From: an uncultured delta proteobacterium
GTDB taxonomy: Bacteria > Desulfobacterota > RBG-13-43-22
Assembly: GCA_963843145.1 (NCBI GenBank)
Contig: CAWJJC010000013.1
Span: 1 to 64,000 of the forward strand
Direction: 5' to 3'
DNA length: 64,000 nt
Position 1 is the first letter of the stretch. Each line of letters starts with the position of its first letter. Both the position numbers and the translations under genes were made by a program. The notes below the pieces were generated by a model. It had not been told where the DNA came from. It was given only the letters and a program-made list of their open reading frames with translations, and searched no databases. Of the stretch, positions 1-64,000 are shown one piece after another.

Positions 1-64
1 TCCTGGTATTGCTTAGCAGAGTCCCCCCCAAGGGACACCATAACCCAAAACCGAGGATTCTTCC

Positions 65-1276
65 ATGTGGCCATTTTTGATCGTTCTTCTCCTAATCATC
101 GGCGTTCTATTCGCTCTCTCGTATTTTCGGGGGAGGGAAAAGCCGAAATCCGATATTCTCCAAAAGGGAGGGGCGGATTTTCCAGGAGAACGCTCCGGGA
201 AAGAACTTCGGGTAGAGTCGGGCCAGGTCCTCCCCCCCGTCCCGGGCCGACTCCCCAGCGCGTCGGGGGTGCTGAATCCGGATCTGGCGGTTCCGGATCA
301 GGCCGAAGAACTGAAAAAGCGCCTCCACGCGGGCGTGACCTTAATTTTTTCAATCAAATCATCCTTGAATTATTCGGGAGGGGAGACCCTCCAAATGGAT
401 GAACTGGATCCCGAGGTCCGGAGCCTGGCCCTGGACCAAATCAGGAACCTAAAGGATTTCCGAAAAACGTATGATCTTTGCCGGGCACTGGATGACCCGG
501 ACAGCAGTATGTCCAACCTGGCCAAGATTATAGTTACCGACCCGATCCTGTCCGGCAAGATCCTTAAAATCGCTAATTCGGCCTATTTCGGTCTCCAGCA
601 AAAAGTGAATTCCATCGGCCAGGCTTTGATGTTTATTGGTTTGACCAACATCAAGAACCTCTTATATCAGGAAGGACTCCTCAAAACACTGAACCTCAAA
701 AACGACAGGCAAGACGCTTTCGTGGAATCCCTCTGGGAGCACTCCTTTTTGACCTCCATCAGCGCCTCCCACATTCAAAATTTATTTCCCGGGCTGGATA
801 AAGGAACGGTATTCACCTTGGGGTTGCTCCATGATGTGGGGAAATTTATTTTAAGACGGTTGCCGTTGAGGCCGGGGGAAGGGAATTTTCAGGAGATCTC
901 CTTCTCGGAATTATCCATCCGGGAAGAGGAGGCCTGCTTCGGGATCAACCATGCCCTGCTGGGCAGGATGGCTTTTGAGGAGTGGGCTTTTTCGGATCTG
1001 ATGATCAAAACGGTGGAAAGGCATCACACCCCGGGTCATGCGGAGTTGGAACGGTTGGGGTTGAGCAGCGACGAACTCAAATACTTACTGGTCCTGTTTC
1101 TATCGGACCAGGTGGCCAAACTTTTTGCCGAAAAAGGGCCGAACGACTCCTCTATTGCTTCTCTCGACCTTTCCTATCGTTCCCTGTTTCCAAAGAAAAA
1201 ATTACTGGACTTAATCCTCGACAGTTCTTTGTTCTCGGAAATAAAAAAAGCCAGAACGATAATGGGAAGTTCCTAA
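65..1276 (+). CDS. Membrane-anchored HDOD domain protein
   Basis: N-terminal hydrophobic helix; DPILSGKILKIANSAYFG and GLLHDVGK HDOD motifs; INHALLG. Confidence 0.9.
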   Translation: MWPFLIVLLLIIGVLFALSYFRGREKPKSDILQKGGADFPGERSGKELRVESGQVLPPVPGRLPSASGVLNPDLAVPDQAEELKKRLHAGVTLIFSIKSSLNYSGGETLQMDELDPEVRSLALDQIRNLKDFRKTYDLCRALDDPDSSMSNLAKIIVTDPILSGKILKIANSAYFGLQQKVNSIGQALMFIGLTNIKNLLYQEGLLKTLNLKNDRQDAFVESLWEHSFLTSISASHIQNLFPGLDKGTVFTLGLLHDVGKFILRRLPLRPGEGNFQEISFSELSIREEEACFGINHALLGRMAFEEWAFSDLMIKTVERHHTPGHAELERLGLSSDELKYLLVLFLSDQVAKLFAEKGPNDSSIASLDLSYRSLFPKKKLLDLILDSSLFSEIKKARTIMGSS

Positions 1277-1340
1277 CCGGAATCCTTAGATCCTCTTATC
1301 CGAGTATTCATCTTTAGCCAAAAATTTGAGAAATTTCTGG

Positions 1341-2312
1341 CTAGGTCTTACATTGATTGAGGTACCGATCCACTATCATCTCGGAAATAGAGTAAGGATC
1401 GGTTATTTTGTGGACCAGGCCTTCAAGGTACTGTTCCCACTGACCGGTCTTTTCCAAATAGACCATAATCGTCCGGATCACGTCCTGCTTGATGAGATCC
1501 AACAATTCCATTCGGGCCCGATCCATCTCGAATTGCGTCAGGACGGCCGGATCCTTTTTAAAGAGGAAGTCGCGGTGCGCCTCGATCCCGTCCATCAACT
1601 CGGTCACCCCCTCATTTCTCACGGCCTCGGTCTTGAAAATGGTCGGTGTCCAACCGCCTTTCACCTGCCGGTCCTTGTCCATTTCAATCATCATCATCAA
1701 TTCCTGACGGGTCTTATCGGCTCCTTCGCGATCGGCCTTGTTGATGACAAATACATCACCGGCTTCCAGGATACCGGCCTTGATGGCCTGAATATCGTCG
1801 CCCATACCGGGGATCAGGACGATCAGGGTGGTGTGGGCGGCCCGGACGATCTCCACTTCATCTTGCCCTACGCCTACCGTTTCCACCAGGACATAATCCT
1901 TCCCCATGGCATCCAGGACCGCGATGGCCCCACGGGTGGACGGGGTCAGCCCCCCGAAATGACCGCGGGTGGCCAGGCTGCGAATGAAGACCCCCTCGTC
2001 GGTGCTGTGGCGTTGCATACGGATCCGGTCCCCCAGGATGGCTCCGCCGCTGAAAGGACTGGTGGGATCCACCGCCAGCACGCCCACGGTTTTCCCCCGG
2101 ATCCGCAAATGCTGGATCATCCGGTCCACCAGGGTACTCTTGCCCACCCCCGGGGAACCGGTGATGCCGATGACATAGGCTTTTCCGGTGTGCGGATAGA
2201 GTTCCTTCAGAATTTCCCGGGCCTGGGGCATGTGGTCATCGATATCCCGAATCAGCCGGGCTACGGTGCGCATGTCCCCGGCCAGGATTTTTTCGGCCCA
2301 TTCACTGCTCAT
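1341..2312 (-). CDS. meaB: Acyl-CoA mutase-associated GTPase MeaB/ArgK
   Basis: [42 protein letters not shown] motifs; lies downstream of the mutase subunits. Confidence 0.95.
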
Positions 2313-2713
2313 CGGGGTTTGACGTGGGCGCGGACCCAGTCCACGATGTGATCCAGGGTCTCGCCGGGAATAAAAATTTCCCGATAGCCAATGGCCTTCA
2401 GTTTCGGAACATCCTCTTCGGGGAAGATGCCGCCGCCGATCAGGGCGATATCCTCGGCCCCCTTTTCCTTGAGCAGTTCGGCGACCCGTTCAAAGAGGTA
2501 GAGGTGCGCTCCGGCCAGACTGGACAGGCCGATCAGATCCACATCCTCCTGGATGGCCGCCAGCACGATCTCCTCAGGGGTCTGGTGCAACCCGGTGTAG
2601 ACCACCTCAAACCCGGCATCCCGGAAAGTACGGGCGATGATCCGGGACCCACGGTCATGTCCGTCCAACCCCGGTTTCCCGACTAAGACACGCAATTTTC
2701 TCTCCCCTGCCAT
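2309..2713 (-). CDS. Cobalamin-binding small subunit of an acyl-CoA mutase (IcmB-like)
   Basis: [10 protein letters not shown] (DxHxxG) motif, SSLAGAH, GGGIFP. Confidence 0.93.
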
Positions 2714-2751
2714 AGTTCCTCCCTAAAAAAGCTCAACCCTCTTCTGAGCTT

Positions 2752-2950
2752 AAATTCAAAACTCGAAATCCGAAATTCGAAACAATTTCAAATGACCAAA
2801 AATCAAAATTCAAAACCATAAGCCCCACAACCGAAGAGGGTCACCTGTAGGTAAATCCAATCCCCTGCCATGAGGGAAGTTGTTTCGATCATTCGAATTT
2901 TGAACATTGTTTATTGTTTCGAATTTCGAGCTTCGAATTTCGGATTTGTT
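2752..2950. repeat. Imperfect long inverted repeat built of heptad-like units
   Basis: Left arm aaatccgaaattcgaaacaa... mirrored by ttgtttcgaatttcgagcttcgaatttcggattt; intergenic. Confidence 0.7.
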
Positions 2951-2952
2951 TT

Positions 2953-4644
2953 TTAGAATATCCCCGGATCCCGATAAGTCCCGAACGCCTTCCGATAGAC
3001 GTCGCAGCATTCCTGAAGGGTGGCGTGTTCCTTGACCGTCTCAATCAAGGTCTCCATGACATTGCGGTTGTTCACGCAGTCCTCCCCCAGTTTGTCCAGG
3101 CATTCCCGGACCCTGGCGTTGTTCCGGTTGTTCTTGATCTCGTTGGTCCGGGCGATCTGAGCCTCTTCCAGGGCCGGATCGATCCGCAGCACCTCCGGCT
3201 TCAGGATATCCTGGGTTACATGCTGGTTAACCCCGACCATGATCTTTTCCTGTCGGTCCAGTTGGCGTTGGAACTGGTAAGCCGACTCGGCGATCTCCAT
3301 CTGCGGAAAGTGCCGATCCAGGGCCTCAACCATCCCCCCCAGCTCGTCAATCTTATGAATGTACTCCAGGGCCTTTTCCTCCATCTCGTTGGTCAGGGCC
3401 TCGATGAAATAGGAGCCGGCCAGGGGGTCGATGGTATTGATCACGCCGGATTCCTCAGCGATGATCTGCTGGGTGCGCAGGGCGATGGTGGCCGCCTGTT
3501 CGGTGGGCAGAGCCAGCACCTCATCCAGGGAGTTGGTGTGCAGGGACTGGGTGCCGCCCAAGACAGCGGAGAGTCCTTCGATGGTGGTGCGAATCACGTT
3601 ATTGTAGGGTTGCTGGGCGGTCAGAGAACAGCCCGCCGTCTGGGTGTGAAAGCGGAGCCACAGGGATCGCCAGTTCTGGGCCTTGAACCGTTCCTTCATG
3701 AAACGGGCCCACATTCGCCGGGCTGCTCGAAATTTGGCGATCTCTTCGAAGAAATCGATATGGGCGTCAAAGAAGAAAGACAACCGGGGAGCGAAGTCAT
3801 CCACCTTCAAGCCCCGCTTGATGGCGTCCTCCACATAGGCCAGCCCGTCGGCCAGGGTAAAGGCCAGTTCTTGAACCGCCGTGGCCCCTGCTTCCCGGAT
3901 ATGGTACCCGCTGATGCTGATGGTGTTCCAGCGGGGAACTTCTTTGGTCCCGAACTCCACCGTATCCGTCACCAGCCGCAGGGAAGGACGGATAGGACAC
4001 ATGAAAGTCTTCTGAGCCGCGAATTCCTTGAGCATATCATTCTGAATGGTTCCACCGATCTTGGTCCGGGGGATCCCCCGGTTTTCGGCCATGGCGATAT
4101 ACATGGCCCAGATGATCGAGGCCGGGGGATTGATCGTCATGGAGGTGGTGATGCGGTCGATGGGCAGTCCGTCAAACAGGATCTCCATATCCTTCAGGCT
4201 GTCGATGGCCACCCCGCATTTACCCATCTCGCCCCGGGCCTTGGGAGAATCGGTGTCGTAGCCCATCAGGGTGGGCATGTCAAAAGCCACGCTTAACCCG
4301 GTCTGCCCTTGTTCCACCAGGTAATGAAACCGCCGGTTGGTGTCTTCGGCCGAACCCAGTCCGGCAAACATGCGCATGGTCCAGAGCCGCCCCCGGTACA
4401 TGGACAACTGAACGCCCCGGGTATAGGGATAAAAGCAGGGATAGCCCAGGTCCTGCTCAAAATCCAGGTCCTTGATATCTTCCGGGGTGTAGATATTCTT
4501 GATTTCCAGGTCCGAGACGGTGGAAAACCGTTGTTTCCATTCCGGGCGCTTGGCCAGACGCTGGTCCAGCTCTTTTTGCCAGGCAACCTTCCCCTCTTCG
4601 GATTTTTGAATTTGATCGTCTTTAAACATCTTGGACATAACCAC
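2953..4644 (-). CDS. Acyl-CoA mutase large subunit (methylmalonyl-CoA mutase family; isobutyryl-CoA-mutase-like residues)
   Basis: YPYTRG, WTMRMFAG, GLSVAFD, GTIQNDMLKEFAAQ, ISISGYHIREAG, GGTQSLHTN motifs. Confidence 0.93.
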   Translation of the reverse strand: MVMSKMFKDDQIQKSEEGKVAWQKELDQRLAKRPEWKQRFSTVSDLEIKNIYTPEDIKDLDFEQDLGYPCFYPYTRGVQLSMYRGRLWTMRMFAGLGSAEDTNRRFHYLVEQGQTGLSVAFDMPTLMGYDTDSPKARGEMGKCGVAIDSLKDMEILFDGLPIDRITTSMTINPPASIIWAMYIAMAENRGIPRTKIGGTIQNDMLKEFAAQKTFMCPIRPSLRLVTDTVEFGTKEVPRWNTISISGYHIREAGATAVQELAFTLADGLAYVEDAIKRGLKVDDFAPRLSFFFDAHIDFFEEIAKFRAARRMWARFMKERFKAQNWRSLWLRFHTQTAGCSLTAQQPYNNVIRTTIEGLSAVLGGTQSLHTNSLDEVLALPTEQAATIALRTQQIIAEESGVINTIDPLAGSYFIEALTNEMEEKALEYIHKIDELGGMVEALDRHFPQMEIAESAYQFQRQLDRQEKIMVGVNQHVTQDILKPEVLRIDPALEEAQIARTNEIKNNRNNARVRECLDKLGEDCVNNRNVMETLIETVKEHATLQECCDVYRKAFGTYRDPGIF

Positions 4645-4749
4645 CTCTTTTCTATCCCACTCGATCCTGCCCCTGAATCAAAAAAGATATTTTAGCACTA
4701 AATCGGAACACCCTCAGTGTCAATCTTTTTTTCCGTTCAAATTTGGTTA

Positions 4750-4859
4750 TTCGCCCTTTTGGGTGGATGGCCAGAATATTTGACAGATTAACCTGAAATC
4801 AGGCCTCTGTGGCCGACGGCCAACCCAAATAGGCGAGCAATCCCACCCAAAGGGGCGAA
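4750..4859. repeat. 110-bp element with 17-bp terminal inverted repeats (structured RNA or MITE candidate)
   Basis: ttcgcccttttgggtgg (4750-4766) pairs with ccacccaaaggggcgaa (4843-4859), one mismatch. Confidence 0.55.
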
Positions 4860-5054
4860 AGGTCAATGCGGCTAATTTACCACGATTATTATTTTATTAG
4901 CAAGAATTTTAGGCGGTTCTGTATTTCCCGGGGTTCCTCGCAACCCCAAATGGTGGTTGACTTTTTAGAGGAGTAGCCCATAATTAAGCCATCCTCTAGG
5001 ACTCGGGTTCAAGTACCGGAACCCGTAATTCTCATCTTGAAACGGAGGCTTTCG

Positions 5055-5996
5055 ATGACTGCTGCCTATGACCTGATAATCTTGGGATCCGGGCCGGCGG
5101 GGCTGACCGCCGGGCTTTATGCCGGACGGGCCAGAGTGAGGACGCTCATCCTGGGGGAAACCCCCGGCGGCAATCCGGTGAATTATGAATATGTGGGCAA
5201 TTACCCGGGGTTTCCCGATGGGGTTTCCGGGGCCATGCTCATGATGAGCATGATCCGACAAGTGGACATTCTTGGGGTGGAGCGGGATCTCAAAAACGCC
5301 CTTAGGGTCACCGGGGCGGGAGAGGGGTTCCGGGTCTCCACGGAAGATCAGGAATACAGCGGCCGATCGCTGATTGTCGCTACCGGTTCCTCCCCCATCA
5401 GCATGGAGGTGCCCGGCGAGAAAGAATATCGGGGGAAGGGCATCTATTATTGCGCCCACTGCGACGCCCCGGTCTTCCAGGCCATGAAAAAGGCCAGGGC
5501 CAGTGTGATCGGCGGCGGAAATTCGGCTCTCCATGCCGCCTTGTACGTGTCCCGCTACGCCGAAGAGGTGACCGTTATTTACAAAGGAAGCCAGCTCCGG
5601 GCTGAACCATCCGTCCAGGAAGCGGCCGCGACCAATCCCAAGATCCACATCCTCCTGAACCGGGAAGTGCAAGGCGTTCAGGGCGAAAAAGAACAGGTCC
5701 GGTCCCTGCAACTCAAGGACAAGGAAACGGGAGAACAGCAGGTCTTCGAAACGGATGGGATCTTTGTCGGCATCGGCATGAAACCCAACTCCGAATTATT
5801 TGACGGCCTGCTGGACCTGGATGAAGAGGGTTTCATCAAGGTCAACCCGCGGCTGGAAACTTCCATCCCCGGAATTTTTGCCGCTGGAGACGTGATGGTC
5901 AAAACGTTACGGCAAATTATCACCGCCGCCGGGGACGGGGCCACCGCCGCCGATTCCGCCGTTAAATTTCTGGAAGGCGGAAGGCGGGGAAATTAG
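5055..5996 (+). CDS. trxB: Thioredoxin-disulfide reductase family flavoprotein
   Basis: GSGPAGLTA FAD motif, ATG, CAHC redox motif, GGGNSA, TSIPGIFAAGD; RBS ggagg upstream of ATG 5055. Confidence 0.88.
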   Translation: MTAAYDLIILGSGPAGLTAGLYAGRARVRTLILGETPGGNPVNYEYVGNYPGFPDGVSGAMLMMSMIRQVDILGVERDLKNALRVTGAGEGFRVSTEDQEYSGRSLIVATGSSPISMEVPGEKEYRGKGIYYCAHCDAPVFQAMKKARASVIGGGNSALHAALYVSRYAEEVTVIYKGSQLRAEPSVQEAAATNPKIHILLNREVQGVQGEKEQVRSLQLKDKETGEQQVFETDGIFVGIGMKPNSELFDGLLDLDEEGFIKVNPRLETSIPGIFAAGDVMVKTLRQIITAAGDGATAADSAVKFLEGGRRGN

Positions 5997-6038
5997 ACTA
6001 GAATCTTTAGCTGTTCAAACGAAAGGAGAAATCCGATT

Positions 6039-6482
6039 ATGAAGAAAATGCTATTTTTAGGAAGAACGTTGCTTTTTATCTTCACCGTTCTATCTTTTCC
6101 CCTGGCCGGAATAACCTTGGGAATTGCCCAGGCCCAGACGAAGCCGGCCGGCACAGTCGATTCTAATACACTGGGAACTGTTGCCAATTTTCAATGCATT
6201 ATCTCTAATATTGCCGCGGTGGAAGTCGATAGTAATATCATTACGGGCGAAAATCGCATTTACGTTCAGTGCGCCAACTCTCCGGGCGGAGGTCTTTTTT
6301 CTTTCGCCAGTGCGGTGGGGACCAATGGGGGGACGGCCAACCGGTACCTGGCGATACTGAATACCGCCGTGGCCCTGGGAAAAACCGTTTCTATTTTTTA
6401 TGATATTAATTCCATCAATAATCCGCTCGGTTGTCAATCGGCCGATTGCCGCAAATTAACCGGATTGGTGCTGGGGCCATGA
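6039..6482 (+). CDS. Secreted hypothetical protein with four Cys
   Basis: RBS aaggag; signal peptide ending AQA; C-terminal GCQSADCR. Confidence 0.7.
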   Translation: MKKMLFLGRTLLFIFTVLSFPLAGITLGIAQAQTKPAGTVDSNTLGTVANFQCIISNIAAVEVDSNIITGENRIYVQCANSPGGGLFSFASAVGTNGGTANRYLAILNTAVALGKTVSIFYDINSINNPLGCQSADCRKLTGLVLGP

Positions 6483-6709
6483 AACGATTAAAGAGTAAAT
6501 TTGCCTTTCTGATTTTACTCGGCTTTTTAGCCGCCAACCTCCTGGCGGCAAACCCGGGATGGACAGCGGATAACGATCCCCAACGCCTATCCGCCCTGCC
6601 AGCGTTTATATTTATTCCCCTGATTCGAAACAGCTTCCTGGTACCCACTCCGGTGCAAAAGGCAGCGATTCAGGGGGCCGATATGCTGCTGTTGGAGACC
6701 GACGAGTGA
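6479..6709 (+). CDS. Small exported protein (76 aa) with FIPLIRN motif
   Basis: ATGA overlap with upstream gene; MKRLKSKFAFLILLGFLAA signal peptide. Confidence 0.55.
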   Translation: MKRLKSKFAFLILLGFLAANLLAANPGWTADNDPQRLSALPAFIFIPLIRNSFLVPTPVQKAAIQGADMLLLETDE

Positions 6710-6848
6710 TCGTGAATTTATCCATCTCAGACGGTTGAGGCGGACTTATCAAGTCCGGCAGGAAGGTAAATAGCCAGAGGCCAACGTCAGGGACCGGCTA
6801 AGTTCAGAGGCTCTGGATCCCGAATCGGGGGATGGCGACCAAAAACAA

Positions 6849-7694
6849 CTACGGCCGAGGTTCGAGTTGTCCGGCTAGCCACTTTTCCACATCGCTCAAT
6901 ACCCGGTCATGTTCCGGTTCATTGAAGACTTCGTGGTAAAGGCCCTCGTAAACCTTGAGAGTTTTATCGTCCGAGCCGGCCCGGTCAAATAACATTTGGG
7001 CTCCTCCAGGGTCCACCAGTCTGTCCGCCGCGCCCTGCAGTATCAAGAGCGGCAGGCGGATCTTTTGAGCCTCAACCAAAACCCGTTCCATGGTCTTGAG
7101 CAGTTCGCTCCCCATCCGGGCCGTGACCTTCCCGGTAAATACCAGGGGGTCGCTGCGATACGCCCGGACCACGGCCGGATCCCGGCTCACCCCTTCCGCC
7201 TCCAGCCGGACCAGCCCCAACCTCGGCAGGAGAGCTGAAAGGATTTTACCGGCAATTAACGTCAGGGTCGAGACCGAGCCGGGCATTTTGACGCTCGGGG
7301 CGGAAAGAACGGCCCCGGCCGCTTCCTCCGGCTGATCAAGCAGGTAAGCCGCGCTGATCAGCCCTCCCAGGCTGTGGCCTATCAGAAAGATTGGGATCTC
7401 GGGTTGCCAATCCCTTATCCGGCCGAGGAAAACCTTAAGCGGATCCAGAAAATCCTGAAACCGTTCCACGAAAACCCTGGGGCCTTCCGAACGACCGTGC
7501 CCCAGATGATCGAGGCCATAAACGGCATACCCCCGCGGGACAAAATGGTTGACCACATTCCCGTATCGCCCGCTGTGCTCGGCTAACCCGTGAACGATCA
7601 GCAGCACGGCGACGGAGCGTCCTTCCGGCAACCAGCTCTGGTAATAAAGGCTGGCCCCCTGAACCCCTTTAAAATATCCTTCCTGGTGATTCAT
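6849..7694 (-). CDS. Alpha/beta hydrolase, lysophospholipase/monoacylglycerol lipase family
   Basis: HGLAEH, DHLGHGRS, GHSLG nucleophile, HEVFNE. Confidence 0.92.
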   Translation of the reverse strand: MNHQEGYFKGVQGASLYYQSWLPEGRSVAVLLIVHGLAEHSGRYGNVVNHFVPRGYAVYGLDHLGHGRSEGPRVFVERFQDFLDPLKVFLGRIRDWQPEIPIFLIGHSLGGLISAAYLLDQPEEAAGAVLSAPSVKMPGSVSTLTLIAGKILSALLPRLGLVRLEAEGVSRDPAVVRAYRSDPLVFTGKVTARMGSELLKTMERVLVEAQKIRLPLLILQGAADRLVDPGGAQMLFDRAGSDDKTLKVYEGLYHEVFNEPEHDRVLSDVEKWLAGQLEPRP

Positions 7695-7707
7695 TCTTCT
7701 TCCCCGT

Positions 7708-9078
7708 TCAAATGAATTTTTTCCCCCCGAGACCGGGGCTCAACCGGCCATCAGGACTGCCCGTCTCGGAAGCGAAGGGGCGAACCGGCGGTCGGGCAAA
7801 AAAGACCGCCACCATGGCCAATAGGCTGGCCGCGGCAAAAATGGTAAAAGCAATCCGATAATCCCGGGTGGCATCATAAATGAGGCCGGCGATGACCGGG
7901 CCGAGGGCCGCCCCCGAAGAGGAAAACAAACCGGCCAAACCCGTTATCATGCCGAAGGAGACCAGCCCGAAACATTCGCCGATAAGCAACGGCTGCAGCA
8001 TAACAATTCCGCCCATGGTTAAACCAAAAGCCAAGGTCCCGAGGTAGAGGACCCCCAGCGAACGGAAATAGGCCATAGAAAGGACAGCCCCGGCCTGGAT
8101 AAAAAAACAGACCATGGCCAGAAAGCGCTTGTCGGAGCGGTCGGCGATCGATCCCAGGAACAAGCGGCCGATGATGCTGGCGCCGGCCGTGACGCTGACC
8201 GCCAAAGCCGCGCCCCTCGGCCCCAGGGTCTGGCTCAGAAACGACACCTGGTGGACTAAAAAGGCGATCTGACCGCTCAGGGCCAGCATAAACGCCGTGA
8301 CGATAGCCCAAAAAGCGGCACTCCGCAGGGCCTCAGCCCGGGTCCAGACCCGCCACTGAGAGGCATAGCGGGTTCGGATGCCCGGTTTCCCCCTGCTTAC
8401 GGGCGTTGGAGTCGATCCGTCCGGGACCTGGCCCACATGGGAGGGTCGCTGTTTAATGACCCAGATCGCGGTCGGTATGATCACCAGACAGTAGACGGCC
8501 CCCAGGATCGGCAAGGTCACCCGAAGTCCCCAATGGAAGACGAGATAGGCCGCCAGAGGCACGAGGACCATTCCCCCCAGGCTCAATCCGGTCATGGTCA
8601 GACTCATAGCCAATCCCCGCTTGCGGATAAACCAGTTGGCGATCAGCGTTCCTACGGGGATAAGGGAGGTGCCGCTCCAACCCAAGGCCATAATGAAATA
8701 AACGGCGTAGAACTGCCAAAGCTGCGTCACCCGGCTTAAGAGCAGAAAACCGATTCCCATAGTCACCGAGCCGAGGATCAAAACGGGTTTGGGTCCGTAG
8801 CTGTCAATAAAGCGCCCCATCAGCATGCCCATGACCCCGGCGGTGAAAAAATACAGGCTGACCGCGGAAGAAATGACTCCCTTGGACCAGCCGTACCGTT
8901 CTCGCAACGGATCCAGGATAACACCGTGACCGTAAAAACCGATACCCGAAGAGACGAAGAGGATGGCCGTGCACCCCAGCACGATCCACCAGCCGTAAAA
9001 GTCCTGGGGATGAGGGCCGGGTACCTTTTCGGTTTGTTCGACAGCCGGGGAATTAGACTCAGACAGGGGTTCCTTCAT
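7708..9078 (-). CDS. MFS transporter
   Basis: About 12 hydrophobic helices; GRFIDSYGPK motif A; WFIRKRGLA. Confidence 0.92.
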   Translation of the reverse strand: MKEPLSESNSPAVEQTEKVPGPHPQDFYGWWIVLGCTAILFVSSGIGFYGHGVILDPLRERYGWSKGVISSAVSLYFFTAGVMGMLMGRFIDSYGPKPVLILGSVTMGIGFLLLSRVTQLWQFYAVYFIMALGWSGTSLIPVGTLIANWFIRKRGLAMSLTMTGLSLGGMVLVPLAAYLVFHWGLRVTLPILGAVYCLVIIPTAIWVIKQRPSHVGQVPDGSTPTPVSRGKPGIRTRYASQWRVWTRAEALRSAAFWAIVTAFMLALSGQIAFLVHQVSFLSQTLGPRGAALAVSVTAGASIIGRLFLGSIADRSDKRFLAMVCFFIQAGAVLSMAYFRSLGVLYLGTLAFGLTMGGIVMLQPLLIGECFGLVSFGMITGLAGLFSSSGAALGPVIAGLIYDATRDYRIAFTIFAAASLLAMVAVFFARPPVRPFASETGSPDGRLSPGLGGKKFI

Positions 9079-9082
9079 AAAA

Positions 9083-9799
9083 TCATCTAAGGTCCATAAG
9101 CCCGCCTTTCACCGTCCGAACGATGGCTTCGGCCAGGACCTGGGAGGCATCGAAGATCCCGGCCTTCATCTTGAGGTCCTCCGCTATCACCGAGAGTTCC
9201 GTACAGGCGATGATCAGGGCTTCAGCCCCCTGATCCAGCAGATCCCGTCCCGCCTCCTCGAGCGCTTCCCTTTCCGGCGCCCCATGCTGGCCCGTTTTGA
9301 TCCGGCGGATAACGGTCAGCAGCCGATCCTGGAGCGCAGCGGAGGGGTGGGAAAGAGCGACTCCTTTTTTCGCAAAGGCGGCTTCATAAAGACCCGGTCG
9401 GATCACGGTCCAAGAGGCCAGCAAACCGGCTTTCCGGATAGCGGGGTTTTCCGAAACCACGTGGTCGACCGTGAGGTCAATCATGTTAAGCAGCGGGATG
9501 GGAACGGCCTCCTGGATCCGTTCAAAATAGAGATGGGCCGTATTGCAGGCGATAACCAGGAAATCCGCCCCCCAGGCCGCCAGGTCTTTGGCCATGGTCA
9601 CCAGACAGGGAGACGGGTCTTCTCCGCTGCCTTCCAGGATAGCCTTCATCCGGGAAGGGACCTTGGGATTGCAGTCCACGAGCATGCGAATATGGTCCTG
9701 GTCGTCCCCGGCCGGGGTGGCCCGGATGACCCGCCTCATCAGGTCCACGGTGGCCTCCGGTCCCAAGCCCCCGATGATGCCCACGATCTTCTCTTTCAT
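9083..9799 (-). CDS. PLP-independent amino-acid racemase (Asp/Glu racemase family; possible cysteate racemase)
   Basis: GIIGGLGPEAT, DQDH, IACNTAH and ACTEL catalytic Cys motifs. Confidence 0.9.
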   Translation of the reverse strand: MKEKIVGIIGGLGPEATVDLMRRVIRATPAGDDQDHIRMLVDCNPKVPSRMKAILEGSGEDPSPCLVTMAKDLAAWGADFLVIACNTAHLYFERIQEAVPIPLLNMIDLTVDHVVSENPAIRKAGLLASWTVIRPGLYEAAFAKKGVALSHPSAALQDRLLTVIRRIKTGQHGAPEREALEEAGRDLLDQGAEALIIACTELSVIAEDLKMKAGIFDASQVLAEAIVRTVKGGLMDLR

Positions 9800-9852
9800 C
9801 CCTTGCCCCGCCCCCTCTTTGCGTCCTTTGCGCCTTTGCGGTGAAAAAGCCC

Positions 9853-10863
9853 TCAGGAAAGGAGGTACTCCTCATAGACATAAAGGGCCGGCGAGCCGCC
9901 CGTATGGATGAAGAGGATATTGCTCTGTCGTTCAAAATACCCTTTTCTCACCAGGTCGATCAGCCCGGCCATGGCCTTGCCGGTATAAACGGGATCCAAG
10001 AGGATGCCCTCCGTCCTGGCCAGCAATTGTACGGCTTCCGCCATTCCCGGCGTGGGGAGAGAGTATCCCGGTCCGACATAATCACCAAAGCAGACCACGT
10101 TTTCCCGGGGTATCGCGGTGGGGAGCCCCACGTACTCTGCCGTTGCCTGAACCAGGCCATAAACCAAAGCCTCCTGGTCCTGTTTGGTGCGGCTCACATT
10201 GATCCCCAGGACAGGCACATTTAGGTTGCCTCCCTGAACACCGGTTACCAGACCAGCCTGGGTCCCGGCGCTCCCGCTGGCGCAGACGATAGTTTGGATG
10301 TCCAGGCTGAGATCGAAGGTCTGCGCCAGGATCTCCTGAGCGCAAGCTACATACCCCAACGCCCCGAGGGGATTCGAACCGCCTCCGGGGATCACATAGC
10401 CTTTGCGGCCTGCGGCAGCCAACTCCCCGGCTACTGCCGCCATTTCTTCCAACAGGGGAGTACCGGCCGGCACGATCTTGACTTGCTCCACCCCCAGGAG
10501 GTTGTAGAGGAAATTATTGCCGCTGGCCTGGGGGCGATAGCTTCCCGGGACCCGCTCTTCCAGAACCAACCGGCATTTTAATCCTTCTTTTACGGCCGCC
10601 GCCAAGGTCAGCCGGCAGTGGTTCGATTGGATAGCCCCGCAGGTAATCAGCGTATCCGCTCCCTGGGCCAGGGCCTCGGCTACCAGGAATTCCAGCTTGC
10701 GGGTTTTATTCCCCCCGGCGGTCAGCCCTAATAGATCATCCCGTTTGATGTAAATATTCGGGCCGCTCAGAGCTGCGGAGAAGCGCGGGACCCTTTCAAT
10801 GGGCGTTTGCCCGGCCGTATACCTCCTTCGAGGAAATTTCGCGAGATTCATGGGATTGCGCAC
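9853..10863 (-). CDS. dcyD: D-cysteine desulfhydrase / cysteate sulfo-lyase family PLP enzyme
   Basis: KRDD, GGNKTRKLEF, QSNH, SGSAGT, LDPVYTGKA, HTGG. Confidence 0.9.
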   Translation of the reverse strand: MRNPMNLAKFPRRRYTAGQTPIERVPRFSAALSGPNIYIKRDDLLGLTAGGNKTRKLEFLVAEALAQGADTLITCGAIQSNHCRLTLAAAVKEGLKCRLVLEERVPGSYRPQASGNNFLYNLLGVEQVKIVPAGTPLLEEMAAVAGELAAAGRKGYVIPGGGSNPLGALGYVACAQEILAQTFDLSLDIQTIVCASGSAGTQAGLVTGVQGGNLNVPVLGINVSRTKQDQEALVYGLVQATAEYVGLPTAIPRENVVCFGDYVGPGYSLPTPGMAEAVQLLARTEGILLDPVYTGKAMAGLIDLVRKGYFERQSNILFIHTGGSPALYVYEEYLLS

Positions 10864-11280
10864 TCCTTTCTCGAATCAAGAGGGTTGGGGTCAAAAGGTT
10901 AGAAAGAAACCAATGACGATGCCTGATAATAAAATCGCACACCAGTCCCTTATACTATATATTTTTGGATTTTTGTTAGATTCTTACATCCATTGTTCTG
11001 AGAAGTTGTCTCTACCCCTTACTGCACAAGTTTTGATCTATAAATCCCAAATTTGAAGCGTTCTTTTTTCTTTGTCTCCCCTGTAACCTTTCGCCCTGTT
11101 AATTCGTCCTATCTCAAAGGCCTTTCCAATTAATGGGGGTCAACCCAGGAACTCGAGCGGCTTCGGACTCCATCGGAGGATTGACCGCCTATCCGAAATT
11201 TCCGGACGACCCCTCAATTCCGGCCCAATAAGGATCCCCCTGAGAAGATAGCCACTGGTCCAAGAGGATACCCGCGCTAT

Positions 11281-11469
11281 GAAAAAAGAACTATTGAACT
11301 GGAATTTGACCACCGGGAAATGGCAGAAATACTGGAGATATCCATCGATAATGTAAAGGTCCGGCTTCACCGGGCCCGGAAGAGATTAAAAGCCATCCTG
11401 GAAGAAAAGTGCCTTTTTGCAAGAGACGAAAGGGCCGTGCTGATCTGCCTTCCGAAGACCGCCGATTAG
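11281..11469 (+). pseudogene. C-terminal remnant (region 4) of an ECF sigma factor
   Basis: Hand translation HREMAEILEISIDNVKVRLHRARKRLKAILEEKC...*; upstream in-frame stop at 11182, no region 2. Confidence 0.75.
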
Positions 11470-12377
11470 TTCCTGAAAATCAGAGGCAGGAATAGGGCCT
11501 TCGGTGCCGGTAGTTCATAGGTGTCGATGAGTGTGCCCCCGGCGCCCCCCGCAATCGAGTAGAACCTGAAGATGATCCCGGCGGGAGTGGCCTCGATCAG
11601 CAGAGCACCGTAATTGGCGTTGTAACGGACAAGGCTGTCGGGATCGGGTGGGTCCCGGAAACCGTATAAACTAACTCCTCCTGTGCCTACCACAAAGTAC
11701 GGGAAGCCGTTTTTTACAATCCGTTCATACACATGGTCATGTCCGGCAATCACGGCTGTCGCCCCCCAGTCCTGAAAAGGCCATTGCAACGCCGGGGAGT
11801 CGCCGTGTCCGGAACCCGAGGAATATGGGGGTTCATGCAGTGCCACCACCTTCCAGGGCGCGGTCGAGGCCGCCAGTCGGGCCTGCAGCCATAGCGCCTG
11901 AGGGGAGGTGACGGTGTTTCCATCCGCTTCCCGCCCATCGCTGTCCATCACGAAAAACTGAATCGGCCCCTGGACAAAATCGTAATAGCGTTCAATACCG
12001 GGCAGTTCAAAGTAGTCGGTCCATCCGGAAATCCCGCCATCCCAGTCGTGGTTGCCCAGACTCGGGAAAAATTTGTTGGTGGCCGCTCCGGGCGCGTAAA
12101 TGCTTGAGCTGCCGGCAGGGTAGCGGATATAAGCGCCGTAAAACTGGCCCACCTGGCGATCCATTTCGGGCACCTGCGTATTATTGGTATTATCGCCTGT
12201 CGTAACGATGAGGTCCGGATTCCAACTCTTGACCAGGTTGGCCACGCCTTGGGTGTTATCCGTGGCATTGTAATAATCACCGATCACCGCACAGCGAACG
12301 GGTTCCGCGGGATGGGCAACGTTTACCGCTGGGATAAAGAGCAGCGCCAGCAGGGCCGGTACTAAACGGAGGATCAT
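11466..12377 (-). CDS. Secreted calcineurin-like metallophosphoesterase
   Basis: Signal peptide; GD, GDN, GNHD, HEPPY, GHDH motifs; C-terminal LFLPLIFRN. Confidence 0.9.
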   Translation of the reverse strand: MILRLVPALLALLFIPAVNVAHPAEPVRCAVIGDYYNATDNTQGVANLVKSWNPDLIVTTGDNTNNTQVPEMDRQVGQFYGAYIRYPAGSSSIYAPGAATNKFFPSLGNHDWDGGISGWTDYFELPGIERYYDFVQGPIQFFVMDSDGREADGNTVTSPQALWLQARLAASTAPWKVVALHEPPYSSGSGHGDSPALQWPFQDWGATAVIAGHDHVYERIVKNGFPYFVVGTGGVSLYGFRDPPDPDSLVRYNANYGALLIEATPAGIIFRFYSIAGGAGGTLIDTYELPAPKALFLPLIFRN

Positions 12378-13681
12378 GACTCCTTTCCTGTCGGTCTTGA
12401 AAACCTCGATTCGATGAGCCTATCCAACCAGGCTCGACCCCGGATTCGATAAATCTCCTCGGGGGAAATGGGGAAGCAGTCGTAAGACAGGATCACCGGT
12501 CCGCAATCGGTCTCCCGTATCTGCGTTTGGTCATAAAAATCCCGCCAGGCTTGAAGATAGCCTTCATAGAGTTCATCGGGGGTCATGTTCCGGGGTTCAT
12601 AGACTACGAGGCCGGCCGTATAATCGGAAAAGTCTTTATTTAACAACCGGCCCTCGCTTTCCAGCCGGGCGTAAATTCGGCTTCGGGGATAGGGGGTGAG
12701 GATATGGAACTCCGCCTCTTCGATTTGATGGGCTTTCGCAAAAGCCACAGTCTTTTCAAAGACGTCCTTCTTATCATGGTCGAACCCGAAAACAAAAGAA
12801 GCGATGACCTTAATGCCCTGGTCCCGGACCCGTTGCAGGTATTCCCCGGCGCGCCGGACCTCTACCCCCTCGATGACTTCGTTCAAACCGGCCGAGACCC
12901 AAGGACTGAGGTCCAGATACATGGCCCAGCAATGGCTCTCCCTCAGGAGCCGCAAGTAATCCTCGTCTTTGGCAAAAGGCAGGGAGGCCAGACCGACCCA
13001 GGGTTTGCCCAGCCCGGCCAGGCCTTCAAATAACGGCCGGATGCGTCTTTTAGCCAGGTGCAGGTTGTCGTTGACCAGGAAGAGATAGTGGTCTAATTTA
13101 GCCAGGTTCTCCAGCAGCATTTCCAGGTTAAAGAGCCGGAACTCCCGCCCGAAAGTCTGCGGCACGGAACACAGGTCGCAGTTGACGGGACAGCCCCGGG
13201 ATACCTGAACTGAATTCATGGGGATATAGGAATCGCGAGGAAAGAGATCCCACCGGGGCAGAGAAACCGATTGTGGCGGAGTTCCGCAGCGGTAGACCGG
13301 TTGAAGCCTTCCCCGGCTAAAGTCTTCCAACAGCTTCGGCCAGATGTCTTCGGCCTCGCCGATGACAATGGCCGACCCGTAACGTTGGGCCTCTTCGGGG
13401 AGCAGGGAAACATGCACTCCTCCCAGGACCACGGGGATGCCCTTCTCTCGATAAAGGCGGGAAAGCTCGTAAGCCCGCCCGGCCTGGGGAGTCATGACCG
13501 AGATGGCCACCAGGTCGCAGGCTTCCTCAATATCGACGGCGCTCAGGCGCTCGTCGCTGAAGGATATCTCGACCTCCGGCGGCGTGAGGGCGGCCAAAAT
13601 GGCTGGGCCAAGCACCGGGATATACCGACGATAGACCAGGGGAAAGTGTCCCAGGTCCGGAAAAATAAATTTGAGTTTCAT
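12374..13681 (-). CDS. B12-binding domain radical SAM protein
   Basis: N-terminal B12-like domain (VVLGGVH, GEAE); RGCPVNCDLC CxxxCxxC; start at 13681 overlaps upstream stop. Confidence 0.9.
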   Translation of the reverse strand: MKLKFIFPDLGHFPLVYRRYIPVLGPAILAALTPPEVEISFSDERLSAVDIEEACDLVAISVMTPQAGRAYELSRLYREKGIPVVLGGVHVSLLPEEAQRYGSAIVIGEAEDIWPKLLEDFSRGRLQPVYRCGTPPQSVSLPRWDLFPRDSYIPMNSVQVSRGCPVNCDLCSVPQTFGREFRLFNLEMLLENLAKLDHYLFLVNDNLHLAKRRIRPLFEGLAGLGKPWVGLASLPFAKDEDYLRLLRESHCWAMYLDLSPWVSAGLNEVIEGVEVRRAGEYLQRVRDQGIKVIASFVFGFDHDKKDVFEKTVAFAKAHQIEEAEFHILTPYPRSRIYARLESEGRLLNKDFSDYTAGLVVYEPRNMTPDELYEGYLQAWRDFYDQTQIRETDCGPVILSYDCFPISPEEIYRIRGRAWLDRLIESRFSRPTGKES

Positions 13682-14610
13682 TCTTGATCTTTCTCCCAAA
13701 AGGGCCTGAACGTGTACCACTGCGTTCGGTATTTACCGATTTGGCGTTCAAAAACAGCCAGCAGCTTCGAAAGGTTATATTCTACCCGCTTATCGGGTTC
13801 CATTACCAGGGGTTCCTCGATAATAATCTCGTAGCTTTTGTAGCCTTTCAGGGGGATAAAGATGGGGACCACCGGGCTTCCCGAAAGCTGGGCAATACGA
13901 ACCGCCCCTTGGGGAAAAGTGGCCGGAGAGCCAAAAAAAGGCAGGGAGACCCCCCGATCGAACTGCAGGCGATCGCCCTGCAGGGCGACCATTTCGCCTT
14001 GTCCAAGGAGCCGGTAAAGTTTTAGCGAGACCATTTCCCCGGGCTTCAAAGCCACCCCCTCGATATGGGTATCGCCGCGCATGAGGTTTCGCTGCTGTTC
14101 AAAAATAGACGAACTGTCGGGAGCATAGACCAGATGGATCTTCCTGCCCGTCACTCCAATGGCTTCCCCCCCTATTTCCCAGTTTCCCAGGTGGGTGGTC
14201 AGGAGCACCACGCCCTTGCCCGGCTTCAAGGCTTTATACAGGTTCTCCCCTCCGGTCACCGTGGTCCGGTATTCTCGGATCCGCGCTCTTCCATAGCTCA
14301 GGTAAAGCAGGTCAATCAAATAATAGGCGTAATTCTTGTAGACGGCCCAGGAATTAAGGATGCGCCCGACCCTCGATCCACCCGGATTCATGCGGCCCAT
14401 GTTGGCCATAATCCCCTTGAAGTTCTTCCCGGTGAAGGGAATGGCGATCGGCAAGACGACGGAGACGGCCAGGAAGCGCATCAGCCAAACCGGCAGGAAC
14501 CCCGCGGAACGAACAAATCCCCTCAACAACGCGCGCATCAGCGGAGTGTGTTGAACCTCGCGGAACCGGCTGGGGATCTCGGCGGTATCGGGGTTTGAGG
14601 AATTCATCAA
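13678..14610 (-). CDS. Lysophospholipid/lipid A acyltransferase (LpxL/HtrB family)
   Basis: HLGNWE, GDR, FFG...FPQG, C-terminal QWY.F.PFW. Confidence 0.88.
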   Translation of the reverse strand: MMNSSNPDTAEIPSRFREVQHTPLMRALLRGFVRSAGFLPVWLMRFLAVSVVLPIAIPFTGKNFKGIMANMGRMNPGGSRVGRILNSWAVYKNYAYYLIDLLYLSYGRARIREYRTTVTGGENLYKALKPGKGVVLLTTHLGNWEIGGEAIGVTGRKIHLVYAPDSSSIFEQQRNLMRGDTHIEGVALKPGEMVSLKLYRLLGQGEMVALQGDRLQFDRGVSLPFFGSPATFPQGAVRIAQLSGSPVVPIFIPLKGYKSYEIIIEEPLVMEPDKRVEYNLSKLLAVFERQIGKYRTQWYTFRPFWEKDQE

Positions 14611-14883
14611 GAAGAAATTCAGGGGGAAGGAAAAGGCTTGACTAGCTATTTTTGATCATTGACCACCATCCCTGCTCTGGCCCAAGGAATTTGCGAGCGG
14701 CCTCGTGACGGACCGATCATTAGTCACTCTATGGCGTTTAAGAAAGGACCAATTATGCCTGGTTCCGTAAAAGGTCCCCAGCCTGTCTGGCGAGGGTTCA
14801 AAGGGTCTAAGCGACCCCCGAGATTTAAATTTCCCGGAGGCAGGGTCAGCCTGGGCGCACCAAGGTATTGATTTGGGTATCTT

Positions 14884-16083
14884 TTAAATATGGATCCCTA
14901 TTTTCCGGATCAGAATCGTAAAAAAATTGGCCTTTGGTATGTTTACCGGGGAAACGACATCCACTTTACCCACTACCTGGTCGTCGAGCTTTATAACCAA
15001 TTCGCCCAGCTTCTGGCCTTCTTTGATTTCCCCTGTGACCTTCGCCGCCATCAACGGTTCCTTCTTAAAAGATCCTTTCTGATCATTGGCGATCGGGTAA
15101 GCAAAGTCCGCAGCGGCCACTCCTTTGATCTTCCCGATTTTGGCCTCCGGCAGGAGGACTTCCTTATCCACCCCTTCCCCCTTTTTAACAACGGTAACCG
15201 TTTTATATTGGGCGAAAGCTTTTTTGAATTTCTCCAGGGCTACATTATCCCGTGTCCTGGCCTTGGGGCTTCCCAGGACCACCACGATAAAGCGTAAATC
15301 ATTTTTGATCGCCGTGGCCACCACATTGAATCCGGTTTCCCGGTAGTAGCCGGTCTTCAGCCCATCCGCCTCCGGCAGCCTGAACAGGAGCTTATTATGA
15401 TTATTCATGATAAACTGGCCGTTTCTAAAGCCCTCGGTCTTGATGGCGGTCCACTCGAGAAGCTTCGGATAACGGACCAACTCCCGGGCCAGGATGGCCA
15501 GGTCGCTGCAGGAACTTTGATCCTCCGGCTCCCCCTTGGAGGGCGGGAGTCCATGGACGGAATGAAATTCCGTATCCACCATATTCAAGGCCTTGGCCTT
15601 CTCGTTCATCAGCTTGATAAAGGCCTCCTTGGTCCCGGCCAGATGCTCGGCCACCGCCATAGCGGCATCATTGCCCGAGGCCACCAGCACGGCTTTCATC
15701 ATTTCCTCCAGGGTGAAGGTCTCCCCTTCTTTCAGGTAGACCTGGCTGCCCCCCATTTTGGAAGCCTCCCGGGAGGTCGTGACCGTGTCCGTCAGCTTGG
15801 CCTCCCCTTTGGCCAACTTGTCCATCACCACGGCGGCCAGCATGAGTTTCACTACGCTGGCCGGGGCCCTTTTCAGGTGGATATTCTCTCCCTCCAGGAC
15901 CTTCCCGCTGCGGGCTTCCACAACGATAAAGGCTTTATAGGGTTCTTCCGGGACTGCCCTGACCTGGACCTTGGTCTGCGTAGATTTTTTGGCGCCCCGG
16001 TTTTTCTTGGGGGCCGAGGATCGGGCCTGAACCAGGCCGGCCGAGAAAAGGACGATTAAGACAACCACCAACCATTTCTTCAT
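14884..16083 (-). CDS. dacA: D-alanyl-D-alanine carboxypeptidase (PBP5/DacA family)
   Basis: PASVVK (SxxK), SGNDA (SxN), KTG triad; signal peptide from MKKWL. Confidence 0.9.
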   Translation of the reverse strand: MKKWLVVVLIVLFSAGLVQARSSAPKKNRGAKKSTQTKVQVRAVPEEPYKAFIVVEARSGKVLEGENIHLKRAPASVVKLMLAAVVMDKLAKGEAKLTDTVTTSREASKMGGSQVYLKEGETFTLEEMMKAVLVASGNDAAMAVAEHLAGTKEAFIKLMNEKAKALNMVDTEFHSVHGLPPSKGEPEDQSSCSDLAILARELVRYPKLLEWTAIKTEGFRNGQFIMNNHNKLLFRLPEADGLKTGYYRETGFNVVATAIKNDLRFIVVVLGSPKARTRDNVALEKFKKAFAQYKTVTVVKKGEGVDKEVLLPEAKIGKIKGVAAADFAYPIANDQKGSFKKEPLMAAKVTGEIKEGQKLGELVIKLDDQVVGKVDVVSPVNIPKANFFTILIRKIGIHI

Positions 16084-16315
16084 AAGTTCCCTTGCTCCGT
16101 TTCGTTTCTTGGGAATTGTCCAGAAATTCCCTGGGTGAGTATAGAACAAGTATAAAAGCCCGGTGTGCCGAGGGTCAAGGAGATAGTGGGGGTCGGAAGG
16201 AAAAAGGCGACCAGTAAAGTTCCAGCCCCGGAGGAGCCCGGCATTGAAAATATTCTGGAGGGAATACCGCCCTACCTGGAGGACCTGGTTTCCTTCGGTG
16301 CTGAAGGGGAAGGGT

Positions 16316-16344
16316 TTGACTCTAAAACCTTATTGTGATAGAGT
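16316..16344 (+). promoter_or_regulatory. Putative sigma70 promoter
   Basis: TTGACT-17 nt-TAGAGT upstream of the CopG-like gene. Confidence 0.5.
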
Positions 16345-16371
16345 GTTATAGTTACCTCTGGAGCTGCTGAT

Positions 16372-16629
16372 ATAGCGACTAAAGCCAAACGGGCCACGGT
16401 CTACCTGGAACCCATCCGCTATAAAGTTTTGCGTCCAACGGCCGCCGAACCAGCTACGTCCGTATCCGTACTGGTCAACAATGCCGTTAGAGGAGCCCTG
16501 GCCGAGGATGCCGAGGACCTGAAGGCGTTTAAAGAAAGGGGTGGCAAACCTTTGATCGGTTATAAGGAACTGATTAAAAGACTGAAACATGAAAAAACAA
16601 TTTATTATCGCGGCCGACCCGCCGAATGA
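16372..16629 (+). pseudogene. Degenerate CopG/RHH-family antitoxin with ATA at the expected start; no cognate toxin
   Basis: In-frame KRATVYLEP...VSVLVNNAVRGALAEDAEDLKAFKER; ggag upstream of ATA 16372. Confidence 0.65.
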
Positions 16630-17429
16630 ATCCACGGAACCGGCCTGGTGGTTTATATTTTCCAAGCGGAAACTGCTCGTTTCCGCCGAAGGATCGAAAC
16701 CCGCCGTCCCGTTGATCCGGAACCTGGCCGATCTGGGAATCCATTCCCCTGGGGAAATCTACCTGGGGACCTTAGAGGGAAAGCCCTGCTATGGCGTGGT
16801 CTTTTCCGATCCAGCGGCGGCTCCCCCGGCCGGCCTGGCTTTCCAGGACCTGTGGGGGCTCCATAGTCGGCTGGACCCGGTTTTTATCCCCATTGCCTTC
16901 CGGGCACTCCATCTGCTCGACTGGTCGCATAAAGACCCGGTTCTGCAAACGTTGCGGGAACCAAATGAAACCCAAGGCCGGTCCTCCGGCCCGGGAATGC
17001 CCCCAATGTGGTTACCTGAGTTTTCCTCGGATCTCGCCGGCGGTGATCGTTTTAGTTGAGCGGGGGAATCAATGTCTGCTGGCTCGCTCCCCCCGTTTCA
17101 AGGGAGAATTCTACAGCGTCCTGGCCGGCTTTGCCGAACCGGGAGAAACCCTGGAAGAAACAGTGATCCGGGAAGTTCGGGAAGAAACCGGCATCGAGGT
17201 CGAAGATATCCGCTATTTCGGAAGCCAGCCCTGGCCTTTCCCGGACTCCCTGATGATCGGCTTCACGGCCCGCTACGCCGGCGGCGAGATCCGGGTGGAC
17301 GGTGACGAGATCATGGATGCCCATTGGTTCCCTCACGACCAATTGCCCAATATTCCGGGCAAGATCAGTATCGCCCGGGCGCTCATCGACTGGTTTGCCG
17401 CCAAGCACCAGATGGAACCCGGTGAATAA
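16589..17429 (+). CDS. nudC: NAD(H) diphosphatase NudC, frameshifted near 16931
   Basis: N-domain in one frame; Zn ribbon CKRC/CPQC, Nudix box [17 protein letters not shown] and SQPWPFP in the next; extra A in cataaagacc. Confidence 0.88.
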
Positions 17430-17489
17430 AACCCTCCGCGAACGGGCACTCGCGAAGTAAGAAAACAAAGGTTAACCCGGTCAAGATTC

Positions 17490-17616
17490 GTCATTCCGGA
17501 CAAGTCACGCCGGCGGCGTGACGCGATCCGGAATCCAGGCCCCGGTTCAGCTTCTCAGGCACTGGATACCCCCGGCTTACTACCTGCCGGGGCAGGCTTA
17601 TCGAGTCCGGTATAAC
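17490..17616. repeat. REP-like palindromic element (GTCATTCCGG...ATCCAG / CTGGAT... family)
   Basis: Left arm is the near-exact reverse complement of 61579-61630. Confidence 0.8.
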
Positions 17617-17786
17617 GACTTAAGACAAAGACCTAAAAGCGTTGATCGAGTATACTCTTACTGTGGTACGTCAGCTCTTTAAATCTGACTTTAACCTCAC
17701 GTTATGTTTTAAAATTATTCATCGATAAATCAGCTTTTTAGAAACCGGCAACCCCTGACCAATAGGCTCGTCCATGAAGCAGTCCC

Positions 17787-17830
17787 AAAAAACCCTGTTT
17801 TTTTGCAAAAGAAGACGGGGTTTTTATTTT
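17787..17830. terminator. Intrinsic terminator-like hairpin
   Basis: aaaaaccctgtttttt-gcaa-aagaagacggggttttt followed by T tract. Confidence 0.55.
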
Positions 17831-17862
17831 AGGCCGGGGGATAGGGTTGTCAACCTAATGAA

Positions 17863-18789
17863 ATGGTATCTTCCTCAGCCCTGAAAAAAATCCTTGGAGT
17901 TTCCAAAAAACAAAATAATAAGTTATTAAGCCCGTTCCCAATCACAACGAGGTCTACAGTGCTCCCATCTATATGTCATCAACAGCGATATGCGACCATT
18001 CTGCCGCGAATAGACGATATCGTGAAAAAGGTGAACGCATATCAAACGAATGCATTTTCAGCAGAAATCGCTACTCGTAACGGTTGGGCCCGATACTTCG
18101 GTTTACCGGATAGCGAGATCTTAAAAATCTGTGTTGAGCTAATCGCCTACAGCCAACAAGCGCAAGCACGATTAGTGCAAGAACTTCTCAATGGTGGCAT
18201 CTTCAACCATATTTTTCTGAATTTCGATGTACGCGCCGTTGCAAATCTCCAACCCAACCAGATTTACGCTCAATATTGGGACCGGATTGGCGTAATCCGC
18301 TTTCCGTCAAAGATTGAGGCAATGATAGGTTGTGGACAGGCATTGCTGGAAATTAGAAATCAATACTCCTCGTTCATGAGTTATTTACGAGCCACAAATA
18401 TTCCTCTGACAGTGCAATCTCAGTCAGATATAGAGGAATTTTGGAGTGAATTTGAAAGTATTAGGCATTTTCTTCGCCAGGTAAAAATGCCTTTCTTTAA
18501 CAATTTTACTAGTCTGTGCCATCTACTCATGGCGCTGGGTTATGATTGCGCCAAGCCCGATAGCGTAATAATGGGCACCGCAGTCAACTTGGGCTTAGTC
18601 CTGCCAGGGATAAATTTGTTGAAACCTACCTACACTGACCGTAACCGAAGGGACGTCATAATAACCATGCAGGTATTCTCCCTCTGCCGAAGAATGCGGG
18701 TTTCGGTGCTGGATTTATACCTTTTGATTTGTGGCGGTCAAACGGGGGCTCGGCATTTGGTCAATCCTCAGTTCTATCCGTGTCCTTGA
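17863..18789 (+). CDS. Divergent Tag/HhH-superfamily DNA glycosylase-like protein
   Basis: IFLNFDVRAVANL and IRFPSKIEAMIGCGQALLEI...SFMSYL resemble Tag; HLLMALGYDCAKPD is HhH-like; AT-richer than flanks. Confidence 0.6.
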   Translation: MVSSSALKKILGVSKKQNNKLLSPFPITTRSTVLPSICHQQRYATILPRIDDIVKKVNAYQTNAFSAEIATRNGWARYFGLPDSEILKICVELIAYSQQAQARLVQELLNGGIFNHIFLNFDVRAVANLQPNQIYAQYWDRIGVIRFPSKIEAMIGCGQALLEIRNQYSSFMSYLRATNIPLTVQSQSDIEEFWSEFESIRHFLRQVKMPFFNNFTSLCHLLMALGYDCAKPDSVIMGTAVNLGLVLPGINLLKPTYTDRNRRDVIITMQVFSLCRRMRVSVLDLYLLICGGQTGARHLVNPQFYPCP

Positions 18790-19033
18790 TTTCGTCGCCG
18801 AAAAGTAACCCTGGTAATACACGGATCAAGCCTACTGGCTATTCTCGCAACAAAAAGCGAGGGCAGTGGAGGATCTTAGTCAATTCAATTAACCTATACG
18901 CTCTTGCCCTGGGCTAATAGAATTAGGCCATCCCCCCAGAAGCCAAGATACAGTATTTTAGTTTTTTTCTATAACCCATCTATAAGCAGGATGACTTCAT
19001 TGACAAGGAACTAATTTGTTCAAGGAGAGGATT

Positions 19034-19465
19034 ATGGGGAAAAAAGAATCCAGTATATTCATAAGAATGGATCAGTCTTTAAATGACAGGATTCAAGAAC
19101 AGGCTTATCGCTTAGGAGCAAGTAAATCTACAATAATTCGAATGGCAGTTGTAAAATTCTTAGAAGAACAAGAACAAAATAAACAACTGGGAGTGCCTGT
19201 TATTTCTATGAATGACTTGATTGCAAAAATGAAAATGATAGAACGTAAATTAAATGTATATGAAAAAAAATATGGCATTTTAAGTGAAGATTTCTATGCG
19301 AAAACAATATCTGGCAAATTAGATAATTTGATTAGGGAAGAAGAAAACAGTGGGGACCTTGACCGTTGGAGGGATAACTATAATGCTTGGTTAAGGCTAA
19401 AGGGAGAGTACACTGATCAGTTGAAAAATCGTGAAACATCAGAGACATTACGTTCTAAAAGCTAA
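19034..19465 (+). CDS. RHH/CopG DNA-binding domain fused to a TumA-like antitoxin domain
   Basis: SIFIRMDQSL...SKSTIIRMAVVKFL RHH; YEKKYGILSEDFY...GKL...W; strongly AT-rich. Confidence 0.6.
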   Translation: MGKKESSIFIRMDQSLNDRIQEQAYRLGASKSTIIRMAVVKFLEEQEQNKQLGVPVISMNDLIAKMKMIERKLNVYEKKYGILSEDFYAKTISGKLDNLIREEENSGDLDRWRDNYNAWLRLKGEYTDQLKNRETSETLRSKS

Positions 19466-19693
19466 TCTTCAGGTTTCTGTATTTTTCGACAATTCGCCAA
19501 TTGTTGGAAGAACGATTGGGGCATAAGTGAGGAGAAAAGATGGGCTCGTTGGCCTCGAATGGATTCACAATTCTTTACGGTAAAATGGTTTTATGTGGGA
19601 GGGGGAGGTCGGACAAATAAATATATAATCTGTATGCCCTCGGCCTTCGTCGGGGAAAGGACCCGGTCGCATTTCCGCTCCAAGGAGTGTTGA

Positions 19694-19791
19694 TCGTTTA
19701 ATGAACTGCTGAACGCCCTTTAGCAGCATCAGGCCGGCGATGCCGTGACCCTCTGTGGATCGTCCGCGGGACCAAAGGCGAAGAACAGCCG
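19694..19791 (+). pseudogene. Relic of the PDZ 3' end of a DegP-like protease gene; direct repeat of 34506-34601
   Basis: Aligns by eye with 34506-34601 (gcagcatcaggccggcgat identical); contains an in-frame TAG and an indel. Confidence 0.8.
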
Positions 19792-19819
19792 ACTGACGAC
19801 CCCGTTGGCAATACCCTCT

Positions 19820-21229
19820 TCACTCCCCGCCGCCCAGCACCTTGTAGAGCGTCACCCCATTCGTCTGCTGGGCCAGACGGACGGCAATCAGGCCCTGCTG
19901 CGCCCCATAGAGCGCTCGCTGCGCATCCAAAACGGGCAGGAAGCTGTCAATTCCCCTTTGGTAGCGCGCTTCGGCCAGTGAATAGTTCCGGGAGGTGGCG
20001 TCTACCAGGGACTGTTGGGCCGCCAGTTGATCTCCCACCGTTCCCCTTTGGGCCAAAGCGTCAGCCACTTCCCTGAAGGCCGATTGGATGGCCTTTTCAT
20101 ATTGGACCAGGGCGATCCGGCGATCGGCCTCGGCCACTTCGAGATTGGCCCGGTTTCTGCCGCCGTCGAAAATCGGCAGGGTGATTCGCGGTGCGAAGAT
20201 CCAGGAGGCTGAACCGGAGCCGAAGAGACCGGAGAGGTCGCTGCTGGTGGTGCCGAAGGCTGAGGTCAGCGTGATCCGGGGGAAAAAAGCCGCCCGGGCC
20301 GCGCCGATATTGGCGTTAGCCGCCTTGAGCTGGTTCTCGGCCTGCAGGATATCGGGGCGGCGCTGCAATACCTCTGACGGCAATCCGGCGCTGAGTTCCT
20401 TCAGCGCGGAAACCGTTCCCAACTCCGTTGGCAAAAACTCCTCCGGAACCGGTGAACCGACCAGCAGCGCCAGTGCATTCTCATCCTGCGCCACCCGGCC
20501 GATATAGCGGGCGATATCCACCCGGGCCGCCTCCACCCGGGTTTGCGCCTGCCGCAGATCCAACTCGGAAGAAACCCCAACCGCCAAACGACGCTGAATC
20601 AGCGTATAACTAGCTTCTTGAGACCTAAGGGTATCCTGAGCCAGCTTCAGGTATTGACGGTCGGCAGCCAGCGTCAGGTAGGTATTAGCCACTTCGCCCA
20701 CCAGAGTGATCTGCGTGCTGCGGCGAGCCTGTTCACTGGCCAGGTACTGCTCCAAGGCCTGATCTTTCAGGCTGCGGATGCGGCCAAAAAAATCCAGTTC
20801 ATAGGAACTGAAACCCAGATTGACCTCGTATTGTCGGGCCACCATGGACTCCCCGGTGGTCGAGACGCCGGCCGGCAGCCGTTGTTCGCCCCCGATGCCG
20901 GAGGCGTTTACCGTGGGGAAGAGCCCGGCACGTTGGATTTGGTACAACGCCCGCGTCTTTTCGATAGTGAGCGCGGCCAGTCGCAGGTCGCGGTTATTGA
21001 CCAGTGCCAGTTCGATTACTTTCCGCAAACCGGCGTCTACAAAAAAGTCCCGCCAGGCCAGGTCGGCGGCGGCCACACCGGTTGCCGGGGCCGCGCTTTC
21101 CTTATAGGCCGGGCCGCTCGGCCAGGCGGCAGATACAGGCGCCGCCGGACGGGTATAGTCGGGGGCCAGTGTCGTGCACCCGGCCAGGCCCAGGAGCGCC
21201 ACGACGATCAGTAACGGTTTTCGATTCAT
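19820..21229 (-). CDS. RND efflux outer membrane lipoprotein (OprM/NodT family)
   Basis: Lipobox LAGC; [33 protein letters not shown]. Confidence 0.95.
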
Positions 21230-21230
21230 G

Positions 21231-24200
21231 TTATCGGCCCTCCGTAGCTTGGCTGGGATCGGGCGGCTGCTCAGGGGGATGATCCTCCCGATCGGGGTGC
21301 TTCCCTTTGAATAACTTTCTCACCACGACAAAGAACAGCGGAATATAGAGGACCGCCAGGAAGGTGGCGGTCAGCATCCCCCCGATAACCCCGGTGCCGA
21401 TCGCGTTCTGGGCGCCGGACCCGGCGCCTTTACTGAGGGCCAGCGGCAGCACCCCGAGGATGAAGGCCAGGGAGGTCATCAGGATCGGTCGCAGCCGGAG
21501 CCGCGACGCTTCCCTGGTGGCCTCCAGCAGTCCCACGCCCTGTTCCATCTGCTCCTTGGCGAATTCGACGATCAGAATGGCGTTTTTGGCCGACAGGCCG
21601 ATGATGGTCAGCAGCCCAACCTGGAAATAGACATCGTTGGGAAGTCCCCGCAGCGTCGTGGCCAGGAGGGCCCCAATAACCCCCAAGGGAATCACCAGCA
21701 AAACGGAAATAGGGATAGCCCAGCTTTCATAGAGGGCGGCCAGGCAGAGGAAGACAACCAAAATCGAGATGGCGTACAAGGCCGGCGCCTGGGAACCGGA
21801 CAGCCGTTCCTGGTAAGAGAGTCCGGTCCACTCAAAACCGATGCCGGCGGGTAGTTTGGCGGCCATTTCTTCCATGGCCTTCATGGCATCGCCGGAACTC
21901 TTTCCCGGCGCGGGCTGACCGAGGATCTCCATGGACGGCAGGCCATTGTAGCGCTCCAGCCGCGGAGAACCGGAGCTCCAGTGCGCCGTGGCAAAGGCGG
22001 AGAAAGGCACCATGGTCCCTTGGTTGTTGCGGACATACCACTTGTCCAGGTCCTCCGGCTGCATCCGGTATTGGGCGTCGGACTGGAGATAGACCTTTTT
22101 GATCCGACCTCGGTCGATGAAGTCGTTGACGTAGACGCTTCCCCAGGCGGTGGAGATGGCATCATTGATATCCACCAGGGAGAGACCCAGGGTCCCGGCC
22201 CGGTCCTCATCGATATCCAGCTTGAATTCCGGGGTGTCGGCCTGGCCGTTGGGCCGCACCGCCACCAGGGTCGGGTTTTGGGCCGCCAGGCCTAGAAGCT
22301 GGTTTCTGGCCTCCATCAGTTTGTCGTGACCCAGTCCGGCGCGGTCCTGCAACTGGAAGTCAAAACCGTTGGCAGTACCCATTTCAATAACCGCCGGTGG
22401 CGCGAAGGCAAAAACCAGGGCATCCCGAATAGAAGCAAAGGCGGCCATGGCCTGAGCGGCGACCGCCGTCACCCGCAAGTCAGGACGTTTCCGCAAAGCC
22501 CAGTCTTTAAGCATGACAAAGGCCAGGCCGTTGTTCTGCCCCCGACCGGCAAAGCTGAACCCGGCCACGGCAAATATCGATTTCACCGCCTCCTTCTGGT
22601 CCACGAGGTAGTATCGTTGCACCTCTTCGATCACCTTGAGCGTCCGTTCCTGGGTAGCGCCCACTGGAAGCTGGATTAAGTTCAACAGGATCCCCTGGTC
22701 CTCGTCGGGTAGATAGGCCGTGGGCATCCGCAGAAAAAGGTAGGCCATGGCCACGCCAATCAGCAGATAAATAATCAGATAGCGCGTCCCCGTGACCAGA
22801 ATACGCCCGACCAGGGATTGATAGTGCCCGCTGCCGCGCCGGTAGAGCCGGTTAAACCCGCGGAAGAAGCCCCGAAACAACCCGCTTTCGCCGGCCGGCC
22901 GGGCCGGGTCCACCGGCTTAAGCAGGGTGGCGCAGAGCGCCGGGGTGAGTACCAGGGCCACCACCACCGAAAGCACCATGGCGGAAACGATGGTGATGGA
23001 GAACTGGCGGTAGATAACGCCGGTGGAGCCGCCAAAAAAGGCCATCGGCACGAAGACCGCCGCCAGCACCATGGCGATTCCCACCAAAGCGCCGGTGATC
23101 TGCTTCATGGACTTGCGGGTGGCCTCTATAGGAGGCAACCCCTCTTCGCTCATCACCCGCTCCACGTTCTCCACTACCACGATGGCATCGTCCACCAAAA
23201 GACCGATGGCCAGAACCATGGCGAACATGGTCAGGGTATTGATGGAAAACCCGAAGGCCGACAGGACCCCGAAGGTGCCCAAGAGCACCACCGGCACGGC
23301 AATGGTGGGGATGAGGGTGGCGCGGAAGTTCTGGAGGAAAAGGAACATGACCAGAAAGACCAGGACAATGGCCTCCAGCAGGGTGATGACCACCTCTTCA
23401 ATGGAAAGCCGGACAAAAGGAGTGGTGTCGTAGGGGTAGATCACCTGCAGGCCCTGAGGGAAAAACTTCGCCAATTCCGCCATCTTGGCTTTGACCAGTT
23501 TGGCCGTATCCAGGGCATTGGCGCCGGCCCCCAGCCTGAGCGCCATACCGGATGCCGGTTTGCCGTTGTAAAGCCCCACCGCCTCGTAGCTTTCACTTCC
23601 CAGTTCAACACCGGCTACGTCCCGCAGACGCACGGTGGACCCGTCGCTGTTGATGCGCAGGGGTATCTCCCGGAACTGCTCGGGGGTCTGAAGCAAAGTT
23701 TGGGCCGTGATGGTAGCGTTCAACTGCTGCCCCGCGGCGGACGGCAATCCGCCGAGCTGACCGGCGGAGACCTGCACGTTATAGGCCCTGACGGCCTGCT
23801 TGACATCGCCCGGGGTGAGGCGGTAGTCGTTGAGTTTATGGGGATCGAGCCAGATCCGCATGGCATACTGGGAGCCGAACAATTGTACTTCGCCGACTCC
23901 CTCCACCCGACTGATGATATCCTGAACGTTGGTCACCATAAAATCGGTCAGATCGTAGCGGTTCATACTGCCGTCTTCCGAGACGAAGCCTATGATCAGC
24001 AGGAAGTTCCGGGTCGATTTGGTCACCTGGATCCCCTGCTGCTGAACCACCTGCGGCAACAGCGGGGTGGCCAGTTGCAGTTTGTTCTGTACCTGCACTT
24101 GGGCGATATTCGGATCGGCGGCGGCATCAAAGGTCAGGATGATGCTCACAAAGCCCGAGGAGTCACTGGTCGAGGAAATATAGCTAAGATGGTCGATCCC

Positions 24201-24410
24201 GTTCATCTTTTGTTCAATGACTTGCGTGACCGTGTTCTCGACCGTCTTGGCGGAGGCCCCCGGGTAGACGGCGTTGATGGAGATCTCCGGCGGGGCGATG
24301 GCCGGATACTGCGAGACCGGCAACGTTTTAATCGCCAGGACGCCCGCCAGCATAATGATAATGGCGATCACCCAGGCAAAGATGGGGCGGCTGATAAAAA
24401 ACTGAGACAT
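21231..24410 (-). CDS. acrB: RND efflux permease (AcrB/MexB family)
   Basis: Starts [17 protein letters not shown]; [13 protein letters not shown]; KNAILIVEF; RLRPILMTS. Confidence 0.95.
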
Positions 24411-24420
24411 GAAAACTCCC

Positions 24421-25628
24421 TTATTTCTTAGCTTCGGCGGGACCGGCGGCTGCTCGCGGGGGCCGCCGGGCCGGTCTTGGTTCCGAAGGGAACGGTCTTC
24501 ACGGAAACCCCGGGGCGGACCTTCTGCAACCCCTCCAGAATCACCCGGTCCCCGGGTTTCAGCCCCTGGCTGACCAGCCATTTTTCGCCGATGGATCGCT
24601 CCACCAGCGAGGTCCCGCTGCGCTACCTTGTCGGATCCGTCGACTACCAGGGCGGTGGCCTTCCCCTTGCTATCGTGGGTTACCCCTTGCTGCGGGATAA
24701 GGATCGCCCGCTCGTTCACCCCTTCTTCGAGGATGGCGCGGACATACAAGCCCGGCAGCAGCGTCTGGTTCGGGTTTGGGAAAACCGTGCGCAGGGTGAC
24801 CGACCCGGTACTCGGGTCAACCGTAACGTCGGAAAACTTAAACGTGCCCTGTTGGGGATAGCGAGTACCGTCCTCCAAAAGCAACCGGACCTTGGATTGG
24901 TTGACGCGGTCGTGCTTGAGCCGGCCGTCGGCCATAGCCTGTTTCAGACGCAGCAGATTGGCGGTCGATTGGCTCACATCCACATAGACCGGATCAAGCT
25001 GTTGAATCGTGGCCAGTGCGGTGGCCTGGCTCGCCGTCACCAGCGCGCCGGTCGTTACCGAAGACTTACCGATACGGCCGGAAATCGGCGCCGAGACCCG
25101 GGTGTAGGCCAGATTGATGCGGGCGGTTTCGACGGCCGCTTTATTAACCTCGATGTCCGCCTCGACCTGCTTGAGGGCCGCGACCGTGTCGTCGTAGTCC
25201 TGCTGGCTGACCGCTTTGATGGGTACCAGTTCCTTATACCGCTCCGCCTTGTAGCGAAGGGGGGTTAGATTGGCCTCAGCCCGGACCAGGGCCGCTTTGG
25301 CACTGGCGTAGGCCGCCTGATAGGCGGCCGGGTCAATCCGGTAGAGCACATCCCCCGCCTTGACATCGCCACCCTCCTTGAACAGGCGTTCCTGGATGAT
25401 GCCGCCCACCTGCGGACGAACTTCGGCAACCAGGTAGGCGGACGTGCGTCCGGCCAATTCGGTGGTGATCGCCACGCGCTCCGGTTTTACGGTCACCACG
25501 GCCACTTCGGGAGTGCCGCCCTGATGCGGTCCTCCGGAAGCGGGCGGTTGTCCGCAAGCGGACAGCATCAGTCCCCCGAGGAGAAGGCCGGCGGCGGCGA
25601 TTCGTTTCGATCTGTCATAGATTTGCAT
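24421..25628 (-). CDS. acrA: RND membrane fusion lipoprotein (AcrA family), frameshifted near 24610
   Basis: Lipobox LSAC; [17 protein letters not shown]; canonical tail [24 protein letters not shown] is in another frame ending near 24421-24430. Confidence 0.88.
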
Positions 25629-25735
25629 GGTACACCTCTTGCGATTTCAGTTTGAACCCCATCCCCGACCCGGTAGGTTCCGGGGGATGAATCCTTTTTA
25701 GCTCGTCATAGGGAGGGAGAAGGTTCTTAGGGGTA

Positions 25736-25753
25736 TGAATGAATGTTGATTCC
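25736..25753. promoter_or_regulatory. Second, imperfect putative TetR operator
   Basis: tgaatgaatgttgattcc matches the 26530 palindrome at 15/18 positions; upstream of acrA. Confidence 0.55.
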
Positions 25754-25764
25754 TAAAGTATTCT

Positions 25765-26340
25765 TCATCTTTTAATTCCGTCCCAGCAGGCCTCTATACT
25801 TTGTAAGATCAAGGGTTCCTCCAATAGGGCGAAACCCAGGATATGATCCCGCGCCAGGGCCAGCACGGGGCCGAAGGCCAGGGCAAAAAGTACGAACAGG
25901 GGTAGCTCCTTCAGGACCTGCTGGGAGATTCCATCTTCAAAGAGCTGCTTGAATATATCCGGACCGGCGGATTTGTCCAGCATCTTGTCCCGTCGTAAGG
26001 AAACGCCGTAGGGGGAGTTGTGGTACTGCTCGACATAATGAAAATGGAGCGGGTGCTCGATGAAATACCTTAAAAGTCCCGTACCCAGGTGGAGAAATCT
26101 TTCCCGGATGGGCCTCCCGGCGGGATAATCTTCCTGTAGAACCGTCTTGATCTGGGTTTCCAGATTCCTGAATATTTCCGTGATGAGTATATCCTTGTGC
26201 TCGAAATAGCGGTAGATCGTTCCGGCGCCCACACCCGCCTTTTCGGCGATCCTGGCCATCGGGGCTCCATGGAAACCATGTTTCGCGATGAGTTCCAACG
26301 CCGCACCAAGGATCTCCCCTCGCCTATCGGACTTTTCCAT
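25765..26340 (-). CDS. TetR/AcrR family regulator
   Basis: ILGAALELIAKHGFHGAPMARIAEKAGVGAGTIYRYF HTH. Confidence 0.95.
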   Translation of the reverse strand: MEKSDRRGEILGAALELIAKHGFHGAPMARIAEKAGVGAGTIYRYFEHKDILITEIFRNLETQIKTVLQEDYPAGRPIRERFLHLGTGLLRYFIEHPLHFHYVEQYHNSPYGVSLRRDKMLDKSAGPDIFKQLFEDGISQQVLKELPLFVLFALAFGPVLALARDHILGFALLEEPLILQSIEACWDGIKR

Positions 26341-26379
26341 AATTCAACTCTGATTACCTTGCAGAAAGTCCCCTGGGCT

Positions 26380-26479
26380 GTCATTGCGAGGAGCGAAGCG
26401 ACGAAGCAATCCCCAAGAATCAGCTAGTTGCCATGGTGGGGATTAGCTTCCCCCCGATCAAGTCCGGGGTCGCAATGAC
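26380..26479. repeat. REP-like palindrome (GTCATTGCGAGGAGCGAAGCGACGAAGCAATC family)
   Basis: gtcattgcga...tcgcaatgac ends; partial copy at 61005-61037. Confidence 0.8.
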
Positions 26480-26529
26480 GAGTTTTTCGATTTTCTGCGA
26501 ACACATCCACCTTAAATTTATACAAATTA

Positions 26530-26547
26530 GGAATGAACGTTCATTCC
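26530..26547. promoter_or_regulatory. Putative TetR operator
   Basis: Perfect 18-bp palindrome GGAATGAACGTTCATTCC upstream of tetR. Confidence 0.7.
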
Positions 26548-26654
26548 CTTTATCCGTTTTTATGTCGGTCCTGTCAAGAACAAATATTTCATAAGGGTCA
26601 GGGGCAATTCTTTGCTTGAATTCTGTTGATGAGTTTCATTAATATCCAAAATTG

Positions 26655-27506
26655 ATGTCCACTACCCTGACCTTATTTTTGACTTCGCTGGCGATGATCG
26701 CCTTTGCCGGCAATTCCCTGCTCTGCCGGATGGCGTTAAAACACACCGGCCTGGACCCGGCCAGTTTCACCTCCATTCGAATCCTCTCCGGGGCGCTGGT
26801 TCTCTGGCTGGTCACTCGAGGGCGGGGCAACATCCGTTGCCTTGCGGGAAGCTGGCCGTCCGCGCTGGCCCTTTTTGCCTACGCGGCCTGTTTTTCCTAT
26901 GCCTACGTGAGTCTGACCGCTTCGACCGGCGCCCTGCTGCTTTTCGGCGCCGTGCAGGCCACTATGATCGGCTACGGGTTATGTGCGGGGGAGCGCCTCA
27001 AAATGCGGCAAAGTGTGGGCCTGGCCTGCGCTTTCCTTGGACTGGCGGGCCTGTTGCTTCCGGGCCTCTCGGCGCCGCCCCTGCTTGGTTCCCTCTTGAT
27101 GCTGGGCGCTGGTGGTGCCTGGGGAATCTATTCATTGCGCGGAAAAGGCCGGGCGGACCCGACTTGCGAGACCACCGGGAATTTCTTGCGCGCCGCGCCC
27201 CTGGCGATCCTGCTGAGCCTGATCACCATCCGCTGGAACACCTGGGATGGTTCCGGTGTCTGGTACGCGGTAGCCTCCGGCGCCGTGGCCTCGGGGCTCG
27301 GATACGCGGTTTGGTACGGGGCCTTACGCGGGCTGAAGGCGACGAGTGCCGCTTCGGTGCAGCTCAGTGTGCCGGTCATCGCCGCGGTGGGGGGCATCAT
27401 CTTCCTCGATGAAGTCATCACCCTACGGCTGCTGGCCGCCTCCACCGCCATCCTGGGCGGGATCGCCCTGGTCCTTATCGACAGGAGAAAACACCCAGGG
27501 ATTTAG
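26655..27506 (+). CDS. DMT/EamA family transporter
   Basis: About ten hydrophobic helices; AFAGNSLLCR, SGLGYAVWY, QLSVPVIAA. Confidence 0.9.
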   Translation: MSTTLTLFLTSLAMIAFAGNSLLCRMALKHTGLDPASFTSIRILSGALVLWLVTRGRGNIRCLAGSWPSALALFAYAACFSYAYVSLTASTGALLLFGAVQATMIGYGLCAGERLKMRQSVGLACAFLGLAGLLLPGLSAPPLLGSLLMLGAGGAWGIYSLRGKGRADPTCETTGNFLRAAPLAILLSLITIRWNTWDGSGVWYAVASGAVASGLGYAVWYGALRGLKATSAASVQLSVPVIAAVGGIIFLDEVITLRLLAASTAILGGIALVLIDRRKHPGI

Positions 27507-27566
27507 TGCGAAAATGACTGGGGGTTTACATAAAAAACCGACTCAACTCTTTTTAGGAGGATTTCC

Positions 27567-28346
27567 ATGGCCCCCTTGATGCCCGCAATCTTTTTCGGAC
27601 ACGGCAATCCGCTGAATGCCTTGGCCCACAACCCCTATACAGAAGGGTGGGCCTCTATCGGCCCGTCCATCCCGCGCCCCAGGGCTGTCCTCTCCGTATC
27701 CGCTCATTGGTATATCTCCTCTTGTGCGGTAACCTCGAACCAGGTCCCTCCCACTATCCACGATTTCGGCGGCTTCCCGAAAGAGCTTTATCAAGTGAAC
27801 TATCCGGCGCCTGGGAGCCCGGAACTGGCCCGGCAAGTCCGGGAGCTGCTGGACACTCTAACGGTAAGGCTCGATGAAGGCTGGGGGCTGGATCACGGGA
27901 CCTGGACGGTGCTGAGGCACGTCTTTCCCCAGGCGGATATCCCCGTCGTCCAGCTCAGCATCGACGGTACCAAGCCGCCGAAGTTTCATTACGATTTGGG
28001 GAAAAGGATGGCGCCGCTGCGGGAGGAAGGTGTTTTGGTGGTCGGCAGCGGCAATCTGGTTCACAACCTGACCGCCTACGCTTGGGGCGACCGCGAAGCT
28101 CAGGCTTTTGATTGGGCGCTGCGCTTCGAAGAGCGCGTTAGGGAGGCGCTGCTTCAAGGCGACGACGAGGCCCTGGTCGATTACCGGCGTTTCGGCCGGG
28201 ACGCGGCCCTGGCCGTTCCGACGCCGGATCACTACCTGCCGCTGCTCTACGTGCTCGGCCTCCGCCGGGAACAGGAGCCGGTCACCTTTCCGGTCCAGGG
28301 TGTGGACGGGGGCTCCGTATCCATGCTGGCTGTCCGGGTGGGCTGA
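27567..28346 (+). CDS. ygiD: 4,5-DOPA extradiol dioxygenase (LigB family, YgiD-like)
   Basis: FFGHGNP, SAHW, HDFGGFP, GLDHG, GSGNLVHNL, PTPDHYLP. Confidence 0.92.
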   Translation: MAPLMPAIFFGHGNPLNALAHNPYTEGWASIGPSIPRPRAVLSVSAHWYISSCAVTSNQVPPTIHDFGGFPKELYQVNYPAPGSPELARQVRELLDTLTVRLDEGWGLDHGTWTVLRHVFPQADIPVVQLSIDGTKPPKFHYDLGKRMAPLREEGVLVVGSGNLVHNLTAYAWGDREAQAFDWALRFEERVREALLQGDDEALVDYRRFGRDAALAVPTPDHYLPLLYVLGLRREQEPVTFPVQGVDGGSVSMLAVRVG

Positions 28347-28460
28347 TCCTTCCACATTACCCGATTGAACACAAAAGGTAGATCGACTCGCTTGCCGTAA
28401 GGTATCGTCGCGGCCCATCGTTCATCATCCGGCGAGAAAGAAACGAGCCTCCATCTATCC

Positions 28461-31400
28461 CTACTTAAACAAGGACAATTGGGAGTCTGGGAATTTTCGC
28501 TTGTCCAGCTTTTTCTGCAACCGGGCCGCCTCCCTTCGTTTGCCTCGTTTTATCCAGATGGCCAGGGCCTCTTCCAGGAGGTCCATTCGCTCATAGACCC
28601 GGGCCTCTCCCTGTTCGTCTCCGGCCGATTTGAAGCAGCGGAGGGCTTCCTCGTAATGACCGCCGTCCCGGTAGGCTCGCCCCGCTTCCGAATAGGACCC
28701 GGCTTTTTCCAGGATGTGCCCTGCAATTCGAAAATCATGGTTCCGCCGGGCCAGGGAAACGGCCTCCTCAATTTTTCGTTCCCCCAGGAGGAATTCGACG
28801 GCCTGAAGGTAATGTCTCGAACTGGCGCCGAAGAGCTTATAATTCCAACCGGTCAATTCCAGGCGATCCAGGCTGGCTTCGAACAGGTCCTGGTCCTGAT
28901 AAAACTGAACGCAGGCCAAAAGTTCCGGGTCTTTCTCCCGGCCCGCCAGCCGTTTCAGTTCGGCCAGGAATTTTTTCACCACTGGAGAAATAGATCGACC
29001 GAAGAGCTTTCCTTCCCGGACCACCTCGAAAAGCCCGTTATAATAGCGGGTCTGGAGCAGAAAATCCAAAACGGGAGCGGGCGGGCTTGACCCCCAGAAG
29101 GGTATGGTTGAGATGAATTGCTCCACGGCGGGCCGCCACTGCTCCTTACCCCCCTGCCCCAGGAGTCGTCCCAGAAGTTCGGCTACAAAAACCTGGGTCC
29201 GGAGGCGGAGGTGGTAATATTCACCCGTTTTTAGATACTTATTCAAAATGGTCTGAAGAAAGGTCGGTGTAATCTTCAGCCCGGCGGCCTCCGCCACGTA
29301 TCGCCCGGCATCTTCCCAGCGATTGTCTCTTAGAAAATAATCCAGGGCCTCCTGGTCCCGACCGGTCCGGTGATAGGCCTCCCGCACCAAGTCCGGTGCA
29401 TTGACGGTCTTGAACCGGACCAGTGCCCGTTCCAGGGCGCCATCCTTTAAAAACTGTTCTCCTTCCTGGAGGAGTTTCAGTTCCGTCCGGGCCTCCTGCC
29501 GGCCCTCGCCAAGATGGAAGGAAAGGAATTCGGCAGCCCGCTCCCATTTATCCGGAAGCGCACTTTGCTCGATTTCCAGAGCGGCCTGATAGTATTCTTT
29601 CAATGCGTAAAAACACTCGGCGGCTTTTTCATGAACCTTCAGGGCCTGGTACTGGGGCAGGGCCAGGTTGTAAACCCGCTTCTTAAAGAAGAAATCGGCC
29701 GATTCCCGGTATTGCCCCAAGGCGAAGGAACGGACGGCCGCTTTCAGTAGGTTGTTCTTAAACACGGCCTGATTGGCTTCCGCTTTCACGAGGTCGGCCT
29801 GATCTTTACCGGTTCGAGCGAACCGGGTGAAGGCTTCCATAGCCCCAGCCAGGTCCCCGCCCTTTTCATACAGCAGGGCGGCCCGGTAATCGTCCCCTCC
29901 CTTGACGTAGCACTCCAACAATCGGGCCGGGTTTTTCAGCCGTTTATACAGAACGGCGGCCTCGGCCCAGTTGCCGGCCTGGTAAAAAAGGTCCGCCGCT
30001 CGATTGAGCTTTTTCAATTTTTTAAAGAGGGCCGCGGCCTGATCGTACAGCCGTCCGGCCACGAAGGCCTCCGCCGCCTCCGAGTACTTTTTATCGGCGG
30101 CCAGGTATTCGCCCAGGCGTTGATAATTCCCGGCCTTCCGCCAATTCTCCAGGGCCTTGACAATCTCCTTTCTTCGGAGCCACTCCTCCGCGGCCAGGTC
30201 ATGGTCGCCTCGCTGCTCGTAAAGGGCGATCCGGCACAGGGCCATCTTTTCCCGATCCTTTAGTTTTTCCCAAATCCTCAGGGCCGGCTCCCACAACCCG
30301 GACCGCTCAAAACAGGCACCCGCCTGAGGCCAGTAGCCGTGCTTCTCGAAAAGCGGGGCGGCTTCCTGAAATTTCTTTCGCTGCTCCCAAACGAAGGCCT
30401 GGGCGATCTCGGCTCGATCGAGGCGGCCGGCGTTTTTGTAACATTCCAGGGCCGCCGGGTAATACTCCCGCTCCAGGAAGTAATCCCCCTGATCGGCCCA
30501 TTCCTTCGGCGAGGAGACCCGGTGCCAGAGCTGGGCCAGCGCCTCCGGATCGGACGTCGGGAACAAAAGCTCATCCAACTCGGGCAGGTCCCAGATCTCC
30601 CCACCCGGATCATAGACGATAAGGATGTTCCGGGCCCGGGTAATGGCCACATAAAGCAGGTTGATCTCGTGGCGCAGATGCGGTCGGCCGCTTCTCCCGA
30701 AGTCACTGCCGTTACGAAGGCGCCGCCAGAGTGGAACGGATTTCGGGTCGGCGGAAAATTTCCAGACCAGGACCGTATCAAATTCCAGTCCTTTGGCCTC
30801 CTGAATGGTGAAAATCAACTCCGTTCCCAAGGACTGTTTCAGCCGGGTCTGCTCTTCCCGGTCCCGGACAAGAATAACCTGCCCGGCCGCCTGCATCCGC
30901 AGTTGGGACAGGATTTCCCGCTCCTCCCGGACGGTCAGCAGGAAAGGAGGCCGGCCGTTGAATTTCCATTCCTCTCTTATCTCAGAGCCGGACAGCCCGA
31001 TCAGACGCTGTTTAAGGTCCAGTAGGGCATTGGCCAGTTTGACCACACTGCCCACACAACGGAAGTTGATCCGCAGGGAGTGCACCCGGGGGACCTGGAT
31101 TCCACGCTCGAAAAATTTATTCCGCACCTCCTCCCATCGAAAGCCGCTGGGATTGATGATCTGTTTGGTATCCCCGGCCAGAACCACGTTCTCCGGAGAA
31201 CCGGCCAACCGGAAGATCAGGGCCAATTGCACGTCGGCGAAGTCTTGGACTTCGTCACAGACCACCAGATCATATGGGGTTCGGGAGTCGGACCCCTGGC
31301 CCAATCGGCCCAGCACCCGCCGGCAGAGGTCGATCTCATCCCACAGCCCCTGTTCCTCCAGCTTGCCCTGATAATAGGTGGCGATGTCATAGAGCTCCCG

Positions 31401-32690
31401 GCGTTCATACAGAAAATTGGGGGCCCGTTTCTGTCCCAACTGGACGTATTCCGGATAGGTCAGGAGGGGGTCCGAGAGCCCCCTAGATTTTTTCTCCAAG
31501 ATCCGCCCTATCTCCAGCAGCGCCAGCCCCTGTTCTTTCCGCCACAGGCCCTCATCGGTAGTAAGACTCCGGGCCAGCCCTTCCAGACCGGCGAACCCGG
31601 TCTTGCTTTGTAGAAAGGCCTGAATCCTAGGCGCGGTTTCGAGGTTGACCAAACCGAGCAGCCCTTCCTTTAATTCCAGCACCCGGTCCCGCAACAGGGG
31701 CCCCTGGAGGTAGGCCTGGGAAAGGCTCTTCCATCGTTCCAGCCGGAGCACCGGTTTGGCCCCCTTGATAATGGATCGGACTTCCTCCCAGACCAGTTCG
31801 GCATCGTACCGGCTGGACAAGCGGTGATTTCGGAAGAGGACCTCAAATTCACGCAACCGGACTTCCCGGTCCGGGTGGAATGACCCAATCGCCGGGCCGA
31901 GAAGATCCCGAAGGAGGTCCCGGAAGACGCAAAAGTCCGGTCGTAAGTTGGAGTCTTCCAAGCCGGTCCGCACCGTCAGCCCGTCATAGAGGCGCCGGCT
32001 GAAATCCCTCAGAAAAGGGTTGTAGGTCAAAAATAGTTTTCGGTGCCCGGCAAACTCCGGTTTAAGCAGATAGTAGACCGCCAGGGTGGTCTTGCCGCTT
32101 CCAGCGGTACCCGAAATAAGGACCGGCGGGGAGGCTTCCAGCACCCGGGCCTGCTCTTCGGTCAAATAAAGAAACAGCTCCAGGTCATCCGGTTTCCCCG
32201 CCTGGCGAAGCCGCTCCCATTCCTCCTCGTTCAGAATTAGCCACCGCTGGGGCCCGTAGTCGTCCGGCACCTGCGCTTCGATGGCCTCTTGGCTGTAGGC
32301 CGCGGCGGGCAATTCCTCCAGGATGACCTCCGGGTATTCTTCCTGGGTTTCCGGAGCAAAATCCAGGAAGGGGGCGTTTTCAGGCAAGATTCGCCGGGCC
32401 GTCCGGTTGACTTCGTCATGGCCGATCAGCCCCCAGAGATAGACGGCCGTCTGGGAACCCTTCCGGCCCAGGGTGAAAAGCATCCGGTCCGACCGGGAAA
32501 ACCGGGCCTCAAAAACGACCCTCCCGGAGCTGCCTTTCAGCTTCTTGACCCGCAGTCCGGCGTCCCACAGGCCGGCCCGCAGAAACTCCAGTTTTTCAGT
32601 CAGCCTTTCTTTTTCCCTGGCGCCGAGCGACGGCAGGGCCTTTTTAAGGCATTCATTGAGTAGCAAAATATATTTTTGCCCGGACATCAC
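28461..32690 (-). CDS. RelE-like N-domain + SF1 (UvrD-like) helicase + TPR array protein (TRANK1-like), 1409 aa
   Basis: GTAGSGKT, DEVQD, AGDTKQII, NFR, TIQEAKGLEFD, LYVAITRAR; long A/G-rich TPR-like helical C-half; N-terminal KKL-EAR-DR-HD pattern. Confidence 0.85.
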   Translation of the reverse strand: MMSGQKYILLLNECLKKALPSLGAREKERLTEKLEFLRAGLWDAGLRVKKLKGSSGRVVFEARFSRSDRMLFTLGRKGSQTAVYLWGLIGHDEVNRTARRILPENAPFLDFAPETQEEYPEVILEELPAAAYSQEAIEAQVPDDYGPQRWLILNEEEWERLRQAGKPDDLELFLYLTEEQARVLEASPPVLISGTAGSGKTTLAVYYLLKPEFAGHRKLFLTYNPFLRDFSRRLYDGLTVRTGLEDSNLRPDFCVFRDLLRDLLGPAIGSFHPDREVRLREFEVLFRNHRLSSRYDAELVWEEVRSIIKGAKPVLRLERWKSLSQAYLQGPLLRDRVLELKEGLLGLVNLETAPRIQAFLQSKTGFAGLEGLARSLTTDEGLWRKEQGLALLEIGRILEKKSRGLSDPLLTYPEYVQLGQKRAPNFLYERRELYDIATYYQGKLEEQGLWDEIDLCRRVLGRLGQGSDSRTPYDLVVCDEVQDFADVQLALIFRLAGSPENVVLAGDTKQIINPSGFRWEEVRNKFFERGIQVPRVHSLRINFRCVGSVVKLANALLDLKQRLIGLSGSEIREEWKFNGRPPFLLTVREEREILSQLRMQAAGQVILVRDREEQTRLKQSLGTELIFTIQEAKGLEFDTVLVWKFSADPKSVPLWRRLRNGSDFGRSGRPHLRHEINLLYVAITRARNILIVYDPGGEIWDLPELDELLFPTSDPEALAQLWHRVSSPKEWADQGDYFLEREYYPAALECYKNAGRLDRAEIAQAFVWEQRKKFQEAAPLFEKHGYWPQAGACFERSGLWEPALRIWEKLKDREKMALCRIALYEQRGDHDLAAEEWLRRKEIVKALENWRKAGNYQRLGEYLAADKKYSEAAEAFVAGRLYDQAAALFKKLKKLNRAADLFYQAGNWAEAAVLYKRLKNPARLLECYVKGGDDYRAALLYEKGGDLAGAMEAFTRFARTGKDQADLVKAEANQAVFKNNLLKAAVRSFALGQYRESADFFFKKRVYNLALPQYQALKVHEKAAECFYALKEYYQAALEIEQSALPDKWERAAEFLSFHLGEGRQEARTELKLLQEGEQFLKDGALERALVRFKTVNAPDLVREAYHRTGRDQEALDYFLRDNRWEDAGRYVAEAAGLKITPTFLQTILNKYLKTGEYYHLRLRTQVFVAELLGRLLGQGGKEQWRPAVEQFISTIPFWGSSPPAPVLDFLLQTRYYNGLFEVVREGKLFGRSISPVVKKFLAELKRLAGREKDPELLACVQFYQDQDLFEASLDRLELTGWNYKLFGASSRHYLQAVEFLLGERKIEEAVSLARRNHDFRIAGHILEKAGSYSEAGRAYRDGGHYEEALRCFKSAGDEQGEARVYERMDLLEEALAIWIKRGKRREAARLQKKLDKRKFPDSQLSLFK

Positions 32691-32886
32691 CGCTTCCTCT
32701 CACCCAAACCCAACCTCCTAACAGAAATCTCAGGAGGTCTCAACTACCTTTATAGTCACAACCGGAACGGATTGGAAAGAAAATAAGCGGCTCATCCAGG
32801 CCGTCCATTCGGGAGGGTTGCCCCTTTCCTCCCCGGGATAATCCCAAAGGATCGAGGTCTGGGACATAGTAATTTGCCCTTGACAT

Positions 32887-32919
32887 TGATCATGAAACTG
32901 GCATCCTTTTACATGATCA
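32887..32919. promoter_or_regulatory. Inverted repeat operator next to TTGACA upstream of an antitoxin
   Basis: tgatcatg (32887-32894) and catgatca (32912-32919). Confidence 0.5.
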
Positions 32920-32941
32920 TTAAAGGGGGAGAGTTTCCGTC

Positions 32942-33214
32942 ATGTCCAACCTACAGATAAAAGGGATCGATGAGGAGCTTTATGGCCGGATTAAGGAAAT
33001 GGCCAATGCGGAAAATCGTTCCCTGAGCCAGCAGATCCTTTTCCTGGTCAAGAAGTATCTGGCTAAACGAAAAAAAATCCGGTCCGCCAAATCCCCCGCT
33101 CAGGTCCTTCTGGACCTCTCCGGCTCCTGGGACGATGAACGGGAACCAGAGGAAATCATCAAGGAGATCAAGCAGAATCGACGAAATTCCCGAAAATTAG
33201 AAGAGGGCTGGTGA
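32942..33214 (+). CDS. FitA/Arc-like RHH antitoxin
   Basis: MSNLQIKGIDEELY...AENRSLSQQI; LSGSWDD; overlaps a PIN gene. Confidence 0.8.
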   Translation: MSNLQIKGIDEELYGRIKEMANAENRSLSQQILFLVKKYLAKRKKIRSAKSPAQVLLDLSGSWDDEREPEEIIKEIKQNRRNSRKLEEGW

Positions 33215-33399
33215 TGTACCTCCTCGATACGGACACGGTCATTTTTTCACTGAAAGGGCATCCGGTTGTCCAGGAACACCTGCGGCGCCGCCTGAACGAT
33301 CCACTTCAGATAAGCATAGTCACTTGCATGGAACTCTACTACGGGGCCTATAAATCCCAACGGGTGACCAGTAACCTGGCTACGGATCGAAGGACTTAA
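33211..33399 (+). pseudogene. vapC: Truncated VapC (PIN) toxin, N-terminal half only
   Basis: YLLDTDTVI and ISIVTCMELYYGAYKS; stops at 62 aa before the C-terminal acidic residues. Confidence 0.8.
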
Positions 33400-33446
33400 G
33401 GTCGTCAATTGGATACAACCGGCCCCGGTGTGAGTAAGAAACTGGA

Positions 33447-34625
33447 GTGTCTATGAAGAAGACAAGGATTTTCAAAGGTTCGGTCGCGCTGGCCTCCCTC
33501 CGTACGCAGCGGGGGTCGGCGGGCCTTCGGTTGCTGGTGGTGATTCTGGCCTTGGCAGCGCTCTGGTGGTACAAGCCCTGGGAGGGGATGTTCGGCCAGC
33601 CGGATGCCTCGCGCATGGACGTCGTACCCCGGACGGTGACGGCGCGAGGGTCGCTGGCCGAGGACGAACAGAACAACATCGCGGTATTTAAGAACGTCTC
33701 CCCTTCGGTGGTGCACATCACCACCCTGGAAACGGCCCGTAATTTTTTCTCCCTGGACATCATGCAGATTCCCAGGGGCACCGGCACCGGCTTTATCTGG
33801 GACGACCGGGGGAACGTGGTCACCAATTTCCACGTCATCCAGGCCGGCCAATCGGCGCGGGTCACGCTGGCCGACCAGACCACCTGGAAGGCCGCTTTAG
33901 TCGGCGCCTTCCCGGACCGCGACCTGGCGGTCCTGCGTATCGCCGCGCCTAAGGAGAAACTTAAGCCCATCTTGATAGGAAGGAGCGGCGATCTTCAGGT
34001 CGGACAAAAAGTCTATGCCATCGGCAATCCTTTCGGGTTGGACCAGACGCTGACCAGCGGAATCATCAGCGCCTTGGACCGCGAAATCGAATCGGCCACC
34101 CAACGCTCTATCCGCGGTGTGATTCAGACCGATGCCGCCATCAATCCCGGCAATTCGGGCGGTCCGCTGCTGGACTCCGCCGGCCGGCTGATCGGGGTCA
34201 ACACCGCCATCTACAGCCCGTCGGGCGCCTCCGCCGGCATCGGCTTCGCCATTCCGGTGGACGAAGTAAACCGCATCGTGCCGCGGCTGATCCGAGACGG
34301 AAAATTCATCCGTCCGGCGCTGGGCATCCAGGCGGCGACGAAGTCGTTTCAGGATTCGCTCGGTCTACCCAAGGGCGTCGCGGTGATGGGCGTGGTTCCC
34401 AACAGCCCGGCGCAGCAGGCGGGCCTTCAACCCTTCAAACGCGCCCCGGACGGCAGTCTGGTGGTAGGCGATGTCATTGTCGCCCTGAACGGCAAACCGA
34501 TTGCTTCGTTTGATGAGCTGCTGAACGTCCTGGAGCAGCATCAGGCCGGCGATACCGTGACCCTCTCGATCCTCCGCGGGGACAAACGCAGGGAGCAGCC
34601 GGTCCGCTTGGGTCTGCCGGGTTGA
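33447..34625 (+). CDS. HtrA/DegP-family serine protease with one PDZ domain
   Basis: GTGFIWD, TNFHV, DLAVL, IQTDAAINPGNSGGPL; C-terminal PDZ. Confidence 0.95.
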   Translation: MSMKKTRIFKGSVALASLRTQRGSAGLRLLVVILALAALWWYKPWEGMFGQPDASRMDVVPRTVTARGSLAEDEQNNIAVFKNVSPSVVHITTLETARNFFSLDIMQIPRGTGTGFIWDDRGNVVTNFHVIQAGQSARVTLADQTTWKAALVGAFPDRDLAVLRIAAPKEKLKPILIGRSGDLQVGQKVYAIGNPFGLDQTLTSGIISALDREIESATQRSIRGVIQTDAAINPGNSGGPLLDSAGRLIGVNTAIYSPSGASAGIGFAIPVDEVNRIVPRLIRDGKFIRPALGIQAATKSFQDSLGLPKGVAVMGVVPNSPAQQAGLQPFKRAPDGSLVVGDVIVALNGKPIASFDELLNVLEQHQAGDTVTLSILRGDKRREQPVRLGLPG

Positions 34626-34680
34626 AGATCCGCGCTGTCTCGAGCGACGAGGGGTCTAATCCCCTCACCCGGCAGATAGA

Positions 34681-34938
34681 TTAGGGATGGTGTAAGATAT
34701 CGTGAGTACCCACTTTTCTTAAAAGGTAGATATCTTTTTCAATTTGGAAGGTAAAGCGATCGACGGCGGTGACCCGGCATTCCCAAATATTTCGCGGATC
34801 ATGCATCTTCTTAAGATTTAAGGAGGGGTGCTGGGGATTTGATAATAATAGTTCAAGCTGTTTATCTACGGATTTTTGGATTTTGGAGGACAGCTTCCGA
34901 TAATCCTGGACAAAGTGATGGGTAAAGGCCAATTTCAT
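34681..34938 (-). CDS. RelE/ParE-superfamily toxin
   Basis: HPSLNLKKM, WECRV, DRFTF, VGTHD; overlaps the antitoxin. Confidence 0.8.
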   Translation of the reverse strand: MKLAFTHHFVQDYRKLSSKIQKSVDKQLELLLSNPQHPSLNLKKMHDPRNIWECRVTAVDRFTFQIEKDIYLLRKVGTHDILHHP

Positions 34939-35219
34939 ATTTTGGCGGTTTTAAGGGCTTTCAGGCCTTTCCGGAGGTTTTCAAAAGGCCCTAACACTTT
35001 GCCTCTAGCAATAGCCTCGTCTGCCAGAGCTTCACAGGCCTGCCACTCTTTGGTGAAAAAGTAAGCCTGGTCGGGATGAACCATCTTGACCGGCTTCAAG
35101 ACCAGCTCGCCATCTTGATTTTCAACTTCCAGATAATCGCCAACGGCAATATTGAGAGCCTTTCTTAGCTCGATAGGAATGGTAACCTGGAAATTTTTTT
35201 TAACCTTGACTAAAGACAT
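34935..35219 (-). CDS. AbrB/MazE-family antitoxin
   Basis: VKVKKNFQVTIPIELRKALNIAVGDYL; DQAYFFTKEWQ. Confidence 0.85.
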   Translation of the reverse strand: MSLVKVKKNFQVTIPIELRKALNIAVGDYLEVENQDGELVLKPVKMVHPDQAYFFTKEWQACEALADEAIARGKVLGPFENLRKGLKALKTAKI

Positions 35220-35358
35220 TTCATTTACCCCTGCTTCTTGTTTCAAATTGCAAAATTTACGATTTTAGAAATTTGTAATTTATAATATCATTTTAGCAAA
35301 TGCCCTTTTGCTCTGGCCACAAGTTTTTTCTGAAAAGCTGAGGGCCGCTGTCGATGTC

Positions 35359-35429
35359 GTCACCCCGGTCCCGCGATCCGCGGGATAAACTCCAGTCGGG
35401 ATCCAGACTTGCCTAACCTGGATTCCGGC
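35359..35429. repeat. Degenerate REP-like palindrome
   Basis: gtcaccccgg...gggatccag...ctggattccggc. Confidence 0.55.
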
Positions 35430-35541
35430 TGAGGTTCACTATCAAGAATAAAGGCTTGACTTAACGGCACTGGGTTGGACCCTAAAATAGAACAACCAGC
35501 CCGAATCAAAAGCCGAACCGGTTCCGGCGAAGGGAGGACCA

Positions 35542-36072
35542 ATGGGGGTGCTGGATAAAATCGAGAAAAACGATATCCGGGACCTGCTCGGCAAGGGCTG
35601 GCTGACCCATGACGGGTTGTGGTTTTTCCACACCTGCCGGGAATTGGGTATCGAAAGAGCCAACACCTTGAACCTGGCGGCCATAAAATCCCTCGCACCC
35701 ATCGAGGTCGAGCGGGCCAAACGGATCCTGGGGATGGGCCAGGAGAAGATCCAGGACTTTGACCGGCTCATGGACTTCCTGCTCGCGGCCCTGGAATTGA
35801 CGCTGCCTGCTTCGGTCTTCAAGAAGTGCTCCTTCATTTCGCCAGCTAAAGACGTAATCCGCTGGGAATGGGAGAAAGGGCAATGCTTCGCCTACAAGGG
35901 GATGAAACAGATCGGGGCGATCGATGGCTACCGCTGCGGGGTGATGTACCGGATTGAATGCTGGCTGGAAGCGTTGGGGATCGAATTCTCGATGCACCCC
36001 AGGATCGACGGGTGTCTCATGCATGAAAAGGGTGCCTGTGAGGGGGAAATTCGAGTCTTTCTCCACGGCTGA
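35542..36072 (+). CDS. DUF6125-like conserved hypothetical protein
   Basis: KGWLTHDGLWF motif; conserved Cys (QCFA, YRCG, GCL, ACE); RBS ggagg. Confidence 0.7.
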   Translation: MGVLDKIEKNDIRDLLGKGWLTHDGLWFFHTCRELGIERANTLNLAAIKSLAPIEVERAKRILGMGQEKIQDFDRLMDFLLAALELTLPASVFKKCSFISPAKDVIRWEWEKGQCFAYKGMKQIGAIDGYRCGVMYRIECWLEALGIEFSMHPRIDGCLMHEKGACEGEIRVFLHG

Positions 36073-36600
36073 AAAGCAAGTCTAACTCAAACGAGAGCCC
36101 GATTCGGCGCTGGAGACAGGGATGTTAATCGGGAGCGTTTGTGCCCTTTTGGCCAGTCTTCGGACTTAGGTGGTTGAAACGATCCTGAAAAACCAAATAA
36201 AATGGCGACCAATATTCCTTCAAGAGATTCGTTGACATTTGGAATGATTTTTGTAGGATATGATAAATTCTAGAGCCCGGGCCGGGATTGGTAACATAAA
36301 TTATTATTGACTGGGGCGCTGGAAAACACCGGGTTGGAGGAATTCAGAATAAACAGTAGCGGAATAAGCAACTGGGTCGCATATCGGAGGGCCATCGCCC
36401 AGGATGTGGATCTCGATTTTAACCAAAGGATATTGAACACCCGACCCATCAAATCCATTTTACTGACGTGCAAAAATACGCTCCTTGCGTGTGGCCGACC
36501 TAGACTTTACAAAAGGGATCGAACGAATTTCCAGACACAATATTTAGGCTTTACATTTTGTTGAAACAACCACCACGCAGATATCTCGGGAGGCCAATCG

Positions 36601-37829
36601 ATGCCGCAACTATTAGGTATACGTGTCAAGAACTTTAAGTCACTCCGGAGTGTGAGCCTCGGACAGGTCGGTTACGGGCAAGGCGAAGCCTTACCCCCTC
36701 TAAGTTGCTTTATCGGCCCAAACGGATGCGGAAAATCAAGCTGACTGGACGCGTTTGGGTTCCTCTCCGATTGCTTAAGAGAAGGAGTCGAGGTAGCCTG
36801 TGATAAACCTCAAAAGAGGTGGTTTTGGGAGGCTGCGAACTCAAGTATTTCCATTGATCCATTGAATTTGACCTTTACTATAGAGAGAGTTAAGCGCCCG
36901 ACCAATCACTTATAACTTCGAAGTAGCAGAATTCAATGGTGTTCCATTCGTCCTTCGTGAACATCTTCGCCAACGCCGCAAAGGACAGAAGCATGGTCAA
37001 CCATTCACCTTTCTCCGCTTGGAAAGGGGAAAGGGAGTCGTATGGGCCGGGGATAAGACAGAAGATGAAGAGGGCGCAACCCAACTGGAAATCAAGCTCG
37101 AGGATAACGATCGACTTGGTATCACAACGCTCGGCCAACTGTCGGAACATCCGCGCATAGTGGGGCTGGCGAGTCATATCTGAGTTGGTATCTCGTCCTA
37201 TTTCGTCCCTGATGCGGCACTGACGACTCCCCCCGCAGGTGCACAGAAACATCTTGATCGTACCGGGGAAAACCTCTAAATGTAGTACAGTATCTGGAAA
37301 GAAACCATAGGGATCGTTTGAGAGTATCCTAGAGCGAATCCGAAAGCGGATACCTGGAATAGAGAGGATTAAGCCCGAGAAAAGCCAGGACGGTCGTCTT
37401 CTCTCTGAGATTCAACGAACGAGGCTACGAGGATCCAACTTTTTTCAGCATAGTATGTCTGATGGGACATTAAAGATGTTTGCTTATTTGTTGCTTCTTG
37501 AAGGATCCTGAGCCCCCGGGCATTTATCGGCATCGAGGAACCAGAGAATGGACTCTATCATAGATTGGTCGAGCAACTCGCCCGAGAATTTAGGCGATAC
37601 GCTGAGAAATCCAAAGGAAAGATCCAGGCGCTCATCACCACGCATTCTCCTCAGTTCGTAGATGCCTTGAGCCCTGAAACAGGTATGGCTTATGGAGAAG
37701 GATGATAAAGGATTTACACAGGTGAAGAGAATCGGCGGACATGCCGGTAATCAGCGCTCTAGACGAAGAAGGTATACCTCTCGGCAGCCTTTGGATAGCA
37801 ATCATTTTGAAGAGAGGTTTGAAGGATGA
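36601..37829 (+). pseudogene. ABC/AAA_21-type ATPase, disrupted by an in-frame stop and multiple frameshifts
   Basis: IRVKNFKSL, Walker A GPNGCGKS followed by TGA 36742; MSDGTLKMFAYLLLL, IEEPENGLYH and TTHSP occur in shifting frames. Confidence 0.85.
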
Positions 37830-38455
37830 GGATTCACATTCTCGTTGAAGGTCCATCAGAAAGGGCTTTTCTAGAAGGATGGCTGCCGAGATTCCTCCCC
37901 CCTCAACACTCATTTAGAATTATCCCGCACAGAGGAAAAGGAAAGGTTCCTGACCACCCATCAAGAAACCAGATCCAAAACGCCAAGGTCTCCTTGATCA
38001 ATTGCCTGCTAAATAAGGGCCTACGGGCAGGGAGCGAGACCTGATGCGGATAGAATTCTTGTACTCATCGATTTAGATCATGATGATTGTTTTGATCTCA
38101 AAAGCCGTATGGTCGACCTGCTCAACTATTGCAGTCCTCCGCCTGTAGCTCTCTTCAGAATAGCGATCGAGGAAACTGAAGCTTTCTATCTTGGTGATAA
38201 ATCTGCCATCCGCAGTGCTTTTCCAAGGTCTTAGGCTATCAAAGATGGATCTCCTATATCCAAGACAGTATCTGCGCCACATGGGAACTATTTCGAGAAG
38301 TAATTGGAGAATCAGCCGACGATAAGGTAAAATGGGCCAAACTAATGGGTACCCATCTGGCAACAGAGTGGAAAGGTGTCTCTGCAAACAGCTCTAAGTC
38401 ATTTCGGCAGTTCTGCAAGGGAATACTGAAACTTGCAGGGGAAGCAATTGATTAA
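37826..38455 (+). pseudogene. DUF4276-family (TOPRIM-like) protein, frameshifted
   Basis: MRIHILVEGPSERAFL, HRGK, DLDHDD, AIEETEAFYLGD, NSSKSFRQF; ATGA overlap with the ATPase. Confidence 0.8.
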
Positions 38456-38684
38456 AATTAAGGGATTCGGGCAGACGGGCCGGATTAGATGATTGATGAT
38501 CTCACATAACGTCAACGGACACATTAAAGGACGTGATAAAATAATCCAGTTTTTGGAAGTGCCCCATGCCTGAAGCGAAGAAATAGAATTACGCATCCGC
38601 GTTTAAGAAAGAGAGCGATCAAGGCGTTGCAGAGACACGGCTACCCGTGGCGGAAGGTCAGCCTTGATCGCCGCCGTTAGGCTT

Positions 38685-38878
38685 CATATGAAATGATCCT
38701 TCTCCTCCAGTGTGGAGTTCCCATTTAAATATTCCGGCCACTGTTCCAATTCCTTGCCCATACCCTCCTCGGCCATAGCCTTCTCCTTAACCGGATCAAG
38801 CTTCGCACATTCCCTGGCCAAGCGGTTTCTTTCAAGTTTTTTTAGTTTTTTTTCCATGGCATTCTGAATGGCTTTACC
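38685..38878 (-). pseudogene. C-terminal half of a CopG-type (MazF-associated) antitoxin
   Basis: [28 protein letters not shown]...EQWPEY; no RHH N-terminus. Confidence 0.65.
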
Positions 38879-39391
38879 TCAGTAGAAGAGTTGTCCTTCA
38901 ACGACGCGATCCGAATCGTCAATCAAAACTCCCTCCATTTTCAGCAAAACCCGTTTCATTTCAACCCCGCCCTGAAAACCACCGAGGGTTCCGTCGGAAC
39001 GGATGGCCCGGTGACAGGGGACGATGATGGGAAAAGGGTTATGAGCCAGGACGGTGCCGACGGCCCTGGCAGCCTGCGGATGGCCCAAGTACCCGGCGAT
39101 CCGCTGATAGGTGCTCACCTTTCCCCGGGGAATTCCATGCTCCGCCCGCAAGACCTGCTGCTGAAAGGGAGAGCATAGATCGAGGCGGGTGACGTCGAGG
39201 GAGAAGCGCAAGTCCTCTCCGGCCAGAAAGGCCGGGATCCGGTCGGCCACCCTATCGATCTCGGCAGACGAAGAAGCGCTGGAATCCGGAAACAAGGTTC
39301 TGATCGTCTGTTTGGCCGAAACCCCGGGCCGGGAAAGCAGGACGCGCAGGATCTTCGGCTGCCCTTGGTGGACCGACCAGAGGATGGCCAC
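38879..39391 (-). CDS. ogt: Methylated-DNA-protein-cysteine methyltransferase, copy 1 (start uncertain)
   Basis: IPRGKVSTY, ARAVG, NPFPIIVPCHR active site. Confidence 0.88.
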   Translation of the reverse strand: MAILWSVHQGQPKILRVLLSRPGVSAKQTIRTLFPDSSASSSAEIDRVADRIPAFLAGEDLRFSLDVTRLDLCSPFQQQVLRAEHGIPRGKVSTYQRIAGYLGHPQAARAVGTVLAHNPFPIIVPCHRAIRSDGTLGGFQGGVEMKRVLLKMEGVLIDDSDRVVEGQLFY

Positions 39392-39454
39392 CGGACCGAA
39401 ACGGCTTTCGCGAAAGTGGTGGAAGCTATGGGCTGTTTCTATTTTTTTAATGCG

Positions 39455-39712
39455 TTAGGCACTCTTTTTCTGAAAATCCGGGGTATGAATGATTCCCAGC
39501 AGACCATCGACCGAGAGGTCCTCATCCAGCAGGGGCCAGTGGATTCCGTATCCGGAGGGGGAGATTTCAAAGTTGTTCCGTTCCTCTTCCGAGGCCCCGG
39601 AGAGTGCGGAAGAAATCTCCCGAATTAAGAATTTTTTTTCCTCTCCGTTAAAGGTAAGGACTAACCAGTCTCCCTGGAATTGAAGATTAGTGAGCCGATG
39701 ATATTGGGTCAT
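39455..39712 (-). CDS. DUF2442-family protein (TA pair with DUF4160)
   Basis: ERNNFEISPSGYGIHWPLLDEDLSVDGLL. Confidence 0.85.
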   Translation of the reverse strand: MTQYHRLTNLQFQGDWLVLTFNGEEKKFLIREISSALSGASEEERNNFEISPSGYGIHWPLLDEDLSVDGLLGIIHTPDFQKKSA

Positions 39713-39966
39713 GACCGCCGTCTCCTCTGAAATTCTTCCCACTGCTCCTCGATGTACTCAAAATGCCCGAAAATTATTTTTCTGATTTCCCGCTTGTCTT
39801 TTGAAGACAGGTTAAAGGCAAAAGCTTCCTGAATTTCAAAAGTTTCGCTGTTTAGCCAATACTTGCATTCCAACTCTCCCTTGCGGCAATGGACATGAAT
39901 GGGTTCTTGGCCCTCATTGGAGTAGAAAAAAAGTCTCCATCCCAGGATCATGAGAATGGTCGGCAT
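39709..39966 (-). CDS. DUF4160-family protein
   Basis: MPTI...FFYSNEGQEPIHVH, KYWL. Confidence 0.88.
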   Translation of the reverse strand: MPTILMILGWRLFFYSNEGQEPIHVHCRKGELECKYWLNSETFEIQEAFAFNLSSKDKREIRKIIFGHFEYIEEQWEEFQRRRRS

Positions 39967-40079
39967 GAATTAATCCCTTTTCAGAATCTAAGTATATATT
40001 TTACTCTATTTGATTGCAAAAAAGAATAGCTATGTTGGCCTAGGCCGCCTGCGCATTGCCCCGATGTCCGGCGATCCGC

Positions 40080-40367
40080 TTAGCCACAGCGCATTAATAA
40101 TTGGGCCGCCGGCAGGAGAAAGCAGTTGCCGGGGAACATTTCACTTTTGGCGCTCTGGGCGACAATCTGATAAAAGGGGACCCCCAATTTCCGGCTGAAA
40201 TAGCGGCCCGAGGCGCTGATTGTCGCATCCGATTTTTTGGCCTCAAAAAGGGCCAGCGGGCGATTGTCCTTGATCAACAGAAAATCCACCTCTCGCTTTT
40301 CTTTGTCCCTCACATAGCGGATCTCAAAGGACCCCAACCCCGTTTCCGTTCTATGTAAATTAGTCAA
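40080..40367 (-). pseudogene. C-terminal DUF4143 fragment of an AAA_14 ATP-binding protein
   Basis: RYVRDKEKREVDFLL...LFEAK; no ATPase domain upstream. Confidence 0.7.
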
Positions 40368-40492
40368 GACTATTTTATATAGGTGTGTAATAAAGTCATA
40401 TTCTACTGAAACTCCAGTTCTTCTCCCTACTTCAAGGACGAATTGCTTCGGAAGCGAAAAGAGGAAACGTTCCCAAAGAGCCCATCCAAAGG

Positions 40493-42666
40493 TTATATTT
40501 CCTTCGTCTTCAGGTTGGCGGCAACGACTTCCGCGATATGCCTGACCTGAATCCGACTGTTTCGTTTGTCCATTCCCCCGCGAAGCTGCAGGACGCAGCC
40601 CGGACAGTCGGTTACCAATACTTCGGCGCCGGTATTTTCAACCTGATCCAGTTTCTGGCGCAGAATCTCCGATGAAATCTCGGGAAATTCCAGCGAGTAG
40701 GATCCCCGAATCCGCAGCAGACGTCTTCATCCTGGCAGGGCGCATAATCCAGGCCTGCCGTCCGCAGCAGCGCGCGCGGCTCCCGGGTCACGCCCAGGCC
40801 CCGGCACAGATGGCACGGCGAATGATAGGCCACCCGTGTTTGATTCTGAAGAAATTCCTCCGGCGTCACTTTTAGGATATTGACCATAAACGAGCTGAAA
40901 TCAATCAATTTATCGCCAAGGAGACGCAATTTCTCAGCCATTTCCGGCTTTTTGGCCAGGAGCCGCGGATACCCTTCCTTCAGGTGGGAGCCGCAGGAGG
41001 CGCAAAGCACCAGAATATAATCATAGCCCCGGGGATCCAGGGCTTCCAGATTTTGAACGGCCACCGCCGCCGCGGTTTCCTCCTCGGCCATCATCATGGC
41101 CGGCAGGCCGCAACAGCTCTGACCCAGGGGGTACTCCATCTGAACGTTGTGCGCGGAAAGAAGACGAACCAGGGCAATCGCCTGCTCCGGAGATACGAAA
41201 TCCACGACGCATCCCCCGAAGAGCGCCACTCGGTAGGCCGGATTCTGGATCTGGGGGCGGATTTTTGGCCACTGGTCTCGGAAAGGCTTTTCCGCAAGTG
41301 CCGGAAGGGTTCGAAAATCTTGGGCCTTCCCAAAAATAAAGGGGAGATGCCGCAAGAAGGCCGCGTCTTTTTGAACCAAAGGTTTTTGTAGGGTGGCGGC
41401 CAGCTTCAGCAGGGAATGGAACAGGCGGCGGTTTTTCATGACCGCGGACAGGACGATGTTTTTAGCAGGCCTGGCGCCGTCGGCTTTCAGGACCTGGGCG
41501 TACACTTTTTTGATGAGATAGGGAAGATCGATATTGACCGGACAGACGGACTTGCAGGCCTGACAGTTCAGGCAGTTTCGGACAATGGCCCGGGCGTTGT
41601 CCTTTCCATGATAAAAATAGGTCAGGATCAAGCCGATCGCCCCGATATAGACATGCCCCAGGGCATGACCCCCGACCTTTCCGTAGACCGGACAGACATT
41701 CGAGCAGGCCCCGCAACGAATACAGCGCAGGGCCTCTGAAAAAACTGGGTCTCTGGCCAGGTCCAGCCGGCCGTTATCCAGAAAAACGATGTGCAGGATT
41801 TTTTTCCCCGTGGCAGAGGCGGCGCATTCCACCGCGCCGGTAATCCAGGTAACATAAGAGGTCAGGGCCTGCCCCGTGGCGTTCTTGGGCAGGACCTTGA
41901 CGATGCGCAGCGCTGCGGAAAGATCGGGCACCAGCTTTTCCAGCCCTACCAGGGCCACATGAACCCGGGGAAGCGTGGTGGTCAACCGGGCGTTTCCTTC
42001 ATTGCTGATCAGTCCCAGGGTACCGGTTTCGGCTATGGCCAGATTGGCCCCGCTGATGCCCATGTCCGCGGCTAGAAACACCGGACGGAGCTCCTTGCGG
42101 GCTACCTTGACCATCCGGTCGATGTCTTCCAGATCAACCGGCGATTGGGTGACCTCGCCAAAAAGCGTCCCCACTTGCTGTCGGGAAAGATGAATGGCCG
42201 GCATGACCATGTGGGAAGGGCCTTCGTGCCGCAGTTGAATGATCCATTCCCCGAGATCGGTTTCGGTCACCGTCAAGCCCTCGTCTTCCAGATGGTCATT
42301 TAAATGGGTCTCTTCCGCCGTCATGGATTTGGATTTGATGATGGTTTTAACGCGGTTGTCCCGGGCGATTTTCGTGATAATCTCGTTGGCCTCCTGAGCG
42401 GTTCCGGCCAGATGGACGATGGCCCCGGCCGCTTCGGCCTTGACCTTGAATTGCTGAAACAGGCGCTCCAGTTCTGTCAAGGCCTGGTCCTTGCCTTCCG
42501 CGATCTCATCCTTTAAGGCCTCCAGGTCAATCCCCTCAAAAGCCTTGGCGCGGGATACCCGGTAGGCCGAGGCAAAATTGTCCAGGGCCTCTCGGAGAAA
42601 GGGATTTCCCAGGGCCGCTCGGATCCGATCTTTGTAGGTTTTCATATCCTGGGCGGTCTGAATCAT
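40493..42666 (-). CDS. L-lactate dehydrogenase Fe-S subunit (LutB + CCG fusion, LldH-like), frameshift near 40705
   Basis: KSKSMT, ETDLGEWIIQL, PSHMVMPAIH, two CxxCxxC motifs, CCG domains; tail DCPGCVLQL in the shifted frame after a G-run. Confidence 0.88.
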
Positions 42667-43220
42667 GACGGATCCTCCTCCAGGATAAGGATGTGCAGTT
42701 CCTGGGGGCCGTGAACGCCGATGGCCAACACCCGTTCGATGTCAGCGGTCCGGCTGGCACCGGTGATAAAGGACATATAGCCCGGCGGAGATTTCATTTT
42801 CTCCACCAGGTAGGCGGAAAGGGACGTGGCCTCGGGAATAATTCGGGAAGCCGGAATCCAGGCAATATGGGTTTCGCTGAGCATGGTGGCGATCCGCAGG
42901 TCTTCGGAACCCGAATCAAGAACCAGGGTGCCGGTCTCGGCAATACCCCAGTCGACGCCGGTCAGCGCCGTATGGATTTCAGTCAAATGATTTCTAAGCG
43001 GCGGCGGCAGAACCGCCAGTCCCGTAGCCCTGCACATCTCCTCCAGTTTTTGGCGATGGCCCGGATCTAGGCCGGGGGCGGCGATGGTTTTGCCTTTTTG
43101 ATCCAGCGTCAGATTAACGGCATAACGCAGAACGGCTTCCATTTCGCTGACCGTTGAAACCACGGCTTGCACCAAACCGGCCTTTTCCTTCATCCGGTGA
43201 ATGAGTTTATTATGATCCAT
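42663..43220 (-). CDS. Lactate utilization protein C (LutC/LldG, LUD domain)
   Basis: IAETGTLV, FITGASRTADIERVLAIGVHGP. Confidence 0.92.
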   Translation of the reverse strand: MDHNKLIHRMKEKAGLVQAVVSTVSEMEAVLRYAVNLTLDQKGKTIAAPGLDPGHRQKLEEMCRATGLAVLPPPLRNHLTEIHTALTGVDWGIAETGTLVLDSGSEDLRIATMLSETHIAWIPASRIIPEATSLSAYLVEKMKSPPGYMSFITGASRTADIERVLAIGVHGPQELHILILEEDPS

Positions 43221-43229
43221 GAATTGATC

Positions 43230-43409
43230 TTACTCTTCCGGAGCGAATCTTCCCTCTTGATATTCTGGCCACTGTTCCAGTTCCTCGCCCATACCCTCCT
43301 CGGCCAAAGCCTTCTCAAGAGCCGGATCGAGCTTAGCGCATTCCTTGGCCAGGCAGTTTCGTTCAAGTTTTTTTGGTTTTATTCCCATGGCATTCTGAAT
43401 GGCTTTATT
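43230..43409 (-). pseudogene. Second copy of the antitoxin C-terminal fragment plus a mazF N-terminal stub
   Basis: Similar to 38729-38878; LAKECAKLDP...QWPEY overlapped by MARISRGKIR. Confidence 0.55.
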
Positions 43410-44036
43410 TCAGTAGAAGAGTTGTCCGGAAACGACACGATCCGAACCGTCAAACAGGACCCCCTCCATTTCCAATAAAGCCCGCTTCATTTCCACCCCG
43501 CCCTGAAATCCGCCGAGTGTTCCGTTGGAACGAATGGCCCGGTGACAGGGGACGATGATGGGGAAAGGGTTGTGGGCCAGGGCGGTGCCGACAGCCCGGG
43601 CAGCCCGCGGGTTTCCCAGGTGCCCGGCGATCCGTTGATAGGTGCTCACCCTTCCCCGAGGAATTCCATGTTCCGCCCGCAGGACCTGCTGCTGGAACGG
43701 GGAACACAGATCGAGGCGGGCGACGTCGAGGGAGAAGCGGAGGTCTTCCCCGGCCAGGAAGGCCGCGATCCGGTCGGCCAGTGCCTCGATCTCGGCAGAC
43801 AAAAAAGCGATGGAATTCGGAAACAAGGATTTGACCGACTGATTGGCCGAAACTCCGGGCCGGGAAAGCAGGACGCGCCGGATCTTCGGCTGCCCTTGGT
43901 GGACCAACCACAGGATGGCCACCGGGCCGAAACGGGTTTCCAGAAGGTGGTGGAAGATGTGGTGGGTTATTTCTATATATTTAAACGGAGGGGTTAATTT
44001 ACTTTTGCCAACTCCTACATCAACCAAAAACTTCAC
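43410..44036 (-). CDS. ogt: Methylated-DNA-protein-cysteine methyltransferase, copy 2, starting with a DUF5615-like stub
   Basis: NPFPIIVPCHR; highly similar to copy 1; N-terminus MKFLVDVGVGK is a PIN-like toxin start. Confidence 0.85.
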   Translation of the reverse strand: MKFLVDVGVGKSKLTPPFKYIEITHHIFHHLLETRFGPVAILWLVHQGQPKIRRVLLSRPGVSANQSVKSLFPNSIAFLSAEIEALADRIAAFLAGEDLRFSLDVARLDLCSPFQQQVLRAEHGIPRGRVSTYQRIAGHLGNPRAARAVGTALAHNPFPIIVPCHRAIRSNGTLGGFQGGVEMKRALLEMEGVLFDGSDRVVSGQLFY

Positions 44037-44080
44037 AAAAGACCCCTAAGAATTCTTAGCTAATGGCATATACATCGTTC

Positions 44081-44293
44081 TTAATTGACAGGGCTGCCGC
44101 AATAAAGCAATGCGGCTTGGATGTCCTCTTTTTCCAAATCAGGATAATCATCCAGCATTTCCTGAACCGTCACCCCCCCCGCGAGTGCCTTTAGGATTTG
44201 ATCAACCGAGATTCTTAACCCCCGGATGATCGGTTTGCCCACCAGCACTTCGGGGTCCACCGTTATTCGATTTAATAGATTTTGAACCGGCAC
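44081..44293 (-). CDS. DUF433-family antitoxin
   Basis: RITVDPEVLVGKPIIRGLRISV...DYPDLEKEDIQAAL. Confidence 0.88.
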   Translation of the reverse strand: MPVQNLLNRITVDPEVLVGKPIIRGLRISVDQILKALAGGVTVQEMLDDYPDLEKEDIQAALLYCGSPVN

Positions 44294-44390
44294 CTAAATC
44301 TCCTGTTATTAGTTTTCGGATCTGGTATCGGACGAATTGCACTTATTAACGGTCTCATAATAAAACCGACTATCCCGGGGTTCTCTCACC

Positions 44391-44665
44391 GTCATTCCCG
44401 CAGCGCTTCTGGGCGGGAATCCAGCCCCTATCTGCTACGATTCTGGATCCCCGACAAAAACACTCGGGGATGACGGTCGGTGGTATGTACAGACAATTAT
44501 GAGATCCTTAATATATTATGATAAGACTTTAACCGATTTAATTCAAGTCTTTGAATTATTGCGTTAAAAGATACCGCTGGGGAAGCACTGGACCCCGGCG
44601 TTCGCCGGGGTGACGACTTTGAATGGGTTTTCCACCATCGTCATTCCGGCAAACGCCGGGATCCG
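44391..44665. repeat. Two REP-like palindromic elements
   Basis: gtcattcccg...gggaatccag/ctggatcccc...gggatgac (44391-44474) and ctggaccccggcg...gtcattccggc (44588-44665). Confidence 0.75.
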
Positions 44666-44740
44666 AACTTTTGGTATTGGCTCAATAAGAAGGCTCTTCA
44701 TAAATGACCTGTTGGGTACTGTCCCAGTTTTTAGCCGGTC

Positions 44741-44799
44741 TTGACAAAAGGATTATTAGACCCTAAAATAGGATCTAATTATTGGTACTATTTTAGGGT
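44741..44799 (+). promoter_or_regulatory. Sigma70 promoter with overlapping 12-bp inverted-repeat operator for mazEF
   Basis: TTGACA-17-TAAAAT; accctaaaatag (44760-44771) and ctattttagggt (44788-44799). Confidence 0.75.
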
Positions 44800-44820
44800 G
44801 AGGTATGGCCTGGAGGGCAT

Positions 44821-45054
44821 ATGACTCAAGTAAAACTAAGTTTTCGGGAAAGGCAGGCTAAGTTCTTAAACAATTACCAGGCCTATGGGTTTAAGGATAA
44901 AGGGGCACTGGTCCGCGCCGCCCTGGATCACTTTCAGACCGCCATAGAAAAGGAAGACCTGGAAAAATCCGCCACTCTTTATGCGGAAATCTATGCGGCC
45001 GACCCGGATCTTAAGTCCTTGACTGACTCCGCGCTGTCGGACTGGCCGGAATGA
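44821..45054 (+). CDS. RHH-type antitoxin (MazF partner)
   Basis: VKLSF...KGALVRAAL; C-terminal DWPE; ATGA overlap with the toxin. Confidence 0.8.
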   Translation: MTQVKLSFRERQAKFLNNYQAYGFKDKGALVRAALDHFQTAIEKEDLEKSATLYAEIYAADPDLKSLTDSALSDWPE

Positions 45055-45407
45055 TTAGACTTTTCAGGGGACTGGTCATTGATCTAAATCTTGACCCGGG
45101 GCGTGGGTCGGAGACCGGAAAAATCCGCCCCTGTGTCGTGGTGACCAACAATATTTATAATGAAAAAGTCCCGGTTATCCAGGTAGTGCCGATAACTTCC
45201 TGGACCCCCAAGAAAGCCCAGATAATAACCAACGTGGAAATCGCCCCGACGAAAAAAAACAATCTGACCAAAAAATCGATTGCCGATTGTCTGCAAACCC
45301 GCCCAGTAGATTATCAGTCCCGGATTAAAAGAGTTCGGGGAGAAATGGATCCGGAAATCATGGAGAAGATTAACCAAGCCCTGAAAGTGATCTTCGACTT
45401 GTTATGA
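45051..45407 (+). CDS. mazF: PemK/MazF family endoribonuclease toxin
   Basis: RG...LDPGRGSETGKIRPCVVV, VVPIT, SIADCLQTR. Confidence 0.92.
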   Translation: MIRLFRGLVIDLNLDPGRGSETGKIRPCVVVTNNIYNEKVPVIQVVPITSWTPKKAQIITNVEIAPTKKNNLTKKSIADCLQTRPVDYQSRIKRVRGEMDPEIMEKINQALKVIFDLL

Positions 45408-45519
45408 GCATTGGCGTCTTGAAGCAAACTTATCATATTTAATAGTAATTTCATATTATTAAAATTAAAACTAGATGAAACACTTTAATACAAAAATAGA
45501 TAAGGAGGTGATCCTGGGC

Positions 45520-45828
45520 ATGAAATGGACATTGACGATGATACTCTGTTTAGTGCTGGCCTTTCCCCTCTCGTTAACCTTGGGGTGCCAAAAGGCCGCC
45601 GACCAGGCCGCCGAGGTGAAGGATAAGGCGGTCAAAGAAGCCGGAGATCTAAAGGACAAGGCGGTAAAAGAGGCTACCGAGGTAAAAGACAAGGCCGTTC
45701 AAGAAGCCGGCGAATTGAAAGACAAAGCCGTTAAAGGGGCCACCGAGGTAAAAGACAAAGCAATGGAAAAGGCGGGAGAACTGAAAGACAAGGCCCTGGG
45801 GAAGACCGGCGAACCAGCTAAGAATTAG
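45520..45828 (+). CDS. Lipoprotein with six 11-aa LEA-like repeats
   Basis: RBS aaggaggtg; LTLGC lipobox; (E/D)(V/L)KDKA repeats every 11 aa. Confidence 0.8.
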   Translation: MKWTLTMILCLVLAFPLSLTLGCQKAADQAAEVKDKAVKEAGDLKDKAVKEATEVKDKAVQEAGELKDKAVKGATEVKDKAMEKAGELKDKALGKTGEPAKN

Positions 45829-45982
45829 ACGGGCCGGTATTTACAGATCGGCGCCCGGCCTTGCTACCGTCTGGGGTGTTCGAGGAGGATGTTCAGCTTA
45901 TCGGATCACACCCAGGCGGAGCAAGGCGCGGGCCAGTTCCTTTTCGCGCCTACAGCCCTGCCCTACCCCTCACCTGCGGATT

Positions 45983-46213
45983 TTATCTTTGTAGATTATA
46001 CTTGCCCCGTGGCGTTTCATCCTTGGGGCCCTTCATTTTAGCCGCTAGAAAGCCGATGACAAAACCCAGGGCCAGCAACCCCACCACCAGGATCAACAAG
46101 GGCAAGGCCAGACTCCAGAAGAAAAAGGTCAAAGATACGCTCTGTGTATTTTGAAAAACTAAAATCAAGGCTAACCCGACCAATACCAGGATGACGATCA
46201 GTTTCTTGTTCAT
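45983..46213 (-). CDS. LapA/DUF1049 family small membrane protein
   Basis: Two TM helices around FQNTQSVSLTFFFW. Confidence 0.85.
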   Translation of the reverse strand: MNKKLIVILVLVGLALILVFQNTQSVSLTFFFWSLALPLLILVVGLLALGFVIGFLAAKMKGPKDETPRGKYNLQR

Positions 46214-46292
46214 GCCGGTCCTCCTCTATTGTTAACGACTGCTTAAATTGAATGAACCCATCCGGGTGGGCTTACCCTCCCTCATCCCCGCC

Positions 46293-46670
46293 TCATTCTT
46301 TTTCTTCCCTCTTCCCGCTTCCCTCTTCCTTCTGCCGGGTCCGCGTCTTCCGGAGGCGGCGCTGCTTCTGCTTACGGATGCGGTCGGCCTCCGCTGCCTG
46401 CGGGTCTTTCCCGGTTTGGCGGGCCTCCACTTTATCGGCCAGGAGCCGCCAGGCTAAAAAACGATTCACCGCCTGAGAACGATCCTGCTGCATCTTGATT
46501 TCGATGCCGGTCGGAAGATGCCGCAGGTAGACGGCCGACGATGTTTTGTTCACTTTCTGCCCCCCCGGGCCGGCGGAACGAACGAATTTTTCGACGACCT
46601 CCTCCTCCTGAATGCTCAGGGCTTGCAATCGCTCTTCTAGTTCCTGCTGTTTTTTCGGATTAATCGGCAT
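46293..46670 (-). CDS. Codon-independent release factor-like peptidyl-tRNA hydrolase (C12orf65/ArfB-like)
   Basis: FVRSAGPGGQKVNKTSSAVYLRHLPTG, RSQAVNR, basic C-tail. Confidence 0.9.
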   Translation of the reverse strand: MPINPKKQQELEERLQALSIQEEEVVEKFVRSAGPGGQKVNKTSSAVYLRHLPTGIEIKMQQDRSQAVNRFLAWRLLADKVEARQTGKDPQAAEADRIRKQKQRRLRKTRTRQKEEGSGKREEKE

Positions 46671-46744
46671 AAAAAGTAAAATAAAGGTCGGTTTTCATGA
46701 GTGAGTGGATTTCTCGTGCCGGCTTCATAAGTCTCCTCTTCCTG

Positions 46745-47233
46745 CCCTCTCCCTCTGGGAGAGGGTTATTCTCCGGTATTTCCTTTTCCCCCGGCAGATA
46801 CCTCTCCATTCCTCCCTCTCCCTTTGGGAGAGGGTCGGGGTGAGGGAGAATGGATTTCCTGCCATATTTTCTCAAGGACCGCTTCAATCTCCCGCAGAAT
46901 CTCGTTGTTCCAAAATCGGATAACCTTTAGACCTCTATTTCTAAGAAAGTCCGTCCTCTTTTCATCACGACCCCGATCATCCCCATGCTGCCCACCGTCC
47001 ACTTCGATGACCAGTGCGGCTTCATGACAGTAAAAGTCCACGACATAAGGGAGGATGGGATGCTGCCGTCTGAATTTAAAACCTGCCAAACGGCGGCTAC
47101 GCAAGAGACCCCATAGGCGGGTTTCGGCATCCGTCTGCTGCTGTCGCAGACTACGGGCAAAATTCAGAAGGTCTTCGGGGAGAACAAGAGGACCGTGATG
47201 GCCCTCACCCTGCCCTCTCCCAGAGGGAGAGGG
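46745..47233. repeat. CCCTCTCCC-GGGAGAGGG palindromes bracketing the DUF559 core
   Basis: Copies at 46745-46765, 46814-46846 and 47202-47233. Confidence 0.8.
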
Positions 47234-47293
47234 TTCCTTAAGAGTTCGTCGGCCATTGGTCGTTTTTCTGTCCCCGCGGTTATCTTTTTTCAT
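46766..47293 (-). CDS. DUF559 (Vsr-like) endonuclease
   Basis: ARSLR...TDAE.RLW..LR, FRRQH, VDFYC, EVDGGQH, VIRFWN. Confidence 0.9.
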   Translation of the reverse strand: MKKDNRGDRKTTNGRRTLKEPSPSGRGQGEGHHGPLVLPEDLLNFARSLRQQQTDAETRLWGLLRSRRLAGFKFRRQHPILPYVVDFYCHEAALVIEVDGGQHGDDRGRDEKRTDFLRNRGLKVIRFWNNEILREIEAVLEKIWQEIHSPSPRPSPKGRGRNGEVSAGGKGNTGE

Positions 47294-48566
47294 CCCCTGG
47301 AAAGGCTTTCCTTTTTTAATAGCGGACTATCCGGCACCAATAGATAAAGGAACCCCGACAGACTCAGGCCCACGGCGCAGAGGATCCAGGCCGGGCCAAA
47401 CCCTTCCGGACCACTCAAGCCCCGAGGTCCGGTCGCCACCACCAGTCCCATGGCCTCCATGATAAAGGCCGCCCCCAGCATGGTGAAGAGGTTGATTCCG
47501 GTCATGGCCGTGGACATTACCTGCAGGGGAACCAGTTCCTTGATATGGGAGTACATGATCTGACCGGGGGCCGTAAAAAATCCCAAGGCAAAGAAAATCA
47601 GGTAGAGGCCCATGACCGGCGCCCCCCTGGACCAAACGATCAGGGATAGAAAGAGCAGGGCCGTGATAAACAATGAGGGCAGGATAACCCACTTCCGTGT
47701 TCGGACGATCTGATCGCTGAAACGCCCGGACAGGGGAAGTCCCACCATGTAACTCAGTCCCATGAAAAAAAGGGCGTTTCCCGCTTCCAGGGTGCTGAGA
47801 CCCAGGCCATTGATCAGGTAGGGACCGGCCCACAGTCCCTGCAGGGCCGTCAGGCAGCCGTAACGAAAAAAGGCCCCTATGCTGATCCACCAGTAGAAAG
47901 GGAACTTCAACACCAGCCACAACCCTTTAAGGGGATTGGCCCCGGAAGCCTTTAAACGATCCTTTTCCGGAGGATGGTCACGGACAAAAACCAGAAGGCC
48001 AGCGCCTGGAGCGGCATTGATCGAGGCGATGAGCAGGAAACTGCCCCGCCAGCCGAAGGCCCGGGCCAGCAGGGCCAGTGGTGAGCGGCGGCCAGCATGC
48101 TGCCCGCGAGAGCCAATACCCGACGAATAAACCCGCCATGGTAGCAAAGCGCTGGGCCGGAAACCAGGCGGCCAGCAGGGTCAGCATCCCCATGAGGTTG
48201 CCGCTCATCCCGATGCCTATCAGAATGCGCGCCCAGAAGGCCTGTCCGACCGTTTGGGCCAGGAGCGAAGAAAACCGCCCCGGAGAGGCCCGCCAGACGT
48301 TCAGTGCGACTATCACCGCCCGGGTGACCGATCAAATCCAGGGCCATGCCGATGGGGAATCTGGCTGAGGGCGAAGGCATAGAAAAAGGCGGCCGATAAC
48401 TGGCCGAGCTGGACGGGTATTCAGATTCAAGTCGCAGGGTCAATTCCGGACTGATCACGGTGATCGACATGCGGTAAAACATGGAAAGCACAAACCCCAG
48501 ACTGCCGATCCAGAAAATGGCCCAGGCCCGCCGGGAAATTTCTCGGGAGGTCGACGGATTCAACAT
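47290..48566 (-). CDS. MFS transporter split over several frames in its 5' third
   Basis: TM segments in three ORFs (47952-48566, 47978-48316, 47290-48147); ALQGLWAGPYL; TAATG overlap with mutS2. Confidence 0.75.
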
Positions 48567-50935
48567 TAGACCAGCGTCGCGACCGTAGCCCCGGCCCCGC
48601 CTTCCGCTTGGGCGCCGGGTCTGAATTCCTTGACCAGGGGATGGCCCTTTAAATGCTCCCGGACGGCCCGCTGCAGGATCCCTTCACCGAAACCATGCGC
48701 GATAATCACTTCGGTCAGACCGCCCAGGGAGGCCTGATTCAAAAAGGGTTCCAGTCGGGAAAGGGCCTCGTCCACCCGCAGGCCGATCAGGTTCAGGCGG
48801 GCGGGCGGCGATTCCGGGGAGAGAGGCCGCGGCGAGGACTGGGCTTTTCGGGCCGGCTTGATCCCGGCCGGCGGGCTCACTTCCAGCAGCGGGACCTCGA
48901 TTTCAAATCCCTCGGCCCGGACCTTGACCCGTTGTTGCTTTTTAAGGACGGAGACCACCTCGGCATCGTAACCCAGGGAAGAAATATATACCATCCGGCC
49001 TTCCTGGACCTCCTCCAGGGTCAGGGGCCGCCGGGGTTCCCGGCCGGAATACTGCTTTAGTTTTTCATGGACTTCCTCCTGGATTTTCCCCACTTCCTTG
49101 ACGGCTTCCTTGCCCCGGCCCCGACCTTTTTCCCGAATTTCATCCATCAGGGCCTGCATTTGGCGGCGAATGGAAGTCAGGTAGTCCGAGGCCTCCTGAA
49201 AGGTCCTGGCTAAAATCTTTTTCTTTTCCTCTTCCAGGGCCTTTCGTTCCTCCTCCAGGGCCTGCTCTTTGGCGGCCAAAGTCGCTTCGCTCCGTTTGAT
49301 CTCCAGTTGGGCCGTTTCGTATTGCTTTTTCTCCTCGCTCAAGTCAATGATCAAACGGTCCAACCGCACCTTCTGCTCACCCAATAGCCCCCGGGCCGAG
49401 GTGATAATCGAAGGGTCCAGGCCATAACGCTGCGCCACTTCGAGCGCGTGAGAAAGCCCGGGTTCCCCGGCCTTCAAACGGTAGAGCGGCGTCAGGGTCA
49501 GGGGATCGAAAGCCATGGCGGCATTGACCAGGCCTTCCGTATATTCAGCGAAGACCTTGATCCCGGCCAGATGGGTGGTGGCGATCACCAGGGCCCCCTG
49601 TTCCTGAAGTCGTTTCAGGATCGCGCAGGCCAGGGCCGCCCCTTCGTCCGGGTCGGTGCTGGTGCCCAGTTCGTCCAGCAAAACGATCGAACGTTGGTCG
49701 GCCTGACTCAGTATTTCCGACAGGCGGCGGATATGCGCCGAGAAGGTGGAAAGGCTGCTTTCGATGGACTGTTCGTCCCCCATATCCACCAGGAGTTTTT
49801 CAACCAGGGGAAAGCTGGAGGTATCCCGGGCCGGTACCGGCATCCCGGACAAGGCCATGAGGGTCAAGAGGCCCACGGTTTTGAGGGCCACCGTCTTGCC
49901 GCCGGCGTTGGAACCGGTGATGACCATGACCTTACCCTGCTCGCTTAGGCGGATATCCAGGGGCACCACCTCGGCCTTGGCGGCCTGCCGCTGAAAAGAC
50001 AATTCCAGCAGCGGGTGGCGGCCCTGAACCACTTCGAAGAAACCCTCCTGGTTAATCCGCGGCGGTTCCATTCCTAAGCGGTCCGCCATCCGGGCCAGAG
50101 CTTGCAGCAGATCCAGGTCGATCAGGATTCGCAGTTCCACCTCCAGTTCCCGGGTGATCTCCCGAATCCGGGAGGAAAACTCCCGCAGGATGCGGTTTTC
50201 TTCCGCCTTCTCCTCGGCCGTCAGGTTTTCCAATTGGTTGGAGAGCTGAAGGATGGCGGTCGGTTCCACGAAGGCCGTCTCCCCGGACCGGGAAACGTCG
50301 TGGACCACGCCGGGGATCTGGAAGCGGGACTCCATCCGCACCGGAATGACCCAACGGCCGGAACGCTGGGTGACGAAATCGTCCTGCAGCAGGTTGGCCA
50401 GGCTATGGTCCCGAATCAGGTCGGTGAGCTGTTTACGAATCCGGGCCTCCACCTGCCTGACCTGGGAGCGCAAATCCGCCAGCAGGAATGAGGCCTGGTC
50501 GAGGATATGCCCTTCGTCGTCCAGGGAACGTCTGAGGGCTTGCCACAATTCCGGATGGCCGTTGAAACCCGCTATCAGCTCGCGGAGATTCGGCAGGTCG
50601 GCTCGTTCCCTGATCTGCAGACCCAGGGCTTCGATCAGGCCCAGGACCGGCCCGAAGGCGGCCAACTCGATCGGCTCCAAAATGGCCCCTTGAGGACGAA
50701 CCCGGACCAGAAAGGGCTGCAAATCGACAAAGGGGAACAGGGACAAAGGGACCCCCTCCCGATCTAAGCGGCGGATCTCCTCGATCCGGACCTGGCGCTG
50801 TTGAATGGCTTCTTGGCTTCCTAAAGGCTCTATGGACCGGATGGCCTTTCGGGAGGCCTCGCTGTGGGCCGCTTCGGCCGTTAGGATCAACAGTTTATGA
50901 AATTCTAATTGTTCGCGGGTGGCGACGGGGATCAT
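48566..50935 (-). CDS. mutS2: Endonuclease MutS2 (Smr domain)
   Basis: GVVHDVSRSG, GSNAGGKT, LSTFSAH, DELGTSTDP, coiled coil, KOW-like segment, C-terminal Smr HGFGEG...GGAG. Confidence 0.95.
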   Translation of the reverse strand: MIPVATREQLEFHKLLILTAEAAHSEASRKAIRSIEPLGSQEAIQQRQVRIEEIRRLDREGVPLSLFPFVDLQPFLVRVRPQGAILEPIELAAFGPVLGLIEALGLQIRERADLPNLRELIAGFNGHPELWQALRRSLDDEGHILDQASFLLADLRSQVRQVEARIRKQLTDLIRDHSLANLLQDDFVTQRSGRWVIPVRMESRFQIPGVVHDVSRSGETAFVEPTAILQLSNQLENLTAEEKAEENRILREFSSRIREITRELEVELRILIDLDLLQALARMADRLGMEPPRINQEGFFEVVQGRHPLLELSFQRQAAKAEVVPLDIRLSEQGKVMVITGSNAGGKTVALKTVGLLTLMALSGMPVPARDTSSFPLVEKLLVDMGDEQSIESSLSTFSAHIRRLSEILSQADQRSIVLLDELGTSTDPDEGAALACAILKRLQEQGALVIATTHLAGIKVFAEYTEGLVNAAMAFDPLTLTPLYRLKAGEPGLSHALEVAQRYGLDPSIITSARGLLGEQKVRLDRLIIDLSEEKKQYETAQLEIKRSEATLAAKEQALEEERKALEEEKKKILARTFQEASDYLTSIRRQMQALMDEIREKGRGRGKEAVKEVGKIQEEVHEKLKQYSGREPRRPLTLEEVQEGRMVYISSLGYDAEVVSVLKKQQRVKVRAEGFEIEVPLLEVSPPAGIKPARKAQSSPRPLSPESPPARLNLIGLRVDEALSRLEPFLNQASLGGLTEVIIAHGFGEGILQRAVREHLKGHPLVKEFRPGAQAEGGAGATVATLV

Positions 50936-51840
50936 GACTGGGTCGAACCTCCTAACAGGCGCAGGGGGACAATCAGGGTAAAAAAAGGCAGCAGGTACAT
51001 TACCGACAGGGTCGCGGCCAGGGGTCCGAAAAAACGGGCGGAGAAAACCACCACCAGGATATTATTGACATAAGCCAGGGAGACCGTCTGGGCCAGACGC
51101 ACCTCCGTCGGCTGGCTCCTGAAGACAACCCAGCCGACTCCATGAAATATCAGGGCCAGCAGGTAGGCGACCAGGGTGGCGTTCAGGATTTCCAGGGGAC
51201 GCTCCCAGAAGAAACCCTGGTAGCGGGAAAAGATCGCCAGATTAATACAGGCAAAGCAGAAGAGCGACAAAGGATAGCGGACGGCAGTAAGCCTTTCCAA
51301 AAATCGGGGGCAGATCCTCCGCAGGACGGTCGCCAAAAGGGCCGGGAAAAAAATGACCAAGGCCAGGACTTGAAACATGGCTCCGAAGGAAATCTGCATT
51401 TCCGCTCCCGATAAAAATCGGACCAATAAGGGGAGGGAAAAGGGGAGGAAGAGGGAGGTCAGTACCACCAGGCCCAGCACCAGGGTGGTTTGCGCCCCCA
51501 CCAGTCCGGAGATAAAGGGGGCCGTCACCCCGGTGGAAACGCCGCTCAGCAGCAGGACCGGAAGGGCGTATTCCGGCCAGAGCCAATCGAACAGAAAATA
51601 AAGAACGATCGGCAAAGCCAGGAGTTTGATGATCCCCAAAATGAATAAATGGAAGCCGTGTTTTTTCCAGGAAGTCCAGACTTCGTCCATTTTCAACTGC
51701 AGGAAACTCAGGAAAAGGAGAAATATCAGGAAATAGGTCAGTCCGGAGGTCAGGGGTCTCCCCAGGGCAGGCCAGGAAAGGCCCAGGCCCATGGAGCCGA
51801 AAATCGTTATCAAAAGGATTAAATCCTTCAAGCCAAACAT
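50932..51840 (-). CDS. Bile acid:sodium symporter family transporter
   Basis: About ten TM helices; LVVLTSLFLPFSLP pattern. Confidence 0.8.
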   Translation of the reverse strand: MFGLKDLILLITIFGSMGLGLSWPALGRPLTSGLTYFLIFLLFLSFLQLKMDEVWTSWKKHGFHLFILGIIKLLALPIVLYFLFDWLWPEYALPVLLLSGVSTGVTAPFISGLVGAQTTLVLGLVVLTSLFLPFSLPLLVRFLSGAEMQISFGAMFQVLALVIFFPALLATVLRRICPRFLERLTAVRYPLSLFCFACINLAIFSRYQGFFWERPLEILNATLVAYLLALIFHGVGWVVFRSQPTEVRLAQTVSLAYVNNILVVVFSARFFGPLAATLSVMYLLPFFTLIVPLRLLGGSTQS

Positions 51841-52029
51841 TTCGGAAAAAGTATAGGGTGGGGCTGCTTATCCTGTCAAACAAAAAGCCTGAAAACTCCT
51901 CCTGAAAACTTCTATTGATCTGTGCCGGGTTTTGCATTATGATCCCTCTCTAAAAACCACCCCGCACGTTTTTCCTCTTTGGAGGAAATCTTTAACGATA
52001 TTCCTACAACTCGAAAAAGGAGACCCGTC

Positions 52030-53772
52030 ATGGAAGAACAGCTTTGGCACAAGTTTAAATGGCCCGCGGAGGTCCCCCATTTCCTGACCTACGAACCCCA
52101 GCCGCTCTTCAAGATTCTTGAAGAAACAGCCCAAAAATATCCTAACCGCACCTACACCATCTTTGCCGATCACGAACAGACCTACCGGCAAATCCTGGAC
52201 ATGGCCGACCGGGTGTCCACTTTTCTGGTCCGGAAAGGCATCCAGCGGGGCGATCGGGTGGCCCTCTTCCTGCCCAATGTCCCCCATTTCCCGGTGACCT
52301 TTTTCGGAGCCCTCAAATCCGGGGCGGTCGGTGTCACCTGCAACCCCCTGTATAAGGCCAACGAACTGAACTTTCAGTTGAAAGATTGCGGGGCTAAGGC
52401 CCTGTTCGTCCTGGATCATCCGGTCATCTATCCCACGGCCCTGGAGGCCCTGAAAGGGACCGACGTCCAAACGGTCGTGGTTTGCTCCGTCAAGGATTTT
52501 CTCCCTCCCCTCAAAGCCGTCCTGGGCGGGCTGCTGGGAAAGATTCCCAAGGCCCCGGCCCTGGATCCAAAACACCTCCTTTTTAAGGAGGTGTTGAAGA
52601 CCCCGCCTTCCCCTCCCAAGCTGGACATTGATCCTGTGGAGGACCTGGCCCTGATCCTTTACACCGGCGGCACCACGGGGGTTCCCAAGGGGGCCTCCTT
52701 AACCCATAACAACATTTACTCCAACCTGAGGATGATCGAGGAGTGGGCCCGGTTGGAACCCAAGGAAGGCGGGCCGAGCATCAAGGTCTCCGAGACCGAA
52801 CAGACCTACATGGGGGTTTTACCCTGGTACCATTCCTATGGCTTGACCCTGACCCTGATGTCGTGTTGCCTGAGCGGCTTCCGGGTCGTCTGTGTACCCG
52901 ACCCCCGGGCCGGGAACCCGCCCTTCACCGAGGTCCTGAAGCTGATCCAAAAATACAAGGTTACCATCCTGCATGGGGTCCCGACCCTCTACAGCGCCAT
53001 TATCAATCATCCCCTGATCAAGCAGTTCGATCTCAGCTCGATCATTTATTGTTCTTCCGGGGCGGCGCCCCTGCCCCTGGAGGTGGCCAAACAATTTGAG
53101 GAACTGACTAAGGGGGGACTCCTGGTGGAAGGCTACGGTCTGAGCGAGACCTCCCCGGTGACTCACACTAACCCGACCAACCGTCGGGGACGTAAATTCG
53201 GGACCATCGGCCTGCCTCTGCCGGACACGATGGTCAAAATTATCGACGTGGAGACCGGGGACCAGGAAATGCCCCGGGGAGAGGACGGGGAAATCGCCCT
53301 GAGCGGACCCCAGGTGATGAAAGGCTATTGGAACAAACCGCAGGAAAATGAAAAAGTATTTCGGATGATCGACGGCCGCCGTTATTTCCTGACCGGGGAC
53401 ATCGGACACCTGGACGAGGAAGGCTTCACGGTCATTACCGACCGCAAGAAAGACATGATCATCGTCGGCGGCATGAAGGCTTTCCCCCGGGAGGTGGAAG
53501 AAGTCCTCTATGAGCATCCCAAAGTAGCCAATGCCGCCGTCATCGGCATCCCCGACGCCCGCAGCGGGGAATCCGTCAAGGCCTTTGTCCAGCTTAAGGC
53601 CGGGGAGACGGCCACCGAGGAAGAGATTATCGAATTCTGTCGCGACCGGATGGCGGCCTACAAACGACCCCACGCCGTGGAGTTCCGCGAGGCCCTGCCC
53701 ATGACGCCGGTAGGCAAGATCTTACGGCGGGTCTTGAAGGACGAGGAGAAGCAGAAAAGGCAGGCGAAATAA
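52030..53772 (+). CDS. fadD: Long-chain fatty acid-CoA ligase
   Basis: YTGGTTGVPKG, EGYGLSETSP, TGDIG, DRKKDMI, GKILRR. Confidence 0.93.
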   Translation: MEEQLWHKFKWPAEVPHFLTYEPQPLFKILEETAQKYPNRTYTIFADHEQTYRQILDMADRVSTFLVRKGIQRGDRVALFLPNVPHFPVTFFGALKSGAVGVTCNPLYKANELNFQLKDCGAKALFVLDHPVIYPTALEALKGTDVQTVVVCSVKDFLPPLKAVLGGLLGKIPKAPALDPKHLLFKEVLKTPPSPPKLDIDPVEDLALILYTGGTTGVPKGASLTHNNIYSNLRMIEEWARLEPKEGGPSIKVSETEQTYMGVLPWYHSYGLTLTLMSCCLSGFRVVCVPDPRAGNPPFTEVLKLIQKYKVTILHGVPTLYSAIINHPLIKQFDLSSIIYCSSGAAPLPLEVAKQFEELTKGGLLVEGYGLSETSPVTHTNPTNRRGRKFGTIGLPLPDTMVKIIDVETGDQEMPRGEDGEIALSGPQVMKGYWNKPQENEKVFRMIDGRRYFLTGDIGHLDEEGFTVITDRKKDMIIVGGMKAFPREVEEVLYEHPKVANAAVIGIPDARSGESVKAFVQLKAGETATEEEIIEFCRDRMAAYKRPHAVEFREALPMTPVGKILRRVLKDEEKQKRQAK

Positions 53773-53797
53773 TCTTAAGGAATCCATTTTATCGGAT

Positions 53798-53855
53798 TCC
53801 TAACGTACCGGTTCAGCGACGGCGGTAAGCCGGCCGCTGGAACCGGTAGCTAGCC
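53798..53855 (-). mobile_element. Integron attC-like site (58 bp) downstream of katG
   Basis: Minus strand GGCTAGC-5nt-GTTCCAGC-18nt-GCTGAAC-6nt-GTTAGGA fits R''/L''/L'/R' geometry, with a mutated R''. Confidence 0.6.
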
Positions 53856-53907
53856 GACCGTTTTTTCGCCACCCGGTCAGAAGCCCTCGAAGACCTTTAG
53901 GCTGCAA

Positions 53908-56593
<2,686 letters not shown>

Positions 56594-56729
56594 GGTCAAT
56601 ACGACTAAAAGAATTATTTATTGAGAATTATTATTTCTAAAAATAGTTTATCGAAAAGGGTCCGGTTGTCAAGAAAAATTCTTTCACCCAATGCAGGCAA
56701 ACCTCCCGGGCTGAATGGTCTCAGGACAG

Positions 56730-57506
56730 CTATCCCATCCGGTGTTGTTTGAGGACCTCCCCCAGCCGCTCCCCTTTTTCATTGTATTTCTGATAGTGAT
56801 CCAACGTCCGGTCCAGGGTCTTCAGCAAATCCTCTTCGGAACAAATCCCGGCCAATTCTTCCCCCAATTGCGGATGCCGTCCCAACTTGCCCCCCACCAG
56901 AACGCGGTAACCCTTTTCCCCTTCCGCCAGGGTCCCGGTCGGGCACACCTTGAGGCATTGGCCGCAGGAGAGGCAGCGGTCCGGATCGATCAGCGGCAGG
57001 TTCAGGGTTTCATCCAAAACGATTGCCTTCTCCTGACAGGCTTCGATACAGGCCCCGCAAAGCGTGCAGGGCTCGTCGCCGATCCTCGGACGGAGTGCCC
57101 CGATAATCCCGAAGTCCACGATCTGGGGCCGGGAGCAGGCGTTGGGACAGGCGGACAGGGAAACGCGGAATTCGTGGTGCATCTTTAAAGGGCCCTGGAC
57201 TTTCTCTTTCAGAAAGCCTCTCAGGTTCCGCTGCTCCAGTTTTTCTTCCAGTTTCTGAACCAGTTCCGGATCGACGACCAACGCGTTCGGGCAGCCCGTG
57301 GGGCCGAAGCAGGCCTCAACCTGATACCCCTTGACCTCCCGATCCATGTTCTGGAGAAAACGCTGCTGGCAGGTCTTGACCAGATCCAGGGTTACCACCG
57401 GGTTGCCCTGCCGTTCGGCCTCTTCCTCAACCCGTTTTTTAACCCTTTTGCGAATAAAAAAGGGGACTTTGGAAACAGCCCCCTCGGCTTCAGCGGTCCA
57501 TTTCAT
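56730..57506 (-). CDS. NIR/SIR-domain 4Fe-4S protein with an N-terminal PCP_red-like domain
   Basis: MKWTAEAE..VSKVPFFIR; SACPNACSRP; two CxxCxxCxxxC motifs; VGGKLGRHP. Confidence 0.8.
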   Translation of the reverse strand: MKWTAEAEGAVSKVPFFIRKRVKKRVEEEAERQGNPVVTLDLVKTCQQRFLQNMDREVKGYQVEACFGPTGCPNALVVDPELVQKLEEKLEQRNLRGFLKEKVQGPLKMHHEFRVSLSACPNACSRPQIVDFGIIGALRPRIGDEPCTLCGACIEACQEKAIVLDETLNLPLIDPDRCLSCGQCLKVCPTGTLAEGEKGYRVLVGGKLGRHPQLGEELAGICSEEDLLKTLDRTLDHYQKYNEKGERLGEVLKQHRMG

Positions 57507-57635
57507 GGATACCCCCCCTTGAAGGGAGATGGAAGAGGGAAGATGGGAGCGGGAAGCAAGGACCCTTTGCAGACAGTTTGCGGCCTGCCGGTCCATGGAA
57601 CGACCAGGCGGCTCCCGATTCCATCAGCCTTCTTG

Positions 57636-58010
57636 CTATTTCCTCCGTTTTTTCACGGCCTCCGGCGTCACTGCCGATCCCTTGTTGGACCAGCCTTGGC
57701 GGATGTAGGTGACCAGGGAGGCTATTTGTTGGTCATTAAACGAATCCTTCCAGGTCGGCATCTGCCCCAGCGTGCCCTTTCTCCCCTGGAGCACCGTATC
57801 AATCACCCGGGCAGGGTCGCCGACCACAAACGGGTTCTTATCCAGGGCCGGGAATTTGTTCGGCAGCCCCTGACCGTTCACCCGGTGGCAGTCGGCGCAG
57901 GTATTTTCGAAAAGCTTCTTACCCTCTTTGAACAAGGCCTCAGGCCCCTGAGCCAGGACCTGAGGCGCCATCCCGAGGGCCAGCAGGCCCACAATTAAAA
58001 CGATTCGCAT
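57636..58010 (-). CDS. Monoheme class I cytochrome c
   Basis: Signal peptide; CADCH; FPAL; distal MP. Confidence 0.9.
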   Translation of the reverse strand: MRIVLIVGLLALGMAPQVLAQGPEALFKEGKKLFENTCADCHRVNGQGLPNKFPALDKNPFVVGDPARVIDTVLQGRKGTLGQMPTWKDSFNDQQIASLVTYIRQGWSNKGSAVTPEAVKKRRK

Positions 58011-58014
58011 AGGA

Positions 58015-58180
58015 TCATCTCGCTTTGGCGGCCGCCGTGGGCAGACCGGAAAATTTGACCGGGGTAATCATCTCTTGGGTACCAAAGGGATCCTTGAATT
58101 CAAACTCCGGTCGGAATTTGAGCTTCTTGACGCCCCGGTTTTCAATGTATTTGGCCATTTCCAGATTGAGGGGGCAAGGC
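58015..58180 (-). pseudogene. Possible C-terminal stub of a multiheme cytochrome c nitrite reductase
   Basis: Hand translation LNLEMAKYIENRGVKKLKFRPEFEFKDPFG...*; similarity recalled, not searched. Confidence 0.4.
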
Positions 58181-58677
58181 GCATGGGGTCCTCCCGTTTA
58201 AATGGTTGTTTAGGATTGATCCCTTGAAGCCTAATTTTTAAATGATGCCCTTAATACTCAAAAACATAAATAAGGTGAATGGGGTATTTTTTGATAAAAA
58301 TGGCGGTATTTTTATTGCCGCCCTGTTGCCAATTTCCCCCCTGTTCGGGGTGGGCACCTGCGTAGCAAGAAAATAACCTTGCCAAGTGCCAGTTATTAAG
58401 CCTTTAGTTAGATACAAAGACATTCCGGCGCAAGCCGAACGCCAAGGCTCAGTAAAGCTATTGCCTGCTGAACCCTCATACCTGGGGGCAGGCATCCCGA
58501 AGCATCGAGAATCAAGGGGTAGACATAATCCTAACTGATTAACATTAATAAACGATTATTATAAATGCCCGGTGGCACCAATTCTATTTTCGTATTAAGC
58601 TATTGGTGTAAATTCGAAGGGTGTAGCAAGGTGGGGGATTTTTCTCAGGGCTGCCTTGGGGCTGGACATCACCCTTC

Positions 58678-60669
58678 TCAAGGCATGACCGCTTCCAGCG
58701 CCGCCTTCAGATCCGCCATCGAGTAGGGTTTGGTTAAAAAGACCTGGGGCTTCTCGGCGGGAGCCCCTTCCATGGCTTGGGCCTGGCTGTAGCCGCTGGC
58801 CAGGATCACCGGCAAATCCGGCCGCAGGGCCCGGAGGGCCGTCAAGGTCTGCCAGCCGTCGAGGCGCGGCATGGTGAGGTCGAGGAGCACGCAGCCGATC
58901 CGGTCCTGATGCCGGCGAAACACCTCCAAGGCCTCGATGCCATCGACCGCCGTCACTTCCTCATAGCCCAGTCGCCGGAGCAACGCCTGGTCCATTTTAC
59001 GAACCGAGGCTTCATCTTCCACCACCAACACCCATCCTCGGCCGGGTTGAGGGGCGGTAGGGATAGCCTCCTCTTCCCGGGCCGGGAGTAGTGCCTGATC
59101 GGGCAGAGGCAGGAATACCCGAAAGGTGGTGCCTCGGCCGGCCTTGGTCTCCACGGCCAAGGCTCCCTCCTGGGCCCCGGCCAAACCCAACACCACGGCT
59201 AGTCCCAAGCCCCGGCCGGTCAATTTAGTAGTGAAAAAGGGATCAAAAATCTTTTCCAGAATCGACGAATCCATTCCGCCGCCCTCATCAGAAACCGAAA
59301 GGCAGAGGTAGGACTCTTCCCGCGGTTCCCAGTTTACCGGGAAAAATCGTAAGAGGCGAATCTCCGCCGCCGGGATTACGGAGACGGATACGGCAACCTC
59401 TCCCACCCGGTCGCCCATGGCCTCCCCGGCATTCACCACCAAGTTAGTCAGGATTTGCCGGAGATGCAGCGCATCGGCCCGGATGATAAGCTTCGGGACG
59501 GAAGAATCAGTCTTCAGTCGCACCTCTTTCGGCAGGGAGGCGCTCAATAGCGGCTGGGCTTCTCTCAAGACCTGGACCACGTCCAGCGGCTCCCTCCGGA
59601 CAAGGGTTTTGCCCAAATAGGCGAGCATCAGAGCACTGACCTCGGCCGCCCGACGGGAGGCCTTCAAGGCCTCCTCCAGGTTATCGCGAGTGGACGATGC
59701 CGAGGGCAGATCCCAAAGAGCCATCTCCAGATTCCCGATCACCACTCCGAGCAGGTTATTGAAATGATGGGCAATCGCCCCGGCCATCCGCCCCAGGCTC
59801 TCCGACTTCTCCATCTGCTGAAGGCGGCGTTCCATCTCCAATCGCTCCCGCTCCAAACGTTTAGGCTCAGTGATATCCGTGGCGATATGAATGACCTTCT
59901 TGAGGTGGCCGTCGGCATCGGATATCGGGGTGCAGGAGACCAAATAAATGCCGCCTAGTGCTTCCGCCTCCATTTCGACCGTCTCCGGGGAACCTGAAGT
60001 CATCATTTTTTGAAACGGACACCCGCTGGGGGGGTGATCGCTGCGGTGAAAGACCTCGTAGCAGGGTTTTCCCCGGAGGATTTCCAACGGCTGTCCGGTG
60101 GCTTTCTGCACGGCCAGGTTGGCGGCGATAATTTTAGATTGGGGATCGAGGATCAACACAGGCTGCCCGATGGCCTGGAAGATGGTATCCCACTCAACCA
60201 GAGTACCATTACGCGCCTCTTCCGCCCGCTTCCGAGCCGTGACATCACGGGAAAACCCGAAAATCCCGATAAGCTTTTCTTCCTGGTCGCGAAGACCTTT
60301 GACGGCTGTTTCCAAAACCCGGAGGGAACCGTCCTTGTGGAGATAACCTAATTCCAAAGTGATGACGCGATAAGGGTCGACGGAAGAGTCCTGTTCCCGA
60401 TCGATCTCCGGGGACAGCGTATCAGCGGCCAATTTGAAGGATTCGGGAGCAAGCCGCTCCTGGATAGGCTGCCCCATTCGTTCTTCGGGGGTGTACCCCA
60501 GGACTTTCTCTATCGACGGACTCACATAGGTCAGTTGCAGGCTGAGATCCGTGGTAAAGACAATATCTTCCATGTTCTCTACGAGTAACCGATAATTCAC
60601 TGGGGAGCAGTCCACTCCCTCCCCCGCTTGCTTTCCGGTTTTTGGCTGTTTCAACCCTTGGACCTCCAT
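58678..60669 (-). CDS. Hybrid sensor kinase PAS-PAS-HisKA-HATPase-REC
   Basis: Two PAS domains; AIAHHFNNLL; NLVVNA, DEGGGM, FFTTK, GLGL; REC LLDLTMP...KP. Confidence 0.93.
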   Translation of the reverse strand: MEVQGLKQPKTGKQAGEGVDCSPVNYRLLVENMEDIVFTTDLSLQLTYVSPSIEKVLGYTPEERMGQPIQERLAPESFKLAADTLSPEIDREQDSSVDPYRVITLELGYLHKDGSLRVLETAVKGLRDQEEKLIGIFGFSRDVTARKRAEEARNGTLVEWDTIFQAIGQPVLILDPQSKIIAANLAVQKATGQPLEILRGKPCYEVFHRSDHPPSGCPFQKMMTSGSPETVEMEAEALGGIYLVSCTPISDADGHLKKVIHIATDITEPKRLERERLEMERRLQQMEKSESLGRMAGAIAHHFNNLLGVVIGNLEMALWDLPSASSTRDNLEEALKASRRAAEVSALMLAYLGKTLVRREPLDVVQVLREAQPLLSASLPKEVRLKTDSSVPKLIIRADALHLRQILTNLVVNAGEAMGDRVGEVAVSVSVIPAAEIRLLRFFPVNWEPREESYLCLSVSDEGGGMDSSILEKIFDPFFTTKLTGRGLGLAVVLGLAGAQEGALAVETKAGRGTTFRVFLPLPDQALLPAREEEAIPTAPQPGRGWVLVVEDEASVRKMDQALLRRLGYEEVTAVDGIEALEVFRRHQDRIGCVLLDLTMPRLDGWQTLTALRALRPDLPVILASGYSQAQAMEGAPAEKPQVFLTKPYSMADLKAALEAVMP

Positions 60670-61089
60670 AACGAAGTTAGTTTTCCTTGCAGAGAGGGCG
60701 CCATTTCCAAAAGGTACCGATAATAACCAGCCTACCTGGAATCTTCATCTCGTTATTTTCCGATACTCAGTGGAGATATACCGGATCAGACATAAGCTAA
60801 AGTCTTCCTCCCCTGAGAGGGGAAATGGGAATAGATTCTGTAGAAAAAGAAGGAAGACTGAAGTTCGGATACTCCGGAAAATTCTATTTGTCAAGACAAT
60901 ACTGGGGGACTCGCAAGTAGTCCGTCAACAGCCCGAGCGCGAATAAGCGCCGGGCTGGGGTAGGGGTGGAACAATTGGAAATCACTTCAAAAGTCCACAG
61001 AGAGGTCGTTGCCAGGAGTGAAGCGACGAAGCAATCCAACAAAATCATTTACTTATCAATTATTATTCAATGCCTTTTTCTCACAACTT

Positions 61090-61520
61090 ACCCACCCTAA
61101 GTCCCACCGGAAAGTCCTTGAGAAGGAATCGATTCTGACCAGCTCCCGCAGGCAATTGAGGCCGCCCATACCCGGCATTCCCCAATCGAGGAGGACCAGG
61201 TCAATTTTCCCCGAGCGGGTTTGAAGATATTCCAGCGCCGCCTCGCCGCAGTCGGCGGCGAAAACCTGATACCCGTGGCGCTGCAGGATCTGGACGGAGA
61301 TCCAGATCGATCATTTTCGGGATGGTCCGCCTCAACACTTTTCCCGCTTCCAGAATTTCCTGATTCAGGTCGAGGGGGCGTCGGTTCCCTTCCACCTTGC
61401 GGCTGAAGGTCAGCAATTGACGAATAAGCTGGGCCGCCCGCTGAACGGCTTTTTGAATCCCCAGCAGCTCCTGATGCCCGGGGTCTCTTGCGGATTTATC
61501 CCAAAGAAGCAATTGAGCAT
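61090..61520 (-). pseudogene. Internally deleted hybrid histidine kinase fragment
   Basis: RAAQLIRQLLTFSRK...RTIPKMI joined to REC piece IDLVLLDWGMPGMGG; no start, cut by a REP element. Confidence 0.7.
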
Positions 61521-61531
61521 TTGTTTTTGCC

Positions 61532-61630
61532 GTCATGCCGGACGCGATCCGGCATCCAGTCCTTTGAGGCTTAGGTGAGGCCTGGATTCCGGATCGCGTC
61601 ACGCCTTAGGCGTGACTTGTCCGGAATGAC
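61532..61630. repeat. REP-like palindromic element
   Basis: gtcatgccgg...atccag/ctggattccgg...ccggaatgac; same family as 17490. Confidence 0.8.
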
Positions 61631-61791
61631 GAGCTGACTCGACCTGTTTAAAGCTTATTTTCATGCTTCGGGGTGCCCGCCCCGGGCCTGGGGGTTTAGT
61701 ACGAAAATAGCCTCTTTGACCTGCTACCTGGCCAATAATCAATAATTAATTGATAATTAACAATTGGCTATTGATTATTAAAATCATCTGG

Positions 61792-63535
61792 TTAGGCTAT
61801 TTCTTGCCCTGTCCCCATCTTCTCCGGCCAGATCGCCTGCACGACCGTCCCTTTGCCGGGCGAGGATTCGATGGAGAAGGTCCCTCCCGACAACTCGGTC
61901 CGCTCCCGCATGCTGGCCAAGCCAAGCCCGCGATCAGTGGCCTCTTTAGTCAGGGCCTTTTCGATCTCGAACCCTTGACCATCGTCCCGAATGACCAGCC
62001 CCAGTGCCCCTCCGGTATTCCGCAGGGAAAGCAGCATCCGATCCGCTCCGCTGTACTTGGCGATATTGTTTAAGGCCTCCTGGGTAATCCGGAAAATCAC
62101 CGTCTTCAGGGCCGCTGGAATCGCCTGCTCTTCGACCTCGAATTGTGTTTCGACCGTCAGGCCGGGAGTCCTTTTCTTGAATTCCCGGATCAGCCAGTTA
62201 AAGGTGGCCAGCAGGCCGAGGTCATCCAGCAGGGAAGGCCTGAGGGCCATCTGGATTCTCCGGCACTCCTCAATGGCCCTCTGCAGGAGGGAGACCGTCT
62301 CCCCCAGGTCTTTGCCCCTTTGGGCGGCCTCAACCTGGTACTTGATGGCGCTCAGCAATCCCCCGATCCCGTCATGAAGATCGATGGCGATCCTCCTTCT
62401 TTCCTCTTCCTGGGTCGACAGGAGGCGCGAGGACAGGAAACGAACTTCCGCTGTCCGCTCCTGGACCCTTCGTTCCAGCTCATCATTGGCCCTACGCAAA
62501 GCCTCCGCCGCGCCGGCCCGCTCCCGGTAATAGCGGAAGCGCTGCTGCCGCCAAATCAGGGCCACCCCGGCCCCCGCGCCGACGATCAGGGCGCCCACGA
62601 TCAGGATGATCAGCCACAGGGTTTCCCGCATGGGGCCGTACACTTCCGCCTCATCCATCCGGGCCACCAGATACCAAGGCGAATCGGGAATCGAGCGCAC
62701 CGCGGCCAACACCGGGACGCCCCGGTAATCGCGCCCCTCGACTATCCCTTTCCCACCCCGGATCGCCTTCACCGCGGGAACATCCTGACTTCCCAAGGGG
62801 ATACGGAGCGTCAGGGCGGTATTTTTACGAAACTTGAGCTCATTCAGAAATAAGGCGTCCTTCCCTTCCCGACGGACAAGCAGTGTTTCGGCGGTCTCAC
62901 TGGGTTCCGGCCAGCGTTGCAGGAAGGGATAGAGATAGACCTCCGGGTCGATCCTCAGGAAAAGCACCCCCAAAGGCCGGTCCCCGCCCCGATCATCCGG
63001 AATCGGGACGAGCAAGGCCAGAGAGATCTTCCGGGAGTGCTCCTGTCGGTAAAAATCCACGAAGGTGATTTGCCCGGATTGCAGTGTTTCCGCGACTTTA
63101 TCTTTTTATCGCCGAAGGGAGAGGCTCATCAATATCAGGAACCGACAACCGCACAACGCCTTGGGAATCGAGCAACCGTACCCGGTCATAATCATACCCC
63201 TCCTGGATCAGCTCCATCCAAGTCCGGAGGTTTTTCTCCAGGGTCGGATCCCGGGGATGGGCGAAGAAATCCCGCATCATGACGGCAAAGACGGGATTAC
63301 GAAAAAAGACCACGGCATCCCTCAAACGCTCGGTCTTCCAGTTGACTATCTCGCCGGCTTTCAAGTCGGCGATGGCGGCCAGTTTATGTTCCATCTCCAT
63401 TTTGAAATGTTTTTCCTTGCTCTGATAATTAAAGAACCCGGCCAGGACGACGCCGGCGGCCAGGATGACGAAAATCAACCAAAGAAATCGGACGGGGCGT
63501 TTATCCTCCAAGTCCTGAAGGCTATCCATGGACAT
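61792..63535 (-). CDS. Membrane sensor kinase (Cache-like periplasmic domain, HisKA_3), frameshifted near 63105
   Basis: TM1 in the 63098-63616 ORF; TM2, EEERRRIAIDLHD, QEALNN, DDGQGF, GLGL in the 61792-63060 ORF; extra A in a run. Confidence 0.85.
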
Positions 63536-63743
63536 ACCCCCCGACCTCGGACAAACGGATTTTACCGCGAACGAACAACCCATTCCCCCGGCCGATCTCT
63601 CTTCCCTGGTCGTCAAAAACCACCGAGTCGGCTAAAATTTGTGCGTATTCCCGGGAGATAGCTATTTTCGGTTTATAGAAAGCGTTTATCGGGGCGGCTA
63701 AATACATTTTTTCCAGCGATCGGTAATGGGATTCACGGTCCAT
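63522..63743 (-). pseudogene. PaaI-type thioesterase with an internal deletion
   Basis: HYRSLEKMYLAAPIN start and DDQGREIGRGNGLF end joined, with no central hotdog helix. Confidence 0.55.
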
Positions 63744-63974
63744 GCCAGACCTCCATTTCGGTGCGGTTGTTTACCTTTTGTACCATGAGAAAAGGCTTTC
63801 TTCAAGTGGTGGATTTAGGGGAGTTCCCCCTTACGGCTACGACCTGCCCCTTTTTCCTGCTTGACATTTAAACCTGATTTATTATAAGAATTTAACCCCT
63901 TGAAAGACCACTGCCGGGGTAGGGGAAGGCTTTAGCCTCCCCTCTCAAGATTATCATTGGAGAGGATCGGGGAA

Positions 63975-64000
63975 ATGAATATTATTGTTGCCGGGTCACT
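63975..64000 (+). CDS. 5' end of a gene, possibly a PfkB-family carbohydrate kinase
   Basis: RBS ggagagg then MNIIVAGS; truncated by the window edge. Confidence 0.35.

Follow-up and report, generated by a model that had tools for sequence, protein, structure and literature searches.

A RelE-like domain, a TRANK1-type helicase and a variable repeat tail in one bacterial protein: a putative ATP-gated RNase with a possible role in defence

The gene at 28461-32690 of the window (the whole stretch of 64,000 nucleotides analysed here) encodes one polypeptide. It opens with a putative RNase domain of the RelE type, continues through an acidic linker into a UvrD-like SF1 helicase of the TRANK1 type, and ends in a TPR-like solenoid of variable sequence. 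Judged by its sequence, the gene product has TRANK1 as its animal counterpart. According to the best explanation, to which we assign a probability of about one half, it is a self-contained, ATP-gated, translation-targeting putative RNase with a conflict or defence role resembling abortive infection. The features are as follows.

28461..32690, minus strand: whole open reading frame, 1409 aa, GTG start, stop codon 28461-28463 (ORF call)
32379..32678, minus strand: predicted RelE/ParE-fold (BECR) domain, residues 5-104, net basic (AF2 model, Foldseek, VIA-align, ESM Atlas, hhalign)
32418..32510, minus strand: putative catalytic residues E61 (32508-32510), R63 (32502-32504), R69 (32484-32486) and H91 (32418-32420) (conservation)
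32166..32378, minus strand: NAPFL motif, strongly acidic linker and pre-helicase element, residues 105-175 (conservation; aligns with a TRANK1 segment)
30531..32165, minus strand: UvrD-like SF1 helicase core, residues 176-720 (Pfam UvrD-helicase, UvrD_C, UvrD_C_2, AAA_19)
32085-32111, 31242-31256 and 30630-30653, minus strand: helicase motifs Walker A, II (DEVQD) and VI, respectively
31470..31760, minus strand: family-specific, poorly conserved helical insert in the helicase, residues about 311-407 (unaligned against TRANK1)
28464..30530, minus strand: TPR-like alpha-solenoid, residues 721-1409 (Pfam, hhalign, BLASTP)
34681-34938, minus strand: stand-alone RelE-family toxin, a comparator and not part of the system (weak Pfam ParE_toxin match; family profile to RelE3/RelE)
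34935-35246, minus strand: MazE/AbrB-type antitoxin of the comparator (Pfam MazE_antitoxin, 1.1e-13)

The sequence-only reading had described an intact ORF of three parts. The frame is indeed a single open one, and the division into a RelE-like N-terminal domain, a UvrD-like SF1 helicase and a TPR-like C-terminus was borne out by Pfam and by conservation across 48 homologues. The second codon is an ATG (32685-32687) with a Shine-Dalgarno-like stretch (GAGAGGAAG) just before it, and this ATG rather than the GTG is probably the true start. A 100% identical database copy (P0002, 1408 aa) begins at the same ATG.

The N-terminal domain is predicted to have the RelE/ParE fold. In an AF2 model of residues 1-180 (overall pLDDT 73; 10-residue blocks over residues 21-100 averaging 71-92), the order of its elements is beta-alpha-alpha-beta-beta-beta-beta, with a helix at the end. 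Foldseek against the PDB gave aRelE (1wmi) as the best match (E 1.8e-4, target-normalised TM 0.77); the next were YoeB, RelE, Cami1, YafQ and HigB. When the model was compared with 48,161 chains by VIA-align, the 26 best rows (Z 9.2-4.7) were without exception RelE/ParE toxins or toxin domains, and the first unrelated row appeared at Z 4.5. The nearest ESM Atlas clusters were 'RelE family toxin' (0.93, 183/256 features), and one orthologue carries the JGI name 'mRNA-degrading endonuclease RelE'. Searches with the sequence of the domain gave no Pfam match even at E<=10, no recognition by the RelE/ParE models of Pfam and NCBIfam, and no RelE in a profile search of PDB sequences, so that membership rests on predicted structure, one profile-profile link and the language-model search. 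Plain BLASTP did not align the domain with the RelE-like ORF at 34681-34938. A 40-sequence profile of the domain matched this ORF in hhalign with a probability of 63.7% (E 6.7e-5) and a 27-sequence profile of the stand-alone toxin family with 95.7% (E 1e-8); the profile of the toxin family in turn found M. jannaschii RelE3 (1.7e-9) and E. coli RelE (7e-4) in the PDB. A by-eye alignment to the toxin at 34681 had originally suggested the RelE fold; hhalign reproduced its register (VKKL / FEAR~WECR / DR), and the fold itself was recovered by Foldseek, VIA-align and ESM Atlas and by the hhalign comparison with a genuine RelE family.

E61, R63, R69 and H91 are invariant in the alignment of 48 homologues, and this E-R-R-H set appears to be retained at the positions of the RelE active site, which makes a catalytic role of these residues putative. 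Via alignments of the stand-alone toxin family, E61, R63 and R69 correspond to K52, K54 and R61 of E. coli RelE. H91 is aligned to an invariant His of the toxin family; its probable equivalence to RelE R81 follows from motif likeness (VG.HD vs VGKRE), no tool alignment to RelE reaching H91. According to passages of Neubauer et al. (2009, PMC2807027), superposition on RNase Sa2 places RelE K52 at the general-base Glu, R81 at the general-acid His, and K54 and R61 at the two Arg of that enzyme. The charge at E61 is opposite to that of RelE K52, which we count against the best reading.

An alternative that we consider improbable holds that the RelE-like domain no longer acts as a nuclease and serves the TRANK1-type helicase as an RNA-, DNA- or ribosome-binding accessory, the protein being a remodelling motor or scaffold and no toxin. 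The failure of Pfam, NCBIfam and PDB-sequence profiles to find the domain and the lack of an antitoxin agree with this, and the domain is constant among relatives instead of modular, which fits an integral, possibly non-toxic helicase accessory and counts against the best reading. Likewise, the activity of the analogous RelE-like RTL domain of CoCoNuT CnuH is called uncertain in a section of PMC11090510. However, among rows covering all four sites E-R-R-H is kept in 119/119 of the family, 54/58 of tier-1 and 64/65 of tier-2, the stand-alone toxin family, which does have an antitoxin, possesses the same four residues, and 17/18 aligned TRANK1 sequences have E, K, R and H at these positions.

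In the helicase, Walker A, DExQD, GD..Q, NFR, T..EAKGLEF and Y/V..TRAR are without variation across the 48 homologues. Together with the Pfam matches this substantiates the complete SF1 motif set noticed before, which is predicted to be ATPase-competent. The large insertion described after VWEEVRSIIKG occupies about residues 330-407, a stretch missing from TRANK1 according to hhalign; the mean pairwise identity of the insert (residues about 311-407) is 33% vs 56-61% elsewhere in the helicase. In tier-2 bacterial relatives the helicase core is about 90 aa shorter, and the stretch appears to be missing there as well. UvrD-like SF1A helicases are classically DNA motors, which also counts against the best reading. 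ParE toxins of the same fold reached Z 5.8-7.0 in the structure search, and PADLOC gave domain-level matches to GajB/UvrD-type defence helicases. These observations would suit a DNA-directed conflict enzyme, with a ParE-like domain aimed at gyrase or another DNA enzyme and the helicase acting on plasmid or phage DNA. We regard this as very unlikely, since RelE, YoeB and HigB outrank ParE (Z 8-9.2 vs 7.0 or less), the conserved E-R-R-H fits an RNase active site, and the loci share no conserved nuclease partner, whether of the OLD/GajA type or another.

Within residues 105-175, F108, L109, Q148, W150 and R160 are invariant in the 48 homologues, and residues 110-147 contain on average 12.6 acidic vs 1.8 basic residues. 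We infer that the acidic linker may be autoinhibitory. A strongly acidic segment directly after a basic toxin-like domain might also indicate a selfish fused toxin-antitoxin (addiction) module, in which the linker is the built-in antitoxin and the helicase-repeat body cargo or regulator, and which persists by post-segregational killing and not by host benefit. Fused single-gene modules of this kind exist in the RelE/ParE superfamily according to part of PMC11980606, and one distant member is plasmid-borne. Still, this is the least probable reading in our view: addiction needs far less than a conserved helicase-repeat body of 1300 aa whose ATPase motifs are invariant, the copies lie mostly in chromosomal, non-mobile contexts, and one polypeptide provides no differential stability of toxin and antitoxin.

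The kinship to TRANK1, suggested earlier by motifs, is specific and does not extend equally to UvrD, as several comparisons made evident. TRANK1 was the best match of the 'longer' search (E about 1e-32), and hhalign against it gave a probability of 100% (E 9.8e-67, 926 columns, query columns 25 to 1117). UvrD of the PDB reached only E 0.006. The alignment with TRANK1 shows collinear homology with the animal protein through the RelE-like domain, the pre-helicase element and the helicase into the proximal repeats. BLASTP against toad TRANK1 (E 1e-40) reached residue 1008 and paired residues 13-75 with TRANK1 812-878. It also aligned the motifs LVWEEVRSIIKG/LVWKEIKSFLKG, GQVILV/HQVILV, TIQEAKGLEFD/TIYEAKGLEFD, LLYVAITRAR/QLYTAITRAR and SSPKEWADQGDY/STKEEWISQGDY, and the motifs named in the sequence-only reading are therefore real, except that the P of 'SxPxEW' is absent there. 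In a quick tree with four UvrD-like helicases as outgroup, TRANK1-type proteins and bacterial RelE-helicases formed one clade apart from the outgroup (SH-aLRT 98).

An HMM of the bacterial N-domain matched TRANK1 entries about 200 aa upstream of their Walker A, with 19/70 long proteins at i-E<0.01. Because the profile-profile alignment is collinear, TRANK1 appears to carry the same RNase-like domain. Modelling of this TRANK1 segment with AF2 gave no information on its fold (pLDDT 52.7). This domain of TRANK1 itself had been overlooked in the sequence-only reading, and the literature searched contains no mention of it. As a separate observation, TRANK1 and 'interferon-stimulated' occur together in 31 papers of a literature listing; TRANK1 stands in an interferon-stimulated-gene screening list in the portion of PMC6880163 concerned.

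The expected TPR-like helices of the C-terminus were reflected in weak Pfam matches over residues 850-1395 (Clathrin 1.4e-10, TPR_GEMI5, SNAP). The proximal solenoid is homologous to the repeats of TRANK1 and the distal solenoid is the most variable region, identity within the family being 42% for residues 721-1000 and 27-33% beyond, compared with 56-61% in the helicase. In distant relatives, the RelE-like domain and the helicase are constant and the C-terminal repeats differ (TPR/SNAP/Clathrin, LRR, WG, Sel1). The proposed logic of an NTPase plus a variable repeat sensor thus agrees with the types of repeats among relatives and with the low conservation of the distal ones. The search for homologues with swapped N-terminal effectors, by contrast, revealed no exchange: 44/48 divergent N-domain matches carry a UvrD-type helicase, the other four are fragments of 330-504 aa, and the N-domain clade was found only fused to helicases. 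The earlier interpretation as a whole is partly supported: architecture, fold, TRANK1 kinship, single gene, the lack of a named PADLOC match and the logic of NTPase plus variable repeats were upheld, and the analogy to Avs/NLR proteins failed on effector exchange.

The gene is rare, patchily distributed and accessory. It was present in 5/401 genomes of the phylum sample and in 2/14 genomes of the sister genus; among relatives there were full-length copies in 4/41, plus one decayed remnant in a same-genus genome. No family member was found in viral contigs and phage records. One distant member is carried by a plasmid of a cyanobacterium, adjoining ParA, integrase and DUF262/DUF3696 genes. No neighbour is conserved (the top neighbour family occurs in <=8/85 loci), and no small ORF is conserved within 700 nt (61 loci upstream, 49 downstream), which agrees with the presumed single-gene organisation and the absence of a coupled antitoxin. 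The gene had also been placed among toxin-antitoxin and defence-like genes; toxin-antitoxin modules are indeed nearby, but no recognised defence system adjoins it in the window. A credible PADLOC defence gene was among the nearest ORFs in only 6/60 related loci (a raw count), and evidence for a defence-island context of the family is weak.

The neighbours of related loci are mostly housekeeping genes, with BipA/TypA in 3 loci, and the protein is conserved across phyla over 97-100% of its length (38-50% identity). These features favour a housekeeping or stress-response factor for RNA surveillance or ribosome rescue without a defence role, whose helicase tracks mRNA, whose RelE-like domain cuts in stalled ribosomes and whose repeats dock on ribosomes or partners. 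The evidence for RelE fold and helicase fits this equally, and the two form an obligate unit that is never swapped. The rarity of the gene nevertheless makes a core function unlikely, and the decayed remnant, the plasmid-borne member and the varying types of C-terminal repeat also speak against a surveillance factor, which we judge unlikely.

For the preferred reading, a gated RNase with a biological role most likely in conflict or defence, we propose the following mechanism. In the resting state, the adjacent acidic linker, the helicase-repeat body or both would silence the basic RNase domain in cis, which would make a separate antitoxin unnecessary. The C-terminal repeats would bind a trigger, such as a foreign protein or an aberrant RNA or ribosome state, the helicase would bind or translocate on RNA, and its ATP cycle would release or position the RNase domain. 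This domain might then cut ribosome-bound mRNA as do RelE and YoeB, leading to translation shutdown. Against this mechanism, access to the ribosomal A site may be hard for a RelE domain that has 1300 aa attached to it. If the proposal is true, the interferon-listed TRANK1 would be this machine's eukaryotic descendant or cousin.

No named PADLOC 2.0 system matched, consistent with the suggestion of an undescribed system, and NCBIfam scores were far below the UvrD, PcrA, Rep, RecB, HelD and HelR cut-offs (35.9 bits vs 911 for PcrA). The UvrD-like core gives partial PADLOC matches to Gabija GajB and UvrD-like defence helicases (best GajB, E 1.1e-12), but these cover motif segments only and never the whole model, and a GajA/OLD partner is neither present at the gene nor conserved among loci. 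Avs and bacterial NLR-like STAND antiviral ATPases likewise combine an N-terminal nucleic-acid-cutting domain, a central NTPase and C-terminal repeats in a single gene. The analogy drawn earlier holds for NTPase and variable repeats, but here the NTPase is an SF1 helicase instead of a STAND ATPase and the N-terminal domain is fixed; PADLOC Avs models did not match the protein. Stand-alone type II RelE toxins, such as that of the pair at 34681-35246, share the fold, E-R-R-H and the KK and HD motifs, but are small proteins of about 85 aa that come with an antitoxin and occur frequently (75/301 genomes of the phylum). Cami1 (CARF-RelE), a type III CRISPR ancillary ribosome-dependent RNase, is likewise a single polypeptide without an antitoxin in which a RelE-fold RNase is fused to a sensor or regulatory domain, and its structure matches the model of the N-domain (ranks 6 and 12 in Foldseek; VIA-align Z 8.0). 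It is gated by cyclic oligoadenylate through CARF, a domain that Pfam did not find in the 1409-aa protein, and is devoid of helicase and repeats.

CnuH of CoCoNuT types II and III-A consists of an SmpB-like OB fold, a RelE/colicin D-like 'RTL' domain and an SF1 helicase, as presented in parts of Bell et al. (eLife 2024, PMC11090510). These parts describe a predicted RNA-targeting conflict system with a RelE-fold domain directly N-terminal to the helicase that was found by structure, not sequence; in our distant relative P0330, too, an OB fold precedes the RelE-like domain. As far as the same parts show, CnuH is UPF1-like (SF1B) and belongs to McrBC-type operons of several genes, in which HEPN, PLD or Vsr effectors are separate proteins, whereas the protein studied here has a UvrD-like helicase, a stand-alone gene, a TPR-like tail and conserved active-site residues. 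TRANK1 (TPR and ankyrin repeat-containing protein 1), an uncharacterised protein of animals and other eukaryotes, differs by its size of 2500-3800 aa, its N-terminal TPR and ankyrin repeats, a long C-terminal extension, a loop within the RelE-like domain, long inserts in helicase domain 1 and the lack of the bacterial helicase insert, but it has the same layout, is collinear and shares the signature motifs.

The subject gene, on the minus strand of the window, is one open frame 1409 codons long. It opens with a GTG that is directly followed by an ATG with a purine-rich ribosome-binding stretch before it, and the identical database protein (P0002) begins at this ATG and not at the GTG. A LigB-family gene lies downstream and is convergent with the subject gene. 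The nearest features, together with the stand-alone toxin used for comparison, are:

27858-28418, minus strand: 186-aa ORF just downstream of the subject gene, overlapping the LigB gene, no family match
28461-32690, minus strand: subject gene, 1409 codons
32942-33399, plus strand: RHH antitoxin gene (90 aa) followed by a VapC/PIN fragment (first 62 aa; NCBIfam VapC positions 1-56 of 130), upstream of and divergent from the subject gene
34681-34938, minus strand: stand-alone RelE-family toxin, with its antitoxin partner at 34935-35246

Since the 186-aa ORF overlaps the LigB gene and matches no family, the subject gene looks monocistronic. At the orthologous locus L011, a full 131-aa PIN gene occupies the place of the 62-aa VapC stub (L011:9169-9564), so the divergent TA module of the window looks decayed. 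A scan for promoters and terminators around the subject gene yielded no more sites than shuffled sequence, and its GC content (0.55-0.60) was not distinct from that of the flanks. A stretch of lower GC content lies beyond the gene (35000-40000; 0.47-0.53 versus about 0.59 on the side of the subject gene) and is possibly an acquired island; it contains small ORFs without family matches, a DUF4160/DUF2442 pair (39455-39966) and one of the two MGMT-like genes of the window (38879-39391, the other being at 43410-44036). The sequence-only reading had placed the subject gene among TA and defence-like genes. Several TA modules are indeed present in the window, but the surroundings otherwise consist of chromosomal housekeeping genes. 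A gene for a DUF559 (Vsr-like) endonuclease (46766-47293, minus strand) and one for a stand-alone MazF-family toxin (45051-45407, plus strand), both 12-14 kb from the subject gene, are further examples of the TA and nuclease genes dispersed through the region.

Two further loci of the window deserve mention. The overlapping ORFs of 515 and 220 aa at 53990-56115 (minus strand) both match the haem peroxidase family PF00141 and look like two parts of one catalase-peroxidase gene, interrupted by a frameshift or by an error of assembly. A 1465-aa ORF (21231-25628, minus strand), followed by an outer-membrane factor gene, combines a HlyD/CusB-like membrane-fusion part (residues 67-296) with a complete AcrB-type RND pump (407-1437); such a fusion of periplasmic adaptor and RND transporter in one ORF is unusual. 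With respect to expression of the subject gene, contigs of the wetland metatranscriptome run X7 were 95-99% alike over window positions 28414-28975, 28996-29146 and 32538-32688, the shares of other sequencing runs being small. As DNA carry-over is possible, these contigs hint at most weakly at transcription of a close relative of the gene.

Pfam recognised only the middle and the tail of the protein; residues 1-120 and 1-147 matched no family even at E ≤ 10. The curated RelE/ParE sequence models (Pfam ParE_toxin, YoeB, HigB and others; NCBIfam RelE_StbE) did not match the N-terminal domain (residues 5-104), and no RelE-type model (RelE_StbE etc.) was among the NCBIfam matches of the whole protein. 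BLASTP gave no alignment between the domain and the neighbouring 85-aa RelE-like ORF, so that profile methods were needed. An AlphaFold2 model of residues 1-180 built from 48 sequences (pLDDT 73 overall; 10-residue blocks over residues 21-100 averaging 71-92) predicted the order E-H-H-E-E-E-E-H, in keeping with the compact RelE/ParE alpha/beta fold, in which N-terminal helices pack on an antiparallel sheet. In a Foldseek search of the PDB, the model matched archaeal RelE 1wmi first (E 1.8e-4, TM 0.77 on the target), followed by YoeB, T. thermophilus RelE, Cami1, YafQ and HigB (TM to the target up to 0.78). A VIA search of 48,161 chains returned RelE/ParE toxins or toxin domains in all of its top 26 rows, with Z scores of 9.2 for HigB-type 6af3, 8.6 for YoeB, 8.5 for aRelE, 8.0 for Cami1 and 7.0 or lower for ParE; the first unrelated row after this block had a Z score of 4.5. 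Likewise, 'RelE family toxin' clusters came first (0.93) in a protein-language-model search (ESM Atlas) with residues 1-112, and one orthologue is named 'mRNA-degrading endonuclease RelE' by the JGI pipeline.

The first reading had aligned the N-terminal domain by eye with the stand-alone toxin of the window, and hhalign reproduced exactly this register when a 40-sequence profile of the domain (A4) was compared with that toxin (probability 63.7%). Against a 27-sequence profile of the toxin's family (A5), the probability rose to 95.7% (E 1e-8), and A5 in turn matched the solved structures of M. jannaschii RelE3 (1.7e-9) and E. coli RelE (7e-4). RelE was absent from a direct hmmsearch of PDB sequences with the N-domain profile, in which the best match was the non-significant McrB N-terminal domain (E 0.11); the sequence link to RelE is therefore transitive and not direct. 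A single HigB-like neighbour sequence was also tried as a relative of the domain and dropped, as hhalign detected no relation (probability 0.1%). Together, the predicted structure and the profiles argue for a domain of RelE type, as the sequence-only reading had supposed.

In chained alignments via the toxin family, E61, R63 and R69 of the domain were placed on K52, K54 and R61 of E. coli RelE, and in a joint alignment H91-D92 fell on the invariant H-D of the toxin family. The likeness of the motifs VG.HD and VGKRE, judged without a tool alignment, suggests that H91 is the equivalent of RelE R81, and on this assignment conserved polar residues are present at all four RelE positions. In the superposition described by Neubauer et al. 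(2009; PMC2807027), the general-base Glu of RNase Sa2 is matched by RelE K52, its general-acid His by R81, and its two transition-state arginines by K54 and R61. By comparison with RNase Sa2, the N-terminal domain would thus carry Glu/Arg/Arg/His, the classical microbial-RNase set. Counting rows that cover all four sites, E-R-R-H was found throughout the ~1400-aa family (119 of 119); the counts were 54 of 58 for additional representatives and 64 of 65 for relatives at greater distance. This near-universal conservation argues for a working enzyme, and we consider the domain a probable active RNase.

The linker that follows (residues 105-175) is conserved as well and comprises an NAPFL motif, a strongly acidic stretch with on average 12.6 acidic versus 1.8 basic residues, and a DYGPQKW element; the domain preceding it is net basic. 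We propose that the RNase domain might be masked in cis by this linker and/or the protein body. A complex prediction for residues 1-104 with residues 105-175 (score 0.29, mark 0.32) speaks neither for nor against such an inhibition.

Roughly residues 184-692 matched the Pfam families UvrD-helicase (4.2e-11), UvrD_C (1.6e-8), UvrD_C_2 and AAA_19. The helicase has the motifs Q, I, II, III, IV, V and VI of SF1A enzymes in two RecA-like domains, in agreement with the complete SF1 motif set noted from the sequence, and the Q motif, GTAGSGKT, DExQD, GD..Q, NFR, T..EAKGLEF and Y/V..TRAR were invariant in 48 full-length homologues. With every SF1 motif invariant, the ATPase is expected to be functional. 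All scores against the NCBIfam models of UvrD, PcrA, Rep, RecB, HelD and HelR were far below the cut-offs (best score PcrA, 35.9 bits versus 911.2), and PADLOC 2.0 gave only partial GajB/UvrD-type domain matches and no match to a named system. These outcomes indicate a UvrD-like helicase outside the named helicase and defence families of those libraries. UvrD-like motors usually act on DNA.

The TPR-like helices proposed for the C-terminal part were recovered as weak Pfam Clathrin, TPR_GEMI5 and SNAP repeats over residues 850-1395, and an ESM Atlas search with the C-terminal 689 aa gave only TPR/SNAP/Clathrin-flavoured leads (0.80 or lower). Conservation within the ~1400-aa family is lowest in the distal repeats, with a mean pairwise identity of 27-33% compared to 57% for the RelE-like domain and 56-61% for the helicase.

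When residues 176-900 were compared with proteins of more than 2466 aa, vertebrate TRANK1 proteins ranked first (E about 1e-32, 24-28% identity, 60-75% coverage), ahead of TRANK1-like proteins from invertebrates, algae, fungi, plants and protists; UvrD in the PDB reached only E 0.006. BLASTP aligned residues 350-1008 with toad TRANK1 (E 1e-40) and, as a separate segment, residues 13-75 of the N-terminal domain with toad residues 812-878. The TRANK1 kinship proposed in the first reading for the helicase-TPR region was borne out and extended by hhalign, which aligned the bacterial family with 18 animal TRANK1 sequences at a probability of 100% (E 9.8e-67, 926 columns). This alignment is collinear over query columns 25-1117 and takes in the RelE-like domain, the pre-helicase element, the helicase and the proximal repeats, so that the subject protein has the collinear arrangement of RelE-like domain, TRANK1-type helicase and TPR-like repeats. 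With the bacterial N-domain HMM, the TRANK1 matches fell at one and the same relative place, some 200 aa before Walker A, and E, K, R and H are kept at the four positions in 17 of the 18 aligned TRANK1 sequences, the exception being cnidarian. An AlphaFold2 model of the toad segment 796-960 (23 sequences) was too poor for use (pLDDT 52.7), for which reason the putative RelE fold of this segment rests on the profile alignment.

A quick maximum-likelihood tree was built from the helicase core, with several long branches and composition warnings. All RelE-helicases and TRANK1-type helicases grouped together in it (SH-aLRT 98), separate from four UvrD-like helicases taken from related genomes. Within this group, the eukaryotic clade (96), the clade of the subject family (96) and a second bacterial clade formed an unresolved trichotomy. 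We infer from these comparisons that bacterial RelE-helicases and TRANK1 share a common origin, a claim that leaves out the direction of transfer; the three-part architecture and the homology to TRANK1 we regard as very likely. The proteins differ in size (1409 aa versus 2500-3800 aa), and TRANK1 has N-terminal TPR and ankyrin repeats and a long C-terminal region, whereas Pfam found no ankyrin family in the subject protein (P0001). A literature search for a link of TRANK1 to RelE or to bacterial homologues found none; judging by titles and abstract openings, the listed papers that mention both TRANK1 and helicase are largely infection or expression studies and not protein analyses. One screen drew on a list of interferon-stimulated genes that includes TRANK1 (PMC6880163).

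When the N-domain profile was run against 1.84 billion representatives in an exhaustive HMM search, 213 proteins were returned. Beyond the ~1400-aa family, they include a second tier of 800-1900 aa, in which 44 of the 48 proteins scanned contain a UvrD-type helicase, the remaining four being fragments of 330-504 aa. Their tails are TPR/SNAP/Clathrin-like, LRR (P0296), WG (P0314) or Sel1 repeats (P0273), or almost absent. RelE-like domain and helicase thus appear as an obligate pair to which varying repeats are attached. Among the 150 matches listed, there were no short stand-alone toxins apart from short entries resembling fragments of the ~1400-aa family. A few second-tier proteins have N-terminal extensions, including an OB fold; in P0330 (1860 aa), an OB fold of the tRNA_anti-codon family (23-92) stands upstream of the RelE-like domain (267-367) and the helicase. 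Members occur in Bacillus tianshenii (WLR52632.1) and in a Paenibacillus genome assembled from a metagenome (MDF2721490.1).

A word-index search found 430 homologues. The 120 matches listed are almost all 1388-1521 aa long with 97-100% coverage and derive, by name, from Desulfobacterota ('Deltaproteobacteria'), Spirochaetota including Sphaerochaeta, and Marinimicrobia. In a comparison of 41 relatives, full-length copies were present in the genome of the window, in one genome of the same genus and in 2 of 14 genomes of the sister genus, and an even sample of the phylum had the gene in 5 of 401 genomes. Another genome of the same genus (locus L005, G001:C12:44346-44807) retains only about the last 154 residues at 71% identity and with an internal stop, consistent with a decaying remnant and with gain and loss of the gene. 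Viral contigs gave two weak helicase-only matches and no family member, and phage records gave no match. A distant member is located on a Crinalium plasmid (L127, NC_019755.1) next to ParA, integrase and DUF262/DUF3696 genes. In this gene (L127 9001-12321), the annotated start of WP_015205634.1 lies 33 nt downstream of the point where the tblastn match of the N-terminal domain begins, and may cut off the first strand of this RelE-like domain.

Across 84 related loci and the window, no neighbouring gene family recurred in more than 8 loci, no adjacent cognate antitoxin gene of type II TA kind was seen, and no conserved small ORF was found within 700 nt on either side, in line with the earlier view that the protein is not coupled to an antitoxin. 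Metabolic or regulatory genes make up most of the nearest neighbours, and PIN, HigB, MazF, Phd and Barstar genes are scattered among them. A credible PADLOC defence neighbour (E ≤ 1e-15) was present at 6 of 60 loci (raw count), namely HmaA, a type I restriction subunit (REase), a SNF2/ZorD-like helicase and, at three loci, PDC-S01 ATPases; TA genes adjoin the homologue at about seven further loci. BipA/TypA (beside three loci) and AAA_14/DUF4143 ATPases (eight loci) were considered as partners and rejected as too infrequent. At L042, a 671-aa GHKL-type ATPase (HATPase_c_3; L042:1472-3487, plus strand) lies immediately upstream of the homologue (L042:3574-7806) on the same strand, the only such case among 60 loci. 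One sentence of a 2026 preprint mentions Tiamat-type GHL ATPases adjoining a helicase with an N-terminal RelE-like domain.

Beyond the masking proposed above, our model supposes that the repeat tail would sense a trigger, that the ATP cycle of the helicase would license the RNase, and that the licensed RNase would stop translation. An accessory function in conflict is favoured by the fixed RNase-like domain with conserved catalytic-type residues, the intact motor, the variable repeat tail, the rarity and patchiness of the gene, and the lack of an antitoxin. Against an immune role weigh the effector that is never swapped, the only weakly defence-like genomic context, and the usual action of UvrD-like motors on DNA. 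On balance, we give this gated-RNase conflict model as a whole a probability of about 0.5. A bolder and rather doubtful extension would be that the bacterial family and eukaryotic TRANK1 represent a single ancient immune enzyme: an RNase of RelE type that targets ribosomes, is gated by a helicase and carries a repeat sensor. The bacterial proteins would then act as single-gene anti-phage abortive-infection systems. If true, the interferon-listed TRANK1 would be an antiviral RNase directed at translation, with a catalytic domain that has so far escaped notice, and the family would be added to cGAS-STING, viperin, gasdermin and NLR/Avs in the set of innate-immune machinery common to bacteria and animals.

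TRANK1 is a giant, conserved, interferon-listed animal protein without known biochemical function, and its core is common, domain for domain, to a compact bacterial protein. Part of this core is a RelE-like domain not reported before, in which catalytic-type residues are conserved. The puzzle can now be put to the test: does the protein cut RNA at the ribosome, and what is the trigger? For bacteria, the family would add a single-gene conflict-system design in which a helicase incorporates a type II toxin fold without an antitoxin gene and repeat 'sensors' vary among relatives. Because members are found in B. tianshenii, the metagenomic Paenibacillus and the Crinalium plasmid, experiments look feasible.

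With respect to known systems, the single-gene RelE-UvrD-like-helicase-repeat family is absent from PADLOC 2.0, and the main text of a 2025 survey of multidomain RelE/ParE toxins (Gerdes 2025, PMC11980606) contains no occurrence of helicase, UvrD, TPR or TRANK. An RNase-like domain in TRANK1 was not found in print, though supplementary tables of the cited papers might list such fusions. The analogy to Avs/NLR proteins drawn in the sequence-only reading holds in part. Variable C-terminal repeat sensors have their counterpart in the TPR/SNAP/Clathrin, LRR, WG and Sel1 tails of the relatives. However, Avs/NLR proteins have a STAND core (NACHT/NB-ARC type) and the subject protein a UvrD-like helicase, with no Avs/NLR model among the listed PADLOC matches. 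For the exchangeable N-terminal effectors of Avs/NLR, no parallel was seen in the search with the N-domain profile, in which all matches with a recognisable body were helicase fusions (44 of 48 scanned); the converse search, from the helicase to other N-termini, was less than exhaustive. In CoCoNuT systems, a RelE/colicin D-like RTL domain stands in front of the UPF1-like CnuH helicase (PMC11090510). CnuH is an SF1B enzyme encoded in a McrBC-type operon, whereas the helicase described here belongs to UvrD Pfam families and not to AAA_11/AAA_12, and McrB/McrC neighbours were seen neither in the window nor at the related loci. The domain order of P0330 recalls the CnuH arrangement of SmpB-like OB, RTL and helicase. 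Cami1 (CARF-RelE), a structural match to the predicted N-domain model, likewise has a RelE fold within a larger defence protein. The components and the general logic of the subject protein are of known kinds.
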